A stretch of DNA of 64,000 nt from Thermoplasmatales archaeon SW_10_69_26 (lineage in GTDB: Archaea; Thermoplasmatota; SW-10-69-26): positions 1-64,000 of the forward strand of contig PXUB01000038.1 in assembly GCA_003009755.1 (NCBI GenBank), read 5' to 3'. Under the pieces are notes generated by a model. That model was given only the letters and a program-made list of their open reading frames with translations. It searched no databases and was not told the origin of the DNA. This document shows positions 1 to 64,000 of the stretch, piece after piece; the stretch's first letter is position 1, and every line of letters starts with the position of its first letter. The translations under genes were made by a program, and so were the position numbers.

Positions 1-480
1 AGCCGACCGGCTGCGACGAGAGTACGAGCGCCACCGGCGCTCGTACGAAATTTCGAGGTCGACGGCGACAACGCTTGCCACAGGCGGACTTGTAGAACTC
101 ATGTCGTCGCCGCCTGAGGGCGGCCCCGCCGTGAGGGGGTCACGGAGACCGCTCCCTCTCGATTTGGTGAACATTTCCTGGCCACCCGCTCGTGGGGGGA
201 GACCGTGGGACCCGAAATGTTCTGGTGCGCCGGCCTGAAGCGGGCAATCTCTTCGTCGCCCTCCGCCGTACAACCCGCGAGGGTTGGTTTCCGCGGGCTC
301 TGTGACCGTGCCATGCTCATTCGTACGAGCCCTCCGGGCTCGTAGGCTCGGGAGATCGTCCCCGGTCTCCCGAGACCGGCGCGAGAGCCTAAGCAAAACA
401 AGACCGGCAGTCTAGCATATGAGCCAAGCCAAAGCTTGAGTCGGGGGGACCGAGGGAGGCGGGGGGTGAGGTCCCCGCCA
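1..480. ncRNA. Putative structured non-coding RNA or hairpin cluster (may extend left of the window)
   Basis: No credible ORF. Many inverted repeats: GTACGAGCG/CGCTCGTAC (22-46), GAACATTTC/GAAATGTTC (169-222) enclosing inner stems, CAACCC-GCGA-GGGTTG, TACGAGCCC/GGGCTCGTA, CCGGTCTC/GAGACCGG, terminal GGCGGGG/CCCCGCC. Family not recognised. Confidence 0.4.
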
Positions 481-1733
481 TGCCGACACGAGGTCACGCC
501 CGGCCCAGCCACGGCCCGCACGCGCTCGAGGCCCCGTCACGGGGCGCCCACGGCATCCGGACGCCCGCTCGCCGGCGGACCACCGCCGAGCCCGGGACCC
601 GGACGTCTGCGTTCGACGAGACCCACTTCGCCCAGACGCCGGACTTCACGGTCGGCGTCGAGGAGGAGCTGGTGCTCGTCGATCCCGACGACGGCCGCCT
701 GGTCGACCGCCCGGAGCCGATCGAGGCCGACGTGGCCGCCGGCGGAGACCGTCTGCAGACCGAGATCTTCGCCTCCACGGTCGAGACGACGACCCCGGTC
801 TGCGGGGACGCGATCGAGCTCGGCCGACAGATGCGCCGGTTGCGCGGCCGCGTGGCGGAGGCCGCCCGAGACCAAGGCCTCGCCGTCGCCGCCACCGGCA
901 CCCACCCCTTCGCGCGCTGGGAACGCGAGACCACGACCGAAGCCGACCGCTACGACGAGCTCGTCGAGGAGCTCCAGCTACCGATGCGCAGCGACCTCGT
1001 GTTCGGCCAGCACGTGCACGTCTCCGTCGGCTCGCCCGAAGCCGCGATCCGCGTCACCAACGACCTGTGCACCTTCCTACCCCTCCTCGCCGCGGTGTCG
1101 ACCAACGCCCCATTCTGGCGCGGCATGGACACCGGGCTGGCCTCGGCCCGCCTGAACGTCTCCGAGGGCATGCCCCGCAGCGGGCTCCCGCCCACGTTCC
1201 CCGACTGGGACACCTTCGCCGCGCACATCGGCCACCTCGAGGCGGTGGACGCGCTCGAAGACATGACGAAGGTCTGGTGGGACGTCCGCCCGCGGCCCGA
1301 CCTGGGCACCGTCGAGGTCCGCATCGCCGACCTCCCCACCCGCGTCGAGACGAGCATCGCCGTCGCCGCGCTCACGCAAGCGATCGTCGTCCACCTGGCC
1401 CGAACCCCCGATCGAGACCCGATCCTTCCCGAACCCCCCGCGATCGTGACCGAGAACCGCTGGCGAGCGGTCCGCCACGGCGTCCACGCCCGCTTCGTCG
1501 AACCCCAGGCCGACGGCCAGGCCCGCCTGCGCACGGTCCCGGAGACGCTGGACCGCGTCCTCACGGGACTGGCGGACACGATCGGCCGGCTCGGCATCGA
1601 GACGCAGGCCCGGCGCCTGCGCTCGATCGTGCAAGAGGGCCGCACCGGCGCCGACCGACAACGGGCCGTGTACGCTCGGGAGGGAGATCTGCGCGCCGTC
1701 GTGGCCGACCTCGCCGATCGCACCGTGCCTTGA
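480..1733 (+). CDS. Glutamate-cysteine ligase family 2 (GCS2/YbdK-like carboxylate-amine ligase), paralog 1; true start may be downstream
   Basis: Motifs FTVGVEEEL, GTHPF, FGQHVHV, STNAPFW, WWDVRP-GTVEVR, ENRWRAVRHG. Confidence 0.9.
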   Translation: MPTRGHARPSHGPHALEAPSRGAHGIRTPARRRTTAEPGTRTSAFDETHFAQTPDFTVGVEEELVLVDPDDGRLVDRPEPIEADVAAGGDRLQTEIFASTVETTTPVCGDAIELGRQMRRLRGRVAEAARDQGLAVAATGTHPFARWERETTTEADRYDELVEELQLPMRSDLVFGQHVHVSVGSPEAAIRVTNDLCTFLPLLAAVSTNAPFWRGMDTGLASARLNVSEGMPRSGLPPTFPDWDTFAAHIGHLEAVDALEDMTKVWWDVRPRPDLGTVEVRIADLPTRVETSIAVAALTQAIVVHLARTPDRDPILPEPPAIVTENRWRAVRHGVHARFVEPQADGQARLRTVPETLDRVLTGLADTIGRLGIETQARRLRSIVQEGRTGADRQRAVYAREGDLRAVVADLADRTVP

Positions 1734-1833
1734 CCCCCCGTTTCGAGGTCGAGATGCTCGTGCGACCCGGAGGGAAACCTTCGAGTCCCTGGAGCCTCCT
1801 CCATGGTACGATGGTACGAGGCTACGGGGCGAG

Positions 1834-2964
1834 GTGGAGGTTGTGACGGCGTTCGGCGAGACCGATCCATACACGCTCGGCGTGGAAGAGGAGTTCCAGA
1901 TCCTCGACCCCGACGACTTCGGGCTCGTCTCCCGAGCCGACGAGATCCTCGGCAAAGGGACCGACTACGAGGAGAACCTCCGCACCGAGCTGTTCCAGGC
2001 CGTCGTCGAGACCGCCTCCGACGTCTGCCAGGACGTCGACGAGGTTCGCGAGGAGGTGCACCGCCTTCGTCGGGGATTAGCGGATGTCATCGAAGACAAA
2101 GGCTACAAGATCGCCGCGGCCGGCACGCACCCGTTCGCGCTCTGGGAGGACCAAGACCACACCGAGAGCGACCGATACGAGGACCTGATCGACGAGGTCG
2201 GCTGGCCCGCTCGCCGCGACCTGATCTTCGGGTTGCACGTCCACGTCGCCGTCCGCAACCCGGGCGAAGCCATCTACGTCAACAACCACATCCGTCCGTT
2301 CCTGCCGCTCGTGCTCGCCTTGTCTGCCAACTCCCCGTTCTGGCAGGCCGAGGAGACCGGCCTCATGGCCACGCGGACCCGCATCTTCGACGCCATGCCG
2401 CGCACCGGCATGCCGACGCGGTTCGCCAACTGGACCGACTTCACCCAAACCCTGGAACGCCTGAAAGCGGTCGGCTCGATCGAAGACGTCACGAGGATCT
2501 GGTGGGACACCCGTCCCCGACCCGACCTGGGGACCGTCGAGATCCGCATGGCGGACCTGCCGACGGACCCCCGCATCACGATCGCTCTCACCGCGCTCAT
2601 CCAGGCCCTCGTCGTCCGGCTGTCCCGCGCCCACCGAGCCGGGGAACAGCCGCCGGTCCGGCACGAGGCCGACATCATCGAGGAGAACCGCTGGCGAGCG
2701 ATCAAGGACGGCATCCACGCCGAGTTCATCCAGTACGACAACGTCGACGGCGTCGAACGCATGCCGATCGACCGGGTGCTCTCGTCCACGATCGACCACC
2801 TGGCCGAGGTGCCCCGCGAGCTCGGCATCAAGGAAGAGCTCTCGCTCCTCGTCGACCGGGCCGAACGTAGCGAAGCCGGCGCCGACCGTCAGCTGGCGGT
2901 CCGCGAACGCGAGGGGTCCCTGCAGGCCGTCGCAGGCGACCTCGCCGACCGCACCGTCCCCTAA
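1834..2964 (+). CDS. Glutamate-cysteine ligase family 2 (GCS2/YbdK-like), paralog 2
   Basis: Motifs YTLGVEEEF, GTHPF, FGLHVHV, SANSPFW, WWDTRP-GTVEIR, ENRWRAIKDG. Confidence 0.92.
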   Translation: MEVVTAFGETDPYTLGVEEEFQILDPDDFGLVSRADEILGKGTDYEENLRTELFQAVVETASDVCQDVDEVREEVHRLRRGLADVIEDKGYKIAAAGTHPFALWEDQDHTESDRYEDLIDEVGWPARRDLIFGLHVHVAVRNPGEAIYVNNHIRPFLPLVLALSANSPFWQAEETGLMATRTRIFDAMPRTGMPTRFANWTDFTQTLERLKAVGSIEDVTRIWWDTRPRPDLGTVEIRMADLPTDPRITIALTALIQALVVRLSRAHRAGEQPPVRHEADIIEENRWRAIKDGIHAEFIQYDNVDGVERMPIDRVLSSTIDHLAEVPRELGIKEELSLLVDRAERSEAGADRQLAVREREGSLQAVAGDLADRTVP

Positions 2965-2993
2965 AGCCCCCAGCACCTTTCCCGCGCGGTCGG

Positions 2994-4160
2994 ATGCGGG
3001 CGTCGATGCCCGAGCCCGAGCTCCTCGAGTGCGGCCACTGCGGTCGCGAGGCCGACGCCGGCGAGCTGCAGACGACCTGCCCGGATGATGGACGGCCCTG
3101 GCTGGCTCGCTACGACCTCGAGGCGATCGCCGCCGGGCACGAGCTGGCCGACCTAGCCGGCGGCCGCAACGACCTCTGGCGCTACGAGCCCGTGCTGCCC
3201 ACGGTCGCGCCCGAGAACCGGGCCTCGCTGGGCGCGGGCCACACCCCGCTCGTCGACGCGCCGCGCGTCGGGGACGAGCTGGGACTGGACCAGGTGCTCG
3301 TCAAGGACGAGGGCCACAACCCGACGGGCACGTTCAAGGCCCGCGGCATGGAGATGGCGATGAGCCGCGCCCTCGAGCTGGGCGCCGAGCGCTTCGCCGT
3401 GCCCACCGCCGGCAACGCGGGGGCCGCGATGGCCGCCTACGCCGCCCGCGCCGGCGTGCCCGCCCGCCTGTTCGTGCCCGAGGACGCCGACGACAGCGTG
3501 TTCGAGCGCGCCGAGGACTTCGCCGCCGAGATCGAGACCGTCGACGGGCTCATCACCGACGCCGGCGACGCCTGCAGCGAGTACGTCGAAGCCCACGACG
3601 ACGTGTTTGACCTCTCCACGCTCAAGGAGCCCTACCGCCTGGAGGGCAAGAAGACGATGGGCTACGAGCTGGCCGCCCAGCTCGACGGCGAGCTGCCGGA
3701 CGTGATCGTGTATCCGACCGGGGGCGGCACGGGCCTCATCGGCATGTGGAAGGCCTTCGCCGAGATGGAGGAGATGGGCTGGATCGCCGGCGACAAGCCC
3801 CGCATGGTGAGCGCCCAAGCCGCCGGCTGCGCCCCGATCGTGGAAGCCCTGGAGGCTGGTGCCGAGTTCGCCGAAGCCCCCGAGAACCCGCACACCGATG
3901 CTGGCGGGCTGCGCGTGCCCGAGGCCGTGGGCGATTTCCTCATCCTGGAGACGATCCGCGACAGCGGCGGCGCCGCCGTCGCCGTCACCGACGAGGAGAT
4001 CCACGACGCCAAGGACCGCATGCCTCGCGCCAGCGGCGTCTCCGCCTGCACCGAGTCGGCGGCCACGCTCGCCGCGCTCGAGGCGATGGTCGACGAGGAC
4101 GTCGTCGCCGAGGACGAGATGGTCGTGTTGTTCAACACGGGCGCCGGGTGGACCGGGTGA
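2994..4160 (+). CDS. thrC: Threonine synthase (PLP-dependent, N-terminal CxxC)
   Basis: GHTPL, KDEGHNPTGTFKARG (PLP lysine), TAGNAG, EGKKT, YPTGGGTG, FNTG. Confidence 0.85.
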   Translation: MRASMPEPELLECGHCGREADAGELQTTCPDDGRPWLARYDLEAIAAGHELADLAGGRNDLWRYEPVLPTVAPENRASLGAGHTPLVDAPRVGDELGLDQVLVKDEGHNPTGTFKARGMEMAMSRALELGAERFAVPTAGNAGAAMAAYAARAGVPARLFVPEDADDSVFERAEDFAAEIETVDGLITDAGDACSEYVEAHDDVFDLSTLKEPYRLEGKKTMGYELAAQLDGELPDVIVYPTGGGTGLIGMWKAFAEMEEMGWIAGDKPRMVSAQAAGCAPIVEALEAGAEFAEAPENPHTDAGGLRVPEAVGDFLILETIRDSGGAAVAVTDEEIHDAKDRMPRASGVSACTESAATLAALEAMVDEDVVAEDEMVVLFNTGAGWTG

Positions 4161-4205
4161 GGCGGCGACAACGTCGACAACACGGCGGCGGGGTCGAGCA
4201 GTCGC

Positions 4206-4877
4206 TCACCGCGTCGCGCGCAGGAACACGAACCCCCCCGCGCAGACGAGGGCGACCAGCGGCGCGCTGAGGCCGGCCGCCAACGCCGGACCGGAGAGGA
4301 TCAGGGCCTCGATCTCCCGGGCGACGAGGAGCGAAGCCAGCCCCCAGCCGACCGAGCCCGCGACACCGTAGATGACGGGCCCACCGAACCCGAGCCCGAG
4401 GGCGGCGAGGAGTCCGCGCTTCCCGTCCTCGTGGAACTCGACGAGCCGGTGGGCGCCCGCCAGAGCGAGGACCGCGGGTACCACCAGCAGGCCAGTTCCC
4501 ACGATCGCCATCACCATCGCCGTCTCCGGGTTCAATCGACTCCCCGGGTGCCCGCCAAGGAAGACAAGCAAGCCCGGGAAGAACCAGACCGCGGCCCCGA
4601 GGAGCGCGTGGACCCAGGCCGAGGAACCCGCGATCCCTCGCAGGGAGACGGTGTCGGTATCCGATGGCTCCGAAAGCAAGGCCACAAGGAAATCGATGGG
4701 TTCGGTGTAAAGCCTCACGGTTTCGTGTGGCAGCCGACCGCGGGGTTCGAGCCGACATCCGAGATCCCGTGAGACGATGCAGGACCGCGTCCGCGCGATC
4801 CACGGCTCGCTTGTCGACGAGCACGGCGAGCCGGTCCCACCCCGGGACGTGGCCCCGCTCGTGGCGCTCGTCGGCAC
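4206..4877 (-). CDS. Hypothetical multi-pass membrane protein (start uncertain)
   Basis: About four hydrophobic segments in the C-terminal 150 aa. Confidence 0.5.
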   Translation of the reverse strand: MPTSATSGATSRGGTGSPCSSTSEPWIARTRSCIVSRDLGCRLEPRGRLPHETVRLYTEPIDFLVALLSEPSDTDTVSLRGIAGSSAWVHALLGAAVWFFPGLLVFLGGHPGSRLNPETAMVMAIVGTGLLVVPAVLALAGAHRLVEFHEDGKRGLLAALGLGFGGPVIYGVAGSVGWGLASLLVAREIEALILSGPALAAGLSAPLVALVCAGGFVFLRATR

Positions 4878-4958
4878 GATCTTCTCCCAGCCGGTCCATC
4901 GTGGTCGTCATCTCGGCAGGCGGTGCATCGACGGAGCAAGACGGATGCCAGCCGTGTC

Positions 4959-5351
4959 TCAGTACGTTACGACATCGAGATCGGGAACTTGCTCGAAGTC
5001 GTTGACGTTCCGTGTCAGCACAGGGTGATCTTCGACGAGAGCCAGGCCCGCGATCTGGACGTCGATGGGGTCGAGCATCTCTCCCCGACGGACGAGTTGA
5101 CCAGAGATCCGGCCGGCTTGGCGGGCGTGCACGGTCTCGAACGATAGGACCGTGTAACTATCGAGAACGGTCTCGACCTTGGTTGCCTCCTTCCTCGGCC
5201 GATCGGCCCGTTCGATGCCTTCGAACAACTCGAAAACCGAGGGGCTGGGAACCCAGAGCAGCCGACCCCCCTCTTCGAGATCGCGTACCTTCTCCGATGC
5301 GTGATCGTCACGTCGGAGGAGATCGACGAGCACCGTTGTATCGAGGATCAC
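4959..5351 (-). CDS. vapC: VapC PIN-domain toxin
   Basis: MILDT, ELFEG, DVQIAG, TRNVNDF PIN acidic motifs. Confidence 0.92.
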   Translation of the reverse strand: MILDTTVLVDLLRRDDHASEKVRDLEEGGRLLWVPSPSVFELFEGIERADRPRKEATKVETVLDSYTVLSFETVHARQAGRISGQLVRRGEMLDPIDVQIAGLALVEDHPVLTRNVNDFEQVPDLDVVTY

Positions 5352-5578
5352 TCGAGATCCAGCTCCTCACGGCGGCGTTGGATCCGCTTTTCTCGGTTCG
5401 CCTCGACCGCGCTAGCTACGTCATCGGCGGCTTCCGAGTCCATGGCCTCGCCCAGCTCTGTCAGCGAGCGCGTCCGGGTCAGCCGGCGAACGACGTCGGT
5501 GAAGGACTCCCCCGGCCTCCGCATGGCCGATAGCGCCTCGTAGGCGTCCTCCGCGAGGCTGATCGTTCGAGTGCCCAT
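5348..5578 (-). CDS. vapB: Archaeal VapB antitoxin (76 aa)
   Basis: MGTRTISLAEDAYEAL...PGESFTDVVRRL; 4-bp overlap with vapC. Confidence 0.88.
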   Translation of the reverse strand: MGTRTISLAEDAYEALSAMRRPGESFTDVVRRLTRTRSLTELGEAMDSEAADDVASAVEANREKRIQRRREELDLE

Positions 5579-5714
5579 ATACTGTGTATGTGGGATCTGT
5601 GTATATGTAGATTGTTCTCTTGGGGGGCTGGCCCCGACTGCCAGCGCGATCTCTCTTGCCTCTCGAGGATGAACACTCCTAACGTCGGTCCCCAGCCTCG
5701 TCCCAAGGGGAGAA

Positions 5715-5845
5715 TCACCCTCCCTGTACTCTCCCACGCTGCGGAGGATGTCCTTCTGCAGGGCCTGGCTCTCGAGGAACGCCCGGGTTGCCTCGAGGCG
5801 CTCGACCTCCTCGACGGGGACCGCGACCACGTCTGCTTTCCGTCG
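5715..5845 (-). pseudogene. Remnant of a Phd/YefM-like antitoxin
   Basis: ADVVAVPVEEVERLEATRAFLESQALQKDILRSVGEYREG resembles the YefM C-terminal half; no start or stop of its own. Confidence 0.4.
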
Positions 5846-5925
5846 GTGATCGATGCTGGAGGCGATGAGTTCGGTCCCCGTTTTCTCGGGGTCCCCTTGG
5901 CCTCTTCGGCCCCCGGGTGCGGGTT

Positions 5926-6378
5926 CTACTCCGCGATCCAGCCCTCGTCGATCCGGTCGTAGTCGAGGATCTCGTCCTCGCTGAACCAGAGCTTGATCTC
6001 CTGCTGCGCCGTTTCCGGTGCATCGGAGCCGTGGATGACGTTGCGGCCGACGTCGAGCCCGAAGTCGCCGCGGATCGTGCCGGGCTGGGCGTCGAGCGGG
6101 TCCGTCTCGCCGGCCAGGCCGCGGACGGCCTGGATGGCGTTGGGGCCCTCGACGACCATGGCGACCACGGGGCCGCTGGTCACGTACTCGACGAGCCCGT
6201 CGAAGAACGGCTTGTCGCGGTGCTCCTCGTAGTGGGTCTCCGCGAGCTCCTGGTCGACGTCCACCGTCTCGATCGCGGCGAGCTTGAGGCCGCGGTCCTC
6301 GATGCGTTGGACGACCTCGCCGACGAGCCCGCGCTGGACGCCGTCGGGCTTGACCATGACGAAGGTGCGTTCGGTCAT
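5926..6378 (-). CDS. ndk: Nucleoside diphosphate kinase
   Basis: [32 protein letters not shown]. Confidence 0.98.
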
Positions 6379-6381
6379 TGG

Positions 6382-6585
6382 TTAGCCCTGCGTCTCGCCT
6401 TTCTCGTGGTGGCGGGTCCACTCCTGGTACCGCGGCTCGCGGTCCAGGTCGATCATGTTCTTCTGGCACTTGCTGGAGCAGAAGGCGAACTGCTTGCCGG
6501 TCTTCTTGATGTACAGCGTGCCCGTACCCGGCTCGATCGGGTCACCGCAGAACGAGCAGATCCGGTGCTCGACCATCGGGGTCAC
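6382..6585 (-). CDS. rpl24e: 50S ribosomal protein L24e
   Basis: [22 protein letters not shown]. Confidence 0.96.
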
Positions 6586-6809
6586 CGAACTCCCAGCTTC
6601 TTGGCTTCTCGTGCCGTCTCGCGGAGCATCAGGATGTCGCCCTCGCGGATCGGACCCATCGCGTTTCGCGTGATGATCCGGCCCTCGTCGCGGCCCTCGA
6701 GGACGCGGACCTTGACCTGGGTCGCCTCGCCGGTCATCCCGGTGCGGCCGATGACCTCGACGACCTCGGAGGGGATGCCTTGCTCGCTATCCTCGTCACC
6801 TTCGGCCAT
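6582..6809 (-). CDS. rps28e: 30S ribosomal protein S28e
   Basis: [39 protein letters not shown]. Confidence 0.97.
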
Positions 6810-6815
6810 CGGTCA

Positions 6816-7184
6816 TCACTCCTTGAGGCTCTCGACCTGCTCGGAGACCTGGTTGATCAGGTCGGCCGAGCGGCCGGGGTCGGTGATCGCCACGGCGGAG
6901 GTGGCGACCTCGAGACCGGCGCTGACGCCGAGCTCGTCCTTGCTGTGGACGTACGTGTACGGCACGTCCTTCTCCTCGCACAGCAGCGGAACGTGGGCGA
7001 GGACCTCTTCCGGCTGGACGTCCTGGGCCATCACGACGAGATCGGCCTCGCCGCGCTCGACGGCCTTGGTGACCTCGTTGGCGCCCTTCGAGACGTCACC
7101 AGAGTCGCGGGCGTTCTCGACGCTCTCGTAGGACTTGTCCTGCAGCTCTCGCGGGGCTTCGAAACGAACGTACATCGCGGCCAT
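6816..7184 (-). CDS. rpl7ae: 50S ribosomal protein L7Ae
   Basis: KGANEVTKAVERG, DVQPEEVLAHVPLLCEEK. Confidence 0.97.
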   Translation of the reverse strand: MAAMYVRFEAPRELQDKSYESVENARDSGDVSKGANEVTKAVERGEADLVVMAQDVQPEEVLAHVPLLCEEKDVPYTYVHSKDELGVSAGLEVATSAVAITDPGRSADLINQVSEQVESLKE

Positions 7185-7223
7185 GCCATCATCTCCTATC
7201 GGATCGCAGCTTGGCGCGCAGGC

Positions 7224-7249
7224 GCCTCGGCTCGGGGAGCCTCATCGGC
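7224..7249 (-). promoter_or_regulatory. K-turn in the rpl7ae 5' UTR (L7Ae autoregulation site)
   Basis: Minus strand reads gcc-GAU-GA-ggcuc-ccc-gagcc-GA-ggc: C-stem, 3-nt bulge, tandem G.A pairs, NC-stem. Confidence 0.75.
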
Positions 7250-7307
7250 TGCGTGACCCCTGACACGCCAGGGGGGTTATTTCAGCGTTGGGGGCTCGGC
7301 TGGCACC

Positions 7308-8213
7308 TTATCCATCCAGCGCGTCGGCCAGCTCCACGGTGCGGCGGGCCTGCTGGATGAGCGGGCGATCGATCATGCGCCCCTCGTGGGCGATGACGCC
7401 GCCCTCCTCGATGTCGGCTTCGTCGACGGCGGCCAGCAGATCGCGAGCCTCGGCGATCTCGTCCCCGTCGGGCGTGAACACGTCGTGCACCGGCTCGATC
7501 TGGTCGGGGTGGATGATCTGTTTGCCGACGTAGCCGAGATCGCGCCCCTCGATCGCCTCCTCGCGGAGGGCCTCGAGATCCTCGTAGTCGACGTGCACCT
7601 GGTCGATGGCCTGCACCTCGCCCAGCGCGGCGGCCAGCACGACGCGCGAGCGAGCGTACAACACCTCTCGGTTCGAGCGGCTTCGGCGAGCGCCGACGCT
7701 GGCGGCGAAGTCCTCGGCGCCGAACACGAGAGCGGTCACGCGATCGACCGTGCCGGCAGCCTCGCCGATCGCTAGCGCGTGGGCGACGCCGGGCGCGGTC
7801 TCCAACTGGGCGAGGACCTCGATCGAGCCCTCTTCGACGTCGTGCTCGGCCTCGGCGGTCACCAGCCGGCCCTCGACCGTCCGCAGCTGGCCGGGGGACT
7901 CGACCTTCGGGACGACGATCGTGTCCGGCTCGGCTTGGACGGCGGCTTCGACGTCCGCCATGAACCACTGCGTGTCGATCCCGTTGACGCGGATGCAGCC
8001 TTCGGCCTCAGCTCCCTCCTCGTCGAGACCAGCCAAGGTCTCTTGCACCGCCTCGCGGGCCTGCTTTTTGTCCTCGGGCCCGACGGCGTCCTCGAGGTCC
8101 CCGACGACTATGTCGGGGCCCTCGGCCATCGTGAGCGCCTTCTCGACGCGGTCCGGTTGCGTCGCCGGCGTGTACATCATCGACCGGCGCGGGCGGAAGC
8201 TGGGTTCGGCCAT
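7308..8213 (-). CDS. CitE-family (HpcH/HpaI) CoA-ester lyase
   Basis: RRSMMYTP, DLEDAV, IRVNG, PKVES, LET..G, FGAEDF, GKQIIHPDQI. Confidence 0.9.
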   Translation of the reverse strand: MAEPSFRPRRSMMYTPATQPDRVEKALTMAEGPDIVVGDLEDAVGPEDKKQAREAVQETLAGLDEEGAEAEGCIRVNGIDTQWFMADVEAAVQAEPDTIVVPKVESPGQLRTVEGRLVTAEAEHDVEEGSIEVLAQLETAPGVAHALAIGEAAGTVDRVTALVFGAEDFAASVGARRSRSNREVLYARSRVVLAAALGEVQAIDQVHVDYEDLEALREEAIEGRDLGYVGKQIIHPDQIEPVHDVFTPDGDEIAEARDLLAAVDEADIEEGGVIAHEGRMIDRPLIQQARRTVELADALDG

Positions 8214-8551
8214 GGCGTGCCGGTCTGGGGGAGGCCGCGAACCGTCCTAAAGCTGACGATTCGGCTCCAAAGAGCGCAAAGAGGGGGAAACGACGGTGAT
8301 AGATGCCACAGGATCGGTGTCTCCAGAGGGCTTGGCGCGGTCGGAACGTGCGCTGATGGCGCCTCGTGGTCGGGAGATCCGCCGCCACGGATCGCGGTCT
8401 CGGCTCTCCCTCGGCGGGCGACAAAGCCAGCTCCCGTTCCCTGGCCTCGCCGAGGGCTGTTCCTCCACCGATGGCCCGTCCCAGCTGTGTGCATCCTCCG
8501 TGACTTCGCGCCTTCGTGTGACGTGTGAGGGCTCCGTGTCCTCCGACCGCT

Positions 8552-9016
8552 CTACCCGTCCTCCACCAGCTCGTCGTCCTCGCACTCGACCATCGCGGTC
8601 CGCTGGAACCGGCACACGACCTCGTCGTCCTGGTTCGTCGCCACCGTCTGGAACTCGACGATGCCGCGACCAGGGGAGCTGGTCAACCGTTTCCCCAGGA
8701 CCTCGCTCTCGGCCCGGATCGTGTCCCCGTGGAAGACCGGGTTCGGGTGCTCGACGTGCTCGTAGTCGAGGTTGGCCACGATCGTGCCCTCGGTCAGGTC
8801 CGGCACGCTGAGCCCGACCGCCAGCGAGAACGTCAGCAAACCGTTCACGACCGGCTCCCCGAACTCCGTCTCACCGGCGAACTCGTGGTCCAGGTGCAAG
8901 GGCTGGGTGTTCATCGTCATCGAGCAGAACATCACGTTGTCGGCCTCGGTGATCGTGCGGCCGGGCTCGTGCTCGAAGGTTTGCCCCTCCTCGAACTCCT
9001 CGTAGTACAGGCCCAC
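8552..9016 (-). CDS. MaoC-family dehydratase
   Basis: GLYYEEFEEG, GRTITEADN, NTQPLHLD, PVFHGDTI; GTG start inferred. Confidence 0.9.
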   Translation of the reverse strand: MGLYYEEFEEGQTFEHEPGRTITEADNVMFCSMTMNTQPLHLDHEFAGETEFGEPVVNGLLTFSLAVGLSVPDLTEGTIVANLDYEHVEHPNPVFHGDTIRAESEVLGKRLTSSPGRGIVEFQTVATNQDDEVVCRFQRTAMVECEDDELVEDG

Positions 9017-9122
9017 GTGGCGACCTCCGTTCGTCCGGCACGAGAGGGTTCCCCGGTGAAAACCCTGGCCGCGATCCGATCGACTCCCCAAGGCATTAAC
9101 CGGCTCCTGGGCGTCACGGGGT

Positions 9123-9575
9123 GTGAAGCTCGGCATGATGGAACGCGTCGCGGTGGGAACGCTGCTGGTGTTGGGGCTGATGTTGGCGCCGTCCGCGGGG
9201 GCGATCGCTGACGATTCTTGGGTGACCGAAGCCTCCGGGCTCGTCACCGAGCAGACGGACCGCTGCGAGCGGCAAGGAGAGAACGGGTCCAGCACCGAGT
9301 TGGTCTACGACCACGACCGTCGGCGCTTCTTCGTGACGATCGACGGGTGCGGGTCCCTGACGTGGGGGAACCTCGACACCTCGCTGACGGCCAACGTCGA
9401 GGAGACCGGCGACGAGTGCACGACGGCCTCGGATGGCACGATCAGCTGTGAGGCCTCCTACGGACCCGACCGTAACCTCTCGTTCGAGCTGGGCCCCGAC
9501 GGTGGCTTCGAGCTGGTTTTCGCCGAGGACGACCCGTTCGTCTTCACCGGGGACCTCGTCCGCGTCGACGGTTGA
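9123..9575 (+). CDS. Hypothetical secreted protein
   Basis: N-terminal signal peptide (..APSAGA), acidic beta-rich mature part with 4 Cys. Confidence 0.7.
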   Translation: MKLGMMERVAVGTLLVLGLMLAPSAGAIADDSWVTEASGLVTEQTDRCERQGENGSSTELVYDHDRRRFFVTIDGCGSLTWGNLDTSLTANVEETGDECTTASDGTISCEASYGPDRNLSFELGPDGGFELVFAEDDPFVFTGDLVRVDG

Positions 9576-9586
9576 CCTCTCTCGGC

Positions 9587-11191
9587 TCAAGCGTCGCTGG
9601 CGGGCTCGACCTCGACGACGGCCGTCATCCCGGCCTCGCTGTGCTCGCTGATGTGGCAGTGGATCAACCACGTGCCCGGGTTGCTCATCTCGACCTGGAT
9701 CGTCACCGACTGGTAGTCGCGCACCGGATCGTTGGCGAGCACCGTGTCCTTCCAAACGCGCTCCTCGGGGTCCTCACCGCCGTAATCGGAAACCATGAAC
9801 CGTTGCCCGTGCAGATGCACCGTGTGCGGGACCGGCGAGTGCGCGGCGTGATCGCCGCCGCCCCCGTGCTCGTGCACGATGTCGACCGTGAACTCGACGA
9901 CGTCGCCGACCTCGTACTGGTAGCGAGGCTGCACCTCGCCGGTCGGCACGTCCACCAGTTGCCAGGCGAGCTCGCGGTCGGTCGGTTGCGCGTTGACCTC
10001 GCCCGCCGGCGGATCGGGGGCGCTGTGGTCGTGGCCGCCGTGGCCGTCGTCGCTCGCGTTGGGATCGGCCGGCATCGTCTCGTTGCGCAGCATGCGCAGA
10101 TGCTCGGTGTGGTCGGGCTCCTCGGCGAGGAAGCCCTCTCGGTCCTCGGCCTGGGCGCGCTCGTGCGGCCCGGAGGGCGCCTCCTGGACGACCACGCTCT
10201 GGCCCAGCGCCTCGAAGGACGATGTGACGGTCGCCAGCGTCCACGTCGTCGCCTCGTCCACGATGCGAGCCGAGCTTTCAGCGTCGACCTCGACGTCGAC
10301 GGTCGCCCGCTCGGCCGGACCCAAGCGCAGCCCGTGGATCTCGCGCGGCTGCTCGAGGTAGCTGGGGCCGGCCGCGACCTTCTCGACCGTGGCGAAGCCC
10401 TGGAAGTTCAGCCGCCAGGTGCGCGCGTTCGAGGGGTTGATCAGGTGCAGACGGTGGCGTTCCCCGGGGGCGACCTCGACGTCGGCCTCGGCGGTGCCGT
10501 TGACGAACGGCTGGTTGCCCCAGCGCCCGCTGTCGGCGTAGGTCACCGCCTCCTCGTACACGTCCGGGACGTCGCCGTCGACGAGCCGCATGTCGTCCAG
10601 GTGGAGGACGGACTCGTCGGGGTAGCGCTCGGTGTCCTCCTTGGGCGGATCGACGACGATCGCGCCGTACAAGCCCAGCTCCTTCTGGACATCGGTGCGA
10701 ACGTGGGGGTGGTACCAGAACACGCCCGCGTCCGGGACCTCGATCGTGTACTCGAAGGACTCGCCGGGCTGGACCGGCTGCTGGGTCAGGTTCGGCACGC
10801 CGTCGTTGGGGTTGTCCAGCCGCAGGCCGTGCCAGTGCACGGTCGTGGGCTGGTCGAGGTCGTTGGTGAACGTGACGTCGACCTCGGCTCCCTGTGGGAG
10901 GTGCAGCTCGGGGCCGGGGATCTGGCCGTTGTAGGCCATCATCCGGATCTCCTCGCCGGTCCCGGGGTCGTGCTTGACGTAGCTGGCGGTCAGCTCGAAG
11001 CTGTCGCCGTCGGAGAGGTCGACCCGCTGCGTGGGTTGGGCCTCCTCGAGGCCGCCCGTGGAGCGATCCATCGGTGTCAGCGGCGGAGCCTCGGCCTCCT
11101 GTTTCATGGGCTCGTCCTCGACGATGCCGATGCATCCGACGAGCCCGCTCGTGAGGAGCAGGACAGCTACGACGGCAGCTCTCACGGCCAC
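9587..11191 (-). CDS. Multicopper oxidase, lipoprotein
   Basis: HWHG, WYHPH, HTVHLHG, HCHISEHSEAGM copper ligands; LVGC lipobox; GTG start inferred. Confidence 0.93.
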   Translation of the reverse strand: MAVRAAVVAVLLLTSGLVGCIGIVEDEPMKQEAEAPPLTPMDRSTGGLEEAQPTQRVDLSDGDSFELTASYVKHDPGTGEEIRMMAYNGQIPGPELHLPQGAEVDVTFTNDLDQPTTVHWHGLRLDNPNDGVPNLTQQPVQPGESFEYTIEVPDAGVFWYHPHVRTDVQKELGLYGAIVVDPPKEDTERYPDESVLHLDDMRLVDGDVPDVYEEAVTYADSGRWGNQPFVNGTAEADVEVAPGERHRLHLINPSNARTWRLNFQGFATVEKVAAGPSYLEQPREIHGLRLGPAERATVDVEVDAESSARIVDEATTWTLATVTSSFEALGQSVVVQEAPSGPHERAQAEDREGFLAEEPDHTEHLRMLRNETMPADPNASDDGHGGHDHSAPDPPAGEVNAQPTDRELAWQLVDVPTGEVQPRYQYEVGDVVEFTVDIVHEHGGGGDHAAHSPVPHTVHLHGQRFMVSDYGGEDPEERVWKDTVLANDPVRDYQSVTIQVEMSNPGTWLIHCHISEHSEAGMTAVVEVEPASDA

Positions 11192-11336
11192 CGTTTGACC
11201 GCGCCCTGGTATTTGAATATTGGTTAACGACAGGTGGTCACGGAAGCCCGCTGAGGACCCCAACAGCCCCGCACCAGGCTCGGGCCAGGGCGTCGCCGTT
11301 GGGTGACCACTCGCCGAGGTGACCCATACTGGGCGC

Positions 11337-12911
11337 TCAGATCACGGTCCCGTGCTTCCTGTCGGGCATGTTGAACTCCTTGCCCTCGTAGGTGTCCAAC
11401 CGCTCGATGACCTCCTGGCGCAGGTCCTCGGGCGGCACGATGTGGTCCACGATCAGCTCGTCGCCCATGACCTCGACGTCGATGTCCTCCCGGTACTCGG
11501 CGCGCTTCTCCTCGATGAAGGCCTTGCGCTCCTCGGGGTCCTCGATCTCGTCGATCTTGCGCCGGTACACCGCGTTGACGGCCGCCTCGGGACCCATGAC
11601 GGCGATCTCGGCGCTGGGCAGGCCCAGCAGGGCCTCCGGCTCGAAGGCCAGCCCACACATGGCGTACAGGCCGGCACCGTAGGCGCGGCGCGCCACGATC
11701 GGGATCTTGGGCACGGTAGCGGTGCTGGTGGCGTAGATGAACTTCTTGCCGCGCTTGAGGATGCCCTCCTGCTCGACGTCCTTGCCGACCATGAAGCCCG
11801 GGGTATCGCACAGGAAGACGAGCGGGATGTTGTAGGCGTCGCACTTCGTGATGAACTCGGCGGCCTTGTCGGCGCTGTCGGGGAAGATCGCGCCGGCTTT
11901 GTGCATCGCGTTGTTCGCCACGATGCCGACCGGGCGCCCGTCGAGGCGGGCCCACCCGGTGACGAGCTCGGGGGCGTAGTCCGCCGACAGCTCGAGGAAG
12001 CTGTCGCCATCGACGAGCGCGGTGATGACGTCCCGCACGTCGAAGGGGGCGTTGGGGTCCTCGGGCACGATGTCGGCGATCTCGGCCGGAGCTCGCCCGG
12101 GCTCGCGGGTCTCGTAGCGGGGCGGCTGTTCCTCGCAGTTGTCCGGCAGGTAGGACATGACCTGGGCCGCCAGCATCGCCGCGTGCTCCTCGTTCTCGGC
12201 GACGAGGTGGCAGGAGCCGGACTCCTCGGCGTGCACGTCGACGCCGCCCAGCTCGTCCATCGACACCTCCTCGCCGGTAACCATCTCGACCATGCGCGGC
12301 GAAGCGATGCACATGGCGCTCATCTCCTCGACCATGATCGTGACGTCGCAGAACACCGGCGTGTAGGCCGCGCCCGCCACGCAGGGCCCGTACAGGACGG
12401 CGACCTGGGGGATCTTGCCGGAGAGGATCGAGTGGTTGTAGAAGTACTTCCCGATGCCGCTACCCTGGGCGAAGAACCCGGACTGGTCGGTGATGCGGGC
12501 CCCGCTGGAGTCGACCAGGTACAGCATCGGCTTGCCCGCGCGCAGGGCCCGCTCCTGCGTGCGCAGGAACTTCTCGACGCCCTTGTCGGCCATCGAGCCG
12601 GCCTTGACGGTGTAGTCGTTGGCCTGGAAGAACACCTTGCGGTCGTCGAGCGTGCCGACGCCGGTCACCATGCCGTCGGCCGGCAGCTGGTCGTCGGCGT
12701 TCGCGTTGGCGAAGAGGCCGTCCTCGAAGTCCGGTCCGTCGTCGAAGAACAACCGCAGCCGCTCCCGGACGAACAGCTTGTCGTCGTCCTTGAGACGCTT
12801 TCTGTACTTCTCGGGTCCGCCCTCCCGAATCTCCTCCATCCGCTGGCGGATCCGCTCCTCGCGGGAGAGCTCCTCGTCGGCGTCGGCCGAGGCACTGGCC
12901 TCCTGCGGCAT
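11337..12911 (-). CDS. Acyl-CoA carboxylase carboxyltransferase (beta) subunit
   Basis: DYTVKAGS, DSSGARI, GPCVAGAAY, DTPGFMVG, AYGAG, AVMGPEAAV. Confidence 0.93.
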   Translation of the reverse strand: MPQEASASADADEELSREERIRQRMEEIREGGPEKYRKRLKDDDKLFVRERLRLFFDDGPDFEDGLFANANADDQLPADGMVTGVGTLDDRKVFFQANDYTVKAGSMADKGVEKFLRTQERALRAGKPMLYLVDSSGARITDQSGFFAQGSGIGKYFYNHSILSGKIPQVAVLYGPCVAGAAYTPVFCDVTIMVEEMSAMCIASPRMVEMVTGEEVSMDELGGVDVHAEESGSCHLVAENEEHAAMLAAQVMSYLPDNCEEQPPRYETREPGRAPAEIADIVPEDPNAPFDVRDVITALVDGDSFLELSADYAPELVTGWARLDGRPVGIVANNAMHKAGAIFPDSADKAAEFITKCDAYNIPLVFLCDTPGFMVGKDVEQEGILKRGKKFIYATSTATVPKIPIVARRAYGAGLYAMCGLAFEPEALLGLPSAEIAVMGPEAAVNAVYRRKIDEIEDPEERKAFIEEKRAEYREDIDVEVMGDELIVDHIVPPEDLRQEVIERLDTYEGKEFNMPDRKHGTVI

Positions 12912-13111
12912 GCATGGGCCAAGCCGACGCCCGTAGAAAAGCCTACGCGGTCCCGAGGCCGCTCACGGGTCCCCGAACTGGGCGTCGAGCTGGTAGCGGC
13001 GGGGGCGCTCGTTGGCCGACGCGCTCGGGCTCGACCCGGCCCAGACCCGCTCCGGGGGCGGCAGCGAGGGCAACCACGCCAGCCAGCACGCCCCCGCCAT
13101 CGACGGGTCCG

Positions 13112-14572
13112 TCACCGGCGTCGGCGGCCAGCGAGGCTCGCCGCGGCCAGGCCGGTGGCCACGACGGCGAGGGCGCCGGGGCCGGGGGCACCGTTGCCGC
13201 CGGTCTCGCCGTCGGTCCCGTTGGCTCCGCCGTCGGTCCCCCCGTCGCCACCGTCGGTGGAGCCGGTGGCGATGACGTGGACGGCGCCCTGCTGCGTACC
13301 GTCGCCGGAATCGCCGGGGGCGCCGACGAGGGCCAAGTCCCCGGCGAGGGCGGAGCCATCTCCGAAGTCGTCCCCGTCCTCGCCGTCGTCGGGGCGGAAG
13401 GGCGCCGGGTCGGACCAGGAGGCTCCGTCGCGTGTCACCTCGAAGGCGGACCCGTTGCCTGAGGCGTCGACGATGGCGGCCCGATCGGAGAGGGCGAGCG
13501 TCGACCCGTAGTTGTCGGAGCCCTCGAGGGACGCAGAGGTGATGTTGGCGGTCTGGTTCCATGCGCCGTCGGTGCGTTCGAAGGCGTAGGCGGCGCCGTG
13601 GTCCGAGGCGTCGCCGAAATCCTTGTGCGGGGCGCCGCCGACGAAGACGTCGCCGTGGAAGGCGATGGCGGCGCCGAAGCGGTCGCCGCCGTCGCTGTCC
13701 TCGTGGGTGATCTCGGCGGTCTCGTTCCAGTCGCTGGCGGCGTAGGCGAAGACGCCGCCGGGGTAGACCCCGAAGGACCGGTCGACGCCGGGGGCGCCCA
13801 CGAGCGCGGTCTCGCCGTCGAAGGCGACGGCGGTGCCGAAGGCCGTGTAGCCGTCCGAGTCCCGGTCGAGCTCGGCCTCGAGGCTCCAGGACCCGTCGGA
13901 CCGTTGCCAGACGTAGGCCGTCCCGCTGAAGTCGTCGAACCCGTCGGGGGACTCGCTGGTGCCGGGGGCCCCGACGACGACGGTATCGCCCTCGAGCGCG
14001 AGGTCCGAACCGACCTCCTGGTCGCCGAAGGTATCGTCGGGTTGGAGGATGGCCTCGAGAGCGTATCCCTCGCCCTCGGCGGCGAAGACGTACACCGCGC
14101 CGTAGTCGCCGGCGAGGCCCCTGCTGGAGTCGTTCCCGGGCGCCCCGACGGCGATGGTTTCACCGTTGATGGCGACGGCCTCGCCGAACTCGTCGCCGTC
14201 CGCCGCGTCGGGTTGGGTGAGCTTGGTCTCCTGGCTCCACTCCCCGCCGTCGCGGGTGAAGACGTAGACGGCGCCCCGGTTGGCTCGGTTGTCGTCCTCG
14301 GCACCCTGGTCGTGGCGGGGGGTCCCGATGACGGCGGTGTCGCCGTCGATGGCGATGGCGTCGCCGAAGTCGTGCCTGTCACCGGGGTCGTCGGGCCGGA
14401 GCGTTGCCTCGTCGGTGGCCGCGGAGACCGTCGCCGAGGCCCCCAGGAGGGCGATCCCGGCGAGGAGGAGTGTGGCGGCGCAGAGCACCGAGGGCCTCGC
14501 GGCGGCGACGCCCGCGGTCCCTGCCCGTTGCGTGTCGTTCGCGCCTGGCATGGTCCGATCAGCGGAGGACAT
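13112..14572 (-). CDS. Secreted FG-GAP repeat (beta-propeller) surface protein with C-terminal anchor
   Basis: Repeated FG.AVA.DG.T.VVGAP; tail APGPG-hydrophobic-RRRR. Confidence 0.88.
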   Translation of the reverse strand: MSSADRTMPGANDTQRAGTAGVAAARPSVLCAATLLLAGIALLGASATVSAATDEATLRPDDPGDRHDFGDAIAIDGDTAVIGTPRHDQGAEDDNRANRGAVYVFTRDGGEWSQETKLTQPDAADGDEFGEAVAINGETIAVGAPGNDSSRGLAGDYGAVYVFAAEGEGYALEAILQPDDTFGDQEVGSDLALEGDTVVVGAPGTSESPDGFDDFSGTAYVWQRSDGSWSLEAELDRDSDGYTAFGTAVAFDGETALVGAPGVDRSFGVYPGGVFAYAASDWNETAEITHEDSDGGDRFGAAIAFHGDVFVGGAPHKDFGDASDHGAAYAFERTDGAWNQTANITSASLEGSDNYGSTLALSDRAAIVDASGNGSAFEVTRDGASWSDPAPFRPDDGEDGDDFGDGSALAGDLALVGAPGDSGDGTQQGAVHVIATGSTDGGDGGTDGGANGTDGETGGNGAPGPGALAVVATGLAAASLAGRRRR

Positions 14573-14675
14573 GCTGGCAGCGACCCGACGTGGGCCACTT
14601 AAGGGTTCTTAGATTCGGCGGCCCCGGTGGCGGCGCGGGCACGGGGATGTGCGGGGACGAGGGGAGCTCTCGATC

Positions 14676-15740
14676 CTACAGGATCCCGACGGCGGCCGTC
14701 TGGTCCCCTCGCGGCCGTGAACGCAGGTCGTAGGCCACCGACAACAAAAGCGTCGTCACGACGAGGTTGATCGCGAAGTGAGCCGGGATCGGGTGGGCCA
14801 CGACCCCGATCAACCCCGGCGGCGAGGCAACGCCGAACCCGTAGAACTGGATCGCCTGGGCGAGCGTCTCCAGCACGTGGTAGCTCTGGGCGACGAGGAG
14901 CGCCCGGAAGGCGAGGGCTCCTCGCGTGCTCAGCCGCCACATCGTCTCCGTTCGCAGCCACGAGAGGTACACGACGGCCAGGGCCGCGAACACGAGGGAG
15001 CTGTAGACGAGATGGACCCAGACGACGTCGAACAACGCCCCGAGGATGCCGACCGCCGCACCCGTCCCGGTCAGCCACTGCACCAGTTGGACCGTCTGTT
15101 CGTTCAGGTGGCCCAGCTGGATCACGACCGCGGCGGCGACGACCCAGGACACGCCCTTCGCCAGCGCCGGCCGGGTGATCCCCCAGACGCGACCACCGCC
15201 GGCCCGGGGTCCCTCGGGGGCGTCGTACGGTCGAGGCCGCGGCCGGAAGGAAAAGGCCACCGATAACAAGAGCGCCGTCACGACGAGGTTGATCGCGAAG
15301 TGGGCCGGGATCGGGTGGGCCACGACCCCGATCAACCCCGGCGGCGGGGCAACGCCGAAGCCGTGATACTGAGCGACCTGGGCCACGTGCTCGACGAGGT
15401 GGTAGCTTTGCACGGTGAAGACCAGGTGGAAGGCGAGGGCTCCCCGCGTGCTCGGTCGCCAGATCGTCTCCGTTCGCCGCCACGAGAGGTACACGACGGC
15501 CAGGGCCGCGAACACGAGGGCGTTGTAGACGAGGTGGACCCAGACGGCGTCGAACAGCGCCCCGAAGATCCCCGACGGTTCCGCCACCCCGGCGAGCCAT
15601 TGCACCAGCTGGACCGCGTGCTCGTTCATGTGGCCGAGTTGGATCACGACCAGCGCTACGAGGGTCCAGAACATCGCCGTCGCCAGCGCCGGCCGGGCGA
15701 GCATCCAGCCCCCCTCACCGCCGGTTCGGTGGTCCCTCAC
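14676..15740 (-). CDS. His-rich membrane protein with internal two-fold duplication (DUF6008-like, tentative)
   Basis: Two ~174-aa repeats each with QLGHxNE(H/Q), WVHLVY, QSYHxxE, AHFAIN. Confidence 0.7.
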   Translation of the reverse strand: MRDHRTGGEGGWMLARPALATAMFWTLVALVVIQLGHMNEHAVQLVQWLAGVAEPSGIFGALFDAVWVHLVYNALVFAALAVVYLSWRRTETIWRPSTRGALAFHLVFTVQSYHLVEHVAQVAQYHGFGVAPPPGLIGVVAHPIPAHFAINLVVTALLLSVAFSFRPRPRPYDAPEGPRAGGGRVWGITRPALAKGVSWVVAAAVVIQLGHLNEQTVQLVQWLTGTGAAVGILGALFDVVWVHLVYSSLVFAALAVVYLSWLRTETMWRLSTRGALAFRALLVAQSYHVLETLAQAIQFYGFGVASPPGLIGVVAHPIPAHFAINLVVTTLLLSVAYDLRSRPRGDQTAAVGIL

Positions 15741-16069
15741 CCTCCGCCCTCCTCGGAAGCCTGGGCCGGACCCGCTCGAGGGCGTCCCCGGCGGAGCTGT
15801 CGGGACGTGCGTGATGCGAGACGAGGCCCGACGTGGGCGGACGGCGACACGTCCACGAGGAGGCCTGCGGGCACGGACGAGCCCACGAACGCCGCGGTCG
15901 GGAGGCCCCCAGACCCCACCGCGATGCCGGCCTCAGCGACGGTCTCGCGCCACGGGGCCCAGGCGACGTGCTCGTCGACGAACGGGACGGCCTCGACCCC
16001 GGCGACGAGGGCGAGTCCCGGCAACCGCGTGCGGCGATCTTGCATCCCTCCCCACCTCCTCATTGAACG

Positions 16070-16966
16070 CTAGCGGGTCGCGTTCGGCGGGAACGTCATC
16101 GAGCTGTCCTTGTAGTTCCCGATCCCGAACAGGAAGTACGCGCGGGCCTGCTCCGTCGAGCCAAGCTCGTCGAGGATGCTTCCGTCGGGAACCGACACGG
16201 TGCCGGTCGCCTCGTAGAGGCTCGTCCCGTGGAAGTAGGTGTGAGCCCGTCCCAGCTCCTCGGTTCCCGGGATCGGCATGTAGCCCACGCACTCGAACAG
16301 GGAGTACGCGTGGCCCACGTACTCGTCCGTCACGCCGCCGCCACGCATCTCGTAGGTCCCGGCGTCCTCCCACGTCAGCGAGGCCTCGAAGGGACCGCCG
16401 GTCCGCTGGGTGAGGACGTCGAAGCCTGCCGAGAAGTCGAGGTCCGGGATCCCCTGCTTCTCGAGGAGGTCCTGCGAGGGCTGGTGATCGAAGGCCCCCT
16501 TGAACTTGTAGATGGCGAAGGCGTTCCCGATGTCCTCGGCAGGGTACACGGGCGTCCACACCGTCGCGTGCTCCATGTTCTGGACCGGGGAGCCGTCGAG
16601 GCCGACCCCTCGCTCGCAGACCTCGAACTCCACGCCGATCAGCGCGTCCCCGTCGACCCCCGCCGCGTCGACGAGGGAGGGAGGCAGTCCAACGTCCTCG
16701 GGGCTGCGGGCCGAGAACCCGTCCGGCAGCCGCTGCTCGACGGCGGAGGCTGGAACGGGGACGAAGGCCATGACGAACTCGCACTCGGACAGCCCCCAGG
16801 GGAGACGGTCTGCTCCGTTCTCGGCCGCCGCCGGGCTCAACCCGGCGTCCTCGACCGTCTCGTCCGCCGAGGCTGCCTCGACCGTCTCGTCGGTCGAGGT
16901 CGCGAGGCAGCCGCTGAAGCCCACCGTGAGGAGAGCAAGACCCAACAGGAGCGTTGCGTGTCGCAT
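16070..16966 (-). CDS. Hypothetical lipoprotein
   Basis: MRHATLLLGLALLTVGFSGC lipobox; long acidic ORF. Confidence 0.75.
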   Translation of the reverse strand: MRHATLLLGLALLTVGFSGCLATSTDETVEAASADETVEDAGLSPAAAENGADRLPWGLSECEFVMAFVPVPASAVEQRLPDGFSARSPEDVGLPPSLVDAAGVDGDALIGVEFEVCERGVGLDGSPVQNMEHATVWTPVYPAEDIGNAFAIYKFKGAFDHQPSQDLLEKQGIPDLDFSAGFDVLTQRTGGPFEASLTWEDAGTYEMRGGGVTDEYVGHAYSLFECVGYMPIPGTEELGRAHTYFHGTSLYEATGTVSVPDGSILDELGSTEQARAYFLFGIGNYKDSSMTFPPNATR

Positions 16967-17113
16967 CACCAACGCCAACCCCGGTATGTTATTAGGTATC
17001 TGCTGTTAACTGTGAATCCAAGTCTTACTACTAAGAATGGTTGGCTCGTCCAGCGCGACCCGGGTCGCCCCCGGCAGGCCGATGCCACGGAGGGCGCGGT
17101 CGAGAACTCCCAA

Positions 17114-17480
17114 GCGTGGTGGCTGTCGGTGTGTTCGGCCATCCGAGACGGCTCGGCGCGGTTGGTCCAGCCGTCTCGGAGTTCGTACGTCTCCTCCCTC
17201 CGGTCGGAGACGTACTCCCTGAACCCGCCGCGCGTATCTACCGGCGGGCCGAGACGAGGCTTGGACGTTGTCTGCTGCCTCGTCTCGGGGTTCGTACGTC
17301 GGCTCCCGGTGGTCGGAGACGTACTTCTTGAAGGTCACCGCGTGGTGGCTGTCGGTGTGTTCCGTGGTCCGAGACGGCTCGGCGCGGTTGGTCCAGCCGT
17401 CTCGGAGTTCGTACGTCGGCTCCCGGTGGTCGCCGACGTACTCCCTGAACCCGCCGCGCGTATCTACCGGCGGGTTCAGG
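17114..17480. repeat. Tandem palindromic (REP/BIME-like) repeat cluster
   Basis: ~135-bp unit at ~17114-17248 and ~17340-17474 plus a partial middle copy; hairpins CCGAGACGGCT/AGCCGTCTCGG, GTACGTC/GACGTAC, CCCGCCG/CGGCGGG. Confidence 0.85.
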
Positions 17481-17937
17481 CATACCCGAAGTGCGCCTCG
17501 AGGCGGTAGGTGTCCGAGGTGGCCAGCCACGCCACGACGACCAGCTCGTAGTCGCCGGGCTCGAGCGCCGCGTCCAACGTCTCGCGCTTGTCCAGCGGGC
17601 CCGTGCTGGCCGAGGCGACCGGCTCGCCCTCGGGACCGAAGACGTGCAGATCCAGGTCGTTCGTCGCGTTCTCCCAATCCAGCTGCGCCTGCACGCGCGC
17701 ATCCGTGGCGACGGTGAACGGGTAGCTGAAGCACGAGGAGGCCTCCGCCTCGCAACGCTGATCGCGGTCCCCGCCAGCCGGGCTCGCTGCGGCCTCGACC
17801 CGGCGCTCGTCGTGCACGGAGTCGGGCAGCGAGGCCTCCGGGTCGCTGGCCGCGTCCACGGACTCCTCCCCGCCACCCACGCAGCCCGCGATCGGGGCCA
17901 CCAGCAACACCGCCACGATCCAAGCCCGCTCACGCAT
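17476..17937 (-). CDS. Small lipoprotein with PPC-like beta-sandwich domain
   Basis: IAGC lipobox; LDW..NDLDLHVFGP.G, E.L..PGDYELVV. Confidence 0.75.
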   Translation of the reverse strand: MRERAWIVAVLLVAPIAGCVGGGEESVDAASDPEASLPDSVHDERRVEAAASPAGGDRDQRCEAEASSCFSYPFTVATDARVQAQLDWENATNDLDLHVFGPEGEPVASASTGPLDKRETLDAALEPGDYELVVVAWLATSDTYRLEAHFGYA

Positions 17938-18058
17938 CAGGTCACCCTCCAACCCCCTCGCCCTTAAATCGTCCGACAGGGCCGGGCTCGACAGCTCACC
18001 GCTCTTGCCACCGCAGCCTTCACCAAGCAAGCCGGGCTCGGGTCGACGGAGCACGAGC

Positions 18059-18976
18059 GTGGCGATCGAGATCGACGGCCTGGCGAAGGCCTACGGCCGC
18101 CAGCGCGCCCTCGACGGGATCGACCTCGAGATCCCGACGGGCGCCACGTGCGGCCTGCTGGGCCCCCAAGGCGCCGGCAAGACGACCCTAGCCCGCTTGC
18201 TGGCCGGCCTCGAAGTCCCCACAGCCGGGAGCGCCCGCATCGACGGGCACCCGATCGGAGAGCCCCAGGCCACCGCGCGCCTCGGCTACATCCCCCATCC
18301 AGCCGGCTTCGACGAGGGCCGAACCCCCCGCCAGATGCTCCGCCTGGCCGGCCGCCTGCACGGGATCCCCACCAGCCGACGAGAGCGCCGCCTCGAGCGC
18401 CTGCTCATCGACCTCGGCCTGGAACACCTCGGCGGCCACGCGATCGAGCACCTCGACGGAGGCCACCGACGACGACTGGCACTCGCGCACGCGCTCGTGC
18501 CCGACCCCGACCATCTCGTCGTCGACGAACCCACGCGCGGCCTCGGCCCCGCCGCCAGTCGCCGCATGCGTGAGGCCTTGATCGAGAAGACGCGCGAGCG
18601 CACGCTGCTCGTCCTCACATCCATCCCCGACGATGTCGAGGCCCCGTGCGAGCGCGTCGTCGGGATCGAGGACGGCACCATCGTGCTCGACGCCGGCGTC
18701 CACGAACTCGCCGCCGACCACGGCGTCGCCATCGCGATCGGCCTCGCCGGCGAGCTCCCCCAACGAGCCCTCGACGAGCTGCGCGAACACGAGGCCGTGG
18801 CCGCCCTCCGACGCGACCCGACCGACGCCGACCTCGAGCTGTGGCTTACCGACCCCGACGAAGCCCCGGCCGTCCTCCGCCTGCTCGTCGAGGCCGACGC
18901 ACCCGTCGCCTCCTTCGACCGCCAGCCCCCACCGCTGGGCGCCACCGTCGCCGAACACATGGAGGGCCAGCTGTGA
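18059..18976 (+). CDS. ABC transporter ATP-binding protein (degenerate motifs)
   Basis: GPQGAGKTT Walker A, VVDEPT Walker B; signature LDGGH; H-loop His absent. Confidence 0.88.
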   Translation: MAIEIDGLAKAYGRQRALDGIDLEIPTGATCGLLGPQGAGKTTLARLLAGLEVPTAGSARIDGHPIGEPQATARLGYIPHPAGFDEGRTPRQMLRLAGRLHGIPTSRRERRLERLLIDLGLEHLGGHAIEHLDGGHRRRLALAHALVPDPDHLVVDEPTRGLGPAASRRMREALIEKTRERTLLVLTSIPDDVEAPCERVVGIEDGTIVLDAGVHELAADHGVAIAIGLAGELPQRALDELREHEAVAALRRDPTDADLELWLTDPDEAPAVLRLLVEADAPVASFDRQPPPLGATVAEHMEGQL

Positions 18977-20088
18977 TCCCCTCCCTCACCCAGCTCGTCG
19001 AGGAGCTGGACGCCGGGCTCGAACGAGAGGATCCCGAGCTCGTCTCCGAGACCGCCCGAACCCTGCGGGAGACGATCGCGAGGGCCCTCGGCGACCGCCG
19101 CCTGCAGGCCGAGGACCCGATCCTCGCCCGACGTCGCCGCCTGCACCAGCGCCTCGAAGTGTTGGAAGCCAAGGCTCAGGCCGGCCGCTTCGACGACGCC
19201 GACGACGACCTCGACGCCGTCCGCGAGATGGCCCACGAGACCGAACGCGCCCTCGAGCAACGCCCTGCCGCCGACACCGAACCCGAACCCGATCCCGGAC
19301 CCGGCCCCGACGCCAGCCTCCACCTGGCCCGCCGCGAAGCTCGCGCCACGGTGACGAGCCTCCCCGGCGCCGTCGTCGGGACCCTCAGCCTCCTCGTCTT
19401 CACGCTCGCCCTCCAAGCCAGCCTCGACGCTGCCCCGCGGACGCTGGCCGCCGTCTGGGCCAACGCCCGGACGCCGGCCCTCGCCCTGGCTCCCCTGGCC
19501 GGTCTCCTCGTCGGGATCGAGGGCCTCGCCGACGCCCGCGCCGGCCGCATCTGGCTTTCGGCCACCTCCGGGCTCTCGCGGACCCGGATCGTCGTGGCCG
19601 AAGCCCTCGGGGCGCTGGCCGCGCTTGCGGCTCTGCTGTTGGGGCCCGCCGTACTGGTGATCCTCGTCGGCCTGGGCCTGGGCTTGGCTCCCGACCCGAC
19701 GACCACCGCGCCCGTCCTCGGGGGCCTGTTCCTGCTGGCGACCAGCTTCACGGCGATCGCCTTCGCGTTCGCGGCCCGCCCGTCCTCGCGCTCGGTCACG
19801 TTGGCCGGCACCCTCGCCAGCTACCTCTGCCTTGGACCGGTCTGGGAGGCCGCCTTCGCCGCCGGCCAGGCCGCCGGCCGCGGGCGGGGGGCGCTGGTCG
19901 CCTCCCTGCTGCGCGGGCTCTCCCCGGTGAGGGCCGCCGACGCCCTCCTCTCTTCCGTCGACCCCTACGCTCTCCCGGCTGGTCGAGGCCTTCTCGTCCT
20001 CGCGGGCTGGACCGTGGCCGGCCTCGCGTTGGCCGCCTACCTCGTGCAGGAGCGAGGGTTCGGGCGGCCTCACCACGGCGAGCCGTAA
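18973..20088 (+). CDS. ABC-2-type permease with N-terminal helical domain
   Basis: 4-bp overlap with the ATPase; ~100-aa charged helical N-terminus then ~6 TM segments with a G.....L....SR..IV signature. Confidence 0.75.
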   Translation: MIPSLTQLVEELDAGLEREDPELVSETARTLRETIARALGDRRLQAEDPILARRRRLHQRLEVLEAKAQAGRFDDADDDLDAVREMAHETERALEQRPAADTEPEPDPGPGPDASLHLARREARATVTSLPGAVVGTLSLLVFTLALQASLDAAPRTLAAVWANARTPALALAPLAGLLVGIEGLADARAGRIWLSATSGLSRTRIVVAEALGALAALAALLLGPAVLVILVGLGLGLAPDPTTTAPVLGGLFLLATSFTAIAFAFAARPSSRSVTLAGTLASYLCLGPVWEAAFAAGQAAGRGRGALVASLLRGLSPVRAADALLSSVDPYALPAGRGLLVLAGWTVAGLALAAYLVQERGFGRPHHGEP

Positions 20089-20119
20089 CTAGGACCCACA
20101 AGGTACAACAACCTGGGTC

Positions 20120-20137
20120 GTTTAGGGGTGCCTAAAC
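20120..20137. promoter_or_regulatory. Palindromic operator, DtxR/IdeR-like box
   Basis: GTTTAGG-GGTG-CCTAAAC perfect inverted repeat ~30 bp upstream of the 20166 start. Confidence 0.65.
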
Positions 20138-20165
20138 CCGGCGCGAATCCCGCGCAGGTGTTCCC

Positions 20166-22378
20166 ATGAGAGGCTCCCGACTCGCCACGATCGTGCTCGC
20201 GCTCGCCGTCACGACCGCCCCCACATCGTCACCGCCATGGGGGAGGACCGACCCGAGGACGCCGAGGCCACCTACCAACAGGCCTTCGCCCAGCACGGCG
20301 AGACCCTGCCCACGGTCGCGGACACCGTCGAGACCGCACTCGAGGACGCCCGCCAAGCCGAGCCCGGCTCCGCGGAGTACGCCGCCGCCTCGCAAACGGC
20401 CAAGAAGGGCGTGCTCGCCCTCAGCTACCACGCCGCGCACCGATTCGCCGACGACGACAACCGCGACGAGGTCGAAGCCTACATCGAGGTCCTCACCACC
20501 AAGTTCGACGGCGAAGAGCAACTGACCGAGACGAAGACCGCCGTCACCGACGACACGACCCCGCTCGACGAAGCGATGGCCACGCTCGACGCCGAGTACC
20601 GCGACCTCGTCACCGCCAAGGTCTACGCCGAGACCCAGGAAACCCCCGAGCTGCTCACCGCCGGCGAGACCACGACGGCCGCCAAGGAAGCCGGCGAGGC
20701 GCTCGGCTACGCGCTCAGCCTCCACGCAGGCGACCAGAGCCCACCCGAGAAGCTGTACGAGGAGCTCGACGGTCTCGTCGAGCACACGCTCGCCCAGGAG
20801 GAGGATGCCACCCGCGGCGAAGCCGACGAGATCCTCGCCCTGCTCGCCGACCACGCCCTCCAGACGACCCCCACCGAGAAGACCCAGGCCCGCCAAGCCT
20901 ACCTGGCCGCCCTCGACGGGGGCGACATCGACCGAGCCGAGACGATCTACGAGGGCAACTTCTCCGAACACGCCTCCGAGTACGCCCCCGAGGCCCACGA
21001 CCGCATCAACCAAGCCCTCACCGACATCCGCCAAGCCGACGGCGCCAACCGCACCGTCCAGCACGAGATCCTCGCCAAGTCGCTGCTCGACGTCGCCTGG
21101 TCGGTCGGCTTCACCGAGCTCGCCGAGGACGAGATCCACGAAGGGCTGGGTTACCTGGCGATCCTCGTCGAGACGTTCGACGACCCCACCGACCCCGACG
21201 AATTGGGCATGGCACTGGGTCATGTCGCCGCCAGCCAGTCCACCGACAACCCCCACCTGTCCACCGTCCGCGACACCGCCAGCGCCCACTTCCTCGACAA
21301 GGTCCACGAGGAGATCGACGAGGTCTTCATCAACTGGAACGACACCGAGACCGCGCGCGAGAAAGCCATCGAAGGCGTCCTCTACTACCAGCCGATCCGC
21401 GAGGAGGTCGCCCACACGCTCTCCGACGAGGACGCCGACCACCTCGCCGACGAGCTCCGCGGCCTCTACAACGCCACGACCGCCGGCGACCGCGAGGAAG
21501 CCGAACACGAAGCCGAGGAAGCCCGCGACCTGCTCGCCTCCTACGAGAACGCGGGCGAGGACGTCACCGAGATCGATACCGTCCTCACCGACATCGAGCG
21601 CAGCCTCTCGATCATCACCGTCGAGATCGAGGAGTACGTCGACTACAAGGCGGAGGGCAACGACGAGAAGGCCAACGAAGAGGTCGAGGAATCCAAGGCC
21701 TTCATCGGGCAAGCCATCGCCACCTTCGAGGACAACCGCCAGACGCTCGCGGCCGCCGACGCGCAAGCCGCCGACGAGCTCGAGGCCGACATGACCGAGA
21801 TCCAAGATCGCCTCGAGGCCGAGGAGGACATCCCCTCCATCCCCGACGTCGTCGAGCGCGCCATCGACCGCCTCGACGCCTTCGAAACCGACCAACCCGA
21901 AGGCCCTGCCGTCGACGTCGAGATCGGCGATCCCGTGAAGGAAGCGGAGACCGTCCGCGTGCCCATCCGCCTAGCCGACCCGCCGGAGGGCGGCTACAGC
22001 GTGCAAGCCACGATCACCTACGACGCCGAGCGGATCACCGTCGACAGCGTCGAGATCCCGGCCGAGGTCGGCGCCGAGACGAGCTCGCCCGGCGAGATCC
22101 GCTTCAACGCCGCCGAGACCGAGACCCCGGCCGACCCCGTGATCGCCCAACTGCACCTCGCCCCCGCCGATCCCGATGCCCCGCCCGAGCTCTCGGTCGA
22201 CGTCGAGACGCTCACGGACGGCCAAGGCGACCCCCTGGCTCTCGGCAACGTGACCGGCCAACAGCTCGACCTCGCCAGCGTCGGCGACGCGGGACCCACC
22301 AGCAACGTCCCGCTGGGTCCCGGCGCCCTCGTCGCCTCCATCGCCTCCGCGCTCGCGCTCGCCCGCCGACGACCCTGA
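20166..22378 (+). CDS. Large surface protein: acidic helical domains, C-terminal cohesin-like domain and membrane anchor; signal peptide out of frame by one base at C5 run 20218-20222
   Basis: MRGSRLATIVLALAVTTAP in the 20166 frame continues as HIVTAMGED in the 20237 frame; cohesin-like VRVPIRL..GGYSVQATITYD..PGEIRFNA; tail VPLGPG-TM-RRRP. Confidence 0.75.
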
Positions 22379-22389
22379 CCCCGACCCGC

Positions 22390-23277
22390 ATGTCGCTTGC
22401 CCGCGCCGCCGTCGGCCCGCTGCTCGCCTTCACCCTGGTAGCCGTGGCCTTCCCGGTCGGCAGCCAGGCGAGCGACGATCTCCGGGTGCCCCAGAGCCTC
22501 GCCGAACCCGCCGAGGACCTCCGCGATGGCCTCACCCAGGTCGCCGACGCCGACACGATCGACGAGGCCCGCCAGGCCCACGACGACGCCGTCCGAGGGC
22601 CGGCCGACCAACTGCTGCCCTACGCCAACGACCTCGCCGACCGCTCGGGGGACCTGCTGGCGACCTACCTCGATCGCCTGGACGAGCAGCTGGCGACCGG
22701 CAACCTCTCCGATGCCCGCTCGCTGGCCAGCGCCGGCGCCCAGCTCGTCGCCGACGACGTCCAACCCGTCGCCGAGCGCTGGGACCGCAACCGCACCGCG
22801 CTCGCCGCCGGCCCCGTCCAAGCGACGGACGAGGGCCCCGCCGTGGCGCTCGTCCTCGTCAACCCGCCGCCGGGGTCGATCGCCGCCGTCGACGCCAGCC
22901 TCACCCTCGAGGCGGCCACCCCGCGGTCCGCGAGCCTCGCGCTCGGTCAAGGCGAGACCACCGTCGACCCCGCCAACGGGACCGTGCGCTGGGCCAGCTT
23001 CGACGCCTCCGCGGCCGCCAGCTTGGCCACCGACGGCGCCCAACCCGTCGCGCTGGGCGAGGCCCGCATCGATCCCACCGGGGACACGATCGCAACGAAC
23101 GTCACCGTGCACGATCTGCTCGACGCCGACGGCCAGTCCACGCCCGCGATCGGGCTCGCCAGTGACCGCGAGGTCCCCACCGACGGGACCGGCCTCCCCA
23201 CGACCTGGCTAGCGCTGGGCGGGGTCGCGCTCGGCGCCGTCGGGCTCGGCTTGTGGGTCCAGAGGTGGGAACCCTGA
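22390..23277 (+). CDS. Membrane-anchored secreted protein: helical domain plus second cohesin-like domain
   Basis: Signal peptide; VALVLVNPP.GSIAAVDASLTL..DPANGTVRWASF..LGE..V.VHDLLDADG; C-terminal TM. Confidence 0.65.
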   Translation: MSLARAAVGPLLAFTLVAVAFPVGSQASDDLRVPQSLAEPAEDLRDGLTQVADADTIDEARQAHDDAVRGPADQLLPYANDLADRSGDLLATYLDRLDEQLATGNLSDARSLASAGAQLVADDVQPVAERWDRNRTALAAGPVQATDEGPAVALVLVNPPPGSIAAVDASLTLEAATPRSASLALGQGETTVDPANGTVRWASFDASAAASLATDGAQPVALGEARIDPTGDTIATNVTVHDLLDADGQSTPAIGLASDREVPTDGTGLPTTWLALGGVALGAVGLGLWVQRWEP

Positions 23278-24194
23278 GCGCCCCCATCGAAGCCCGCAAC
23301 CTCACGAAACGCTACGACGACCTCGACGCCATCCGCGGCCTCTCCCTGAGCGCCGACGAAGGCCAGGTCCTCGGCCTCCTGGGCCCCAACGGGGCCGGAA
23401 AGTCGACCACGATCAAGGTGCTCGTCGGCCTCGTCCACCCCACCGAGGGCGAGGCCTGGATCGGCGGCCACCACGTCCAAGACGAGGGCATCCAGGCCCG
23501 CCGCCAGCTGGGCTACCTCCCCGAGGTCGTGGGCCTGTACGAACAACTCACCGCCGAGGCATATCTGCGCTACATCGCCCGTTTCCACGGCACCAGCGGC
23601 CCCCGCGCCACCCACCGCATCGAGGCCCTGTTGGCCGACGTCCGCCTGACCCAAGCCGCGGACCGACCGATCGGCACCTTCTCCAAGGGTATGCGTCAAC
23701 GCCTGGCGCTGGCCGGCGCCCTCTTCCACGATCCCCCCGTCCTCGTCCTCGACGAGCCGCTCACCGGGCTCGACCCGGAGGGCATCGTCAAGATGAAGCA
23801 GGCGATCGAGCAACTCGGCCGCCAGCGCACCGTGCTCGTCTCCTCCCACGAGCTCCACGCCGTGGAGTCGCTTTGCGACCGTGCGATCATCCTCCGCGAC
23901 GGCGAGGAGCTCACCTCGGCGCCCGTCGCCGAGCTCACCCGACGCGATCCCCCTCGCTACACCCTCACCACGGCCGACCCCTTGCCCGAGCCTCGAGCCT
24001 TGACCGACGTCGACGGCGTCCGATCGATCCACGCCTCCTCCCAGAGCACGCTGCAGGTCGAGGTCACCGACGCCGACGCCGCCTCCCTCCTCGTGGACCA
24101 CCTCGTCCGCGGGGGCCACCGCGTCCGGCACCTCGAACGCGACGAACGCACCCTCGAGGAAGCCTTCGTCGACATCACGGGGGTCCGCGCGTGA
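23253..24194 (+). CDS. ABC transporter ATP-binding protein
   Basis: GPNGAGKST, FSKGMRQRL, LVLDEP, SSH. Confidence 0.93.
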   Translation: MGPEVGTLSAPIEARNLTKRYDDLDAIRGLSLSADEGQVLGLLGPNGAGKSTTIKVLVGLVHPTEGEAWIGGHHVQDEGIQARRQLGYLPEVVGLYEQLTAEAYLRYIARFHGTSGPRATHRIEALLADVRLTQAADRPIGTFSKGMRQRLALAGALFHDPPVLVLDEPLTGLDPEGIVKMKQAIEQLGRQRTVLVSSHELHAVESLCDRAIILRDGEELTSAPVAELTRRDPPRYTLTTADPLPEPRALTDVDGVRSIHASSQSTLQVEVTDADAASLLVDHLVRGGHRVRHLERDERTLEEAFVDITGVRA

Positions 24195-25390
24195 GCGATC
24201 CCTGGACCGACCTCGAGCAAGCCCTCGCCGGGGACGACCCCGCCCAGGTCCACCGCACGACCGACCGCATCCGCGACGCCGTGCGCGGGGCCTTCGAGGG
24301 CCGCCAGCTCGTCCGCGGCTCCCTGCTCGTCGAACGCCGCCGCCGGCTCGAGCACACCCTCGCCGAGCTCGACGACGCGGTCGCCGGCGACCGGATCGAC
24401 GAAGCCCGCGAGCGAGCCGAGCAGGTCCGCGAGCTGGCCCCCGCCCTCGTCGACCAAGCCCGCCAGCTCGACCCGATCGACGCCGAGGAGGAGGTCTCGA
24501 CCGGCGGCTGGTTGGCCAACGCCGGGACCGTCGCCCGCAAGGAAGCCGTGCTCGGCATCCAGGGAACGCGCGGGCTGTTGCTGTTCGGCATCCTGGGGCT
24601 CACGTTCGGCATCGGCCTGCGGTCGGCGATCGGCGGCTCCACGGCCACCGGCGGCCAAGCCAGCGTCAAGCTCGTGTGGAACTACGCCCACAGCCTCGCC
24701 TTCCTCGCCCTCCCGCTGGCCGGCCTCCTCGCCGGGCACGGGCTCGTCAACGAGGAACGCCGCTCGGACACGATCCACATCCTCGCCGCCCAACCCGTGG
24801 GCCGGATCGGGATCGTCCTCGGCAAGTGGCTGGGCATGGCCGCCACCCTGGGCTTGGCCGTCGCCGCCAGCGCGGGGCTCGTCGGCACCGCCGCTTACGC
24901 CGTGACCGGGACGCTGGGCCCCCCGAGCGCCGCGGTCACCTACCCGCTGGCCTGCTTCGGGCTCGCCTTGGCCTTCGGCTCGATCGCGCTGCTGGCCAGC
25001 ACCTTGCTCGAGCGCACCGGTCCCACCCTCGCCGTCGGGCTGGCCAGCTTCGTCCTGCTCGGCCCGGTCTGGCAGAACGCCTTCCTCACCCGCTCGCTGG
25101 AGCAGGCCGGCACGATCCCCGATCCGGGCTCCGTGCTCGTCTACCTCGCCACCCCGTTCACCGCCTGGTGGAACTGGACCAGCGAGCTGTTGGGTCCCGT
25201 GAACGACGCCACCGGGCTCCCCCAGGGCGAACCCTGGCACGCCGCGCTGGTCAACGCCGTCGAGACCGGGGCCCTCGAGGCGCTCCCGTTCTACGCGACC
25301 CAACCCTACTACGCGATCGTGATCGCCGCCTGGATCGCCGTCTGCCTCGGCCTCGCCGCCGCCGTCTTCCGCCGCCAGGATCTGGCCTGA
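24191..25390 (+). CDS. ABC-2-type permease with N-terminal helical domain
   Basis: VARKE, EERRSDTIHILAAQPVGR.GIVLGKWLG, terminal FRRQDL. Confidence 0.85.
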   Translation: MSDPWTDLEQALAGDDPAQVHRTTDRIRDAVRGAFEGRQLVRGSLLVERRRRLEHTLAELDDAVAGDRIDEARERAEQVRELAPALVDQARQLDPIDAEEEVSTGGWLANAGTVARKEAVLGIQGTRGLLLFGILGLTFGIGLRSAIGGSTATGGQASVKLVWNYAHSLAFLALPLAGLLAGHGLVNEERRSDTIHILAAQPVGRIGIVLGKWLGMAATLGLAVAASAGLVGTAAYAVTGTLGPPSAAVTYPLACFGLALAFGSIALLASTLLERTGPTLAVGLASFVLLGPVWQNAFLTRSLEQAGTIPDPGSVLVYLATPFTAWWNWTSELLGPVNDATGLPQGEPWHAALVNAVETGALEALPFYATQPYYAIVIAAWIAVCLGLAAAVFRRQDLA

Positions 25391-25438
25391 CCCGTGCGAA
25401 GATGAAACGGGACCGCAAAGGTACTAATGCCGGGCCTG

Positions 25439-25454
25439 TCTAGGCAGCCCTAAA
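25439..25454. promoter_or_regulatory. Second DtxR/IdeR-like operator, overlapping the start codon
   Basis: TCTAGG-CAGC-CCTAAA; same spacing to an upstream AAGGTAC as the 20121 box. Confidence 0.6.
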
Positions 25455-26428
25455 TGGTGCCCGACGCCCCGCTGCCGACCCTGCTGCTCGCCGCGCTCGT
25501 CCTGACACCCAGCATCCCGGGCGCCCTCGGCCAGGACACCCTGTCCACCGAGGAGCTCGAGACCCGGCTCGACGAGCTGCAACGACGAAGCCAGCAAGCC
25601 GTCGACCGCTACGAGGCCGGCGACCGGGACCAGGCCCTCGACCACGCCCGCCACGTCCGCGAGGCCTTCACCTTCGCGGAGGGCAACGCCTCCGTGCTCG
25701 AACGCACGATCAACGACGTCAGCGCGGTCACCATCGGTGAACAGGTCAAGGCTCAAGCCTCCCGCCTGGCCAGCGCCATCGACGCCGGCGACCCCGTCGA
25801 GGAGGTCCAACAGTCGCAGACCGAGCTGGAACCCCTGCTCAACCGGCTCGTGCTGGTCTCGAAAGGCGAGCACGCGCCCGCGAGCCAACGCCAACTCACC
25901 ACCGAGGAATCCATCCACGAGGCCGCCCAGGAGGTCCGCGACCTCGTCGACGAGGCCGTCACCCTCTACACCGAAGACCAACCCGAGGCGGCGCAGAAGA
26001 GCGCCGAGGACGCCTTCTTCGCGTTCGAGCAGAACGGGCTCGGCCCCGACACGACCGTCGTCGACGAAGGGCTCGAGAACGAGGTCGAACACGACATCAA
26101 GAACTTCCAGGGGGAGGCCGGCGAGCCCGGCCTGGCCGACCTGATCGAGCACGGCGCCCCCGTCGGGGAGGTCGAGGACCAGGCCCAGACGGTCCACGAC
26201 GGCCTCGACCAGATCGTCACCCTGCTCGAGGCCACCAAGCCGCCCAGCGACCTCGGCGACGCCAACCAGGACGGCGACGTCACCATCGTCGATGCCCTCC
26301 TCACCGCGCAAGCCTCGCTGGGCATCCAGGCCGAGGACCCCACCATGGACGCCAACCAAGACGACGCCGTCACGATCGTCGACGCCCTGCTGATCTCGCA
26401 AGCCGCCCTCGGCATCCGGGATCTGTGA
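25454..26428 (+). CDS. Secreted protein: two FTR1-N-terminal-like helical domains plus C-terminal dockerin
   Basis: Signal peptide; duplicated GDANQDGDVTIVDAL / MDANQDDAVTIVDAL calcium loop-helix repeats. Confidence 0.85.
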   Translation: MVPDAPLPTLLLAALVLTPSIPGALGQDTLSTEELETRLDELQRRSQQAVDRYEAGDRDQALDHARHVREAFTFAEGNASVLERTINDVSAVTIGEQVKAQASRLASAIDAGDPVEEVQQSQTELEPLLNRLVLVSKGEHAPASQRQLTTEESIHEAAQEVRDLVDEAVTLYTEDQPEAAQKSAEDAFFAFEQNGLGPDTTVVDEGLENEVEHDIKNFQGEAGEPGLADLIEHGAPVGEVEDQAQTVHDGLDQIVTLLEATKPPSDLGDANQDGDVTIVDALLTAQASLGIQAEDPTMDANQDDAVTIVDALLISQAALGIRDL

Positions 26429-26432
26429 AACC

Positions 26433-27818
26433 GTGACGACGACCCCGACCTGCGCCACACCGAGCCGCTCGACGAGCCCCAGCGCTTCGACCGGGCTCGT
26501 CCTCCTCGCCCTCGCGCTGGTCGGGACGAGCCTGGCCCCGACGGCCACCGCCGCCGGCGACGCGTCCCTCCCCGACCAACTCGACACCTTCCGCGCCCAG
26601 ATCGAGACCGCCGTCGCCGACTACGAGGCCGCCTACGCCAACTACACGGAGGCCACAAGCGACGAGGAGCGCCAGCAGGCCCGCCAGGCCATGCACGAGG
26701 CCGGCCGCGCGGTCGGATCCGCCTTCCTCGCCTTCGAGCAAGGCCACGGCGACGACGGCTCCCTGTCCGTGTTCATGCAGACCCAGATGGACCAGGGCTT
26801 CTACCGCTCCTTCGAGCAGGACGTCGTCCTGCTGCGAGCCACGATGACGGACGCCGACACCGGCGAGGTCCCCACGCCCGCCGAGGTCGATGCCAAGACC
26901 TCGCCGGTGTTCCAGTCGCTGGACCGAGCCGAGGGCTGCTTGCCCGAGGGATGCGGGTCCGCCTGGACCGGCGCCGCCGCCCAGTCCTTCCTCGTGCTCC
27001 TGCGCGAGGGCTTCGAGGCGGTGCTGTTGGTGGGCGCCATCGTCGGTTACCTCCACAAGAGCCAACGCTCGGAGAAGGTGGCCAACGTGTTGAGCGGCGT
27101 CGGCGCCGCGCTGGTCGCCACGATCGCGACCTGGGTCCTCTTCGACCGGTTGTTCGCCGCGGCCGCCCGCAGCTCGTTCGCCCAGGCCACGCTCGAGGCC
27201 GCCACGATGCTGTTGGCGTCCGCGATCCTCTTCTACGTCGGGTTCTGGCTGCTGTCGAAGACCGAGTCCGACCGCTGGCGAGCCTTCATCGACGGCAAGC
27301 TCGAGGATTCCCTGGCCGACGACCGCGGCTGGATGCTCGCCCTCGTCGGGTTCCTGGCCGTGTTCCGCGAGGGCGTCGAGACCGTCGTGTTCGTGCAAGC
27401 GATCTCGCTCGGCAGCGGCGGCGCCTGGGGGGAGATCGGGCTCGGCCTCGGGCTCGGGGTCCTCGCCCTCGCCGGGTTGTACTACGCGTTCCAACGAGCC
27501 AGCGTCTCCGTCCCGCTGCGGACGTTCTTCGGCGTCACCAGCGGCATCCTGTGCCTGCTGTCCCTGCGCTTCCTCGGGTTGGGCGTCTTCGAGCTGCAAG
27601 AGGCCGGCCTGCTGGGCGCTACCCCGCTCGACGCCGTCGGTGCCGTCCTCGCCCAGAACGCGCTGCTTGGAACCCTGGCCGGCGCCCTCCTGGGCTTCTC
27701 GCCGACGCTCGAGGTCGCCATCGCTCAAGCGTTGCTGGCCGCCGTCATCCTCGCCGGCGTCGTGTGGACCTTCCTCGTCCGGCCCGCCCGAGCCACAGCC
27801 CCCGCCGCCGGCGGGTGA
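26433..27818 (+). CDS. FTR1-family high-affinity iron permease with extracellular N-terminal domain
   Basis: Two RExxE motifs (LREGFEAVL, FREGVETVVF), ELQEAG, ~7 TM. Confidence 0.93.
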   Translation: MTTTPTCATPSRSTSPSASTGLVLLALALVGTSLAPTATAAGDASLPDQLDTFRAQIETAVADYEAAYANYTEATSDEERQQARQAMHEAGRAVGSAFLAFEQGHGDDGSLSVFMQTQMDQGFYRSFEQDVVLLRATMTDADTGEVPTPAEVDAKTSPVFQSLDRAEGCLPEGCGSAWTGAAAQSFLVLLREGFEAVLLVGAIVGYLHKSQRSEKVANVLSGVGAALVATIATWVLFDRLFAAAARSSFAQATLEAATMLLASAILFYVGFWLLSKTESDRWRAFIDGKLEDSLADDRGWMLALVGFLAVFREGVETVVFVQAISLGSGGAWGEIGLGLGLGVLALAGLYYAFQRASVSVPLRTFFGVTSGILCLLSLRFLGLGVFELQEAGLLGATPLDAVGAVLAQNALLGTLAGALLGFSPTLEVAIAQALLAAVILAGVVWTFLVRPARATAPAAGG

Positions 27819-27821
27819 GCC

Positions 27822-28574
27822 TCAGGGATCGAAGCCGTCCTCGTCCTCGAGGCTCGGGTGCTTGTCGGGCGGCGCATCGCGCGGCTTGGCGAAGTACTCC
27901 TGCATCACCTGCACGCTCTCGTGCTCGCGCCGGTTGCGCTCCTCCTTGGGGATCTCCTCGCACCCCTTGGGGACCTCGCGGTCGCGCAGCGTGAAGTAGC
28001 CCTCCGGGGCCACCCAGTCGTGGTAGAACGCCGGGTCGACGTCCTCGACGAGCGTGATCGCCACCTTCGCGCCGTGGCCGGCGCTCACGATCGTCTGGTG
28101 GTACTCCTCGGCCAGCCGGCCGGCCGCGTACAACCCGTCGACCGCGGTCCGGCCGTCGTCGTCGATCGCGACGTAGGTCTTCGAGCCGCTGTCCCGCAGG
28201 TCGACGTCCAGATCCTCGAGGTAGGCGGGGCTGGACTTCGTCGCCGCGATCACGTTGCCGGCGGACACCGTGCCCTCGCTCGTCTCGATCCGGAACCCGT
28301 CGCCCTCGGCCTCGATCGCCTCGACCTTGGCGTCGCGACGATCGCCGCCGTTGCGGTCGACCTGGTCCGCCATCATATCGATCAGCAACCGCGGGTTCAC
28401 GCCGGCCGGGAACCCCGGGTAGTTCTCGAGGTGGGCGTTGCGCTTCACGATCGACGCCCCGTGGTTGATCACGAGCGTGTCCAGCTCGGCGCGCGCGGTG
28501 AAGATCGCGGCCGAGAGACCGGCCACGCCGCCGCCCACGATCACGACGTCTCGGTGCTGGCTGGCCTCGGGCAT
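27822..28574 (-). CDS. NAD(P)/FAD-dependent oxidoreductase (short thioredoxin-reductase-like)
   Basis: GGGVAGLSAA, ENYPGFP, T.VDGLYAAG; no CxxC. Confidence 0.85.
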   Translation of the reverse strand: MPEASQHRDVVIVGGGVAGLSAAIFTARAELDTLVINHGASIVKRNAHLENYPGFPAGVNPRLLIDMMADQVDRNGGDRRDAKVEAIEAEGDGFRIETSEGTVSAGNVIAATKSSPAYLEDLDVDLRDSGSKTYVAIDDDGRTAVDGLYAAGRLAEEYHQTIVSAGHGAKVAITLVEDVDPAFYHDWVAPEGYFTLRDREVPKGCEEIPKEERNRREHESVQVMQEYFAKPRDAPPDKHPSLEDEDGFDP

Positions 28575-28712
28575 GGTCGTGGCCAGGCAACGTGGCGGAC
28601 GTCAAGAAGCCACCGGCCCGGATCGGCCACCGATGCCACCCGGATCGGCGGGAGAAGGCCTCACCACCCGTTCCGCAACGCCTAAGCCACAGAAGGGTCC
28701 ATCTCCCCGGCG

Positions 28713-29642
28713 ATGACGGACCCCTGGCCCGACGTCTACCTCACCGGACCAGGCCGGTCGGGGACGACCTCCCTGTACCAGTACCTCACCCAGCACCCCG
28801 AGATCTACGCCGGCCCGACGAAGGAGCACCGGTACTTCGACGAGACCGTGCCCGCGGTGGAGGACGACCCCCAGGCGCTGGCCGAGGCCCGCGAGGACTA
28901 CCTCGACCGGTTCCGGGGAGCCGAGGGCCACGAGCTGGTCGTCGACGGCACGCCCAGCTACGTCTACTACCGGGACGCGCTGGAACGCATCCACGAGAGG
29001 CGCCCGGATGCGCGGTTCATCACCAGCTACCGCGACCCCGTGGAACGCACCTACAGCCTCTACTGGCTGATGGTCGCCTCCGGCAAGGAGGAGATGGACT
29101 TCCTCGACGCCATCGAGGAGGGCCTGGCCGACGACCGCGCCGGCCGCTACCACACCGATCGCGTCAAGTTCATCCGCAACAGCCGCCAGGGCACCCAACT
29201 GCAGCGCCTGTACGAGATCTTCGGCGAGGACCAGGTGCTCGTGCTGCTCTTCACCGACGTCGTCGAGGACACCAGCCAGGTGCTCGTCGACGTCGCCGAG
29301 TTCCTCGACATCGATCCCGAGGTCGCCGGCGAGCTCGACACCGAGACCCAGCACAACGCCACGCCGGGCGTCCCGCCCAACGAGCTCGCCCACATGATCC
29401 GATCCTCCGACACGCTCAAAACGATCGCGCAGACGCTGTTGCCCGAGAGCGTGCGCGACTTCCTCGGCAACCAGGTGCTGCTCGAGGAGCGCGAGAAGCC
29501 ACCGATGGATCCCCAGGCCCGACGCAAGCTCGCCGATGTGTTCGAACCCGAGGTCCGCCAGGTCGAGAAGCTGCTCGACCGCGAGCTGCCCGAGCTGCGG
29601 GCCTCCTGGCCCGAGGACGTCGGCCGACGAGCCGAGCCTTGA
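28713..29642 (+). CDS. Sulfotransferase 1
   Basis: GPGRSGTTSLY..L.QHP, KE..YF, DGTPSY, RDPVERTYS. Confidence 0.9.
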   Translation: MTDPWPDVYLTGPGRSGTTSLYQYLTQHPEIYAGPTKEHRYFDETVPAVEDDPQALAEAREDYLDRFRGAEGHELVVDGTPSYVYYRDALERIHERRPDARFITSYRDPVERTYSLYWLMVASGKEEMDFLDAIEEGLADDRAGRYHTDRVKFIRNSRQGTQLQRLYEIFGEDQVLVLLFTDVVEDTSQVLVDVAEFLDIDPEVAGELDTETQHNATPGVPPNELAHMIRSSDTLKTIAQTLLPESVRDFLGNQVLLEEREKPPMDPQARRKLADVFEPEVRQVEKLLDRELPELRASWPEDVGRRAEP

Positions 29643-29644
29643 CG

Positions 29645-30685
29645 ATGGGCGAGCTCCCGCCACGGCTGAACTGGGCGCGGACGATCGCCGTCGCTCGCAC
29701 CGGCCAGGCCGTCGACCGGCTCAGCGCGCTGCTTCACCGACCGCGCGTCGAGGATGCCATCGTGATCGCCAGCTCCCCCCGAGCCGGATCGACGCTGTTG
29801 ATGGACATCCTCGCGACGCTCGACGGGTACCGGACCGTGTTCGAACCCCTGCACCCGCACTGGTACGCGGGGGTCCGCAAGCTGGGGCTGGGTCCCCGGC
29901 CCTGCCTCGTCGACGGCGCCGCCCCCGAGGGCACCGAGGCCTACCTGCGCGAGGTCCTCACCGGCCGGGAGGCCGGCGCATACCGCCTGACCCGCTTCGC
30001 CGCCACGCTGCCCGGCCGTCTGCTCGAGGGCAACCTCGTCGTCAAGTGCGTGCGCCTGAACCGGCTGCTGCCCTGGTTCGAGTCCACCTTCGACACGCGC
30101 GGGACCGTGCTCCTGCTTCGCCACCCCTGCGCCACCGTCGAATCCCAGCTCCGCAGCAACGTCCACGGCTACCCCGACCACCGGGCCGGGTTCCCCCCGG
30201 CCGAGCAGGTCCAAGACCACGCCCTGCGAGCGCTGGACCTCGGCGCGCCCGAGGACCTCCGCGAGCGCATCCGCTCGGTCGACACCCCTGCCGGCCTGAT
30301 GGCGCTGTCCTGGGCGGTGGACACCCTGATCCCGCTGAGCCATCCCGGTCCCGAGCGCACGACGGTGTTCTACGAGGATCTCGTCACGGACGGACCCGCC
30401 CAGCTCGATCGCCTGTTCGGCGCCCTCGACACCGCCAGGCCCGCCCGAGCGCTGGACGTGCTCGGTGCCCCCAGCCTGACCGTGGACGAGGACGCCGGGG
30501 GCCAGGACTACCTCGAACGCTGGACCGAGGGCCTCGACGACGAGCAGACCGACCGCATCCTCGAGATCGCCGCCTGGTTCGGCCTCGAGGACCTCTACGA
30601 CGAAGCGCCCACCCCGCGCGTGGACCGCGCCGACGACGTCCAGCTGCCCGCCTGGGTGGACCGGCCGGCCCAGCCACAACGATAG
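29645..30685 (+). CDS. Sulfotransferase 2
   Basis: SSPRAGSTLL, FEP, LLRHPCATVES, YEDLV. Confidence 0.85.
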   Translation: MGELPPRLNWARTIAVARTGQAVDRLSALLHRPRVEDAIVIASSPRAGSTLLMDILATLDGYRTVFEPLHPHWYAGVRKLGLGPRPCLVDGAAPEGTEAYLREVLTGREAGAYRLTRFAATLPGRLLEGNLVVKCVRLNRLLPWFESTFDTRGTVLLLRHPCATVESQLRSNVHGYPDHRAGFPPAEQVQDHALRALDLGAPEDLRERIRSVDTPAGLMALSWAVDTLIPLSHPGPERTTVFYEDLVTDGPAQLDRLFGALDTARPARALDVLGAPSLTVDEDAGGQDYLERWTEGLDDEQTDRILEIAAWFGLEDLYDEAPTPRVDRADDVQLPAWVDRPAQPQR

Positions 30686-30717
30686 GGCTCTTGTGTTGAG
30701 CGGCGTTCACCCGCCCG

Positions 30718-32316
30718 GTGCTCGCCCGCAAGAGCGCACTGATCGTCCTCAACGCCGTCGTCGGCGGCGCGTTGGGGTTCGTCGCCCTCAAGGTCGTCGC
30801 CCTCTACATGGGAGCGGGGATCTACGGCCAGCTCGCGTACGCGACGAGCCTGGTCGGCCTGGTCATGTTCCTCGGCAACATGGGCTTCACCAAGGCCCAT
30901 GCCAAGCGCGTCAGCGAAGGCGAGGACGTCGGCGACTGCGTGGCGACGCTCACCGCCTGGAACGGCGCGATCGCGAGCATCTACATCCTGATCGTGCTCG
31001 GCGCGTTCGCCGCCAACGAGCTGTTCCTCGGCCAGGACCTGTTCTCCACGACGCAGACCACGATCCTGCTCGTCACGCTGGCCGAGGCCGCCTTCTTCAT
31101 GCGCAAGGTCGCCCGCAGCACGTTCGAGGCCCGCGTCGAGGCGGCGCTCAGCGAGTCGGTCGTCTTCTTCGAGCACATCGTCCGCACCCCGATCATGGCG
31201 GCCGGCGCCCTCCTGTACGCCTCCTCCCAGGGCCGGGAGGGCCCGATCTTCGGCTGGTTGCGCGCCAACGCGCCCGGGCTGACGGACATCGTCGCCGAGT
31301 ACGCGCCCGAGACGCTGGCGTTCGCCGTCACGGCGGCCGCGGTCGTCTCGATGACGGTCGGGTTCGTCCTCTTGCTGCAGCGCGTCAAGCCCGGCGACTT
31401 CAGCATGAAGATGGTCCGCAGCTACGCCGAGTTCGGGCTGCCCGTCTTCGGCGCCAGCTCGTTCAACAGCCTGCAGCAGTACCACGACAAGGCCGCGCTC
31501 GGGTTCTTCTGGTCGGATGCGGTCGCCGGCCGCTACTTCGGCTTCCAGCGCCTGTTCAGCTTCCTGGAGGCCGTGTACGCCGCCGTCCGGTCGATGCTGT
31601 TCCCGATGATCAGCGAACGCCACGCCGAGGGCGACCGCGAGGGCGTGCGCCGGTTGTCCCGCGAGTCCCTGCGGTACCTGTCGATGATCAGCGTCCCCGC
31701 CGCGTTCGGCGCGACCGCGCTCGCCGAACCCCTCATCCGGATCATGCTGTCCGAGGACTGGCTGCCCGCCGTCGAGGTCTTCATCGCGCTCGCCTTCGTC
31801 TACCCCCTGCGCGGCATCGTGCAGACCCTCACCCAGATCCAGTACGGCAGCGACGAGCCGAAGATGTCCGCCGGCATCTCGATGTTCGGCTCGACGATGA
31901 ACGTCGTCGTCGGCCTGCTGTTGATCCCCTCCAGCGTGCTCGGCTTCCAGCTCGGCGGCCTGGCCGGGCTCGGCGCGGCTGCTGGCACCCTCGTCGCGCT
32001 CGTGCTCGATGCCGGCGCGCGCGCCTACACGCTCCAGTTCCCGCTCGGCCGGCGCGTCTGGCTGAGCTGGCTGCGGCACTGGATCGCCGGCGGCCTGATG
32101 GCCTACGTCGTCTACCGAGCCAGCCTGGCCATCGGCGAGGTGCGATGGTTCATCCTGCCGGCCTTGATCGCGCTCGGCGGCGTCGTCTACTTCGCCCTGC
32201 TGTGGGTGTTCCGCGACTTCGGGAGGGACGACGCCATGGTGTTCTGGGCCGCCGTGCACCCCGGCGAGATGGCCTCCTACGTCAAGGACGAGGTCCTGCT
32301 CGACGACGAGGACTGA
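30718..32316 (+). CDS. Oligosaccharide flippase (Wzx/MOP family)
   Basis: 12-14 TM; DKAALGFF..AGRY, LFPMISE, G.AGAA.GT pattern. Confidence 0.85.
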   Translation: MLARKSALIVLNAVVGGALGFVALKVVALYMGAGIYGQLAYATSLVGLVMFLGNMGFTKAHAKRVSEGEDVGDCVATLTAWNGAIASIYILIVLGAFAANELFLGQDLFSTTQTTILLVTLAEAAFFMRKVARSTFEARVEAALSESVVFFEHIVRTPIMAAGALLYASSQGREGPIFGWLRANAPGLTDIVAEYAPETLAFAVTAAAVVSMTVGFVLLLQRVKPGDFSMKMVRSYAEFGLPVFGASSFNSLQQYHDKAALGFFWSDAVAGRYFGFQRLFSFLEAVYAAVRSMLFPMISERHAEGDREGVRRLSRESLRYLSMISVPAAFGATALAEPLIRIMLSEDWLPAVEVFIALAFVYPLRGIVQTLTQIQYGSDEPKMSAGISMFGSTMNVVVGLLLIPSSVLGFQLGGLAGLGAAAGTLVALVLDAGARAYTLQFPLGRRVWLSWLRHWIAGGLMAYVVYRASLAIGEVRWFILPALIALGGVVYFALLWVFRDFGRDDAMVFWAAVHPGEMASYVKDEVLLDDED

Positions 32317-32317
32317 C

Positions 32318-33157
32318 TCACGCCTGGAACCCGTAGTCGGCCAGGAACGGGTACCGGTCGAGGCGCTGCTCGATCTCCTCGACGACCTCCGCGTCCCACT
32401 CGACCTCCTCCCGGCGGCGGTTGGGCTCGTCGTACACGAGCTCGGCACACGGCTCCAACCACTCGCTGGGCGCCTCCACGCCGAGGAACGACGCCATGTT
32501 CGATAGCTCGCGGGCGGTGTGCTGGATCAGGTCCTCGTGGCGCACGTCCAGGTACTCCTCCTCGTCCATCTGCTCGCGCGCCCAGGCACACGTGTCGGCG
32601 AGCCGGAAGTACAGCCGGGTTGCCGAGGCCAGCGAGATGTCCCCCACGCGCGCCATCGTCGTGATGTTGTCGAACGGGTTGCGGGTGACGTGCAGGGCCC
32701 GGATCGGATCCTCCACGCGCTCGCGCAAGAGCTCGAGCTTGTCCTCGTCCTGGGCAAGCCAGTTGCTCGTGGCCGCACCCTCCTTGTCCCCGATCACCTC
32801 GAGATCGGTCCAGGTGCCCTGCCAGGCGCCCTCGACGTCGTAGGAGTAGCCGGTCCACTCGCGGCCGCGGTCGGCGAACCAGCGATCGCGGTCGAGGATG
32901 AGCGCGTAGATCTGTTCCCGGGCGAAGCCCGGCTTCAGGTACCGCAGGACGTTGAGCTCGTGGCTGATCACCGTGTTCGGGTGGGCGTTCAACAGCTGGC
33001 CGACGAGCGAGTGCCCGCTGCGAGGGTACCCGATGAAGAAGCAGAACGTCTCGATCCCGTCGAGCAGGGACCGCTTGCGGACCGCATCCCACCACGACGA
33101 GGCGTAGTCCGGCACGAGATCGTGCTTGCGACGGACGAGATCGATCAGACCGCCCAC
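32318..33157 (-). CDS. Sulfotransferase 3
   Basis: GYPRSGHSLVG.LLNAHP, GDK, RNPFDNITT, RHEDLI. Confidence 0.85.
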   Translation of the reverse strand: MGGLIDLVRRKHDLVPDYASSWWDAVRKRSLLDGIETFCFFIGYPRSGHSLVGQLLNAHPNTVISHELNVLRYLKPGFAREQIYALILDRDRWFADRGREWTGYSYDVEGAWQGTWTDLEVIGDKEGAATSNWLAQDEDKLELLRERVEDPIRALHVTRNPFDNITTMARVGDISLASATRLYFRLADTCAWAREQMDEEEYLDVRHEDLIQHTARELSNMASFLGVEAPSEWLEPCAELVYDEPNRRREEVEWDAEVVEEIEQRLDRYPFLADYGFQA

Positions 33158-33264
33158 GGCGTGGTCGAACCGATGGCATAGCTTAGGCGTTTCGCAAACG
33201 CGCCGGCGCCAAGCCCGGGTGAGAACTGAAAACCTAAACCGGCGGGCCCGCGTCCGTGCCAGCG

Positions 33265-34146
33265 ATGCCGGACCCGCCCGTCCCCCTCGACTTCATCGTG
33301 TTCGCGTCGCAGAAATCGGCATCGACGTGGTTCTGCCGCTGCCTCGACGAACACCCCGAGATCGCGATCGGGTACCCCTACGAGAAGCGGTTCCTGCGCG
33401 AACGGGAGGGGTGGGTCGAACGCGAGGAGAACCCGCAGTTCCTCGACGACTGGGAGGCCTACCGCGACCAGTTCCCGGACAAGGAGGACCACCAGCTGCG
33501 CGGCGACGGCGACGTCGAGCTGTACTACAACGAGTCCGGCCCCGACGTCGTCGAGAAGTTCTACCCCGACGTCAAGCTGATCGCGATCCTGCGCGACCCC
33601 GTGGCCCGGATCCGGTCCGAGTACGCCTACCGGGTGCGCGACCCCAAGGTCGAGGAAGGCACCCTCGAGGAGTACATCGACGAGAGCCTCACCATCGACC
33701 GATCCAGCTACGCCAAGCAGCTGGACCCCTGGTTCGACCGGTTCGGCGAGGACCAGATCCTCGGGCTCCCCTGGACCGAGCTCGGCGAGGAGGGCGAGGA
33801 CCTGCTCGAGGAGGCCTTCGCGTTCCTGGACGTCGATCCCAGCGTCGAACCGCCCTCGCTCACGGAGCGCGTCAACCCCCACCGGGAGAAACAGCCCTGG
33901 TTCCAGGCCTTGGAGTCGGTGGCCCGCGGCCTCCGCCGCCTCGGGCTGGGACCCTTGATGGATCTGGTGAACCGCGTCGGGGTCGGCCCAGCCGTGCGCG
34001 AGGTCGGCGACCCGCCGGCCGACAAGCCCGAGATGCCGCCCGAGATCGAGGCCGAGCTGCGCCGCGAGCTGGCCGACGACATCGACCAGCTCGAGACGAT
34101 GATCGGCAAGGACCTCAGCGCCTGGAAACCCGAGCCCGAGGCCTGA
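33265..34146 (+). CDS. Sulfotransferase 4
   Basis: DFIV..QKSASTW..L.EHPEI, KLIAILRDPVARIRSEY. Confidence 0.85.
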   Translation: MPDPPVPLDFIVFASQKSASTWFCRCLDEHPEIAIGYPYEKRFLREREGWVEREENPQFLDDWEAYRDQFPDKEDHQLRGDGDVELYYNESGPDVVEKFYPDVKLIAILRDPVARIRSEYAYRVRDPKVEEGTLEEYIDESLTIDRSSYAKQLDPWFDRFGEDQILGLPWTELGEEGEDLLEEAFAFLDVDPSVEPPSLTERVNPHREKQPWFQALESVARGLRRLGLGPLMDLVNRVGVGPAVREVGDPPADKPEMPPEIEAELRRELADDIDQLETMIGKDLSAWKPEPEA

Positions 34147-34155
34147 GCCGCAGGC

Positions 34156-35337
34156 CTACTCCTCGACGAGATCGAGGAACACGTCCTCGTAGCGCTCGGC
34201 GCTTGTGTCCCACGTGTACCCGGATTCCACCGTCTCCCGCAGCCGCTTGCGGTCGGGGTCCAGCTCGAGCCCCTCGCGGACGGCTTCCACGATGTCGTCG
34301 TCCACGACCGTGAACCCGAGCAGTTCCTCGGGTAGCCAGGGCCGACGGATCGCGGCCGGTGTCCCCTCCAACATCGCCTCCAACAGCACCATGCCGAAGG
34401 CCTCGGCCAACGAGGGCAGGCAGAACAGGTCGGCGGCCGCGTACAGCTGGTTGCGCTTGCGATCGGAAACCCACCCGTGCACGGTCACGCCCTCGCCCAG
34501 CGACCGCTCGTCGACGAGCGCCCGGAACCGGTCCAGGTCGGGCCCTTGCCCGGCGACGTGCACCTGGCAGTCCACCTGCTCGGCCACGTCGAGCAACGAC
34601 CCGATGCGCTTGCTTCGATCCATGCGGCCCAGGTAGAGGACGACGCGTTCCTCGGCCCCGATGCCGAGGCGCTCGCGGGCTTGGGCCTGCTCGACGGGCG
34701 GGAACTCCTCGGGGTCGACGCCGTTGGGGACGATCCTCAACCGCGGGTCGTCGTCGGGCACCGACGCCAGCATCGAGACGACCGTGTCACTGACTGGCAA
34801 GATCGCGTCCAGCTCGGCCAGCTGGCGGTTCTCCTTGCGGGTCCGACGCTGGATGTCCAACCACTGCAGCAACCGTCGGGGGTGGTAGCGGCCCTTCTCC
34901 TCGATGAGCTTCTCCCGCGAACCCCCCATGTAGTCGTGGTGGTAGGCGGTCCCGTGCACGGTCGCGGCGACCGGCGGGGCCTCCGGGTCGGCCAGGAACC
35001 CGGCCGCGTAGAAGCTCTGCACGTGGACGACGTCCGCGTCTAAGCCGTGCTCGCGCGCATGCTCGTGGGCGGCGGTATCGAAGAACCGCCACCAGTGGTA
35101 CGCCGGCAAGCCTCGGGCCCACCAGGGGACGTAGGCCATCTCGCGCACCTCGACCCCCTCGCGAGTGTAGACCTCGGCCTCGTGATCCATGGCGGTCGTG
35201 AGGATCGTGACCTCGTGGCCCCGCTCGTGCAGAGCCGTGGCTGTCTGCCAGGTCACCTCCTCCATCCCGCCGCGCACGTGCCAGGGGAGGGTGGGGGCGA
35301 CCGTCAGGATCGACAAGCTCCCCGGCGTGCGAGACAC
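34156..35337 (-). CDS. Glycosyltransferase family 4
   Basis: GGME, PNGVD, YLGRM..K, PS..EAFGMVLLEAM; GTG start inferred. Confidence 0.9.
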   Translation of the reverse strand: MSRTPGSLSILTVAPTLPWHVRGGMEEVTWQTATALHERGHEVTILTTAMDHEAEVYTREGVEVREMAYVPWWARGLPAYHWWRFFDTAAHEHAREHGLDADVVHVQSFYAAGFLADPEAPPVAATVHGTAYHHDYMGGSREKLIEEKGRYHPRRLLQWLDIQRRTRKENRQLAELDAILPVSDTVVSMLASVPDDDPRLRIVPNGVDPEEFPPVEQAQARERLGIGAEERVVLYLGRMDRSKRIGSLLDVAEQVDCQVHVAGQGPDLDRFRALVDERSLGEGVTVHGWVSDRKRNQLYAAADLFCLPSLAEAFGMVLLEAMLEGTPAAIRRPWLPEELLGFTVVDDDIVEAVREGLELDPDRKRLRETVESGYTWDTSAERYEDVFLDLVEE

Positions 35338-35358
35338 GAAGCCGTCAGCCGCTGTGCG

Positions 35359-35366
35359 TTTAAATA
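35359..35366. promoter_or_regulatory. TATA-like box between the divergent GT4 and GT2 genes
   Basis: TTTAAATA in a ~40-bp divergent intergenic gap. Confidence 0.5.
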
Positions 35367-35378
35367 GTTGCTTCGATT

Positions 35379-36356
35379 GTGACCGTCGTGGCACCGCCCG
35401 ACGTGTCGGTCGTCATCGTGGTGAAGGACGACCCTCGCGTGCTGGACTGCGTGGAGGCCGTGCTGGCCCAGTCGGCCCCGTTCAGCGCCGAGGTCGTCGT
35501 CGCCGTCGACGACGATCCCACCGACGACACGCCCGACCTGCTCGCCGACGCCTTCGGTGACGAGGATCGGGTGCGCGTGCTCGAGACCACCGGCAACGTC
35601 GCCGAGGCCTGGAACGCGGGCGCCCGCGCGGCGCGAGCCGACGTGATCGCCCGCATCGACTCCGACGCCGTCCCACTCGACGGGTGGCTGGCCGCGATCG
35701 CCCACCCCGTCCTCGACGGCGAGGTCGAGTGGTCGGCCGGCTCGGTGGAGGGCGTCCACACCGAGGGCCTGGTGGCCCGCTACTTCCACCACCGCACCGA
35801 AGCCTACTGCCGCCGCTTCGAGGACGAGCGCAACCTCCGCGACGAGGTGCCCTCCTGGAACGTCGCCTACGACCGAGCCACGCTCGAGGAGGCCGGCTGG
35901 TACGACCCCTGGCTGAGAGCCAGCGAGGACTGGGACCTCCACAAGCGCCTGGCCGACCTGGGCGCCCGCGGGATCTACGTCCCCGGGGCCCGGATCCGCC
36001 ACCACCATCCCGAGACGATGGGCACCTTCGCCCGCAAGGAAGCCTGGTACAAGACGGGCCAGTACCAGATGATGCTCAAGCACGGCCCCGCGACGGTCGC
36101 TGAAGCCCTCGTCCTCCCCGCCGCCTACGCAGGCGTGCTCGCCGTGCTCGCCGCCGGGGTTCTCGTCCCGGCGATGGCGGGCGCCGGGCTGGGGCTTTTG
36201 CTCCTCGTGGCCGCCTGGCACGCGGTCGGCGGCCTGCGCGAGGACGACCCCGCCTGGTACCTGCGTCCGCTGTTCCGCCCGATCGAGGCGCTGGCCGGCC
36301 TGTACGGGTTGGCGCGAGGGCTGCTCGTCTACGGCTTCACCCGGCCCTCGGGTTGA
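35379..36356 (+). CDS. Glycosyltransferase family 2 with C-terminal TM segments
   Basis: VSVVI, A.NAG, IDSD, EDWDL..RL. Confidence 0.88.
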   Translation: MTVVAPPDVSVVIVVKDDPRVLDCVEAVLAQSAPFSAEVVVAVDDDPTDDTPDLLADAFGDEDRVRVLETTGNVAEAWNAGARAARADVIARIDSDAVPLDGWLAAIAHPVLDGEVEWSAGSVEGVHTEGLVARYFHHRTEAYCRRFEDERNLRDEVPSWNVAYDRATLEEAGWYDPWLRASEDWDLHKRLADLGARGIYVPGARIRHHHPETMGTFARKEAWYKTGQYQMMLKHGPATVAEALVLPAAYAGVLAVLAAGVLVPAMAGAGLGLLLLVAAWHAVGGLREDDPAWYLRPLFRPIEALAGLYGLARGLLVYGFTRPSG

Positions 36357-36370
36357 CGCGGTCGGTGGGC

Positions 36371-37228
36371 CTACCTCTCGCGCGTGGAGACGAACTCCGC
36401 CAGGTCCAGCAACCGCTTTTTGCCCTCCGTCTCCGGGATCGGTGCCAACAGCTCGAAGGCGCGCTCGACGCGCTCCATCGCGATCTGGCGGGCCTCGTCG
36501 GCCCCGTCGCCGCCGAGGGCGCGGGCGAGGTTGGGCGCGCCGACGCGGGCATCGATCCCCATCGGCTTGCCCGTCTCGTCGTCGCCGGCCACGTCCAGCA
36601 CGTCGTCGACCGCCTGGAAGGCGACCCCGATCTGGACCCCGAAGCGACGGAACCGGTGCCGGATGTCCTCGTCGGCCTCGGCCAGCACGGCGCCGGTCGC
36701 GCAGGCTGTCCCCAGCAGGCTGGCCGTCTTCTCGCGGGCCACCTGTTCGGCCTCGTCGGGCTCCCAGTCGGGATCATCGTGCACCATCTCGCGGGCTTCC
36801 CCCACGATCATGTCCTGCACACCCTCCCGGGTGAGCTGGGCGACCTGCGGGCCCAGGTTCGAGCCCAGCCAGAACGCCTCGGTGAACAACGCGTCGCCGA
36901 GCAGCGTCGACAGCGGCTCGCCGATCAAAAGCGGCGCCGACAGCAGGCCCCGCCGGGTCTCGGCGTCGTCGAGGATGTCGTCGTGGACGAGGCTGGCGCA
37001 GTGGATGAGCTCGATCGAGGCGGCCGCGTCGACGACGTCCTGGCCGACGACCTCGCCGCCTGCGGCGTAGTAGGAGAGGAACAAAAGCCGCGGGCGCACG
37101 TACTTGCCGTCCGTCAGGAACTCGCTGAGCCACTCGTCGGGGATGCCAGGGATCTCGGGCCGGGTGTCGAGCAACCGCTCGCGGACGAGATCGGCTTCCC
37201 GTTCGCAGGGCAGCTCGATCCCCATCAC
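36371..37228 (-). CDS. Polyprenyl diphosphate synthase (probably medium/long chain)
   Basis: GK.VRP, ASLVHDDILD..RRG, KTA, FQAVDDVLD; small residues upstream of the first DDxxD. Confidence 0.9.
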   Translation of the reverse strand: MMGIELPCEREADLVRERLLDTRPEIPGIPDEWLSEFLTDGKYVRPRLLFLSYYAAGGEVVGQDVVDAAASIELIHCASLVHDDILDDAETRRGLLSAPLLIGEPLSTLLGDALFTEAFWLGSNLGPQVAQLTREGVQDMIVGEAREMVHDDPDWEPDEAEQVAREKTASLLGTACATGAVLAEADEDIRHRFRRFGVQIGVAFQAVDDVLDVAGDDETGKPMGIDARVGAPNLARALGGDGADEARQIAMERVERAFELLAPIPETEGKKRLLDLAEFVSTRER

Positions 37229-38721
37229 GCGACCCCCCGAGCGGCGATCCCGACGGCGACCAACAGGCCGGTCGTGGCGTGCAGCCCCAGCGCGGCGGCC
37301 TGGTAGGCCACCAACTCGTCGGCCTCACCCTCGGCCTCGCGCACGCCGCGGACGACGTGCACGGCCAAGGGCAGCGTCGCCAGCGCACCCAGCGCGGGCC
37401 ACGCCAGCCAGCCGGAGCCCACGAGGCCGACGATCGCGAGGTAGGCGAGCCCGAGCAGGCCCGCGATCGCCCACGGGGCGTGCTCGCCGACGCGGACGAC
37501 CAGCGTCCGCTTGCCGGTGCGCTCGTCCCAGGGGGCATCCGGCAGCTCGTTCACCGCCAGCAGCGCGGCCATCAACGCGCCCACAGGCACACCCACCAAG
37601 AGGGCTTGGGCCGACAGGCCCCCCACCTGGACGGCGTGGGCCCCGGCCACGATCAGCGGACCGAACACCAGGCCCGCAGCCAGCTCGCCCAGGCCGCGGT
37701 GGCTGAGCCGGAAGGGATCGCCCGAGTAGGCGTAGCCGAGCCCGACCCCGAGCACGCCCAACCCCAGCACCGACCCCCCGGTCGTGGCCGCCAACCACGA
37801 GCCCAGGACTCCGCCGAGGACGGCCAGGCCGACGGCGAGGGCCAGCACGCGTCGGGACCCCAGCAGGCCGCGCTGGATGACGCGCGAGCCGCCGGAGAAC
37901 GGGGTCGGCGTCAGGTTGGCCTCGTCCACGCCGCGGCGATGGTCGTACACGTCGTTCAGCAGGTTCGCCGACAGGTGCAAGGCGGCCGCCGCGCCGAGCG
38001 CGGCACCGGCTCGGAGCGTGTCCAGGCTCGCCTGAGCGAACGCCAAGGCGGTCCCGACGAGCACCGGCACGATCGTCGCCGTCAGGAACCGGGCACGGGT
38101 GGCCTCGGCGAGCACGGCCAGCGGGTTGGGCCGCTCGTGGGCGTCAACCGACCAGTCCACGAGCAGCCTGTCCCCGTCGACGGTGACCTCCACCTCGGCC
38201 CCGATCTGGTCGACGAAGGCCTCCAGCAGGCCGGCCTGGAAGGCCACCGGCAGCGAGCGATCGGGCCGCAAGCGGGCGCGGTGATCGTCGACGTGCTCGA
38301 TGGCCAGGTCCGTGTCCGGGAAGAACCACGGGACGACCTCGTCGACGGCCAGCTCGAGCATCCGGCGAGGCCGGCTCTCGAGGTGCTCGACGAGCGTCGT
38401 GTACATCGACGCCCACCGGTCCACGAAGCTGCGCCCGATGCGCGCCAGCCCTTGCTCGGGGTCCTCGGCGATCTCCTCCGCCAGCAGACCCAGGGCCTGG
38501 GTCCACGGCTCGGCCGGGACCGTCTCGTCCAGGCTCAACCGCTTGACGTCGGAGGGCCCGCCGGCCGTGACGACGAGCTGATCCCACGGATCCAAGCCCA
38601 GGCTGGGCCGGTGGTTGGCCAGCAAGATCTTCCAGGCTAGGGCACGGACGCTGCGATCGGTCCGGGGTCGGGTCGACGGGACGGCGGCCAGGGTCTCACC
38701 GCGGAGCCAGCCAGAGGACAC
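37225..38721 (-). CDS. menA: 1,4-dihydroxy-2-naphthoate prenyltransferase (MenA/UbiA family) with an extra N-terminal soluble domain
   Basis: NLLNDVYD..GVD, FSGGSR, YS..PF.L..RGLGE, NELPD..D..GKRTLVVR.G; GTG start inferred. Confidence 0.8.
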   Translation of the reverse strand: MSSGWLRGETLAAVPSTRPRTDRSVRALAWKILLANHRPSLGLDPWDQLVVTAGGPSDVKRLSLDETVPAEPWTQALGLLAEEIAEDPEQGLARIGRSFVDRWASMYTTLVEHLESRPRRMLELAVDEVVPWFFPDTDLAIEHVDDHRARLRPDRSLPVAFQAGLLEAFVDQIGAEVEVTVDGDRLLVDWSVDAHERPNPLAVLAEATRARFLTATIVPVLVGTALAFAQASLDTLRAGAALGAAAALHLSANLLNDVYDHRRGVDEANLTPTPFSGGSRVIQRGLLGSRRVLALAVGLAVLGGVLGSWLAATTGGSVLGLGVLGVGLGYAYSGDPFRLSHRGLGELAAGLVFGPLIVAGAHAVQVGGLSAQALLVGVPVGALMAALLAVNELPDAPWDERTGKRTLVVRVGEHAPWAIAGLLGLAYLAIVGLVGSGWLAWPALGALATLPLAVHVVRGVREAEGEADELVAYQAAALGLHATTGLLVAVGIAARGVA

Positions 38722-38985
38722 GTTCCTTGAAAACGCTGTCCCCCCACCGCCACGCGCTGTAAGGATAAGAAATGGGGGGGGGACCACCAAGTACGCGAAG
38801 GGACGCCAGGAAACAAAGACGAGCAGCTGCCGTGACAACGCCGCCCGGCGGCGAGTCACAGGGCCTTCATGGCCTTGGCGCTCCTTCGTGTCCTTCGCGG
38901 CCCCTGCTTAACGAGACAGCCGGCCACCGCCACCACGGCCAGCGACCCCGAGGTTCTCAAGTAGGGCGAAGGGATACCCCTGCGC

Positions 38986-39804
38986 ATGGCCACGCTGACG
39001 TTCCTCGGGACCGGCGGGGGCCGGTTCTCGACGCTCTTCCAGACGCGAGCCACGGGAGGCGTCTACCTCGAGGACGGCCCAGCCCGCCTCCACATCGATC
39101 CAGGGCCCGGCGCCCTCCAGCAGCTGCACGAGGCCGGGCTCGACCCGACCGAGACCACCGGCGTCATGGTCAGCCACCGCCACCTCGATCACGCCAACGA
39201 CGCCAACACCGTGATCGCCGGCATGACGCAAGGCGGCACCGAGGAACGCGGCTACCTCGTCGGCTCCAAGAGCGTGATCGAAGGCCACGGCGACGAGGGC
39301 CCCGTCATCACGCGCCGCCACCGCGACCTCGTGACCGAGCACACGACCGCCCGCCCGGGCGAATCGGCCCGCGTCTCCGGTCGCCGGGTCCGGTTCCTCG
39401 ACACCGAGCACCGCGACCCCACCAACGTCGGGTTCGCGATCGAGACCAGCGAGGGCACGGTCACCTACTTCACCGACTCCGTCGCGCGCGAGGATCTGAT
39501 CGAGCAACTGCCGGGCGCCCGCGTCCTTCTGCTCGGCATCACCCGCCCGCGCGGCGCCGGCATCCCGGACCACATGTCGACCGAGGACGCCGTCGCCATC
39601 GCCGAACGCGTCCAGCCGGACCTGTTGGCCTTCACCCACCTCGGGCTCAAGCTGTTGCGCGGCGATCCCGAGGCCGAGGCCCGCTACGTGGAGGACGAGA
39701 CCGGCGTCCGCACGATCGCAGCCCGCGACCTGACCCGGCTCGAGATCGAGGACGCCATCACGGTCGCCCACCCCGAGACCCCGGAGATGGAGGCAAAAGG
39801 CTAA
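38986..39804 (+). CDS. Metallo-beta-lactamase fold hydrolase
   Basis: FLGTGGGR, IDPGPG, SHRHLDH, H, TD, H motifs. Confidence 0.9.
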   Translation: MATLTFLGTGGGRFSTLFQTRATGGVYLEDGPARLHIDPGPGALQQLHEAGLDPTETTGVMVSHRHLDHANDANTVIAGMTQGGTEERGYLVGSKSVIEGHGDEGPVITRRHRDLVTEHTTARPGESARVSGRRVRFLDTEHRDPTNVGFAIETSEGTVTYFTDSVAREDLIEQLPGARVLLLGITRPRGAGIPDHMSTEDAVAIAERVQPDLLAFTHLGLKLLRGDPEAEARYVEDETGVRTIAARDLTRLEIEDAITVAHPETPEMEAKG

Positions 39805-39881
39805 GAAGAGGAAGGGGATTCCCCGGCCCGTCCCGGCAAGAGTGCACGGCCTCGTGTGCGAGCCCGGGGAGCGTGACGTTC

Positions 39882-40244
39882 ATGCTCGAAGAGAAGACCA
39901 ACCCCCACCTCGTGGATACGGTGCTCGCGCTGAAGCAGGCCAGCAGCGAGCACGAGGCCCCCGTCTGGCGGGCCCTCGCCGAACAGCTCGAGAAACCCAG
40001 CCGCGTCCATCCGGACGTCAACGTCGGCGAGCTCCAACGCGTCGCCGACGATGACGCATCGATCGTCGCCGTGCCCGGCAAGGTGCTGGGCGGCGGGTAC
40101 CTCGACCGCGAATTGACCGTGGCCGCCTGGAACTTCTCCGGGTCGGCCGAGGACAAGATCGAGGACGCCGGCGGCTCCGTGCTCACGCTGTCCGACGCCC
40201 TCGACGAGAACCCCGATGGCGAGAACGTGCAGGTGGTGGGCTAG
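39882..40244 (+). CDS. rpl18e: 50S ribosomal protein L18e
   Basis: [30 protein letters not shown]. Confidence 0.95.
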
Positions 40245-40664
40245 ATGACGAAGGTCTTCGACGCCGGCGGATGCGTCCTGGGCCGCCTTGCCTCCGAGCT
40301 CGCCCAACAGATCCTCCACGACGACGAGCCCGTCAAGGTCGTGAACGCCGAGCAGGCGATCGTGACCGGCGAGAAGAACGACGTGCTCGAGACGTACCGC
40401 AACAAGTACCACCGCGGTACCGAGCGCAAGGGTCCGCACTTCCCCCGCGCCCCCCACCGGCTCGTGAAGCGCACCGTGCGCGGCATGATCCCCTACGACC
40501 AGGCTCGCGGACGGAACGCCTACGAACGGTTGAAGTGCTACATCGGCGTTCCCGAGGACGTCGACGAGTCCGAGATCCAGTCCCTCGACGACGCCCAGCC
40601 CAAGTCCGTGCGCGAGCACGTGACCGTCGCGGAGATCTCCCGGGACCTCGGAGCGAAGGTGTGA
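40245..40664 (+). CDS. rpl13: 50S ribosomal protein L13
   Basis: [29 protein letters not shown]. Confidence 0.96.
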
Positions 40665-40669
40665 GTTCC

Positions 40670-41077
40670 ATGGCTGACGACGTTGTGAACACGAGCGGGA
40701 AACGCAAGGAAGCCGTCGCCCGGGCCACGGTCCGCCCCGGCGAGGGTCGCATCCGCATCAACAACCGACCGGTCGAGATCATGGAGCCGCGCGTCGCTCG
40801 CGACAAGATGCTCGAACCGCTGCGCGTCGCCGGTGTCGACCACCGCGACGACGTCGACATCAACGTGAGCGTCGAAGGCGGCGGGTTCATGGGCCAAGCC
40901 GACGCGGCCCGCACCGCGATCGCTCGCGGCCTCGTCGACTTCTTCGACGACCCCGAGCTGCAGCAGACCTTCCTGCGCTACGATCGATCGCTGCTCGTGA
41001 ACGACCCGCGCCGCAAGGAGCCCAAGCAGCCGATGGGTCCCGGTGCGCGCGCCAAGCGCCAGAAGTCCTACCGGTGA
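40670..41077 (+). CDS. rps9: 30S ribosomal protein S9
   Basis: [37 protein letters not shown]. Confidence 0.97.
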
Positions 41078-41084
41078 TCGCACG

Positions 41085-41279
41085 ATGATCATCCCCGTCC
41101 GCTGCTTCTCGTGCGGCACGGTCATCGCCGACGCCTGGGAGGAGTACAAGGAACGCACCGACGCCGGCGAGAACCCCCAACAGGTCCTCGAAGACGTGGG
41201 CCTGGAACGGTACTGCTGCCGGCGCATGCTCCTCTCCCACCGCGAGACGATCGACGAAGTGCGTCAGTACAGCATCTGA
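41085..41279 (+). CDS. rpoN: DNA-directed RNA polymerase subunit N (Rpo10)
   Basis: [11 protein letters not shown]...[11 protein letters not shown]. Confidence 0.97.
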
Positions 41280-41283
41280 GGGA

Positions 41284-41468
41284 GCATCTGAGGTCGACTC
41301 CCGTCGGCAGGCTGGCCTGAGCGGTCACGCTGACTGCGTCGGTCGGCATCGAGGTACCGCAGGTATACCTCTGCTTCGACCTCCTGGTCAGCGACCGCTC
41401 AGGGCCTCGACGTTCCCTCGAACCAGCCTGCCTCGGTCCGCCGGACTCGGTCGCCGACGCTCAGATGC
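41284..41468. repeat. Long imperfect nested inverted repeat
   Basis: GCATCTGAG/CTCAGATGC, GGCAGGCTGG/CCAGCCTGCC, CCTGAGCGGTC/GACCGCTCAGG, GAGGTA/TACCTC nested in order. Confidence 0.75.
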
Positions 41469-41574
41469 CGCAGCGGGCGGTGTGGACCGTGTCATCTATC
41501 GACCCGCACTGTCCCACCGGCGGGTCCGCCGTGGAGAGTAAGGCTAATGGGGAACCGGCCGTTCCCCGCCGCCA

Positions 41575-41647
41575 GGGCCCATAGGGTAACTTGGTATCCT
41601 TGCGCCTTTGGGTGGCGTTGATCCCCGTTCAAATCGGGGTGGGCCCA
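41575..41647 (+). tRNA. tRNA-Pro (UGG)
   Basis: Acceptor GGGCCCA/TGGGCCC, anticodon arm GCGCC-TT-TGG-GT-GGCGT, T-loop TTCAAAT; no encoded CCA. Confidence 0.95.
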
Positions 41648-42015
41648 CTTCTCGACGGCTGATGTCACAGCAGGACAGCCGTCGAGAAGCTCGACGGACC
41701 CGAGGCGTCGGCGAGGGTCCGTCTGAGCCTCGTGACCGCCAGCGAGCCCCCGAGCGCCCGCGGTCTCGAGGATGGTGGATGCAGGCTGACGTCACAGCAG
41801 AGCAGCCGTCGAGAAGCTCGACGGACCCGAGGCGCCAGCGAGGGTCCGTCTGAGGGGAGGGAAGCTCTGCTTCCCGAGCGAGGCCGCATCCATGCGGCCG
41901 GACCTCGAGACCGCAAGTTCGCACGGATCGACGATCCGTGCTCTCGCGAGGGTTCGCCGAGGGCAGGAACCCTCGCGACGAGCCCCGAGCGCCCGCGGTC
42001 TCGGGGATGGTGGGC
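41648..42015. repeat. Tandem hairpin repeat cluster downstream of tRNA-Pro
   Basis: ~70-bp unit (GGCTGA.GTCACAGCAG..CAGCCGTCGAGAAGCTCGACGGACCC..GGGTCCGTCTGAG) twice; GAGCCCC(C)GAGCGCCCGCGGTCTCG.GGATGGTGG twice. Confidence 0.8.
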
Positions 42016-42273
42016 GGCGTCACTCGCAGGTAGGCGTCCGTGTGCGGTCGGAGGCTCCGGCCGGCTCGACCCCCCGCGGACGTCCGCTGGCGGACACGTC
42101 GAGTGAGAGAGCCTGGTAGCCGACGAGAGAGCCGGCCGCGCGGGCGATCCCTGCCAGGGCCGGAGTCGCGTTGACAGCTGCCGTCGGCCCAACCGATCGG
42201 CGTTGCAACACCTATCGAGACGGGTTCGGGCCGCTTGACCGGCGCGATGTGCAGTCTGGAACTCGTGACAAGC

Positions 42274-42280
42274 TTTTATA
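42274..42280 (+). promoter_or_regulatory. TATA box of a probably leaderless transcript
   Basis: TTTTATA about 30 bp upstream of ATG 42312. Confidence 0.55.
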
Positions 42281-42311
42281 GCAGGGAACGGCAGCCCTTG
42301 GTGGCCGGTCC

Positions 42312-43031
42312 ATGGAAGGGTTCGACCGTATCTGCACCGGTGTCGCCGGTCTCGACTCCCAACTGGGAGGAGGGGTACCGCGAGGTACGTCGATCCTCCT
42401 CATCGCCGAATCCACCAACGCCCTCTACAAGTTCCTCGACGAGCTGGCCGCGTTCGGCGTCGAGCAGAAGGAGGAGGTCTTCTGGCTGGAGCTGGACCGC
42501 CCCTGGGACCTCGTCCGCGACAGCCTCGAGACCACGCTCGACGGCCGCCAGGGCAAGCTCACCGTGCTCAACGCCTTCCAACCCCACCTCGGTCAGGCGT
42601 CCACGAACGGCGACGCGATCGGAATGGAGACGATCGACCCCAGCGACATCGAGGACGTGACCACCCACCGGTTGTCGAAGGTCGAGAAGGGCAACTACCG
42701 CATGGTGTTGACCTCGCTCAGCAGCATGCTGCAGACCGAGCCCGAGGACGAGGTGCTGGACTACGTGCGCCAGGTCGTCGCCCTCGGCCAGGACATGGGT
42801 GGCCTGCAGATCTTCACGATGGTCGAGGACGCCCACTCCGCCCAGACGCTGGCCATGTTCAAGCACATGTGCACCGCCGTGTTCGAGCTGGGCATGGAAC
42901 GCAAGGGCTTCGGCCTGTACTCCTACCTCAAGATCGAGAAACTCCTGGGCGTCCCCGACGCCGCCAACCTCATGCTCTTCGACGAGACCGACGAGGGCCT
43001 GCGCCTGGAGAACACCAAACGCGTGTTCTGA
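42312..43031 (+). CDS. KaiC/RAD55-like RecA-fold protein with degenerate Walker A
   Basis: TGVAGLD..LGGGVPRG.SILL and YLKIEK..G..F..T.EGL; P-loop replaced by AESTNALYK. Confidence 0.8.
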   Translation: MEGFDRICTGVAGLDSQLGGGVPRGTSILLIAESTNALYKFLDELAAFGVEQKEEVFWLELDRPWDLVRDSLETTLDGRQGKLTVLNAFQPHLGQASTNGDAIGMETIDPSDIEDVTTHRLSKVEKGNYRMVLTSLSSMLQTEPEDEVLDYVRQVVALGQDMGGLQIFTMVEDAHSAQTLAMFKHMCTAVFELGMERKGFGLYSYLKIEKLLGVPDAANLMLFDETDEGLRLENTKRVF

Positions 43032-43090
43032 CCCGCACCGGTCAAGGCATCACGGGCAACACTTTAACGCCGCCAGGTCGCGTCCCCACC

Positions 43091-44104
43091 GTGCGCGTCA
43101 CCCACGCGGTGATCGTCGGCCTCCTGCTCGTCAGCGCGGGCTGTCTGACCGGCGCCGACGAGACGGCCGAGGAGCCCGAGGACGGGAGCCTCGATGCTCG
43201 GGCCGACCCGAACACCGAGACCGACGCCACCTCCCGCGCCCCGGAACCGGGCCCCCTCGAGGCCCCGCCCAGCTGGATCCCCGGCGAGTACTGGACGATC
43301 GAGATCGACAGCACCCTGCTCGACGAACCGATCACCTGGACGCGCGTCGTCGCCGGCTACAGCTCGGACACCTACCTGCTTGGCCAACCCGCCGAGGAGG
43401 CCACGCCGGCCGGCCTCCTGTTGCACGTGCCCGGCCTGGGCCCCGTCGACCAGGGCAACCTCTCCTACGGCGTGCACGGAGACGCCTTCCAGCCGACGGC
43501 GTTCCCGCTCGAGGAGGGCCAAGCCTGGCAGACGTCGTTCGAGGGCGACCCCGTGAACGCGACCGTGACCCGCGCCGGCGACGTCGCCGAGATCGCGTTC
43601 TGCTGCTCGCGGAACATCACCGCCACCTACGACCCCAGCGTGCGCGCGATCAGCTCGCTGTCCGTCGACGACGGCTTCCTCGCCTACGAGGTCACCGACC
43701 ACGGCTACGCCTACGAGGGTGACATCGAGGTCCCCACCGAGCGCGAGGTCGTGTTCCTCCAGGGACGCGCGGCCGGCGCCCTCACGACCGACGGCTCGGC
43801 TGGCCCCCCGGCCGGGCAGGCCCAGGTCCCCGAGGCTGTGGACCGGGTCGCTTTCACGCAGATCGTCGGCAACCTCGACATGACACCCGCCGAGGAGATC
43901 GGCGCCTACCTCGAACGGGCCCAACTGCCGAACGGCTCCACCTACACCACCCAGCGATCGGCCAGAACCGACGGCCTGGCCATCAGCTTCCACGAGGCCG
44001 CCAACGCCTCCGGCACGTGGACCTTCGACCACGTCGCCGGCGGTCCCGGCCTGGCCTTCACCGAGGGCATCGGCTACCAGCTCGAGACGCGCACCCTCGG
44101 GTGA
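43091..44104 (+). CDS. Hypothetical lipoprotein
   Basis: SAGC lipobox, P.W.PG.YW, FPLEEG..W. Confidence 0.75.
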   Translation: MRVTHAVIVGLLLVSAGCLTGADETAEEPEDGSLDARADPNTETDATSRAPEPGPLEAPPSWIPGEYWTIEIDSTLLDEPITWTRVVAGYSSDTYLLGQPAEEATPAGLLLHVPGLGPVDQGNLSYGVHGDAFQPTAFPLEEGQAWQTSFEGDPVNATVTRAGDVAEIAFCCSRNITATYDPSVRAISSLSVDDGFLAYEVTDHGYAYEGDIEVPTEREVVFLQGRAAGALTTDGSAGPPAGQAQVPEAVDRVAFTQIVGNLDMTPAEEIGAYLERAQLPNGSTYTTQRSARTDGLAISFHEAANASGTWTFDHVAGGPGLAFTEGIGYQLETRTLG

Positions 44105-44150
44105 GGCCCTCAAGGGTGGATACTTCAGGCACGACACCGATACCCCCTGC

Positions 44151-45497
44151 ATGGGTCTGGACGTCCGGGAACGGTTCCCCGTCACCGAGACGACGTTGAC
44201 GAGCCCCGTCGACGGGGCCGAGCGACCGCTGGTCTACCTCGACCACGCCGCCTCGACGCACGCGCCGACCCCCGTGCTCGACGCCCACAAACGCTTCCTC
44301 AGCGAAGCCTACGCCAACGTCCACCGGGGCGCACACCACCTCAGCGAGGTCAGCACGGAGGCCTACGAGGATGTGCGCTGGAAGTGCAAGGCCTTCGTCG
44401 GCGCCCGCCCGGACCAGGACGTCCTCTTCACGCCGAACACGACCGCCGCCCTCGACCTGGCCTCCCACCTCGTCGCCGACGAGCCCGGGTACACGCTCGT
44501 CACGACGATGGAGCACCACAGCAACGACCTCCCGCACCGGGAGAAGGGCGCCACCGCGCACGTCGGCGTCACCGACGATGGCCGGCTGGACCTGGCCGAC
44601 CTCGAGGACAAGCTGGCCACGTACAAGACCAAGCTCGTCGCCGTCACCATGGCCAGCAACGTCACCGGAATCCGGCCGCCGCTGGCCGAGATCACCGACC
44701 TGGCCCACAGCTACGGCGCCAAGGTCCTCGTCGACGGCGCCCAAGCCCTGGCCCACCTCCCCGTCGACCTGCGCGGGATCGGCGACACCGGCGGCCCCGA
44801 CATGTTCGCCGCCGCCGGCCACAAGGCCTACGCCCCGATGGGCGCCGCCTTCCTCGTCGCCCCGCGCGAACTCGTGAACGACGCCGACCCCTACCAGCCC
44901 GGCGGCGGCACCGTGTCCCTGGTCGGCACCGACGACGTCGTCTGGACGAAGGGCACCGACCGCCACCAAGGCGGCACCCCCAACGTGCCCGGCATCGTCG
45001 CCATGGGCGCCGCGCTGGACTTCCTGCGCGGCGTCGGCATGCAAGCCGTCCGCGACCACGAGCGCGAGCTGTTGACCCGCATGCTGGACGGCCTGGACGC
45101 GATCCCGGAGGTCGACGTGCTCGGCTCGGCCCCGGCCCGCGACCGCGTCGGCGCCGTCGGGTTCACGATCGACGGCGTCCACCACCGGCTGGCCTCCCAG
45201 ATCTTCGACAACGAGCACGGCGTCGCCACCCGCAACGGCTGGTTCTGCGCCCACCCCTACATCGTGCGCCTGCTCGGCCTCGAGGACCGGGTGGACGAGC
45301 TGCGTCAACGCGTCCACGACGGCGGCAGCGCCCGCGAACCCGGGTTCCCCGGCGCGGTGCGCGCCAGCCTGGGCATCTACAACACCCGCGAGGAGATCGA
45401 CCACTTCCTCGACGCCGTCCGCCAGGTTGCCGGCCGCGACTGGCAGGGCAGCTACGCCTACACCGAAGGCGACAACTGGCGTCCCGCCCGAACGTGA
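44151..45497 (+). CDS. Cysteine desulfurase (SufS-like, aminotransferase class V)
   Basis: YLDHAAS, NVHRG, EHHSN, DGAQ, GHKAYAP, GTPN, RNGWFCAHP, RASLG.YN. Confidence 0.9.
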   Translation: MGLDVRERFPVTETTLTSPVDGAERPLVYLDHAASTHAPTPVLDAHKRFLSEAYANVHRGAHHLSEVSTEAYEDVRWKCKAFVGARPDQDVLFTPNTTAALDLASHLVADEPGYTLVTTMEHHSNDLPHREKGATAHVGVTDDGRLDLADLEDKLATYKTKLVAVTMASNVTGIRPPLAEITDLAHSYGAKVLVDGAQALAHLPVDLRGIGDTGGPDMFAAAGHKAYAPMGAAFLVAPRELVNDADPYQPGGGTVSLVGTDDVVWTKGTDRHQGGTPNVPGIVAMGAALDFLRGVGMQAVRDHERELLTRMLDGLDAIPEVDVLGSAPARDRVGAVGFTIDGVHHRLASQIFDNEHGVATRNGWFCAHPYIVRLLGLEDRVDELRQRVHDGGSAREPGFPGAVRASLGIYNTREEIDHFLDAVRQVAGRDWQGSYAYTEGDNWRPART

Positions 45498-45597
45498 GGT
45501 CGCCGGCGGGTGTGGGCCGGGCCCGCATGCCCGTCTCTGCCTGTACCGTCGGCCCGATGCGAAGGTTGATACCCGGGCAAGCGTTAGATGCGGTCCC

Positions 45598-47220
45598 GTG
45601 ACGCAAACGAGGTTCATCGTGGTCACGGGGGGTGTCCTCTCCGGATTGGGGAAGGGCATCACGACCTCCTCGATCGGACGACTGTTGAAAGCCAGCGGGC
45701 TCTCCGTCACGGCCGTCAAGATCGATCCCTACGTCAACTGCGACGCAGGGACGATGAACCCCTTCGAGCACGGCGAGGTGTTCGTGCTCGAGGACGGGGG
45801 CGAGGTCGACCTGGACCTTGGGAACTACGAGCGCTTCCTCGACACCAACATCCCCAAGGACAACAACCTCACCACCGGCAAGGTCTACCGCAGCGTCATC
45901 GAGAAGGAACGCCAGGGCGAGTACCTGGGCAAGACGGTCCAGATCGTCCCCCACGTCACCGAGGAGATCCGCGAGCGCGTCGAGGAGGCCGCCGCGAAGG
46001 CCAACGCCGACGTCTGCCTCGTCGAGGTCGGTGGCACCGTCGGCGACATGGAGTCGATGCCGTTCCTGGAGGGCCTGCGTCAGCTGTCCCGCGAGCACGG
46101 CCGGGACAACGTCGTGTTCGTTCACACCACGCTGGTCCCGATCCTCGCCCCGGTCGGCGAGCAGAAGACCAAGCCCACCCAGCACAGCGTCAAGGAGCTG
46201 AAGGCGACCGGCATCGAGCCCGACATGATCGTGTGCCGGTGCGAGGAGCCGCTCGCGGAGAGCACGCGCGAGAAGATCTCGCACTTCTGCGACGTCGACA
46301 CGGACGCCGTCGTCGGCGCCCCCGACGTCGACACGAAGTACCAGGTCCCCTTGCTCATCCACGACCAGGGCGTCGACGACTGGCTCGAGGAACGGTTGGA
46401 CCTGGACCGGGACGAGCCCGACCTCGACCCCTGGAAGCGGTTCCTCGACGGCGTCCAGAACCCGACCCACGACGTCGAGATCGCGATCGTGGGCAAGTAC
46501 ACCGAGCTCGAGGACGCCTACATGAGCATCACCGAGGCGTTCAACCACGCCGGCTCGGAGCTGTCGACCGACGTCGGCATCCGCTGGGTCGACAGCGACG
46601 AGCTGACCCTCGAGGACCTCGAGGAGGCCGACGACCCCGATGGCATCCTCGTCCCCGGTGGCTTCGGAGCCCGCGGCACGCAGGGCAAGATCAACGCCAT
46701 CCGGCACGCCCGCGAGGAGAAGATCCCGTTCCTCGGAATCTGCTACGGGTTCCAGCTCGCCGTCGTCGAGTTCGCCCGCAACGTCCTCGGCCTCGAGGAC
46801 GCCACCTCCAAGGAGCTGATGGAGGAGAGGGGCATCGACTCCGAGAACCCCGTCATCGACCTCCTCCCCGAGCAACGCTCCGTGGACGCCAAGGGTGGCA
46901 CGATGCGGCTCGGTGCCACGCCCGTCCGCATCGACGCCGGCACCACCGCCCACGAGCTGTACGGGACCGAGCTCGTGCTCGAACGCCACCGCCACCGCTA
47001 CGAGGTCAACCCCCGCTACCACGACGACCTCATCGACCACGGTCTCACCTTCAGCGGCTGCGACTCGACCGGTCTCCGCATGGAGATCCTCGAGCACGAG
47101 GATCACCCATTCTTCCTCGGCAGCCAGTTCCACCCGGAGTTCAAAAGCCGACCCGGCGACCCCGCCCCGCTGTTCCGCGGGCTCGTGCAAGCCACGCTCA
47201 AGGCCGACGACGGGGTCTAG
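45598..47220 (+). CDS. pyrG: CTP synthase
   Basis: VTGGVLSGLGKG, KIDPYVN, GEVFV.EDG.E.DLDLG, GICYG, RHRHRYE, QFHPEF. Confidence 0.98.
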   Translation: MTQTRFIVVTGGVLSGLGKGITTSSIGRLLKASGLSVTAVKIDPYVNCDAGTMNPFEHGEVFVLEDGGEVDLDLGNYERFLDTNIPKDNNLTTGKVYRSVIEKERQGEYLGKTVQIVPHVTEEIRERVEEAAAKANADVCLVEVGGTVGDMESMPFLEGLRQLSREHGRDNVVFVHTTLVPILAPVGEQKTKPTQHSVKELKATGIEPDMIVCRCEEPLAESTREKISHFCDVDTDAVVGAPDVDTKYQVPLLIHDQGVDDWLEERLDLDRDEPDLDPWKRFLDGVQNPTHDVEIAIVGKYTELEDAYMSITEAFNHAGSELSTDVGIRWVDSDELTLEDLEEADDPDGILVPGGFGARGTQGKINAIRHAREEKIPFLGICYGFQLAVVEFARNVLGLEDATSKELMEERGIDSENPVIDLLPEQRSVDAKGGTMRLGATPVRIDAGTTAHELYGTELVLERHRHRYEVNPRYHDDLIDHGLTFSGCDSTGLRMEILEHEDHPFFLGSQFHPEFKSRPGDPAPLFRGLVQATLKADDGV

Positions 47221-47222
47221 CC

Positions 47223-47753
47223 TTGCGCGTGATCGCCCTCACCGGCGTCCCCGGCACCGGCAAGACGACGCTTGCCGACCACGTCGACGACGTGAGCGTC
47301 CTCGGCGCCAACGACCTCGCCCGCCAGGTCGACGCCCTCGGGGGCCACGACGACGACCGCCAAGCCGAGATCGTCGACGAGGCCGCCCTGGCCGAGGGCG
47401 CAACCGACGCCTACCCCGAGGGCCCGGTGCTCGTCGAGGGACACCTGGCCCACCACTGCCCGGCCGATCTCGTCGTCCTGTTGCGCTGCCACCCCGACGA
47501 GCTGCGCGACCGGTTGGCGACCAAGGGCTGGAGCGAGGCCAAGATCGAGGAGAACGCGATGGCCGAGACGCTGGACGCCCTCGTGCCCGAGATCGAGCAA
47601 CGCCCCGCCGGCGAGCTCGACACCACCGACACCGAGCCCGCCCGCCTGGCCCAGACCATCGAGGCGTTGTTCGAGGACGGAGGCCCCGAGGTCGTCCTCG
47701 ACCCGCTCGGCACCGCCGACTGGACCCACACCCTCGAGGAGGGCCCGCCGTGA
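47223..47753 (+). CDS. Archaeal AK6/Fap7-like adenylate kinase
   Basis: LTGVPGTGKTT, EGH, LRCHP..L..RL..KGW...KI.EN. Confidence 0.88.
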   Translation: MRVIALTGVPGTGKTTLADHVDDVSVLGANDLARQVDALGGHDDDRQAEIVDEAALAEGATDAYPEGPVLVEGHLAHHCPADLVVLLRCHPDELRDRLATKGWSEAKIEENAMAETLDALVPEIEQRPAGELDTTDTEPARLAQTIEALFEDGGPEVVLDPLGTADWTHTLEEGPP

Positions 47754-48397
47754 CGCTGCACGACCACCGGGCCCGCTTCGAGGATCAACTGTCGCCGATC
47801 GTGAACTGGTGCATGGCTCACGACGTCTCGCCGAACGTCGTGTCCGTGGTCGCACTCGTGATCACCTCGGCCGCCGGCGTCGTCTTCTGGCAGTCCACCC
47901 CGGCCCGTTGGTGGCTGTTGCCCGTCGGCGCCTTCCTGTTGCTGTTCGGCGCCATGCTGGACTCGGCCGATGGTCTGCTGGCTCGGGCCACCGACCAGGC
48001 CAGCGCGCTGGGCGATTTCCTCGACCACGCCTTCGATCGGTTCGCCGACGTCGCCCTGCTCGTCGGCCTCACGTTCTCCCCCTGGGTGCCCTTCGAGATC
48101 GGCCTGTTCGCCATCGTGGGCACCCTGTTGACCAGCTACATGGGGACCCAAGCCCAAGCCGTCGGGGTCGGTCGCGACTACGGCGGTCTCGTCGGCCGAG
48201 CCGACCGCATGTTCGTGCTCTTCTGCGGCGCGATCGGGCAAGCCGTCGTCGTCCCGCTCGCCGTGAGCCTGCCGCTGGGGCTCAACCTGGTGGAGGTCGC
48301 CGTCGGCTGGATCGCGCTCGCCGGCAACATCACGGCGCTGCAGCGGTTCTGGGGGGCGCTCGCGGCCCTCCGTGACGAGCGCACAAAGCCTAAATAG
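47750..48397 (+). CDS. CDP-alcohol phosphatidyltransferase (archaetidylinositol-phosphate/PG synthase-like)
   Basis: SPN, D..DG..AR......G..LD...DR..D. Confidence 0.92.
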   Translation: MTLHDHRARFEDQLSPIVNWCMAHDVSPNVVSVVALVITSAAGVVFWQSTPARWWLLPVGAFLLLFGAMLDSADGLLARATDQASALGDFLDHAFDRFADVALLVGLTFSPWVPFEIGLFAIVGTLLTSYMGTQAQAVGVGRDYGGLVGRADRMFVLFCGAIGQAVVVPLAVSLPLGLNLVEVAVGWIALAGNITALQRFWGALAALRDERTKPK

Positions 48398-48420
48398 TGC
48401 GCACGCTGCAAGGAGAAGCG

Positions 48421-49284
48421 ATGGCAGGCATCGCGAACACGGCGAAGACCGGCGGCTTGTTCCTCGGCATGGTGGCGTTGTTCGCCATCGTCGGGTTCCT
48501 GGTCGGCGGCTTCTTCGGCTCGGACCCGTACTCAGCGATGCTTCTGTTCCTCGTCGTCGCGGCCGTGCTCAACGGCGTCTCCCTGTTCTGGGGGGACAAG
48601 ATGATCCTCAAGGCCTACAGCGCCGAGCAGGTCTCCGAGGCCGACGAACCCGAGCTGCACCGCATCGTGGCGAACATCTCCGCCAACGCCGGCCTCCCGA
48701 AACCGGACATCTACGTGATCGACTCCCAGACGCCGAACGCGTTCGCGACCGGCCGCAACCCCGAGGAGGGCAAGGTCGCGTTCACGACCGGCCTCATGCG
48801 GCTCCTCGACCGGGACGAACTCGAGGGCGTGGCCGCCCACGAGATGGCCCACATCGAGAACCGCGACATGCTCGTCATGACGGTCGCCGCCACGCTGGCG
48901 GCCGCGATCGGGTTCGCCGTCCGCATGGCGATGTGGGGCAGCATCTTCGGCGGCCGCGACACGCGCCAGGCCCTTCCCCTGCTGATCCTGCTCGCCGTCA
49001 CCGCCCCCATCGCGGCCATGGTCGTCAAGTCCGCGATCAGCCGCGCCCGCGAGTTCAAGGCCGACGCCGGCGCCGCCGACATGACCGGCAACCCGCGCGC
49101 GCTCGCCAGCGCCCTCCGCAAGCTCGAGTCCGGCAACGACGCCAAACCGATGGAGGGCGGCAACCCGGCCCACGCCTCCCTGTTCATCGCCAACCCGTTC
49201 CGCGGCGGCGTGCTGACCAAGCTGTTCAGCACCCACCCGCCGATGGACGAGCGGGTTCAGCGACTCAACGACATGGCGTACTAG
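48421..49284 (+). CDS. htpX: Zinc metalloprotease HtpX
   Basis: PNAFATGRNP, AHEMAH, SRAREF.AD, LFSTHPP. Confidence 0.95.
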   Translation: MAGIANTAKTGGLFLGMVALFAIVGFLVGGFFGSDPYSAMLLFLVVAAVLNGVSLFWGDKMILKAYSAEQVSEADEPELHRIVANISANAGLPKPDIYVIDSQTPNAFATGRNPEEGKVAFTTGLMRLLDRDELEGVAAHEMAHIENRDMLVMTVAATLAAAIGFAVRMAMWGSIFGGRDTRQALPLLILLAVTAPIAAMVVKSAISRAREFKADAGAADMTGNPRALASALRKLESGNDAKPMEGGNPAHASLFIANPFRGGVLTKLFSTHPPMDERVQRLNDMAY

Positions 49285-49735
49285 GAGAAGTCGTTGAGTC
49301 GCTGAAGAGGACGAACGCGGGGTCGCCGTACGCGTTCGTCCGAATCGCGAGCATCGCTAGCGCGGAGGCTACCGTGCGCGCTCGATGCTCGCGAGAGCGG
49401 CAGGTTCGACGACATGACGTACTAAGAGAAGTCGTTGAGTCGCTGAAGAGGACGAACGCGGGGTCGCCGTACGCGTTCGTCCGGATCGCGAGCATCGCTA
49501 GCCCGGCGTATACCGCTCGGGCTCGATGCTCGCGAGAGCCCGAGCGACGCCATCGCACGCTCGGGCGAATCCAGAGACCGACGCGTCGGCCCCGGCTGTC
49601 GGTCTCTGGTTCCAGCGTTCGGGTCCACGAGCAGGTCGTGCGCGCTCGATGCTCGCGAGAGCCCGAGCGACGCCATCGCACGCTCGGGCGAATCCAGGGA
49701 CCGACGCGTCGGCCGGGACTGTCGGTCTCTGATCG
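49256..49735. repeat. Tandem hairpin array downstream of htpX
   Basis: Unit A repeated at 141-bp period (49269/49410), unit B at 123-bp period (49521/49644); each built from 9-17 bp stems. Confidence 0.9.
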
Positions 49736-49907
49736 CGTGCCGAGCAACCTCCCGGCATGGGCTTAGCACTCCACGCTCGCCCTCCTCCCCCCTCGGCCGA
49801 CCGATGCTGCTCTCCCGATTGCTCGATACCCTTGGCGATGCCGGGGCTCGGCGGCAGGCCGCCTGGAGCACCGGCCGGCCCGCTCCGGCCGGCGCCCGGG
49901 CACGGGG

Positions 49908-52346
49908 CTATGGCGGCCAGGCGTACTCGTCGCTGGTCGTCGTGGCCCCGTCGGCGTTCGTGGCGCGGAACTCGACGGTCACGTCCTCGCCGACGTGCGT
50001 GTTGCGGGCCCACGAGCCCCAGTCGGTGCGCTCGAGCGAGAACCAGTCGCCACCGTCGACGCGGGCGCTGACGCTGGCGATCGCGTCCTCGCTGTCGACT
50101 CCGACCTCGATCCACCACTCGTTGCCGCGCGGCTCCACGAACGTGGCCGCGAAGCCGGAGCCGCTGGAGCCGTCCGGGCACGTCGTGGCCGATGGATCCT
50201 CGCCCCAGGCGTAGCAGCCCGACGTCGCGTGGGCCTGCGAGCCCGAGTGCGCCCGGAACTCGACGACCGTCCCCTCGGGCGCATGCTCGCTGGTGGCCCA
50301 CGAGCCGTAGTCCTGCTGGCTCATCCCGAGCCAGCTGCCGCCGTCCAGGCGCACCTCGACGGCGTCGATCGACCGCTCGCTGGTCACGTCGACCTCGATC
50401 CACCACTCGTTGCCGCGCGCGTTCTCGAAGCTGGCGTCGAACCCGTCCGTCGATCCGCCGGACGAGCTGTCGGGGCAGCTCGTGGGCGAGGGGTCCTCGC
50501 CCCATGCATAGCAGTCTGACAAGGCGCGGTCACCGTCGCCGTTGCGGGCCTGCAGTTGAACGATCGCGCCCTCGGGGGCGTGCTCGTCGGTGGCCCACGA
50601 GCCCCAGTCCTGCTTGTCGAGGCTGAACCAGTCGCCGCCGTCGACGCGGGCGCTGACGCTGGCGATCGACTCCGAGCTTGCGACGTCGGTCTCGATCCAC
50701 CACTCGTTGCCGCGCACGTTCTCGAACGTCGCCGAGAACTCACCGCTGCTCGCCTCATCGCCAGAACCGCCGTCGTCGCCGCTCCCGTCGCCGGCCTCGC
50801 CGCTCGGCGAGCGGGCCCGTTCCTCGTCGGCGTTGCGCAGGTGGTTGTTCGGGTAGACCGCCTCGGCCGGGGACGGCGTGTCGTAAACCTGCAGGGCGCC
50901 CTCGCGGCACCCGACGTCGCGGTCCTTGCTGCAGTGGTCGCTGTCGCGGTGGATCGGCAGGACGATCTCCTGGCCGCCGTCGCCGTTCAGGTCGGCCAGC
51001 GTGGGGCCCTTGGAGACGACCCAGCCGCTGGGCGACGACACGAAGCCGCGCTTGATGCCATCCTGGTCGTAGATGCCGATCCCGTCGCTGCCGTCGACCT
51101 CGTTGGCGAGGATGTCGTGGGTCCCGTCACCGGTCACGTCGCCGACCGCGATGTTCTTGTTCGACCAGTAGTTGGGCTGCTCGGTCCGCCACAGCAGGTC
51201 GCCGGTCGGGCCGTCGACGGCGAAGAGGTTCGAGGGGCCGGTGTGCTGCCACTCGCCGGGCTTGTGCCCGACGGTGTTCCAGTCCTGGAAGACGACGTCA
51301 AGCTGGCCGTCGCCGTCGATGTCGATCGGGACCGGGCGCATGTGGACGTGCGGGTTGCTCCACGACCAGGTCTTCTGCCAGGCGACGTTGCAGTCGGCGT
51401 CAACGGCGAAGTAGTGGGCTTGGGCATCGTCCTCCCACCCCTCGTAGGGGGCGTCCTCGGGCACGTTGCGGACCCCGAAGACGGCCTCCAGGCGTCCGTC
51501 GCCGGTGACGTCGGCCAGCGTGGGAGAGACGCTGATGCTGCCGGGCCATACGCCGTGGTTCTGGGCGTAGAACTGGCAACGCCAGCCCATCGAGGCGGCG
51601 TCGTAGATCGTGATCCGCCCGCCGTCGCTGGGGAACACGGCCTCCTGGGCCCCGTCGCCGGTCACGTCGGCGACGAGCGGTCCGCCGTTCCCGTCGGAAT
51701 GGTCGTTCCAGTCGTCGACGCTCCCGTCGGGGGCGAGCTTGAAGACCGACGGCTGGTCGTCGAGCTGGGCGTAGGTGGCATCGTGGCCGTCGCCGCCGGC
51801 ATCCGCCAGGAACGGGGGAGCGTCGGTGGCGGGCGTCTCCCAATCGCGGTTGGGGTCCTGCTGCTCGGGATCCATCCGGGTCTCCCACAGCCGCGTGAAC
51901 TCGAGCTGGCGCTGGTCGTCGGTCGGGCGGGCCTCGAAGGCGGTGACCCACGCGGCGCTGTTGGCGAGCACGATGTCGGTCACGCCGTTGCCGTCCGTGT
52001 CACCGATCGCGGGTCCGCCGAGCTCGCGCGGCGTCCAGCCGTCGGGGTGGTTGGTCGACAGCTCGGTGATCAAGCCGCCATCGGCGCCGTCGAAGACGTA
52101 GGCGTGGTTGTTGTCGTTGTGCGTGACGATCTCCTTGTCCCCGTCACCGTCGAGGTCCACGGCGGCGATCGTGACCGCGTCGAAGGCCTCGTAGGGCGTG
52201 GGCGGGTCCGTCGTCGCCATGCTGATCCGGTGGTCGGGCTCGATGCCGAGATCCGAGTCGGCGCTGGCCGCAGCCGCGAGGCAGAGCACGCTCGCCCCGG
52301 CGAGCACGATCGCGGCGAGGACCCACCGTCGACCGGGCCGGGTCAC
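49908..52346 (-). CDS. Secreted VCBS/FG-GAP beta-propeller protein with three C-terminal W-rich repeats (expansin D2/CBM63-like)
   Basis: Signal peptide; D.DGDG..E repeats; three copies of GNEWWIE...V..R.DGG.W..L...D.GSWA. Confidence 0.85.
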   Translation of the reverse strand: MTRPGRRWVLAAIVLAGASVLCLAAAASADSDLGIEPDHRISMATTDPPTPYEAFDAVTIAAVDLDGDGDKEIVTHNDNNHAYVFDGADGGLITELSTNHPDGWTPRELGGPAIGDTDGNGVTDIVLANSAAWVTAFEARPTDDQRQLEFTRLWETRMDPEQQDPNRDWETPATDAPPFLADAGGDGHDATYAQLDDQPSVFKLAPDGSVDDWNDHSDGNGGPLVADVTGDGAQEAVFPSDGGRITIYDAASMGWRCQFYAQNHGVWPGSISVSPTLADVTGDGRLEAVFGVRNVPEDAPYEGWEDDAQAHYFAVDADCNVAWQKTWSWSNPHVHMRPVPIDIDGDGQLDVVFQDWNTVGHKPGEWQHTGPSNLFAVDGPTGDLLWRTEQPNYWSNKNIAVGDVTGDGTHDILANEVDGSDGIGIYDQDGIKRGFVSSPSGWVVSKGPTLADLNGDGGQEIVLPIHRDSDHCSKDRDVGCREGALQVYDTPSPAEAVYPNNHLRNADEERARSPSGEAGDGSGDDGGSGDEASSGEFSATFENVRGNEWWIETDVASSESIASVSARVDGGDWFSLDKQDWGSWATDEHAPEGAIVQLQARNGDGDRALSDCYAWGEDPSPTSCPDSSSGGSTDGFDASFENARGNEWWIEVDVTSERSIDAVEVRLDGGSWLGMSQQDYGSWATSEHAPEGTVVEFRAHSGSQAHATSGCYAWGEDPSATTCPDGSSGSGFAATFVEPRGNEWWIEVGVDSEDAIASVSARVDGGDWFSLERTDWGSWARNTHVGEDVTVEFRATNADGATTTSDEYAWPP

Positions 52347-53380
52347 TGGCCGCCACCTCCCGAGGTGCGTTCGAAGGTCCACTCGTACGTCGAGCCGTGC
52401 TGGACGCGGATCGCGGTCAGGCTGGCCGTCTCCGGTTCGTCGTCGACGGCGAGCGTCCACCGCCAGGCGCCGCCCTGCGTGGAGTGGGCTGTGACGCCAT
52501 CGACGGTGTTCAGGCGGAACCCGGTGTCGTCGTGCTCGCGAGCGATGTGATCGGTGCCGGTCTCGTTGGACCAGTCGGAGACGAGATCGTGGAGGATGTA
52601 GGCGTCCGGGCGCCCAGTGTCGGCCTCCTCGTAGCGATGCAGCGTCGGCCGGGCGTCCGGGTCGTAGCCGACGACGTGCTCGGTGCGCTGGGGATCCTCG
52701 TTGCGGAACCCGTTGTAGTCGACGATCACCGTCGCCTGATCGGTGTCCGACCCGCCGGAGGGCCCGTCCCGTGAGGCGTTCTCGCGGGTCGTCGGCTCCT
52801 CGTCGCCGCCGTCGGCGGTCCGCCGTTCGCGTTCCCCGTCACTGCCGGCCTCGTCGGTGGCCGCCTCCGCCATCCGCCACTCGTAGGTCGCGTCCTCCTC
52901 GACGGTGATCGTGTTGAGGCTGGCGGTCTCCTCCTCGTCGTCGACGTAGAGGGTCCACCGCTCGGGCGAGGGCTCCGCGGGGATCCCCTGCACCGAGCCC
53001 AGCCGGTACCCGAGCTCCTCCTCGTGGGTGACCTGGAGAGCGGTTTCGGTCTGCTCGCGGAGATCGGCCAGCAGATCGTGCGCGGTGTAGGCGTCGGGCC
53101 CGGTGGCGTTGGTGGCGTTCAGCGTATCCTCGGCCGGACGCTCGTCGGGGTCGTAGGTGACCGTCTGCTCCCACACCTGGGGGGCCTCCTCGCGGGCTCC
53201 GCCGAAGTCGAACACGACGGTCGCCTCCGAGGTGTCGCCCGCTTGGGTCTGAGAGGAGGGTTCCGAGGTCGTGCACCCGGTCAACGCCAAGGTCAGGCCC
53301 AGGCCCACGAGGACGAGCAGGCGGGCTCGGCTACCGTCCTCGTTCGAGGGACAAGAAGGGTCTGCAGGCAGGTGGCTCAT
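52343..53380 (-). CDS. Lipoprotein with two DUF4430/transcobalamin-C-like repeats
   Basis: LTGC lipobox; two copies of G.RL..V.G.....W.L.VD.E.ETASL..I.V....YEW. Confidence 0.65.
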   Translation of the reverse strand: MSHLPADPSCPSNEDGSRARLLVLVGLGLTLALTGCTTSEPSSQTQAGDTSEATVVFDFGGAREEAPQVWEQTVTYDPDERPAEDTLNATNATGPDAYTAHDLLADLREQTETALQVTHEEELGYRLGSVQGIPAEPSPERWTLYVDDEEETASLNTITVEEDATYEWRMAEAATDEAGSDGERERRTADGGDEEPTTRENASRDGPSGGSDTDQATVIVDYNGFRNEDPQRTEHVVGYDPDARPTLHRYEEADTGRPDAYILHDLVSDWSNETGTDHIAREHDDTGFRLNTVDGVTAHSTQGGAWRWTLAVDDEPETASLTAIRVQHGSTYEWTFERTSGGGGQ

Positions 53381-53467
53381 CGGGGCCGAGCATGCTCTGC
53401 GACCCGAAAAACCCGCCTCGTGGCCGAGATGTACGGCCGGACTCAGCCTAGGGCTCGCCGGGGACGG

Positions 53468-54034
53468 TCAGGGTTCCTTGGCGACCTTCACGCGAGCTGC
53501 GCGCACCAACCGGTCCCCGATCGCGTACCCGGGCTGCAACAGCTCGATCACGTGATCGGGCTCGTGCTCGTCGGTGGTCTCCGTCAACAGCGCCTCGTGG
53601 CGCTCGGGGTCGAAGCGCTGCCCGGGCTCGGGCTCGACGCGCTCGGCGTCGAGGCTGTCCAGCTTGTCCTCGACGCGTTTGACGACGAGCTCCAAGCCCT
53701 TGCGCACGTTCTCGTCCGGGTCGGCCTCCAGGGCGCGATCGACGTCGTCGAGCACGCCGGCCAGCACCTCGACCAAGCCCGTGCGGGCCTCCCGTCGGGC
53801 CTCGTCTTTCTCTTGCTCGACGCGCTTGCGGTAGTTCTCGTAGTCGGCCTGGACCTTGGCCAGCGCGTTCGTGCGCTCCTCGAGCTCGGCCTCGAGACGC
53901 TCGCGTTCGGCCTCGAGGTCCTCGACCTGGCCCTCCAGCTCGTCCACCGCGGCCGCGAGCCGTTCGGATCGCTCGCTGGGCGGGGCCGTCGACTCGCGGT
54001 TCGGCGCGGGATCGGCGGAGCCCTCGGGAGCCAT
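53468..54034 (-). CDS. grpE: Nucleotide exchange factor GrpE
   Basis: QADYENYRKR, DDVDRAL, FDP.RHEA, QPGY...RLVRAARVKV. Confidence 0.95.
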   Translation of the reverse strand: MAPEGSADPAPNRESTAPPSERSERLAAAVDELEGQVEDLEAERERLEAELEERTNALAKVQADYENYRKRVEQEKDEARREARTGLVEVLAGVLDDVDRALEADPDENVRKGLELVVKRVEDKLDSLDAERVEPEPGQRFDPERHEALLTETTDEHEPDHVIELLQPGYAIGDRLVRAARVKVAKEP

Positions 54035-54152
54035 CAGCCGCGCTTAGGCCTCTCCTGGGTTGAAGGTTACGGAGGAGACGCCCAGGGTCCAGCCCCGGGA
54101 TCTCCCTGGCCCAGGAGGAGGCTGGAGGGTCGGGGCCGGACGGGCTCCGAGG

Positions 54153-54485
54153 CTACTCGTTTCCGCGGGTGCGGATCCCGCCCTCGGTGTCGAGGACCTT
54201 CGTCTCGAAGGTCTCGCACTCGGCGCACTTGTAGCCCTCGAGGACCGAGGGTTCCCCGTCGACCTCGGCCACGCGGTTGGCCTTGTGCCAGGCCGTGGTC
54301 GCGCCGCACGTGTCGCACACGGCGGAGAACTCCGGCTCGAACACGCGCAGGTAATCGCCGTGCCCGCCTTGACGGTATCGCTTCTCGGCGAGGCCCAGCC
54401 GGCCTCTCCCGCGCTGGACGAGGCCGAGCGTGGCAAGCCCAGTGACCGAGGGGTCGGACCGAGGTCGGATGGCTGCGACCACCAC
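54153..54485 (-). CDS. Small zinc-ribbon protein (start uncertain)
   Basis: CDTCG ... YKCAEC double CxxC. Confidence 0.6.
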   Translation of the reverse strand: MVVAAIRPRSDPSVTGLATLGLVQRGRGRLGLAEKRYRQGGHGDYLRVFEPEFSAVCDTCGATTAWHKANRVAEVDGEPSVLEGYKCAECETFETKVLDTEGGIRTRGNE

Positions 54486-54549
54486 CCGATCCGAGGGAGC
54501 CGAGGGACCGAGCTTAACGCTTTTCTACCCGGGGCCACCTCGCTCGGTT

Positions 54550-55479
54550 GTGGCAGCTCCAGCTGAGGGTCGTCGACTCCCCGACTGGCTGAAGGTTCGC
54601 CCGCCGGGAGGCGAGGAGTACAAGCGCATCAAGGAGATGCGGACCGAGCGCGAGCTCGCGACGGTCTGCGAGGAAGCCCAATGCCCCAACGTCGGCGAGT
54701 GCTGGGGTGGCGGAACGGCGACGTTCATGGTCATGGGCGACACCTGCACGCGCGGTTGTCGCTTCTGCGCCGTGGAGACCGAGCAGGACGGCCAAGCGCT
54801 CGATCCGATGGAGCCGGCCAAGCTGGCCCGCTCCGTCGACGAGATGGATCTCGCGTACGTCGTCGTGACCAGCGTCGACCGCGACGACCTTCCCGACCAG
54901 GGAGCCAGCCACGTCGCCACCTGCATCGACACGCTGCACAAGGAGTGCCCGGAGACGAAGGTCGAGTTCCTCATCCCCGACTTCCAGGGCGAGGAGGACC
55001 TGATCAGCCTCGTCTGCGACGCCCAGCCGCACGTGCTCGCCCACAACATCGAGACCGTGCGCCGCCTGACGCCGGAGGTCCGCGACGACCGCGCCGGCTA
55101 CGACCAGTCGCTGGAGGTGCTGCGGTTCGCCAGCGAGTACGCCGAGAAGGCGCTCGACGGCCCGATGTACACGAAGTCCAGCATCATGGTCGGGCTCGGC
55201 GAGACCGAGGACGAGGTGCGCCAGGCGATGGACGACCTGCGCGCGGCCGGCGTCGACTTCCTGACGATCGGTCAGTACCTGCGCCCGTCCGAATCCCACA
55301 TCGAGGTCGACGACTTCGTGCCCCCCGATCTCTTCGACAAGTACGAGGAGATCGGCGAGGAGAAGGGCTTCAAGTACGTCGCCTCGGGCCCGCTCGTCCG
55401 GTCCTCCTACCGCGCCGGCGAGTACTACATCTCGAACGTGATCGAGTCCGGCGACACCCCCGACCTGCCGCAGCCGTGA
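54550..55479 (+). CDS. lipA: Lipoyl synthase
   Basis: CEEAQCPNVGEC, CTRGCRFC, RSSY; GTG start inferred. Confidence 0.96.
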   Translation: MAAPAEGRRLPDWLKVRPPGGEEYKRIKEMRTERELATVCEEAQCPNVGECWGGGTATFMVMGDTCTRGCRFCAVETEQDGQALDPMEPAKLARSVDEMDLAYVVVTSVDRDDLPDQGASHVATCIDTLHKECPETKVEFLIPDFQGEEDLISLVCDAQPHVLAHNIETVRRLTPEVRDDRAGYDQSLEVLRFASEYAEKALDGPMYTKSSIMVGLGETEDEVRQAMDDLRAAGVDFLTIGQYLRPSESHIEVDDFVPPDLFDKYEEIGEEKGFKYVASGPLVRSSYRAGEYYISNVIESGDTPDLPQP

Positions 55480-55488
55480 GGTGATCGG

Positions 55489-56577
55489 ATGCCCCAACTC
55501 GACCAAGCCAAAGCGATCATGGACGACGACGGAGGGGTCCAGCGCGAGGTCAAGGTCCCCGACCTCTCCGAGGACACCATGCGCGACATGTACGAGGCGA
55601 TGGTGACCACGCGCCTCATGAACGAACGCGGCATGAAGCTGCAGCGGCAGGGCCGCATCAACTTCTACGTCGGTTCCGAAGGCCAGGAGGCCGCCCACGT
55701 CGGGTTCGGCGCCGCCTTCGAGGATCAGGACTGGTACTTCCCCCACTACCGCGATCCCGGCGTCGCGCTGTACCGGGGCGCCTCGATCGAGGAGATGGTC
55801 CACCAGTGCTACGGCACCGGCGAGGATCGGATGCAGGGGCGCCAGATGCCGAACCACTACAGCTTCGAAGAGCTCAACTTCTACTCCATCAGCTCCCCCG
55901 TCGCCACGCAGATCCCCCACGCGGTCGGCGCCGCCTACGCCGCCGATCTCGAGGGCGACGACGTCGTCACGGGCGTCAGCTTCGGCGACGGCTGCACCAG
56001 CGAGGGGGACTTCCACGTCGGCATGAACTTCGCGGGCGTCTGGGACACGCCGACCGTGTTCCTGTGCGAGAACAACCAGTGGGCGATCTCGGTCCCCAAC
56101 GAGAAGCAGACCGGCTCGGAGACGTTCGCCCAGAAGGCCGACGCCTACGGCTTCGAGGGCCGCCGCGTCGACGGCAACGACGTGCTGGCCATGTACGCCG
56201 AGGCCAAACGCGCCGTCGAGAGCGCCCGCGAGGGCGAGGGCCCGACGCTGATCGAAGCCCTCACCTACCGCATGGGACCGCACAGCTCCTCGGACGATCC
56301 CGACCGCTACGTTCCCCAGGAGGAGATCGAGGCCTGGGCCGGGCGCGACCCGATCGACCGCTTCCGCACGTTCCTGATCGAGCAAGGCGTGATCACGGAG
56401 ACCGAGGACGAGCAGATGCACGAACGCATCACGGACGAGATCGAGGCGGGCGTCCAGTCGGCCGAGGACGCCGAGGGGCCCACGATCCAATCGATGGTCG
56501 AGGACGTCTACGACGAGGTGCCCTGGCACCTCCAAGAACAGGCAGACGACCTCAAGCGCTTCTACGAGGAGGACTGA
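55489..56577 (+). CDS. pdhA: 2-oxoacid (pyruvate/branched-chain) dehydrogenase E1 alpha
   Basis: QRQGR..Y...GQEA, GDG.TSEGDF..GMNFA, NNQWAIS, TYR.GPHSSSDDP. Confidence 0.92.
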   Translation: MPQLDQAKAIMDDDGGVQREVKVPDLSEDTMRDMYEAMVTTRLMNERGMKLQRQGRINFYVGSEGQEAAHVGFGAAFEDQDWYFPHYRDPGVALYRGASIEEMVHQCYGTGEDRMQGRQMPNHYSFEELNFYSISSPVATQIPHAVGAAYAADLEGDDVVTGVSFGDGCTSEGDFHVGMNFAGVWDTPTVFLCENNQWAISVPNEKQTGSETFAQKADAYGFEGRRVDGNDVLAMYAEAKRAVESAREGEGPTLIEALTYRMGPHSSSDDPDRYVPQEEIEAWAGRDPIDRFRTFLIEQGVITETEDEQMHERITDEIEAGVQSAEDAEGPTIQSMVEDVYDEVPWHLQEQADDLKRFYEED

Positions 56578-56580
56578 CAC

Positions 56581-57555
56581 ATGCCGGAGATGACGCTGGT
56601 CGACTCGGTGAACGATGCCCTGCACACGGCGATGGACGAGGACGACCGCGTCGTCGTCATGGGCGAGGACGTCGGCGTGAACGGCGGCGTGTTCCGCGCC
56701 ACCGAAGGCCTGCACGACAGCTACGGCGAGGAGCGCGTGATCGACACGCCGCTGGCCGAGGCCGGCATCGTCGGTACCGCGCTCGGCATGGCCATGTACG
56801 GCCTGCGCCCGGTGCCCGAGATCCAGTTCATGGATTTCATCTACCCCGGGTTCGACCAGATCGTCAACGAGATCGCCAAGCTCCGCTACCGGTCCGGCGA
56901 TCAGTACGAGGCGCCCATGGTCATCCGCACGCCCTACGGCGGCGGGATCCGGGGTGGCCACTACCACAGCCAGTCCAGCGAGGCCTACTTCACGCACACG
57001 CCCGGCCTCAAGATCGTCGTCCCCAGCACGCCCCAGGACACGAAGGGCCTGCTGTTGAGCGCGATCGAGGACCCCGACCCGGTCATGTTCCTCGAGCCCA
57101 AGCGCGTCTACCGCGCCGTCAGCGACGACGTCCCCGAGGGCCACTACACCGAACCGATCGGCGAAGCCCGCCTCGCCCGCGAGGGCGAGGACGTGACCCT
57201 GATCGCGTACGGCGCGATGCACCACGTCGCCATGGAGGCGGCCGAACGAGCCGCCGACGAGGGCGTCAGCTGCGAGGTCGTCGACCTGCGCACCCTGGTG
57301 CCCTTCGACCGTGAGACGCTCGAGGAATCCGTCACGAAGACCGGCCGCGCCGTCATCGTCCAGGAAGCCCCCCGCACGGCCGGGTTCGCCGCCGAGCTGT
57401 CCGCGTTCCTGCACGAGGAGTGCATCCTGCACATGATCGCACCCGTCCAACGCGTCACAGGCCTGGACACCCCGTTCCCGTACACGCTGGAGGAGGAGTA
57501 CCTCCCCACACCCACGCGCGTCCTGGATGCGATCGACGAGACCCTGACCTATTGA
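56581..57555 (+). CDS. pdhB: 2-oxoacid dehydrogenase E1 beta
   Basis: GEDVG..GGVFRAT, DTPLAE, EIQF.DF, HSQS.E. Confidence 0.93.
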   Translation: MPEMTLVDSVNDALHTAMDEDDRVVVMGEDVGVNGGVFRATEGLHDSYGEERVIDTPLAEAGIVGTALGMAMYGLRPVPEIQFMDFIYPGFDQIVNEIAKLRYRSGDQYEAPMVIRTPYGGGIRGGHYHSQSSEAYFTHTPGLKIVVPSTPQDTKGLLLSAIEDPDPVMFLEPKRVYRAVSDDVPEGHYTEPIGEARLAREGEDVTLIAYGAMHHVAMEAAERAADEGVSCEVVDLRTLVPFDRETLEESVTKTGRAVIVQEAPRTAGFAAELSAFLHEECILHMIAPVQRVTGLDTPFPYTLEEEYLPTPTRVLDAIDETLTY

Positions 57556-57566
57556 GGTGACACACG

Positions 57567-58901
57567 TTGACCGAGGACTTCCACTTCGAGCTTCCCGACG
57601 TCGGTGAAGGCGTTCACGAGGGCGAGATCGTCAACTGGCTCGTCAGCGAGGGCGATCAGGTCGACGAAGACCAGGACATCGTCGAGGTCATGACCGACAA
57701 GGCGACCGTCCAGATCTCCGCTCCCGTCGCCGGCACGATCAAGGAGCTGCGTTACGACGAGGGCACCGTCGTCGACGTCGGCGACGTCTTCGTCGTCATC
57801 GGTCCCGAGGGCGCGGTCGAGACCGACGAGGAGGAGACCGCCGACACCGGCGGTGAAGACGGCGCCCCCGAGGCCGAGGCCGGCGAGACCGAGGCCGAGG
57901 AGGACGAGGACGAGGACAAGACCCTCTTCGAGCTGCCCGAGGGGCCCGGCGGCTCCGAGGACGAGCGCCGGCCCGCGCGTCAGCGCGAGTCCACGCCGTC
58001 GAGGTCGGGTGAGGTCCTCGCGATGCCGCGCGTTCGCCACGCCGCCAAGGACCGCGGCGTCGACCTGGCCAGCGTGCAAGCCACCGGCTCCCAGGGCCAC
58101 GTCACCCTGCAGGATCTCGAGGCCTACCTCGAGGGCGAGGCCGGCGGCTTCGAGCTCGAGCACTTCGACTTCGACCTGCCCTCCGTCGACCGTGACCAGG
58201 CGCGCGAGGTCGAGCCGCTCAAGGGCCTGCGCAAGCGCATCGCGGAGAACATGACGCGCGCGAAGACCCTGCAGCCGCACTTCACCTACGTCGACGAGCT
58301 CCGCGCCGACGAGCTCGTCTCCACGCGCAACGAGCTCAAGCAGCTCGGCGAGAAGCGCGACGTCAACGTCACCTACCTGCCCCTGCTCGTCAAGGCCGTC
58401 GTCCGCGCCCTCCGCGAGCACCCGCGCTGCAACGCGCTCATCGACGAGGAAGACCAACAGCTGGTGATCAAGCAGCCGATCAACGTCGGCATCGCCGTCG
58501 CCACCGACCGCGGCCTCGTCGTCCCCGTCGTCAAGAACGCCGACGAGAAGACCCTGCTCGAGATCGCCTCGGAGATCGAGACGCTCGCCCAGAAAGCCCA
58601 CGAGAACCGTCTCTCGATGGACGACCTCACCGGCGGCACGTTCACGATCACCAGCCTCGGCGCCGTCGGCGGCATGCTGGCGACCCCGATCCTGTTCCAT
58701 CCCCAGGTTGCCATCATGGGCGTCCACGCCATCCGCGATGAACCCGTCGTCGAGGACGGCGAGGTCGTGCCCGGCAAGAAGATGAACCTCTCGTTCACCT
58801 TCGACCACCGCATCGTCGACGGCTACGACGGTGCCCTGTTCGCCCAGGACGTCAAGAAGTACCTCGAGGACCCGAACCTGTTGCTGCTCGAGGGCCGCTG
58901 A
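57567..58901 (+). CDS. pdhC: Dihydrolipoamide acyltransferase E2
   Basis: Lipoyl domain VMTDKA, binding domain P.VR..A, catalytic FDHRIVDG. Confidence 0.93.
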   Translation: MTEDFHFELPDVGEGVHEGEIVNWLVSEGDQVDEDQDIVEVMTDKATVQISAPVAGTIKELRYDEGTVVDVGDVFVVIGPEGAVETDEEETADTGGEDGAPEAEAGETEAEEDEDEDKTLFELPEGPGGSEDERRPARQRESTPSRSGEVLAMPRVRHAAKDRGVDLASVQATGSQGHVTLQDLEAYLEGEAGGFELEHFDFDLPSVDRDQAREVEPLKGLRKRIAENMTRAKTLQPHFTYVDELRADELVSTRNELKQLGEKRDVNVTYLPLLVKAVVRALREHPRCNALIDEEDQQLVIKQPINVGIAVATDRGLVVPVVKNADEKTLLEIASEIETLAQKAHENRLSMDDLTGGTFTITSLGAVGGMLATPILFHPQVAIMGVHAIRDEPVVEDGEVVPGKKMNLSFTFDHRIVDGYDGALFAQDVKKYLEDPNLLLLEGR

Positions 58902-58974
58902 CGTCGCCCGGGCCCCGGCCAGCCGCCGCCGGCACCCGTCAAGCCTTTGAGACGGGTGCGGGTTGGCCCTCGCG

Positions 58975-59532
58975 ATGCTGGAGACCCCCGTCCTGGCGTT
59001 GACGATGGGCACGTGGACGATGCTCGGCCTGCTGGGCGTGTTCGCGCTCGTCGGGCTCGTCGCCTTGACGAGCAAGGGCCACGACCCGGCGGCAAGCCAC
59101 GGCGAGCGTCGCCGCTACGTCTTCGGGCTCGGCAAGTACCCGCGCCTGCACGCTCTCCCCGAGCTGCGTGATCTGCCCGCCACCGTCGAACCGCTCGGCC
59201 CCGAGGGCCTCCGCAAGCTCGGCAAGAAGGCCGATGCCACGACCGGGCTCACCACGACCAAGTACCGCATCCCCGAGGGTCGACGTCCCTGGCAGCTGTC
59301 CGCCGACATCCCGGATACGGTCGAGGCGATCGAGATCGAGCGCGAGGGCGGCCGGCTTTGGTTCACCGCCGACGGCCACCTCACCGCCGAGCCGCCGCTC
59401 ACCGAGGACGAGCTCGACACGGTCGGCGATCTCCTCTACGACGTCGAGGACCGCCCCGATCTCCGCGCCGACCGACGAACGTGGGCCCACAGCGTCGAGA
59501 GCCCCGAGAAGATCAACGCGAAGCGCGTGTGA
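58975..59532 (+). CDS. Hypothetical membrane-anchored protein
   Basis: N-terminal hydrophobic helix then a soluble domain with host-like codon usage. Confidence 0.6.
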   Translation: MLETPVLALTMGTWTMLGLLGVFALVGLVALTSKGHDPAASHGERRRYVFGLGKYPRLHALPELRDLPATVEPLGPEGLRKLGKKADATTGLTTTKYRIPEGRRPWQLSADIPDTVEAIEIEREGGRLWFTADGHLTAEPPLTEDELDTVGDLLYDVEDRPDLRADRRTWAHSVESPEKINAKRV

Positions 59533-59701
59533 GGCCCGACTTTCGCTGGGGCTGGGCGGCCCCTCCCGCGCTTGGTCTCCCTGCTTTCCCTCCAGCCTTA
59601 GAATCGTCGGTCCTCGGGCTTGACTGGTGAGCCCGGCCTCCTCCTCCGGCGCAGGGGTCCGTGTCCCGTGGACGGCCCGTTCCAGCACCTGAGTTCACGC
59701 G

Positions 59702-60499
59702 CCGCTGTCATGGTAAGCGGGTGGACGGGTCTTGGTTGAACAGCCAGGCGAACGCCTGAGCCCACGCCTCGACCTCGTCTCTCGAGGCGTTGGCCGGCCA
59801 GCGTCTGCGGAACGGGCCGATCCGCTCTTTGAGCAGGCCAAACCAGGTTTCCACGGTGTTGCGGACCCCGCCCGCGGTGACCTGCCACGCCAAGCCCAGC
59901 ACGTTGAGCGGCCAGGGGTACCACACGCCCCGGTCGACGTGGATCGCCGGCCGGTTGTCACACCGGGCCAACACGCCCTTCACAAAGCCCAGGGCCTCCA
60001 CGCTGCTGCGGCCCTGAGTGAGGGCGACGTGGACGAGTTGCTGGGTATCAGGGTCGACGGCGGCCCACAGGAACAGCTCGGTGAGATGATCGCCGGCATC
60101 CTTGTCGCACTCCTCGGGCCACTCGGATCGGGGTTGCTCGATGGGCAGACTGGTCTCGTCAATGACCAGCCGCTCGTGGCGTTGGACGGATTGCTCGCGG
60201 AACAGGTGGCTGGCGCGGCGGTACCAGGCGCTGATCGGGTTGTACGTGACCGGTTCAGCAAGCAGCGACACCAGTTGGCTGGTTCGCCGGCAGCTTAGGC
60301 CCGCGTGGTGCAGCAACAGGCTGAGGGCGCGGGTTCGGGGTTGCTTGCGGTCACGGTCGAAGATGTCTTCTTGGGTGAGGCGCTGGGTGAGCGTGCCGAG
60401 CAGGGCGTCGTTTTGGTGGAACACAACGGGCCCTGCTCGATGTTCTTCCTCGTTGTTGTGGTTCGTGTTCGGGTGGCTCCCCGCTTAACTAGACAGTCC
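59702..60499 (-). mobile_element. IS6-family insertion sequence (~800 bp)
   Basis: Imperfect terminal inverted repeats CCGCTGTCATGGTAAGCGGG (59702-59721) and CCCGCTTAACTAGACAGTCC (60480-60499) flanking a DDE transposase; no clear target duplication. Confidence 0.8.
59708..60424 (-). CDS. IS6-family DDE transposase
   Basis: IDET, LWAAVD, VDRGVWY..L, RN.VE.WF..LK.R. Confidence 0.9.
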   Translation of the reverse strand: MFHQNDALLGTLTQRLTQEDIFDRDRKQPRTRALSLLLHHAGLSCRRTSQLVSLLAEPVTYNPISAWYRRASHLFREQSVQRHERLVIDETSLPIEQPRSEWPEECDKDAGDHLTELFLWAAVDPDTQQLVHVALTQGRSSVEALGFVKGVLARCDNRPAIHVDRGVWYPWPLNVLGLAWQVTAGGVRNTVETWFGLLKERIGPFRRRWPANASRDEVEAWAQAFAWLFNQDPSTRLP

Positions 60500-60527
60500 G
60501 TGGGAGTCCGCTAGGAACATTTAAGTC

Positions 60528-62105
60528 ATGGTCCGAGGACGACAGGCTATGCCGCGGATGTCTCTCGGCATCGTGGCGGCCTTGGTCCTTCTCCCAGGTT
60601 CGTCGATTCAGGCCGTGGCCTTTGGTATTTCTCCGGATGTAAACCCGGGCCAGGCAGCTGTAGAGATAGAAGAGGATCTGGCCCTGGCTCCCCGCGGAAG
60701 TATTGTGATTGAGGGCGACGAAGACTTTGAAGAGCGAACCGAGATCAGCGGCGTCCGTGGTGGGACCGGAAGCCCTGACGATCCCTATGTCATCAGTAAC
60801 TGGACGATCGCATCCACTGGTAGTGTTGGTATTCAACTCCGAGACACCAGTGCCCATGTTGTGATCCAAGATATCTTAGTCTCAGGCACTCCGCCAGCAA
60901 CCTATGGGATCCATCTGGAAGGGGCAGAGAATGTAACTATCCGGGATGTCCACATCGCGAGAACAAGCACGTTCCACACTCCCTTGGATGACATTCGAAC
61001 TGGGATCATGGTCGAAGACTCCTCGAATGTGAAAATCGAGCGGAGCCAGATAGCGCCCCTCAGCACGGACCGCAGCCGCGCCTTCGTAATTGGATTGAGG
61101 GTGATGGATAGCACCCAGGTTGTTACCGAGAACGTGAGTATTGAGGCCGCTCGGACTCCCATTTCGGTCCAGCGGTCTTCGGCTCTTCGTGTAGCGTCAA
61201 GTACTCTGGCGGAGGATCCTGAAGAGCTTGTCGGGGATACGACAGTGTATCTCTTCCGTCCGGAGAACGTGACATTTGAGGAAGTTCTCTTTGACGGGGT
61301 TGGGTTGGATACTGAAGATACCACCAATCTCACATTCAGGCGAAACGTAATTGCTGCTGACTCGGGTCGCGCTGGCGAGGTCTTCTCAAATCCGTTGGAA
61401 AGCGGAATCTCTTCGTTCGGGAAAGCCCAATCCATCGAGATTTGTGGGAGTGTCTTTAAGGATTTGACATTCGAGGCTGTGGCGATCGAAGGAGCGAACA
61501 TAGAGATCCGCGGTAATCAGTTCCTAAACAATACAGACGCGCTTTCGATTCGGTCGTTTAGCGGAGGGGCTGAGATCCTACGCAATGAGTTCAAGGCCGT
61601 TGACCAGAACCTGGATCTCAAGTCCCCTGCTGCTCAAGTCCACGAGAACTCTTTCCCGGAGGACGCTTTCGACTCCTCTTTGTTTGTCAACGATACCAAC
61701 GCCTCAGGGAATTGGTGGGGCCACCCGAGCGGGCCGTCGGTCGAGGGGGAGTCTGAGTCGGGTGAAGGCCATCCTGTACATATCCTCTCGGCGAATGTCA
61801 CGTTCGCTCCAAACTTGACGGCCGAACCCGAAACCGGGCCCTCATCGGTCGATTGTGGTGGCCACGAAGGTCCTGTTGGTGTCCAGGCCAAGCCGAATCT
61901 GGTAGCCAGTGCCCGCGCTGGGGTGCATCTCTCCTCCAACCTAAACGAGAAGGTGGGCTCGGTCCACCTCAAGGCGAAGGCCAAGGTATCGACGGATGCA
62001 GAAACGTTCGAGGTATCGATACCCGAGCAGACACCGTCTCCGCTTAGCGAGGGGGCGGAGACGCGACCGGACGCTCGTGGAAGCCTTCAAGATCGAGGGC
62101 GATGA
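60528..62105 (+). CDS. Secreted parallel beta-helix (NosD/pectin-lyase-like) protein, first part
   Basis: Signal peptide, GGTGSPDDPYVI, beta-helix repeats, NASGNWWG..SGP. Confidence 0.8.
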   Translation: MVRGRQAMPRMSLGIVAALVLLPGSSIQAVAFGISPDVNPGQAAVEIEEDLALAPRGSIVIEGDEDFEERTEISGVRGGTGSPDDPYVISNWTIASTGSVGIQLRDTSAHVVIQDILVSGTPPATYGIHLEGAENVTIRDVHIARTSTFHTPLDDIRTGIMVEDSSNVKIERSQIAPLSTDRSRAFVIGLRVMDSTQVVTENVSIEAARTPISVQRSSALRVASSTLAEDPEELVGDTTVYLFRPENVTFEEVLFDGVGLDTEDTTNLTFRRNVIAADSGRAGEVFSNPLESGISSFGKAQSIEICGSVFKDLTFEAVAIEGANIEIRGNQFLNNTDALSIRSFSGGAEILRNEFKAVDQNLDLKSPAAQVHENSFPEDAFDSSLFVNDTNASGNWWGHPSGPSVEGESESGEGHPVHILSANVTFAPNLTAEPETGPSSVDCGGHEGPVGVQAKPNLVASARAGVHLSSNLNEKVGSVHLKAKAKVSTDAETFEVSIPEQTPSPLSEGAETRPDARGSLQDRGR

Positions 62106-63456
62106 AGAGTTAGCTAAGCATCCGGCAGTGCGTGGAGGCGATGGCTCACCTGATGATCCCTATCGCATTTCCGATCTACTCGTGATCCAGGACCAGGTGT
62201 ACGGGCTATGGTTGGCGAACGTGACCAGCCACGTCGTGATCCAAAACGTGATCGTTGATGGATCCAAGCTGGCGACGACAGAGACTGTTCGGTGTACGAC
62301 AGACACTGGGGATTGCGGGTTAACGCGGGGGCTTTTCCTGAATAACGTGACAGATGCTACGGTCCGAGATGTTCGATTAGAGGACCAGTTCTGGGGGGTC
62401 CTCGTATCCGAGTCGGGTTCGGTGAATATGAAGCGAGTCGAGCTGGGTTTTCCTGCCACGCGAACCCTCAACCCTCTCTCGAACGAGACGGCGACGGCTA
62501 CCACCTTTACTCGGGGATTCGATGTCTCTAATACGGGAGAACTGGCCCTGGAGAACGTGACTATCGGTGATGCTAGGGTTACATTCTCGGCTCGAAACAT
62601 GGAACGGTTAGAGCTGACGAACACAGAGTTCAACGGTCGCTCGTCGGAAGCTATCGTTCAAAATGTTAGGGAAGTTGAGGTCTCACAGTCGGTATTCTCG
62701 AAGGTCCAGCTCTTGGTGGAGGAGCAGTCTGAAAACGTGACGATCGTTGGGAGTAAGTTCGCGGAGTCTCCTGGGGTCGCGATGCGCGTCCACGCACGTA
62801 CCGATGCGCCCTCGGTGGAGTTGATCCGTGTATGCGGGTCCTTCATTCAAAAATCTACAGGGAACGAAGCTCTTGATCTCTCCCGAACCAAACGGGTGGA
62901 GGTAATCGGCGCAACGTTCGAGGACACTGGGGGAGGGATACAAGCCCCGGACGCTAGCGAAGGGATCGAGGTGCGTCACTCGTCGATCACAAACACCTCC
63001 GGACCAGGGCTATTGCTTAAAGGATCAGGTATGGAGGTTCACAACAACTCAATCGCAGGTAACGGCGATGCGAGCATACTAGAGGCTCACGAATGGGGAA
63101 ACGCCTCTCACAACTGGTGGGGTGATCCAGATGGGCCGGACATCAAGTTCGAGGAAGGGCCGGGTGATGGGGACGATCTCTGGCCTCCTGTGAATGTCAC
63201 TTTCCGTCCCTTCCTGTCTGGGCCACCGGAGACGGGCCCGTCGGCGGTGGATTGCAGGGGTTCGGGGACTGATCCTGGCGTGAAGGCTGAGCCGTCGATT
63301 CCTGTCGCCGCCCACGCGGGAGTAGGTATCGAGCATACCGTGAATGTCAATGAGAAGATCGCCGACCGCCGCGTGAAGGAGAAGGCCAAAGTGAAGGCGG
63401 AGGCCGAGGCCAGTATCGGCCCGGTCGCGATCCCCACGGATCCGCTCCCCGAGTGA
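61996..63456 (+). CDS. Parallel beta-helix protein, second part (probably the same gene as 60528, split by a frameshift)
   Basis: GGDGSPDDPYRI, NASHNWWG..DGP; no signal peptide; overlaps the previous ORF by 110 bp. Confidence 0.75.
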   Translation: MQKRSRYRYPSRHRLRLARGRRRDRTLVEAFKIEGDEELAKHPAVRGGDGSPDDPYRISDLLVIQDQVYGLWLANVTSHVVIQNVIVDGSKLATTETVRCTTDTGDCGLTRGLFLNNVTDATVRDVRLEDQFWGVLVSESGSVNMKRVELGFPATRTLNPLSNETATATTFTRGFDVSNTGELALENVTIGDARVTFSARNMERLELTNTEFNGRSSEAIVQNVREVEVSQSVFSKVQLLVEEQSENVTIVGSKFAESPGVAMRVHARTDAPSVELIRVCGSFIQKSTGNEALDLSRTKRVEVIGATFEDTGGGIQAPDASEGIEVRHSSITNTSGPGLLLKGSGMEVHNNSIAGNGDASILEAHEWGNASHNWWGDPDGPDIKFEEGPGDGDDLWPPVNVTFRPFLSGPPETGPSAVDCRGSGTDPGVKAEPSIPVAAHAGVGIEHTVNVNEKIADRRVKEKAKVKAEAEASIGPVAIPTDPLPE

Positions 63457-63579
63457 TCTGGCATATCTAGCCCTGGAGGACACCGGGGCCTCCTTCCCCG
63501 ATTTCTTTCTCTGATCAGGCAGGTGTCTCGTCTTCTGTTCCTCTGCCTTCTTTTCTACCACCTCCCCCCTCCAAGTTAG

Positions 63580-64000
63580 CCTCTGTGCCTAGCGGTCACG
63601 AGGTACGCGCAGGATCACCGCAACCCCTCGCTCGAGGGACCCCCGGGCTCGACCACAGGCTTCGGGTTCCTCTGGGGCAACGGTGAGACGACCGATCAAG
63701 CGCGAACGGGCCTGCAAGGGGTGAACCTGGGCCCCGGTGACACCGACGTCACCGGCTTCGGCGCGACCGCGTCGGTCGGCCTGGACCCGTTGAACCCCGA
63801 CGGGGCCTATGCGGATAGCCCTGTCGGCTCTGCAGGCGCGACCGTGGGCGCTGTTCCCATCGAAGCCGTGGACGAGGTCGTGTACCACTACAACGTGCCG
63901 AACCCGATCTCGGACCCCGATGGGGGTATCATCCAGACGTACATCTACGTGCAGAACGAGCCAGGCGCGACGACCTTCGGGTCCAGTCCGATCACCGATC
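63580..64000 (+). CDS. Partial ORF running off the window (secreted-type beta-rich protein fragment)
   Basis: Stop-free frame from 63580 (..VDEVVYHYNVPNPISDPDGGIIQTYIYVQNE..); first GTG at 63721. Confidence 0.35.

Follow-up and report, generated by a model that had tools for sequence, protein, structure and literature searches.

The locus described here probably encodes a FetM-type FTR1 metal uptake system whose ectodomain is split over three proteins (Coh1, Doc, and the permease itself) and rejoined by a cohesin-dockerin pair, with iron as the most likely metal. We read Coh1, Doc, and the permease as one transporter ectodomain in pieces because the same modules are fused in order elsewhere. 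The conserved fourth part, seen in no design but the split one, is a predicted ATPase of DrrA type with an ABC-2 permease; the genes of both are coupled to that of Coh2. FTR1/FetM permeases are iron importers of wide occurrence; to our knowledge their large outer domains are without a described function, and a sequence search returned no solved structure for these permeases. On the sequence comparisons below, the locus is most likely a case in which nature has dismantled a transporter ectodomain and put it back together with a plug-and-socket pair private to the locus.

The window, by which we mean the whole stretch of DNA analyzed (64,000 nucleotides), comes from a salt-crust archaeon. As the original prediction had claimed, the locus comprises eight co-oriented genes, all on the + strand and closely spaced or overlapping:

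18005/18059-18976, +, ABC1 ATPase (DrrA/NodI-like; Pfam ABC_tran, E 3.7e-24)
about 18973-20088, +, ABC1 permease (weak ABC-2 type; ABC2_membrane_2, E 0.015, below cutoff)
20166-20222, +, Coh1 signal-peptide coding piece (frame-1 translation MRGSRLATIVLALAVTTAP, matching the signal peptides of homologues)
20237-22378, +, Coh1 body (ATG at 20237, 713 aa)
20237-21892, +, Coh1 helical ectodomain, modules A-B-A-B-C (hhalign internal repeats)
21893-22282, +, Coh1 predicted cohesin module, residues 553-682 (Pfam Cohesin, below cutoff in the window, above it in three orthologues)
22307-22378, +, Coh1 C-terminal hydrophobic anchor, then RRRP (hydrophobic 19-mer at residues 691-709)
22390-23277, +, Coh2 (signal peptide, ~100-residue helical region, putative divergent cohesin module, C-terminal TM anchor)
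22801-23163, +, Coh2 putative divergent cohesin module, residues 138-258 (hhalign against the Coh1 beta domain)
23253-24194, +, ABC2 ATPase (DrrA/GldA-like), conserved core gene (ABC_tran, 7.5e-32; DrrA1-3_C)
about 24191-25390, +, ABC2 permease (ABC-2 family), conserved core gene (ABC2_membrane_2, 3.9e-25)
25454-26428, +, Doc, whole gene
25454-26239, +, Doc signal peptide and tandem D modules, residues 28-142 and 146-262 (hhalign)
26240-26428, +, Doc dockerin, two calcium-loop-plus-helix repeats (Dockerin_1)
26433-27818, +, FTR1, whole gene (PF03239)
26433-26966, +, FTR1 N-terminal signal/anchor and extracytoplasmic D module, residues 44-178 (hhalign against DocC)
26970-27818, +, FTR1 permease core (PF03239, 83.2 bits; REGFE at 27003-27017, REGVE at 27366-27380)

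A Pfam scan of 18059-27818 found no carbohydrate-degrading enzyme, in agreement with the earlier claim, and no thioredoxin is encoded in the locus. A multicopper oxidase gene lies about 7 kb upstream. The opposite strand carries a gene for a TrxR-like flavoprotein that the other loci do not conserve.

The cohesin, dockerin, and FTR1 calls of the original prediction hold at the family level, with orthologues above the Pfam gathering cutoffs and the window cohesins just below. The permease scored 83.2 bits against FTR1 (PF03239; cutoff, 25.3) and has the two predicted RExxE motifs, REGFE at residue 191 and REGVE at residue 312, both within hydrophobic segments; the NCBIfam EfeU/Ftr1 models matched it below their cutoffs only (EfeU NF041756, 111.4 bits versus 255). 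Doc scored 22.7 bits by hmmscan and 25.2 bits in the genome search against Dockerin_1 (PF00404; cutoff, 22.9), and its orthologues scored 33.6 to 38.8 bits, so that the cutoff was passed in four of four loci; all 19 members of the Doc family matched this model (best E, 1.7e-10). The duplicated motif at the end of Doc was likewise confirmed: it has the two tandem D-x-N/D-x-D-G-x5-D loops, each followed by a helix, that mark a type I dockerin (DANQDGDVTIVD at residues 269-280 and DANQDDAVTIVD at 299-310), and both loops are invariant across the 19 homologues.

The cohesin fold is a nine-stranded jelly-roll beta sandwich. Coh1 of the window scored 20.1 to 23.2 bits against Pfam Cohesin (PF00963), just under the cutoff of 24.1, which was passed in three of four loci (orthologues at 34.0, 27.8, and 39.1 bits; no match in L009) and also by six library relatives (27.8 to 42.8 bits); the Coh1 profile additionally retrieved true scaffoldins with four to seven cohesins. 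Coh2 is more divergent. The window protein had no Pfam match, and none of the 15 members of its family matched Cohesin even at E≤10; the Coh2 orthologue in L011 scored 33.2 bits, over the cutoff. Alignment of the two beta domains by hhalign (probability 94.2%, E 1.2e-7) indicates that the Coh2 domain is a homologue of that of Coh1 and probably a cohesin-type module. The genome has a single Dockerin_1 match and a single Cohesin match, both inside the locus, and three related Thermoplasmatota with the locus (G003, G010, and G011) have one dockerin each, the Doc orthologue. The predicted dockerin and cohesins are private to the locus.

By profile comparison, the helical parts of these proteins are four previously unannotated modules, here named A, B, C, and D. 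Coh1 has A (residues 1-115), B (116-225), A (226-340), B (341-450), and C (440-552), with hhalign probabilities of 99.1% for the A repeat (1-115 versus 226-340) and 97.0% for the B repeat (116-225 versus 341-450). Module D occurs twice in Doc (DocN versus DocC, probability 96.6%, E 4.8e-10) and once in the permease (DocC versus the FTR1 N-domain, probability 92.3%, E 5.5e-7 over 103 columns, with five orthologues aligned). The AF2 model of Doc has two helical bundles (mean pLDDT, 73.7). No Pfam family covers modules A to D, no match to any known metal-binding family was found, and the modules occur nowhere else in this genome.

What ties these modules to FTR1 is their occurrence in fused permeases. 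A search with the Coh1 profile returned 71 proteins among 1.84 billion, and in 11 of 67 library relatives outside the query alignment an FTR1 domain is preceded on its N-terminal side by the helical modules, ordered A-B-(C)-(D) (P0048, P0050, P0054, P0058, P0064, P0069, P0073, P0083, P0084, P0089, and P0104). P0064 is A-B-C-D-FTR1 with a weak cupredoxin-like stretch, while P0058 is A-B-D-FTR1 preceded by a P19 (“Fe2+ transport protein”) domain. A genome of the same class (G013) encodes a solitary A-B-FTR1 gene (C12, 3725-5647) with no ABC neighbor within the 14 kb read. The DocN HMM also matched a plasmid-borne E. coli permease of FetM type in its periplasmic domain (E 1.1e-6 among 18,658 ORFs); the gene of this permease stands in a P19/FtrD-like/ABC/TlpA cluster. 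Because they are fused to FTR1 permeases elsewhere, the helical parts probably belong to the FTR1 function, and the link between helical domains and FTR1 drawn in the original prediction is borne out by the 11 library proteins and G013. Its picture of a cohesin-dockerin locus tied to FTR1 through helical domains is thus partly supported, but Coh1 is not the mere scaffold it described, since most of the transporter ectodomain (A-B-A-B-C) is in Coh1; the helical domains it assigned to the dockerin protein are there (D-D), but D is also in the permease and A-B-A-B-C in Coh1. That the cohesin and dockerin proteins form a general surface or adhesion layer and adjoin FTR1 by chance is very improbable because of these covalent fusions; the absence of the modules from the rest of the genome and the joint occurrence of six genes in four loci with unrelated flanks also argue against it.

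The modules are candidate iron binders, and acidity in general is to be expected in every secreted protein of a halophile. All conserved residues are carboxylates, and Doc has no His, Cys, or Met that is invariant.

Five loci are known, and the family is rare, being present in 4 of 21 genomes of the class. The conserved core of the cluster consists of six genes (Coh2, the ABC-2 ATPase and permease, Coh1, Doc, and FTR1), which occur together in four of the five loci (the window, L008, L009, and L011); the fifth ends at a contig end. The core genes stand in three different orders among the four loci, are 27 to 56% identical, and have unrelated flanking genes, so the cluster is conserved despite its reshuffled order. 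Orthologues of the ABC2 ATPase adjoin Coh2 in L008, L009, and L011, and those of the ABC2 permease are 39 to 50% identical. An ABC1-like second pair was absent from these three loci; it is an extra paralogue of this locus only. The ABC1 ATPase is 35% identical to the ABC2 ATPase and lacks the H-loop histidine (TSIPDD versus SSHELH in ABC2). The GTG start of the ABC1 permease gene overlaps the ATPase stop, and its product begins with a helical region of ~110 residues that lacks a signal peptide; five hydrophobic segments come after it. The conserved ABC-2 pair and Coh2 are unaccounted for in the original prediction.

A simpler account would make Doc a soluble permease partner, standing in for P19 or EfeO, with the cohesin-dockerin contact as only a tether and the ABC-2 pair plus Coh2 as an independent exporter that is co-regulated or co-inherited. 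The fused A-B-FTR1 gene of G013, without an ABC neighbor, is consistent with this, as are the dockerin-tagged binding proteins of uptake systems already reported in archaea (excerpts of PMC9012536). We nevertheless consider it unlikely. Coh2, ATPase, and permease stay with Coh1, Doc, and FTR1 in all four loci long enough to judge, although the order is reshuffled; the genes of Coh2 and the ATPase share 25 bases; and Coh2 holds one of just two cohesin-type modules open to the single dockerin. Moreover, the transporter modules within Coh1 itself suggest that it is more than a tether.

In the split-ectodomain reading that we favor, the ectodomain would be divided among Coh1 (A-B-A-B-C-cohesin-anchor), secreted Doc (D-D-dockerin), and the permease (D-FTR1 core). 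Doc, carrying the sole dockerin of the genome, would plug into one or both cohesins of the locus, rebuilding the ectodomain noncovalently on the surface of a cell in which no outer membrane retains soluble partners. Metal, presumably inward-bound iron, would be handed from the distal modules to the D module of the permease and on to the RExxE pore. We speculate that the ABC-2 pair performs ATP-driven work on the outer complex or exports a helper molecule. A role of this kind may be proposed from FetBCD of the FetMP-FetABCDEF system, but the analogy is loose because the ABC-2 permease fold class differs from that of the FtsX-type FetBC, and the pair is not needed by every form, since the fused G013 gene has no ABC neighbor. 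A bolder version, which we regard as quite unlikely, is an ATP-powered iron relay in which the dockerin of Doc alternates between Coh1, a distal capture arm anchored by lipid or helix, and membrane-proximal Coh2, with ATP used to strip metal from the D modules of Doc onto that of the permease. Coh2 would then supply the ABC-2 complex with its extracytoplasmic subunit, and cytoplasmic ATP hydrolysis would be transmitted outward. If this were true, the cohesin-dockerin pair would serve the transporter as a working joint, not a passive tether, and the locus would offer a model, open to testing, for the still unexplained dependence of bacterial FetM systems on an ABC transporter.

In the copper-delivery machinery NosDFY, ATP drives the passing of metal outside the membrane, not substrate transport. 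By analogy, the ABC-2/Coh2 part of the locus, and that part only, may resemble it, since both set an ATPase-permease pair of ABC-2 type beside a dedicated extracytoplasmic protein; no NosD-like beta-helix, NosL, or NosZ is present here.

The original prediction knew of no described system like this one, but comparable systems exist. The closest is bacterial FetMP-FetABCDEF, in which a FetM-type FTR1 permease is combined with an extracytoplasmic partner and with an ABC transporter that is obligatory (excerpts of PMC6083913 and PMC10783030); FetM needs this transporter, fetBCD, for which no substrate is known (PMC10783030). FetMP-FetABCDEF, FetMP-Fls, and FetMP-Flp clusters are bacterial (C. jejuni, E. 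coli F11, Salmonella plasmids, and Y. pestis), whereas the host here is an archaeon. Like FetM, the permease here belongs to the FTR1/ILT family and has an N-terminal extracytoplasmic domain of the D module, and like FetMP-FetABCDEF, the locus has a separate extracytoplasmic partner and a conserved ABC ATPase-permease set. In contrast to that system, neither P19/FetP nor FetA (FtrD-like/YHS) is encoded in the locus or genome, the locus lacks the thioredoxins FetE/F, its ABC permease is of ABC-2 rather than FtsX type, modules A-B-C, missing from the E. coli FetM-type protein, are part of its ectodomain, and its parts are joined by cohesin-dockerin. The fused A-B-(C)-(D)-FTR1 permeases share modules, order, and FTR1 core with the locus but are one polypeptide without cohesin or dockerin, and the G013 gene has no ABC-2 neighbor in 14 kb. 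Dockerin-tagged binding proteins of metal importers (TroA and NikA/OppA types) have been reported in ANME archaea, again a noncellulosomal pair thought to hold a metal-uptake binding component on the archaeal surface (excerpts of PMC9012536). In those archaea the transporter is of the ABC importer type, and the genomes encode many dockerins and multicohesin proteins; here the transporter is an FTR1 permease, no second pair exists in the genome, and the cohesin protein has transporter modules of its own. The locus resembles EfeUOB in having an FTR1-family permease with two RExxE motifs and extracytoplasmic partners, but the EfeU score of ~111 bits is far under the 255-bit cutoff and there is no EfeO M75 (genome, 0; phylum, 0/151) or DyP peroxidase.

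The identity of the metal deserves separate consideration. In the 95%-complete genome, searches for the canonical FTR1 partners P19 (PF10634), EfeO M75, DyP (Dyp_perox_N), and FtrD-like (PF10080) returned zero matches each, and Peptidase_M75 was found in 0 of 151 Thermoplasmatota genomes. That these searches found no iron-specific partner or regulator would fit uptake of another cation (lead, copper, manganese, or zinc), or metal sensing or detoxification instead of iron acquisition, as would the multicopper oxidase about 7 kb upstream. The same holds for relatives of the fused permeases that Cupriavidus and related genera carry on plasmids: their annotation is “cytochrome c/FTR1 family iron permease,” and we take them to be the PbrT-like lead-uptake branch of the family. 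We judge such a role other than iron acquisition improbable: both RExxE motifs are intact, one fused relative (P0058) has a P19 “Fe2+ transport protein” domain, and module D is common to the FetM-type permease of an iron-uptake cluster (excerpts of PMC7285068).

With iron uptake through a split ectodomain as the preferred reading, the locus defines four unannotated outer-domain modules, fused, free-standing, or cohesin-linked, and links them to E. coli FetM. Noncellulosomal archaeal cohesin-dockerin modules would gain a concrete, testable job, and the small, separable proteins lend themselves to assays of binding and metal transfer. In its conserved ABC-2 partner, the locus has a parallel to the unexplained need of FetMP-FetABCDEF for an ABC transporter.

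Two features of Coh1 bear on its anchoring and length. Its tail has a PGF-CTERM-like layout, and one homologue, P0038, has a literal PGF; the genome encodes archaeosortase A (ArtA, 139.5 bits), and the PGF_CTERM HMM matches four genome proteins, Coh1 not among them. The ~737-aa protein of the original prediction proved to be two reading frames joined: in this assembly the signal peptide (ATG at 20166) and the body (ATG at 20237, 713 aa) are in different frames. Contigs of two other runs, X2 and X4, have a net 64 extra bases at 20222/20223, and the matches to contigs of X1 and X3 end exactly there, which makes the frameshift look like a collapse in assembly or a deletion in the strain. The 64-base insertion would restore the Coh1 frame and give a protein of ~758 aa.

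Eight genes on the + strand occupy positions 18005 to 27818, where neighbors overlap or lie 4 to 78 bases apart, confirming the co-oriented cluster that the original prediction had described.

Features of the eight-gene cluster (18005-27818, + strand)
18005-20088, +, ABC1 pair: DrrA-type ATPase and ABC-2 permease
20237-22378, +, Coh1: cohesin protein with one C-terminal hydrophobic anchor
22390-23277, +, Coh2: cohesin protein, likewise with one C-terminal hydrophobic anchor
23253-25390, +, ABC2 pair: DrrA-type ATPase and ABC-2 permease
25454-26428, +, Doc: secreted protein with two dockerin repeats at its C terminus
26433-27818, +, FTR1 permease with the predicted two RExxE motifs, here REGFE and REGVE

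From signal peptides and anchors, Coh1, Coh2, Doc, and the permease ectodomain are predicted to lie outside the membrane. The genome (G000; 2.8 Mb, 49 contigs, 95% complete; 70% G+C in the window) also encodes archaeosortase A. Sequencing runs that contain the locus carry halite metagenome labels, and no RNA run was among those listed. Archaeosortase and labels alike fit a halophilic Thermoplasmatota archaeon.

The cohesin and dockerin assignments made from the sequence alone were borderline in the window itself and clear at the level of families. Pfam scores were 20.1 to 23.2 bits for Coh1 on Cohesin (cut-off, 24.1) and 22.7 to 25.2 bits for Doc on dockerin (cut-off, 22.9). A Dockerin_1 match was detected in all 19 Doc homologues (best E value, 1.7e-10), among which both calcium loops are invariant. 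Orthologues at the other loci exceeded the dockerin cut-off in four of four cases and the Cohesin cut-off in three of four (34.0, 27.8, and 39.1 bits); the remaining Coh1 orthologue, in locus L009, had no Pfam Cohesin match. The Coh1 profile also retrieved true cellulosomal scaffoldins from a library of 1.84 billion proteins. For Coh2, none of 15 family members matched Pfam; its beta domain aligned to that of Coh1 with 94.2% probability (E = 1.2e-7, profile alignment), and its orthologue in locus L011 scored 33.2 bits on Cohesin. Sequence searches of the PDB returned weak dockerin matches alone for the Doc profile (E about 0.004), nothing below E = 0.2 for Coh1, and no match for Coh2. In the predicted Doc model (mean pLDDT, 73.7), two helical bundles precede the dockerin. 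Complex prediction for the Coh1 cohesin (residues 548 to 686) with the dockerin (258 to 324) gave a score of 0.17 against a mark of 0.32, which speaks neither for nor against binding.

Within G000, the one Dockerin_1 match and the one Cohesin match both fall inside the locus. In each of the three further Thermoplasmatota genomes that carry it, the Doc orthologue is the sole dockerin. Of 41 relatives, 4 encode Doc, as do 4 of 21 genomes in the class. When every species was represented by one genome, 30 loci were retrieved, with full-length Doc in 4 and a dockerin match alone in 26, and a metagenome scan with the Doc alignment yielded 21 loci in which the dockerin part matched and nothing else. 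A cohesin on a 1,067-base contig of genome G011 is unrelated to Coh1 and Coh2.

The check for conserved synteny in other genomes bore out the grouping, as a unit of six genes (Coh2, ABC ATPase, ABC permease, Coh1, Doc, and FTR1) occurs together in the window, L008, L009, and L011. A fifth locus, L010, shows Coh1-Doc-FTR1 because its contig begins 392 bases upstream of Coh1. Between loci, the unit's genes share 27% to 56% identity; the genes on either side are unrelated.

Gene order in the loci with all six genes
Window: ABC1 pair-Coh1-Coh2-ABC2 pair-Doc-FTR1
L008, L009: Coh2-ATPase-permease-Coh1-Doc-FTR1
L011: Coh1-FTR1-Doc-Coh2-ATPase-permease

The ABC1 pair is extra, being present in the window only among the compared loci. 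Its ATPase (18005-18976), which lacks the H-loop histidine and has LDGGH where the signature motif would usually be, could pair with the ABC2 ATPase as a degenerate partner.

Locus L011 belongs to a MAG labelled Anaerolineae (G401), in which dockerin matches number 34 and cohesin matches 17. Coh1 there has an N-terminal lipoprotein-like signal in place of the C-terminal anchor. Among the copies of the six-gene unit, the one in this Chloroflexota-labelled genome, with its rich cohesin-dockerin network, is the most distant, and a DDE transposase gene lies at the end of its contig.

The original prediction had described Coh1 as an anchored ~737-aa protein. That length needs correction, as it joins two reading frames: in this assembly, the signal peptide (ATG at 20166) and the body (ATG at 20237) are in different frames. 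We compared the region with contigs of four sequencing runs (X1 to X4). A net 64 additional bases were present exactly at 20222/20223 in X2 record 10 and X4 record 25, and X1 and X3 contigs, among those listed, start or stop matching at the same point, after 69 and 77 unmatched letters. The 64 bases bring the signal peptide into frame and give a Coh1 of ~758 aa, close to the 755 to 783 aa of its homologues. Because other runs carry the insertion, and none of the pieces listed spans 20222/20223 without it, the frameshift looks like an assembly collapse or a strain deletion rather than a dead gene.

Outside the cohesin, dockerin, and FTR1 domains, profile comparison delimited four helical modules, which we call A to D. 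Doc is a tandem duplication of module D, of ~115 residues (96.6% probability), and the N-terminal extracytoplasmic domain of the permease is a third copy (92.3%, E = 5.5e-7). In Coh1, an A-B unit occurs twice (99.1% and 97.0%) ahead of module C, whose likeness to D is weak (24%). No Pfam family covers any of the modules, and they are absent elsewhere in G000. A second FTR1 gene in this genome (contig C22, 24948-27266, - strand) is without the helical N-domain and has a ~450-residue C-terminal extension. Conservation in module D falls mainly on carboxylates, in the patterns Y..G(D/N)...A, aY(F/L)..FE, a loop Glu, and D..L...E; such a pattern fits a hard-cation site and proves nothing.

Several named families were considered for the helical parts. 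An EfeO-like identity was dropped, as Peptidase_M75 had no match in G000 or in 151 Thermoplasmatota genomes. DUF5059, a protein atlas lead (score, 0.89), was rejected: G000 has no match above the cut-off, and the match in 1 of 151 genomes of the phylum is below the cut-off and falls in an unrelated KH-type open reading frame (ORF), within its acidic tail. A second atlas query (P0052) returned weak and unnamed matches and nothing else. Cytochrom_B562 matched 8 of 19 Doc homologues weakly and was not adopted, since neither His nor Met is invariant in Doc.

At E ≤ 0.001, the Coh1 profile retrieved just 71 proteins among 1.84 billion representatives. Four were members of the query alignment, and the remaining 67 were sorted with local module models. 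In 11, the modules precede an FTR1 domain; 18 have cohesins (7 of these being of the A-B-(A-B)-C-cohesin kind); and 38 consist of the modules alone (A-B, A-B-C, or A-B-C-D), as proteins or fragments. Of the 50 proteins scanned with Pfam, 11 were confirmed to have FTR1 and 6 to have Cohesin. Protein P0064 has the order A-B-C-D-FTR1, with a weak cupredoxin-like stretch, and P0058 has the order P19 domain-A-B-D-FTR1. The profile also has matches in 6 of 401 genomes of the phylum. One of these, from the same class (G013), has a solitary A-B-FTR1 gene of 640 aa, with ABC, cohesin, and dockerin genes all absent within the 14 kb read; in another (G045), an A/B frame overlaps an FTR1 frame. Judged by these module matches, what is divided here among Coh1 (A-B-A-B-C-cohesin), Doc (D-D-dockerin), and the permease (D-FTR1) is one chain elsewhere, in the same order. 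No line of evidence argues more strongly than this same-order fusion that Coh1, Doc, and the permease would act together at the permease.

The module D model also matched an FTR1 gene product encoded on an Escherichia coli plasmid (full-sequence E = 1.1e-6 among 18,658 ORFs), in its N-terminal periplasmic domain (aligned residues, 181 to 277). That gene heads a cluster containing a P19 "iron transporter," an FtrD-like/YHS membrane protein, two ABC permeases (one FtsX-like), an ABC ATPase, and a TlpA-type thioredoxin, and the cluster is of the FetMP-Fls/FetABCDEF type. Neither this FetM-type permease nor the window's FTR1 (26433-27818) retrieved a solved structure (phmmer against PDB, E ≤ 0.01). 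Clusters of the FetMP-FetABCDEF type are reported from 33 bacterial species (Liu et al. 2018, PMC6083913), and a Salmonella plasmid version is described in PMC7285068. Richardson-Sanchez et al. (2023, PMC10783030) report that fetA, fetB, fetC, and fetD are each required under iron limitation and call it unclear what the FetBCD ABC transporter does and what it transports. The archaeal locus shares with the Fet system a FetM-type permease, an outer partner, and an ABC set that looks obligatory, but has none of the remaining parts; P19, FtrD-like, EfeO M75, and DyP had zero matches each in G000. The ABC permeases of the archaeal locus are of the ABC-2 type rather than the FtsX type.

Dockerins are described as common on TroA- and NikA/OppA-type binding proteins of ANME archaea (Chadwick et al. 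2022, PMC9012536). In our literature searches, dockerin was not found paired with "iron permease" or with EfeU, and an apparent co-occurrence of dockerin, cohesin, and Ftr1 was discarded, since Ftr1 there denotes a formyltransferase. The locus is thus akin to two known kinds of system, FetM-type FTR1 uptake and non-cellulosomal cohesin-dockerin tethering.

We postulate that the Doc dockerin binds the cohesin of Coh1, of Coh2, or of both, and that its near-identical repeats could permit docking in either orientation. Once assembled, the modules (A-B-A-B-C / D-D / D) would capture a metal and pass it to the RExxE pore. The FTR1 motifs, the P19 fusion, and the FetM link make iron the likely metal. 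The core of the original interpretation, in which a putative cohesin-dockerin surface complex would feed iron to FTR1, draws support from comparative evidence beyond the reach of the sequence alone: the module homologies and FTR1 fusions, the conserved gene unit, and a dockerin that is unique in the genome. The weakest step concerns Coh2, which we think is the outer subunit of the ABC-2 pair, because its gene overlaps the ATPase gene by 25 bases and because the pair and Coh2 are present in all four split-design loci long enough to judge and absent beside the fused gene of G013. The pair might perform ATP-driven work on the docked complex or export a helper molecule. The interest of the system lies in the proposed split-and-rejoin architecture of a transporter ectodomain, in FTR1 ectodomain modules that are newly delimited here, and in an ABC-2 partner that parallels the ABC transporter which bacterial Fet systems require for unexplained reasons.

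Fungal FTR1 has ferroxidase partners. A three-domain multicopper oxidase is encoded at 9587-11263 (- strand), ~7 kb upstream of the locus with unrelated genes between; the other four loci showed no such neighbor. A short gene for a 250-aa thioredoxin-reductase-like flavoprotein (27822-28574, - strand), convergent with FTR1, echoes the thioredoxins of the Fet clusters and is not conserved in the other loci. Elsewhere in the window, the stretch at 30718-36356 encodes a flippase-like protein, two sulfotransferases, and glycosyltransferases of the GT4 and GT2 families. The tRNA-Arg(TCT) gene at 42879-42975 (- strand) is 97 bases long, a length that suggests an intron. At 60001-64000, G+C falls from about 0.70 to 0.58-0.60, and this stretch may be foreign or mobile DNA.

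Follow-up and report, generated by a model that had tools for sequence, protein, structure and literature searches.

A predicted secreted dockerin protein with a duplicated module resembling the outer domain of the neighbouring FTR1 permease

Introduction

Why does an archaeal genome encode a dockerin protein directly ahead of an FTR1-family permease, and what does the dockerin carry? The question arises in Thermoplasmatales archaeon SW_10_69_26, of which we analysed a stretch of 64,000 nucleotides (the window; positions 1 to 64,000 of contig PXUB01000038.1). An earlier note, made from the sequence alone, had described a dockerin fused to helical domains like the N-terminal domain of the adjacent FTR1, an observation that we confirm. 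All the strings it quoted are present in the translations of the ORF at 25454-26428 (+) and of the next ORF, 26433-27818. Its further proposal was that the protein is a detached, dockable copy of the permease's own iron-handling domain, and here we ask how much of this holds.

Results

Architecture of the dockerin protein

The ORF encodes a secreted acidic protein of 324 aa, made of a signal peptide, two helical repeats and a C-terminal type I dockerin (Table 1). It is best explained as a Sec-exported, very acidic protein with a mature pI of about 4. Residues 1-26 vary in sequence among homologues and are hydrophobic in all of them, and we infer the position of the cleavage site. The double module spans 236 aa and is free of cysteine. 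The protein has no membrane domain; sequence, Pfam and AF2 agree that it ends in the dockerin. The gene shows zero insertions or deletions across the related strains of a second study.

Table 1. Coordinates of the features discussed, in nucleotides of the window.
Feature	Position	Strand	Basis
Paralogous ABC ATPase (18005-18976) and ABC-2-like permease (~18970-20088)	18005..20088	+	ABC_tran 86.3 bits; weak ABC2_membrane_2
Cohesin protein 1, 713 aa as called	20237..22378	+	Pfam Cohesin below cut-off; profile against solved cohesins
Cohesin protein 2, 295 aa	22390..23277	+	hhalign to cohesin profile
ABC transporter ATPase, DrrA/GldA-like, ABC-2 type	23253..24194	+	Pfam ABC_tran 111 bits
ABC-2 family permease	24200..25390 (start approximate)	+	Pfam ABC2_membrane_2 90.2 bits
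Signal peptide of the dockerin protein (residues 1-26)	25454..25531	+	Hydrophobic stretch LPTLLLAALVLTPSIPGALG; pLDDT < 50 across residues 1-26
Helical repeat 1 (residues 27-146), predicted four-helix bundle	25532..25891	+	AF2 helices; hhalign to repeat 2
Helical repeat 2 (residues 147-262), predicted four-helix bundle, FTR1/FetM N-terminal module homologue by profile	25892..26239	+	AF2; hhalign
Type I dockerin (residues 263-324) and stop codon	26240..26428	+	Pfam Dockerin_1; solved-dockerin profile matches
Ca-loop/helix segments of the dockerin	26258-26326 and 26348-26416	+	18/23 identical to each other
FTR1/EfeU-family permease, 461 aa	26433..27818	+	Pfam FTR1 83.2 bits against a cut-off of 25.3

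The dockerin tail

By sequence, the tail qualifies as a dockerin. Residues 267-316 match Pfam Dockerin_1 with 22.7 bits in hmmscan, 0.2 bits short of the cut-off of 22.9, and the six-frame genome search gives the same protein 25.2 bits, above the cut-off; the family representatives reach 31-47 bits (5/5 scanned). Taken together, these scores place the tail in PF00404, which is precomputed on 18 of the 19 family clusters, the remaining one being the window's own protein, for which no annotation is displayed. A profile built from the final 62 residues at five loci retrieved 10 solved chains at E <= 0.01, seven of them dockerins and three EF-hand proteins, with the CelS and Cel48 dockerins best (CelS on top, E 1.4e-5).

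The tandem loop-then-helix layout of type I dockerins is present. Segments 269-291 and 299-321 are identical at 18 of 23 positions, both carry D/N/D/D at loop positions 1, 3, 5 and 12 (D-x-N-x-D-x-x-x-x-x-x-D), and AF2 places helices at 278-288 and 308-318, with low pLDDT (50-61) there. These results uphold the near-symmetric duplicated type I dockerin that had been claimed. Residues 10-11 are I-V in both halves and residues 17-18 are A-Q in one and S-Q in the other, positions that we take to be cohesin-contacting in type I dockerins. Because both halves carry the same residues there, dual-mode binding by this symmetric dockerin is plausible. No part of the family is better conserved than the tail, where the mean column identity is 79%. 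The tail is the single dockerin of the window's genome, which is 95% complete; a weak second 'dockerin' on contig C22 proved to be an FG-GAP/fn3 protein.

Two helical repeats

The two helical repeats described before proved to be homologous units of about 115 aa. In a 19-sequence alignment, hhalign matched residues 27-146 to residues 147-262 with a probability of 96.6% (E 5e-10, score 58.8), against scores of at most 18.9 for 100 column shuffles and 12.4 for the reversed alignment, so on profile comparison the body is a tandem duplication. AF2 helices lie at 32-54, 58-70, 81-88, 92-111 and 115-136 in repeat 1, and at 151-173, 177-193, 205-215, 227-232 and 237-260 in repeat 2. Ten positions of repeat 2 are invariant in the alignment (F188, F189, E192, N194, G197, D199, D204, L207, E208 and E212). 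The glutamate pair E192 and E212, in an acidic turn, is its most conserved feature, and is common to remote FTR1 modules.

The predicted fold of the body is a generic four-helix bundle, from which a specific family cannot be named. Foldseek gave no PDB match for the protein at E <= 1e-3, and the VIA search with the body returned a flat list of unrelated generic four-helix bundles (Z <= 12.7), including many extracytoplasmic sensor domains (NarX, NarQ, McpS, PilJ, HK9). Searched by sequence against the PDB, the body found chance-level matches alone (best E 0.005 across 38 residues), and no match to a metal-binding family was found for it. The suggested link to imelysin/EfeO is unsupported: Pfam M75 (PF09375) has no match at E <= 0.1 in the dockerin protein or elsewhere in the window's genome, the imelysin chain 3n8u_B comes at Foldseek rank 35 with a non-significant E of 1.1, and no imelysin chain is among the 50 VIA rows listed. 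DUF5059 (PF16502), a lead from an Atlas feature score of 0.90 with a structural TM of 0.31 for cohesin protein 1, was not supported by HMMs either. Its HMM matches no window protein, finds a sole match (E 0.118) elsewhere in the genome, and matches 0 of 151 genomes of the phylum.

Relationship to the permease N-domain

The FTR1 permease starts 4 bp beyond the dockerin gene. A hydrophobic helix at its N-terminus is followed by an outer domain of four helices, the N-domain (residues 41-185, nt 26553-26987). Two REGxE motifs, REGFE at 191-195 and REGVE at 312-316, are invariant in 15 sequences (R191, E192, G193, E195; R312, E313, G314, E316). The family model and the two RExxE motifs in membrane helices make it a member of PF03239, and both REGxE motifs are typical of iron-transporting FTR1/EfeU. 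Scores with the NCBIfam EfeU/Ftr1 models are below their cut-offs; since the EfeU equivalog reaches 111 against 255, the permease is not an EfeU orthologue. Its AF2 model has a pLDDT of 81.3, with N-domain helices at 46-73, 77-106, 111-118, 123-142 and 149-169. The genome's other FTR1 lacks a module of this kind.

By plain BLASTP the dockerin protein matches FTR1 at a marginal level (14/43 identities, E 0.02). With a five-sequence profile of the FTR1 N-domain, hhalign matched repeat 2 with a probability of 93% (E 3.4e-7, score 45.0), beyond the shuffles (<= 21.7) and the reversed alignment (10.7). By this comparison repeat 2 is homologous to the outer domain of the neighbouring permease, as had been proposed for both repeats. 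For repeat 1 the proposal stands less well: its own match is weak (42% over 28 columns), and it connects to the FTR1 domain solely via repeat 2. The same profiles score the acidic helical parts of both cohesin proteins at a probability below 2%, which rules out amino-acid composition as the cause of the match and led us to reject those long helical regions as relatives of the module. H105 and Y124, invariant in the FTR1 N-domain, are not retained in the detached copy, which also lacks an HxxE-type motif.

A profile of the body without the dockerin, searched over 1.84e9 protein representatives, gave 15 matches at E <= 1e-3: its own small family, then FTR1/FetM-type permeases. Six are strong (E <= 1.5e-54) and 208-343 aa long (6/6); all five that were scanned with Pfam carry a dockerin, the sixth being a 208-aa fragment. 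The weak matches number nine, and four of the eight scanned are FTR1 permeases. Remote FTR1 permeases match repeat 2 with up to 40 bits, and in P0033 and P0026 the match stops 11-12 residues short of the FTR1 domain. P0026 is a natural fusion in which a remote module relative is joined to FTR1 and to a P19-type 'Fe2+ transport protein' domain, and P0034 shares 47% identity with a protein named 'FTR1 family iron permease' in a FetMP-type cluster on an E. coli plasmid. In the E. coli plasmid FetM the repeat profiles match at about 15-103, 130-187 and 257-356, with single-target E-values of 3e-10 (repeat 1) and 2e-9, the matches being weak (12-23 bits per module), and the N-domain profile of the window's own FTR1 gives no match to it (E 0.018). 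These matches indicate that repeat 2 is homologous to the modules preceding the membrane domain of FetM-type FTR1 permeases. For this four-helix module we found neither a curated model nor literature on the structure of the FetM N-domain. A FetM-like query matched 1008 plasmid records, of which 811 are from Escherichia. The structural parts of the earlier inference, a detached copy of the permease's outer domain, are thus upheld by homology and duplication.

Cohesin proteins and the gene row

Profile comparison assigns both upstream proteins to the cohesins. Cohesin protein 1 consists of an acidic helical region of about 530 aa, a cohesin (557-681, nt 21905-22279), a C-terminal membrane helix and a basic tail. 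With Pfam Cohesin (PF00963) it reaches 20.1 and 23.2 bits, short of the cut-off of 24.1; PF00963 is found on 3 of 8 clusters of its homologues. Its five-sequence profile retrieved 23 solved chains at E <= 1, each titled as a cohesin or scaffoldin, and 17 of these have E <= 0.0014 (best 4.6e-8). In the window its ORF lacks an in-frame signal peptide, and its 5' end is probably mis-assembled or frameshifted. In cohesin protein 2, a signal peptide precedes a helical domain and a divergent, cohesin-like beta domain (147-264, nt 22828-23181), and a membrane helix lies at the C-terminus. The protein has no Pfam match and no sequence match to a solved structure, and its beta domain aligns to the profile of cohesin protein 1 with a probability of 96.8% (E 2e-10). 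These are the two best cohesin matches of the genome, and both lie inside the dockerin protein's conserved row; as membrane-anchored candidate partners they lend weight to the idea that the protein is dockable. When the dockerin was modelled with 2 Ca and the cohesin of protein 1, a single prediction without controls, the complex scored 0.22 (mark 0.32), which counts neither for nor against pairing. Elsewhere in the genome there is a third ORF with a weak likeness to cohesins.

Synteny was compared over five loci, the window's included. Cohesin protein 1, the dockerin protein and FTR1 are adjacent and on one strand in the window and in 4/4 full-length related loci; cohesin protein 2 and the ABC pair are present in three of these four, the contig of the fourth being short. 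Gene spacing within the row is 11, 63 and 4 bp. The ABC-2 permease, which is extended at its N-terminus by about 95 helical residues and lacks a signal peptide, and cohesin protein 2 are conserved in L007, L008 and L010. The ABC ATPase, whose NCBIfam matches are below cut-offs, is 52-53% identical in L007 and L008 and 42% in L010. The second ABC pair, directly upstream of the row, occurs in the window only among the loci compared, and in L007 and L008 both ABC-2 permease queries match one and the same gene.

The row is found in three Thermoplasmatota MAGs and, with its order changed, in one Anaerolineae MAG. Its distribution is patchy: within the class it occurs in 4 of 21 genomes, the window's own counted. 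Scanning metagenome_contigs with the body profile and then with P0007 gave no relative, and the lists of cohesin protein 1 homologues and of dockerins have zero contigs in common. The usual FTR1 partners, P19/FetP and M75/EfeO, were not found in the window's genome (95% complete). A multicopper oxidase lies 9 kb upstream, on the opposite strand and beyond unrelated genes.

Discussion

Our results suggest that the dockerin protein is an accessory of the FTR1 metal permease, tethered by a cohesin-dockerin pair and taking part in the capture and hand-off of metal, a reading that we favour by a little. The dockerin, depending on Ca, would plug into a cohesin close to the membrane, that of either or both of the C-terminally anchored proteins whose genes lie three and four places upstream; we infer this pairing from the sequences. 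Tethering would retain the soluble module at the surface of an archaeon without a closed periplasm. The modules might then capture or relay metal, most likely iron, via carboxylates of the turn between helices 2 and 3 (E192, D199, D204, E208 and E212), and pass it to the permease N-domain (Y64, E102-x-x-H105, Y124, E128 and C169-x4-C174), which would sit above the REGxE channel. The co-conserved ABC-2 transporter may serve the same process, and is comparable to the unexplained ABC transporter of FetMP-FetABCDEF clusters.

The detached modules might instead carry no metal and pair bundle-to-bundle with the permease N-domain as a structural, gating or regulatory subunit, with the dockerin and cohesin setting local concentration or stoichiometry. 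Such a role is unlikely. In its favour, paralogous domains frequently hetero-oligomerise, the fold matches are generic bundles with many extracytoplasmic sensor domains among them, and the detached copy does not retain H105 and Y124 of the FTR1 domain. Nevertheless, E192 and E212 in their acidic turn resemble a cation site more than an interface. We regard as rather improbable that iron is not the substrate, the row being a surface or export system around ABC-2 and the cohesin proteins, or one for uptake or detoxification of another metal. The invariant REGxE pair, typical of iron-transporting FTR1/EfeU, and the fusion of a module relative to a P19-type domain and FTR1 in P0026 speak for iron, whereas the two ABC-2 pairs of the window, the exporter-type DrrA/GldA-like ATPase, the multicopper oxidase and the Atlas leads to DUF5059/halocyanin copper proteins would fit the alternative. 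The oxidase is, however, separated from the row by strand and unrelated genes, and the DUF5059 lead lacks HMM support. The superfamily of FTR1 is also named iron/lead transporter in the available text of PMC7285068.

Finally, the C-terminal repeats could be ordinary calcium sites of the EF-hand type, stabilising a halophilic protein rather than binding a cohesin. The three EF-hand calcium-binding proteins among the ten solved matches and the Pfam score of the window's protein, slightly below the cut-off, agree with this, but the seven better-covering matches are dockerins, the paired 22-23-residue loop-helix duplication with its short linker is the dockerin layout, the top two cohesin matches of the genome lie in the same conserved row, and the tail is conserved above the rest of the family. 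We therefore find this highly improbable. A bolder variant of the tethered-accessory reading, which we judge very unlikely, makes the six-gene row a self-contained, energised 'metal-osome' on the naked membrane of an archaeon that lives in halite. The symmetric dockerin would let the iron-bearing double module switch between or bridge the two cohesin anchors, and ABC-2 would be an ATP-driven mechanical coupler that acts on the anchors, rather than as a pump, and forces release of metal into the FTR1 channel. Systems of the NosDFY, FtsEX and MacB type couple mechanically to extracytoplasmic partners. On this view the row would also seem to have passed as a unit between archaea and Chloroflexota.

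If the 'metal-osome' existed, membrane transport would for the first time have a cohesin-dockerin machine of its own. The tethered accessory, if real, would take cohesin-dockerin assembly beyond enzyme display, to the outer accessory of a membrane permease, and its encoding in one compact conserved operon would make the cognate pair easy to test. The analysis also exposes an unannotated domain family, the module ahead of the membrane part of FetM-type FTR1, including that of many enterobacterial conjugative plasmids; the detached soluble double module would be a convenient protein to learn what the FetM N-domain binds. A pair adapted to saturating salt may possibly be useful for protein assembly at high salt.

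Comparison with known systems

In the literature searched, partly by titles and the beginnings of abstracts, we found no cohesin-dockerin system serving an FTR1 permease; one dockerin/cohesin paper mentions an Ftr1, which there is a formyltransferase. The dockerin itself follows the type I dockerins of Clostridium thermocellum, with two near-identical Ca-loop/helix segments. Those dockerins bind in a dual mode through Ser-Thr and Lys-Arg recognition pairs, whereas the recognition positions here are I-V and A/S-Q. In contrast to the cellulosome, the system has no enzyme cargo and no multi-cohesin scaffoldin. EfeO/EfeM (imelysin, M75) offers another likeness, since it too is soluble, helical and extracytoplasmic and accompanies an FTR1-family permease whose gene is its neighbour, but the dockerin protein has neither a Pfam M75 match nor the HxxE-type motif, and we found no M75 gene in the genome.

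Non-cellulosomal cohesin-dockerin pairs are known from archaea (Archaeoglobus fulgidus, ANME). They resemble the present case in having single cohesins and dockerins on non-cellulolytic surface proteins, and differ in that here the dockerin and the cohesins share one conserved row with the transporter that they presumably serve. In ANME genomes, the available text of PMC9012536, which cites Peer et al. 2009, places dockerins on extracellular binding proteins of NikA/OppA and TroA metal/peptide importers. Here an FTR1 permease stands in place of the ABC importer, and what docks would be a paralogue of a domain of that permease instead of a classical binding protein.

A further close parallel is with FetM-type FTR1 (FetMP-Fls of E. 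coli and Salmonella, FetMP-FetABCDEF of C. jejuni), which shares the same four-helix module of about 100 residues. The module lies directly ahead of the FTR1 membrane domain and has a pattern in common with our repeats ([AS]-[VIL]-x-x-Y-x-x-G-[DN] ... [DE]-A-[FY]-[FL]-x-[FV]-E ... L-x-x-x-[LVI]-E). Like the row studied here, FetM clusters include an ABC transporter of unknown substrate, which they require according to the available text of PMC10783030. Unlike in FetM, the module of the window is also detached, secreted, duplicated and fused to a dockerin, its candidate partners are cohesin proteins instead of the P19/FetP copper protein, and the accompanying ABC system is of the ABC-2 type.

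The dockerin protein and its duplicated body

Every string quoted in the earlier note is present in the translation of the dockerin gene, whose product (the dockerin protein) begins with a hydrophobic, signal-like segment and, once mature, is strongly acidic (65 D+E against 18 K+R, pI about 4) and free of cysteine. The window has 70% G+C. Near-identical DNA was found in halite metagenome-labelled runs of two further studies, and the second of these contributes contigs over the gene (roughly 97% identity; no indel listed within it).

Coordinates of the genes and predicted helices discussed in the text
Feature	Position	Strand	Description
First ABC pair	18005-20088	as dockerin gene	ABC ATPase and ABC-2-like permease, upstream of the row
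Cohesin protein 1	20237-22378	as dockerin gene	713 residues, helical; C-terminal cohesin and membrane helix
Cohesin protein 2	22390-23277	as dockerin gene	295 residues: signal peptide, helical domain, cohesin-like domain, membrane helix
Second ABC pair	23253-25390	as dockerin gene	ABC ATPase and ABC-2 permease, between cohesin protein 2 and dockerin protein
Dockerin protein	25454-26428	+	324 residues; follows second ABC pair
Bundle 1 helices	residues 32-54, 58-70, 81-88, 92-111, 115-136		AlphaFold2
Bundle 2 helices	residues 151-173, 177-193, 205-215, 227-232, 237-260		AlphaFold2
FTR1 permease	26433-27818	as dockerin gene	follows dockerin protein
FTR1 N-domain helices	residues 46-73, 77-106, 111-118, 123-142, 149-169		AlphaFold2
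Multicopper oxidase	9587-11263	-	558 residues, three-domain
Flavoprotein	27822-28574	-	250 residues, thioredoxin-reductase-like
Sulfotransferase and flippase cluster	28713-34146		three sulfotransferases, Wzx/MurJ-like flippase
Second FTR1	G000:C22:26430-27206; locus L038, 6949-9267	-	773-residue frame
Weak cohesin-like ORF	G000:C1:105278-105580; locus L006, 1270-2142	-	290 residues, another contig

Profile matches identify the tail as a genuine dockerin. Pfam Dockerin_1 scores 22.7 bits over residues 267-316, 0.2 below the cut-off, and 25.2 bits at the same site, above the cut-off, in a six-frame genome search. Scores reach 31-47 bits in all five family representatives scanned with Pfam, and PF00404 is found on 18 of the 19 dockerin-protein clusters at 90% identity, the nineteenth being the window's own protein, for which the entry shows no domains. 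A five-locus profile of the final 62 residues matched ten solved chains at E <= 0.01 (seven dockerins and three EF-hand proteins), the CelS dockerin ranking first (1.4e-5). The tail is the most conserved region of the family, and its loop-helix segments (269-291 and 299-321) are identical at 18 of 23 positions, which together with these matches bears out the near-symmetric duplication described earlier. A second weak dockerin match was rejected because it sits in an FG-GAP/fn3 protein, so that the 95%-complete genome shows one dockerin.

The body preceding this tail consists of two tandem copies of one four-helix bundle (the module). Residues 27-146 (repeat 1) and 147-262 (repeat 2) align in hhalign at 96.6% probability (E 5e-10, score 58.8), against at most 18.9 in 100 column shuffles and 12.4 for the reversed alignment. 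AlphaFold2, given a 19-sequence alignment, also returns two bundles (mean pLDDT 73.7, helices mostly above 90), and the two helical repeats first proposed from the sequence alone are thus confirmed. No Pfam or NCBIfam model matched the module, and the structural searches named no specific fold family: Foldseek gave no match at E <= 1e-3, and VIA-align a flat list of unrelated four-helix bundles (Z <= 12.7, a range it describes as common helical arrangements).

Kinship of the module with FTR1 and FetM permeases

BLASTP of the dockerin protein against the adjacent FTR1 alone is marginal (14/43 identities, E 0.02). In hhalign, repeat 2 matches a five-sequence FTR1 N-domain profile over 93 columns (93% probability, E 3.4e-7, score 45.0), a smaller alignment gives 89% and E 2.2e-6, and shuffled controls score at most 21.7. 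The same three profiles gave probabilities below 2% against equally acidic helical regions of both cohesin proteins. On these profiles, composition does not account for the likeness between the body and the adjacent permease, which reflects homology. The match to repeat 1 is confined to its first helix (42% probability). The order of long and short helices is common to the N-domain and the repeats in the AlphaFold2 models (permease pLDDT 81.3).

An unbiased search of 1.84 billion protein representatives with a dockerin-free body profile gave 15 matches at E <= 1e-3. Six are strong (E <= 1.5e-54, 208-343 residues), and a dockerin is present in all five scanned with Pfam, the sixth, P0025, being a 208-residue fragment outside the scan. 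Eight of the nine weak matches were scanned (P0028 was left out): half of these are FTR1 permeases of 655-1246 residues, and three further weak matches are stand-alone proteins with several module copies each. The 40-bit alignments of repeat 2 cover residues 466-562 of P0033 and 796-891 of P0026 and stop 11-12 residues short of the FTR1 domain. In P0026 (1246 residues), a single polypeptide carries a P19-type 'Fe2+ transport protein' domain together with the module and an FTR1 permease; through these companion domains, the natural fusion connects the module with iron handling.

Another match, P0034, shares 47% identity over 91% of its length with a plasmid-borne E. coli protein annotated as 'FTR1 family iron permease', whose gene is followed by those for an 'iron transporter', an 'Fe-S-containing protein' and ABC permeases, the FetMP-Fls/FetABCDEF layout as outlined in PMC7285068 and PMC10783030. 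This permease is matched by the repeat profiles around 15-103, 130-187 and 257-356, with single-target E of 3e-10 (repeat 1) and 2e-9 (repeat 2), and not by the N-domain profile of the window's FTR1 (E 0.018). Homology to the FTR1 N-domain, the body-profile matches, P0034 and the E. coli permease together indicate, at the level of sequence, that the body comprises two detached copies of the module that stands before the membrane domain in FetM-type permeases.

With a FetM-like query, matches were obtained in 1008 plasmid records, of which 811 are from Escherichia and 745 are predicted to be conjugative. Six of the eight matches listed have no annotated feature beneath them; these may be pseudogenes or simply unlisted, the PLSDB gene table being incomplete.

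Candidate sockets in the gene row

The two cohesin proteins supply candidate sockets that the earlier note did not have. The cohesin of protein 1 stays under the Pfam cut-off (20.1-23.2 bits, cut-off 24.1), and a five-sequence profile of it matched 23 solved chains at E <= 1 (best 4.6e-8), all of them cohesins or scaffoldins by title. That of protein 2 had no direct match in Pfam or among solved-structure sequences, and aligns to that of protein 1 at 96.8% probability (E 2e-10). Both adjoin a membrane anchor, so a docked partner would sit close to the membrane. The weak cohesin-like ORF on another contig (Pfam 16.9 bits; hhalign 89.6%, E 1.9e-6 against the cohesin profile) might offer the genome's one dockerin a third socket.

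The assembled sequence is suspect at the 5' end of cohesin protein 1. The protein has no in-frame signal peptide, and a signal-peptide-like ORF (MRGSRLATIVLALAV...) begins at 20166 in a different reading frame. Homologues have 755-783 residues, 42-70 more than here, and contigs from two runs end exactly at 20222/20223. An assembly junction or a 1-base frameshift within 20166-20240 is likely, rather than true truncation.

Intergenic gaps in the row are 11, 63 and 4 bp. The two ABC pairs are paralogous; related loci L007 and L008 have a single pair. Thirty loci were retrieved from a set of 185,579 species genomes. Of these, 26 match in the dockerin region alone; the other four, from three Thermoplasmatota MAGs and one Anaerolineae MAG, match the dockerin protein over its full length. 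Cohesin protein 1, dockerin protein and FTR1 are one-strand neighbours in all four, and three also have cohesin protein 2 with the ABC pair, the fourth contig being only 8.7 kb long; this synteny covers five loci, three from one archaeal class. In the Anaerolineae MAG (Chloroflexota; locus L010, 1036-8161), the same six genes occur in another order at 27-42% identity, and a lipobox-like N-terminal signal (LAVAC) replaces the C-terminal anchor of cohesin protein 1, which points to an inter-domain transfer of the entire row or to an error in binning. The dockerin protein is present in 4 of 21 genomes of the organism's class, the window's own included, and it belongs to a very small family, with 19 clusters at 90% identity and 6 at 50%.

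Genomic surroundings

The second FTR1 of the genome lacks the module and carries a roughly 430-residue soluble C-terminal extension. P19/FetP and M75/EfeO, with which FTR1 permeases are usually partnered on the outside, had no match at E <= 0.1 in the 95%-complete genome. The multicopper oxidase, CueO/CopA-like and under NCBIfam cut-offs, lies 9 kb upstream of the row with unrelated genes between; yeast Ftr1 is partnered by multicopper ferroxidases. The flavoprotein converges on the FTR1 gene end and is short for its 300-position model, matched mainly over 9-118; thioredoxin-like genes occur in FetM clusters as outlined in PMC10783030. The sulfotransferase and flippase cluster probably makes a sulfated surface glycan. 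At 60001-64000, G+C falls from about 0.70 to 0.58-0.60, which may mark foreign DNA or an RNA-gene region.

Proposed function and relation to known systems

We propose that the dockerin protein would be exported and plug into one or both membrane-proximal cohesins, where its tethered modules could cooperate with the homologous N-domain of the permease. In an archaeon without a closed periplasm, an untethered soluble accessory would be lost. Conservation across the detached copies and the remote FTR1 modules is highest at a tyrosine ending helix 1, at E192 (end of helix 2) and at E212 (helix 3), the two glutamates being surrounded by D199, D204 and E208 in the detached family; the permease N-domain keeps Y64, E102-x-x-H105, Y124 and E128, and its archaeal members C169-x4-C174. 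Carboxylate, tyrosine and histidine side chains being typical iron ligands, the favoured, putative role of the tethered modules is metal capture and hand-off.

Each of three ingredients is already known: cohesin-dockerin pairs outside cellulosomes, transporter accessories tagged with a dockerin, and FTR1 permeases bearing additional outer domains. In the literature searched we found nothing that combines the three, judged partly by titles and abstract starts, and nothing that treats the structure or the function of FetM's N-domain. In ANME archaea, dockerins occur on binding proteins of metal and peptide importers, as outlined in PMC9012536. A permease-linked ABC transporter is a further likeness: the ABC-2 system is co-conserved here, and FetM clusters require a linked ABC transporter of unknown substrate, according to the outline in PMC10783030.
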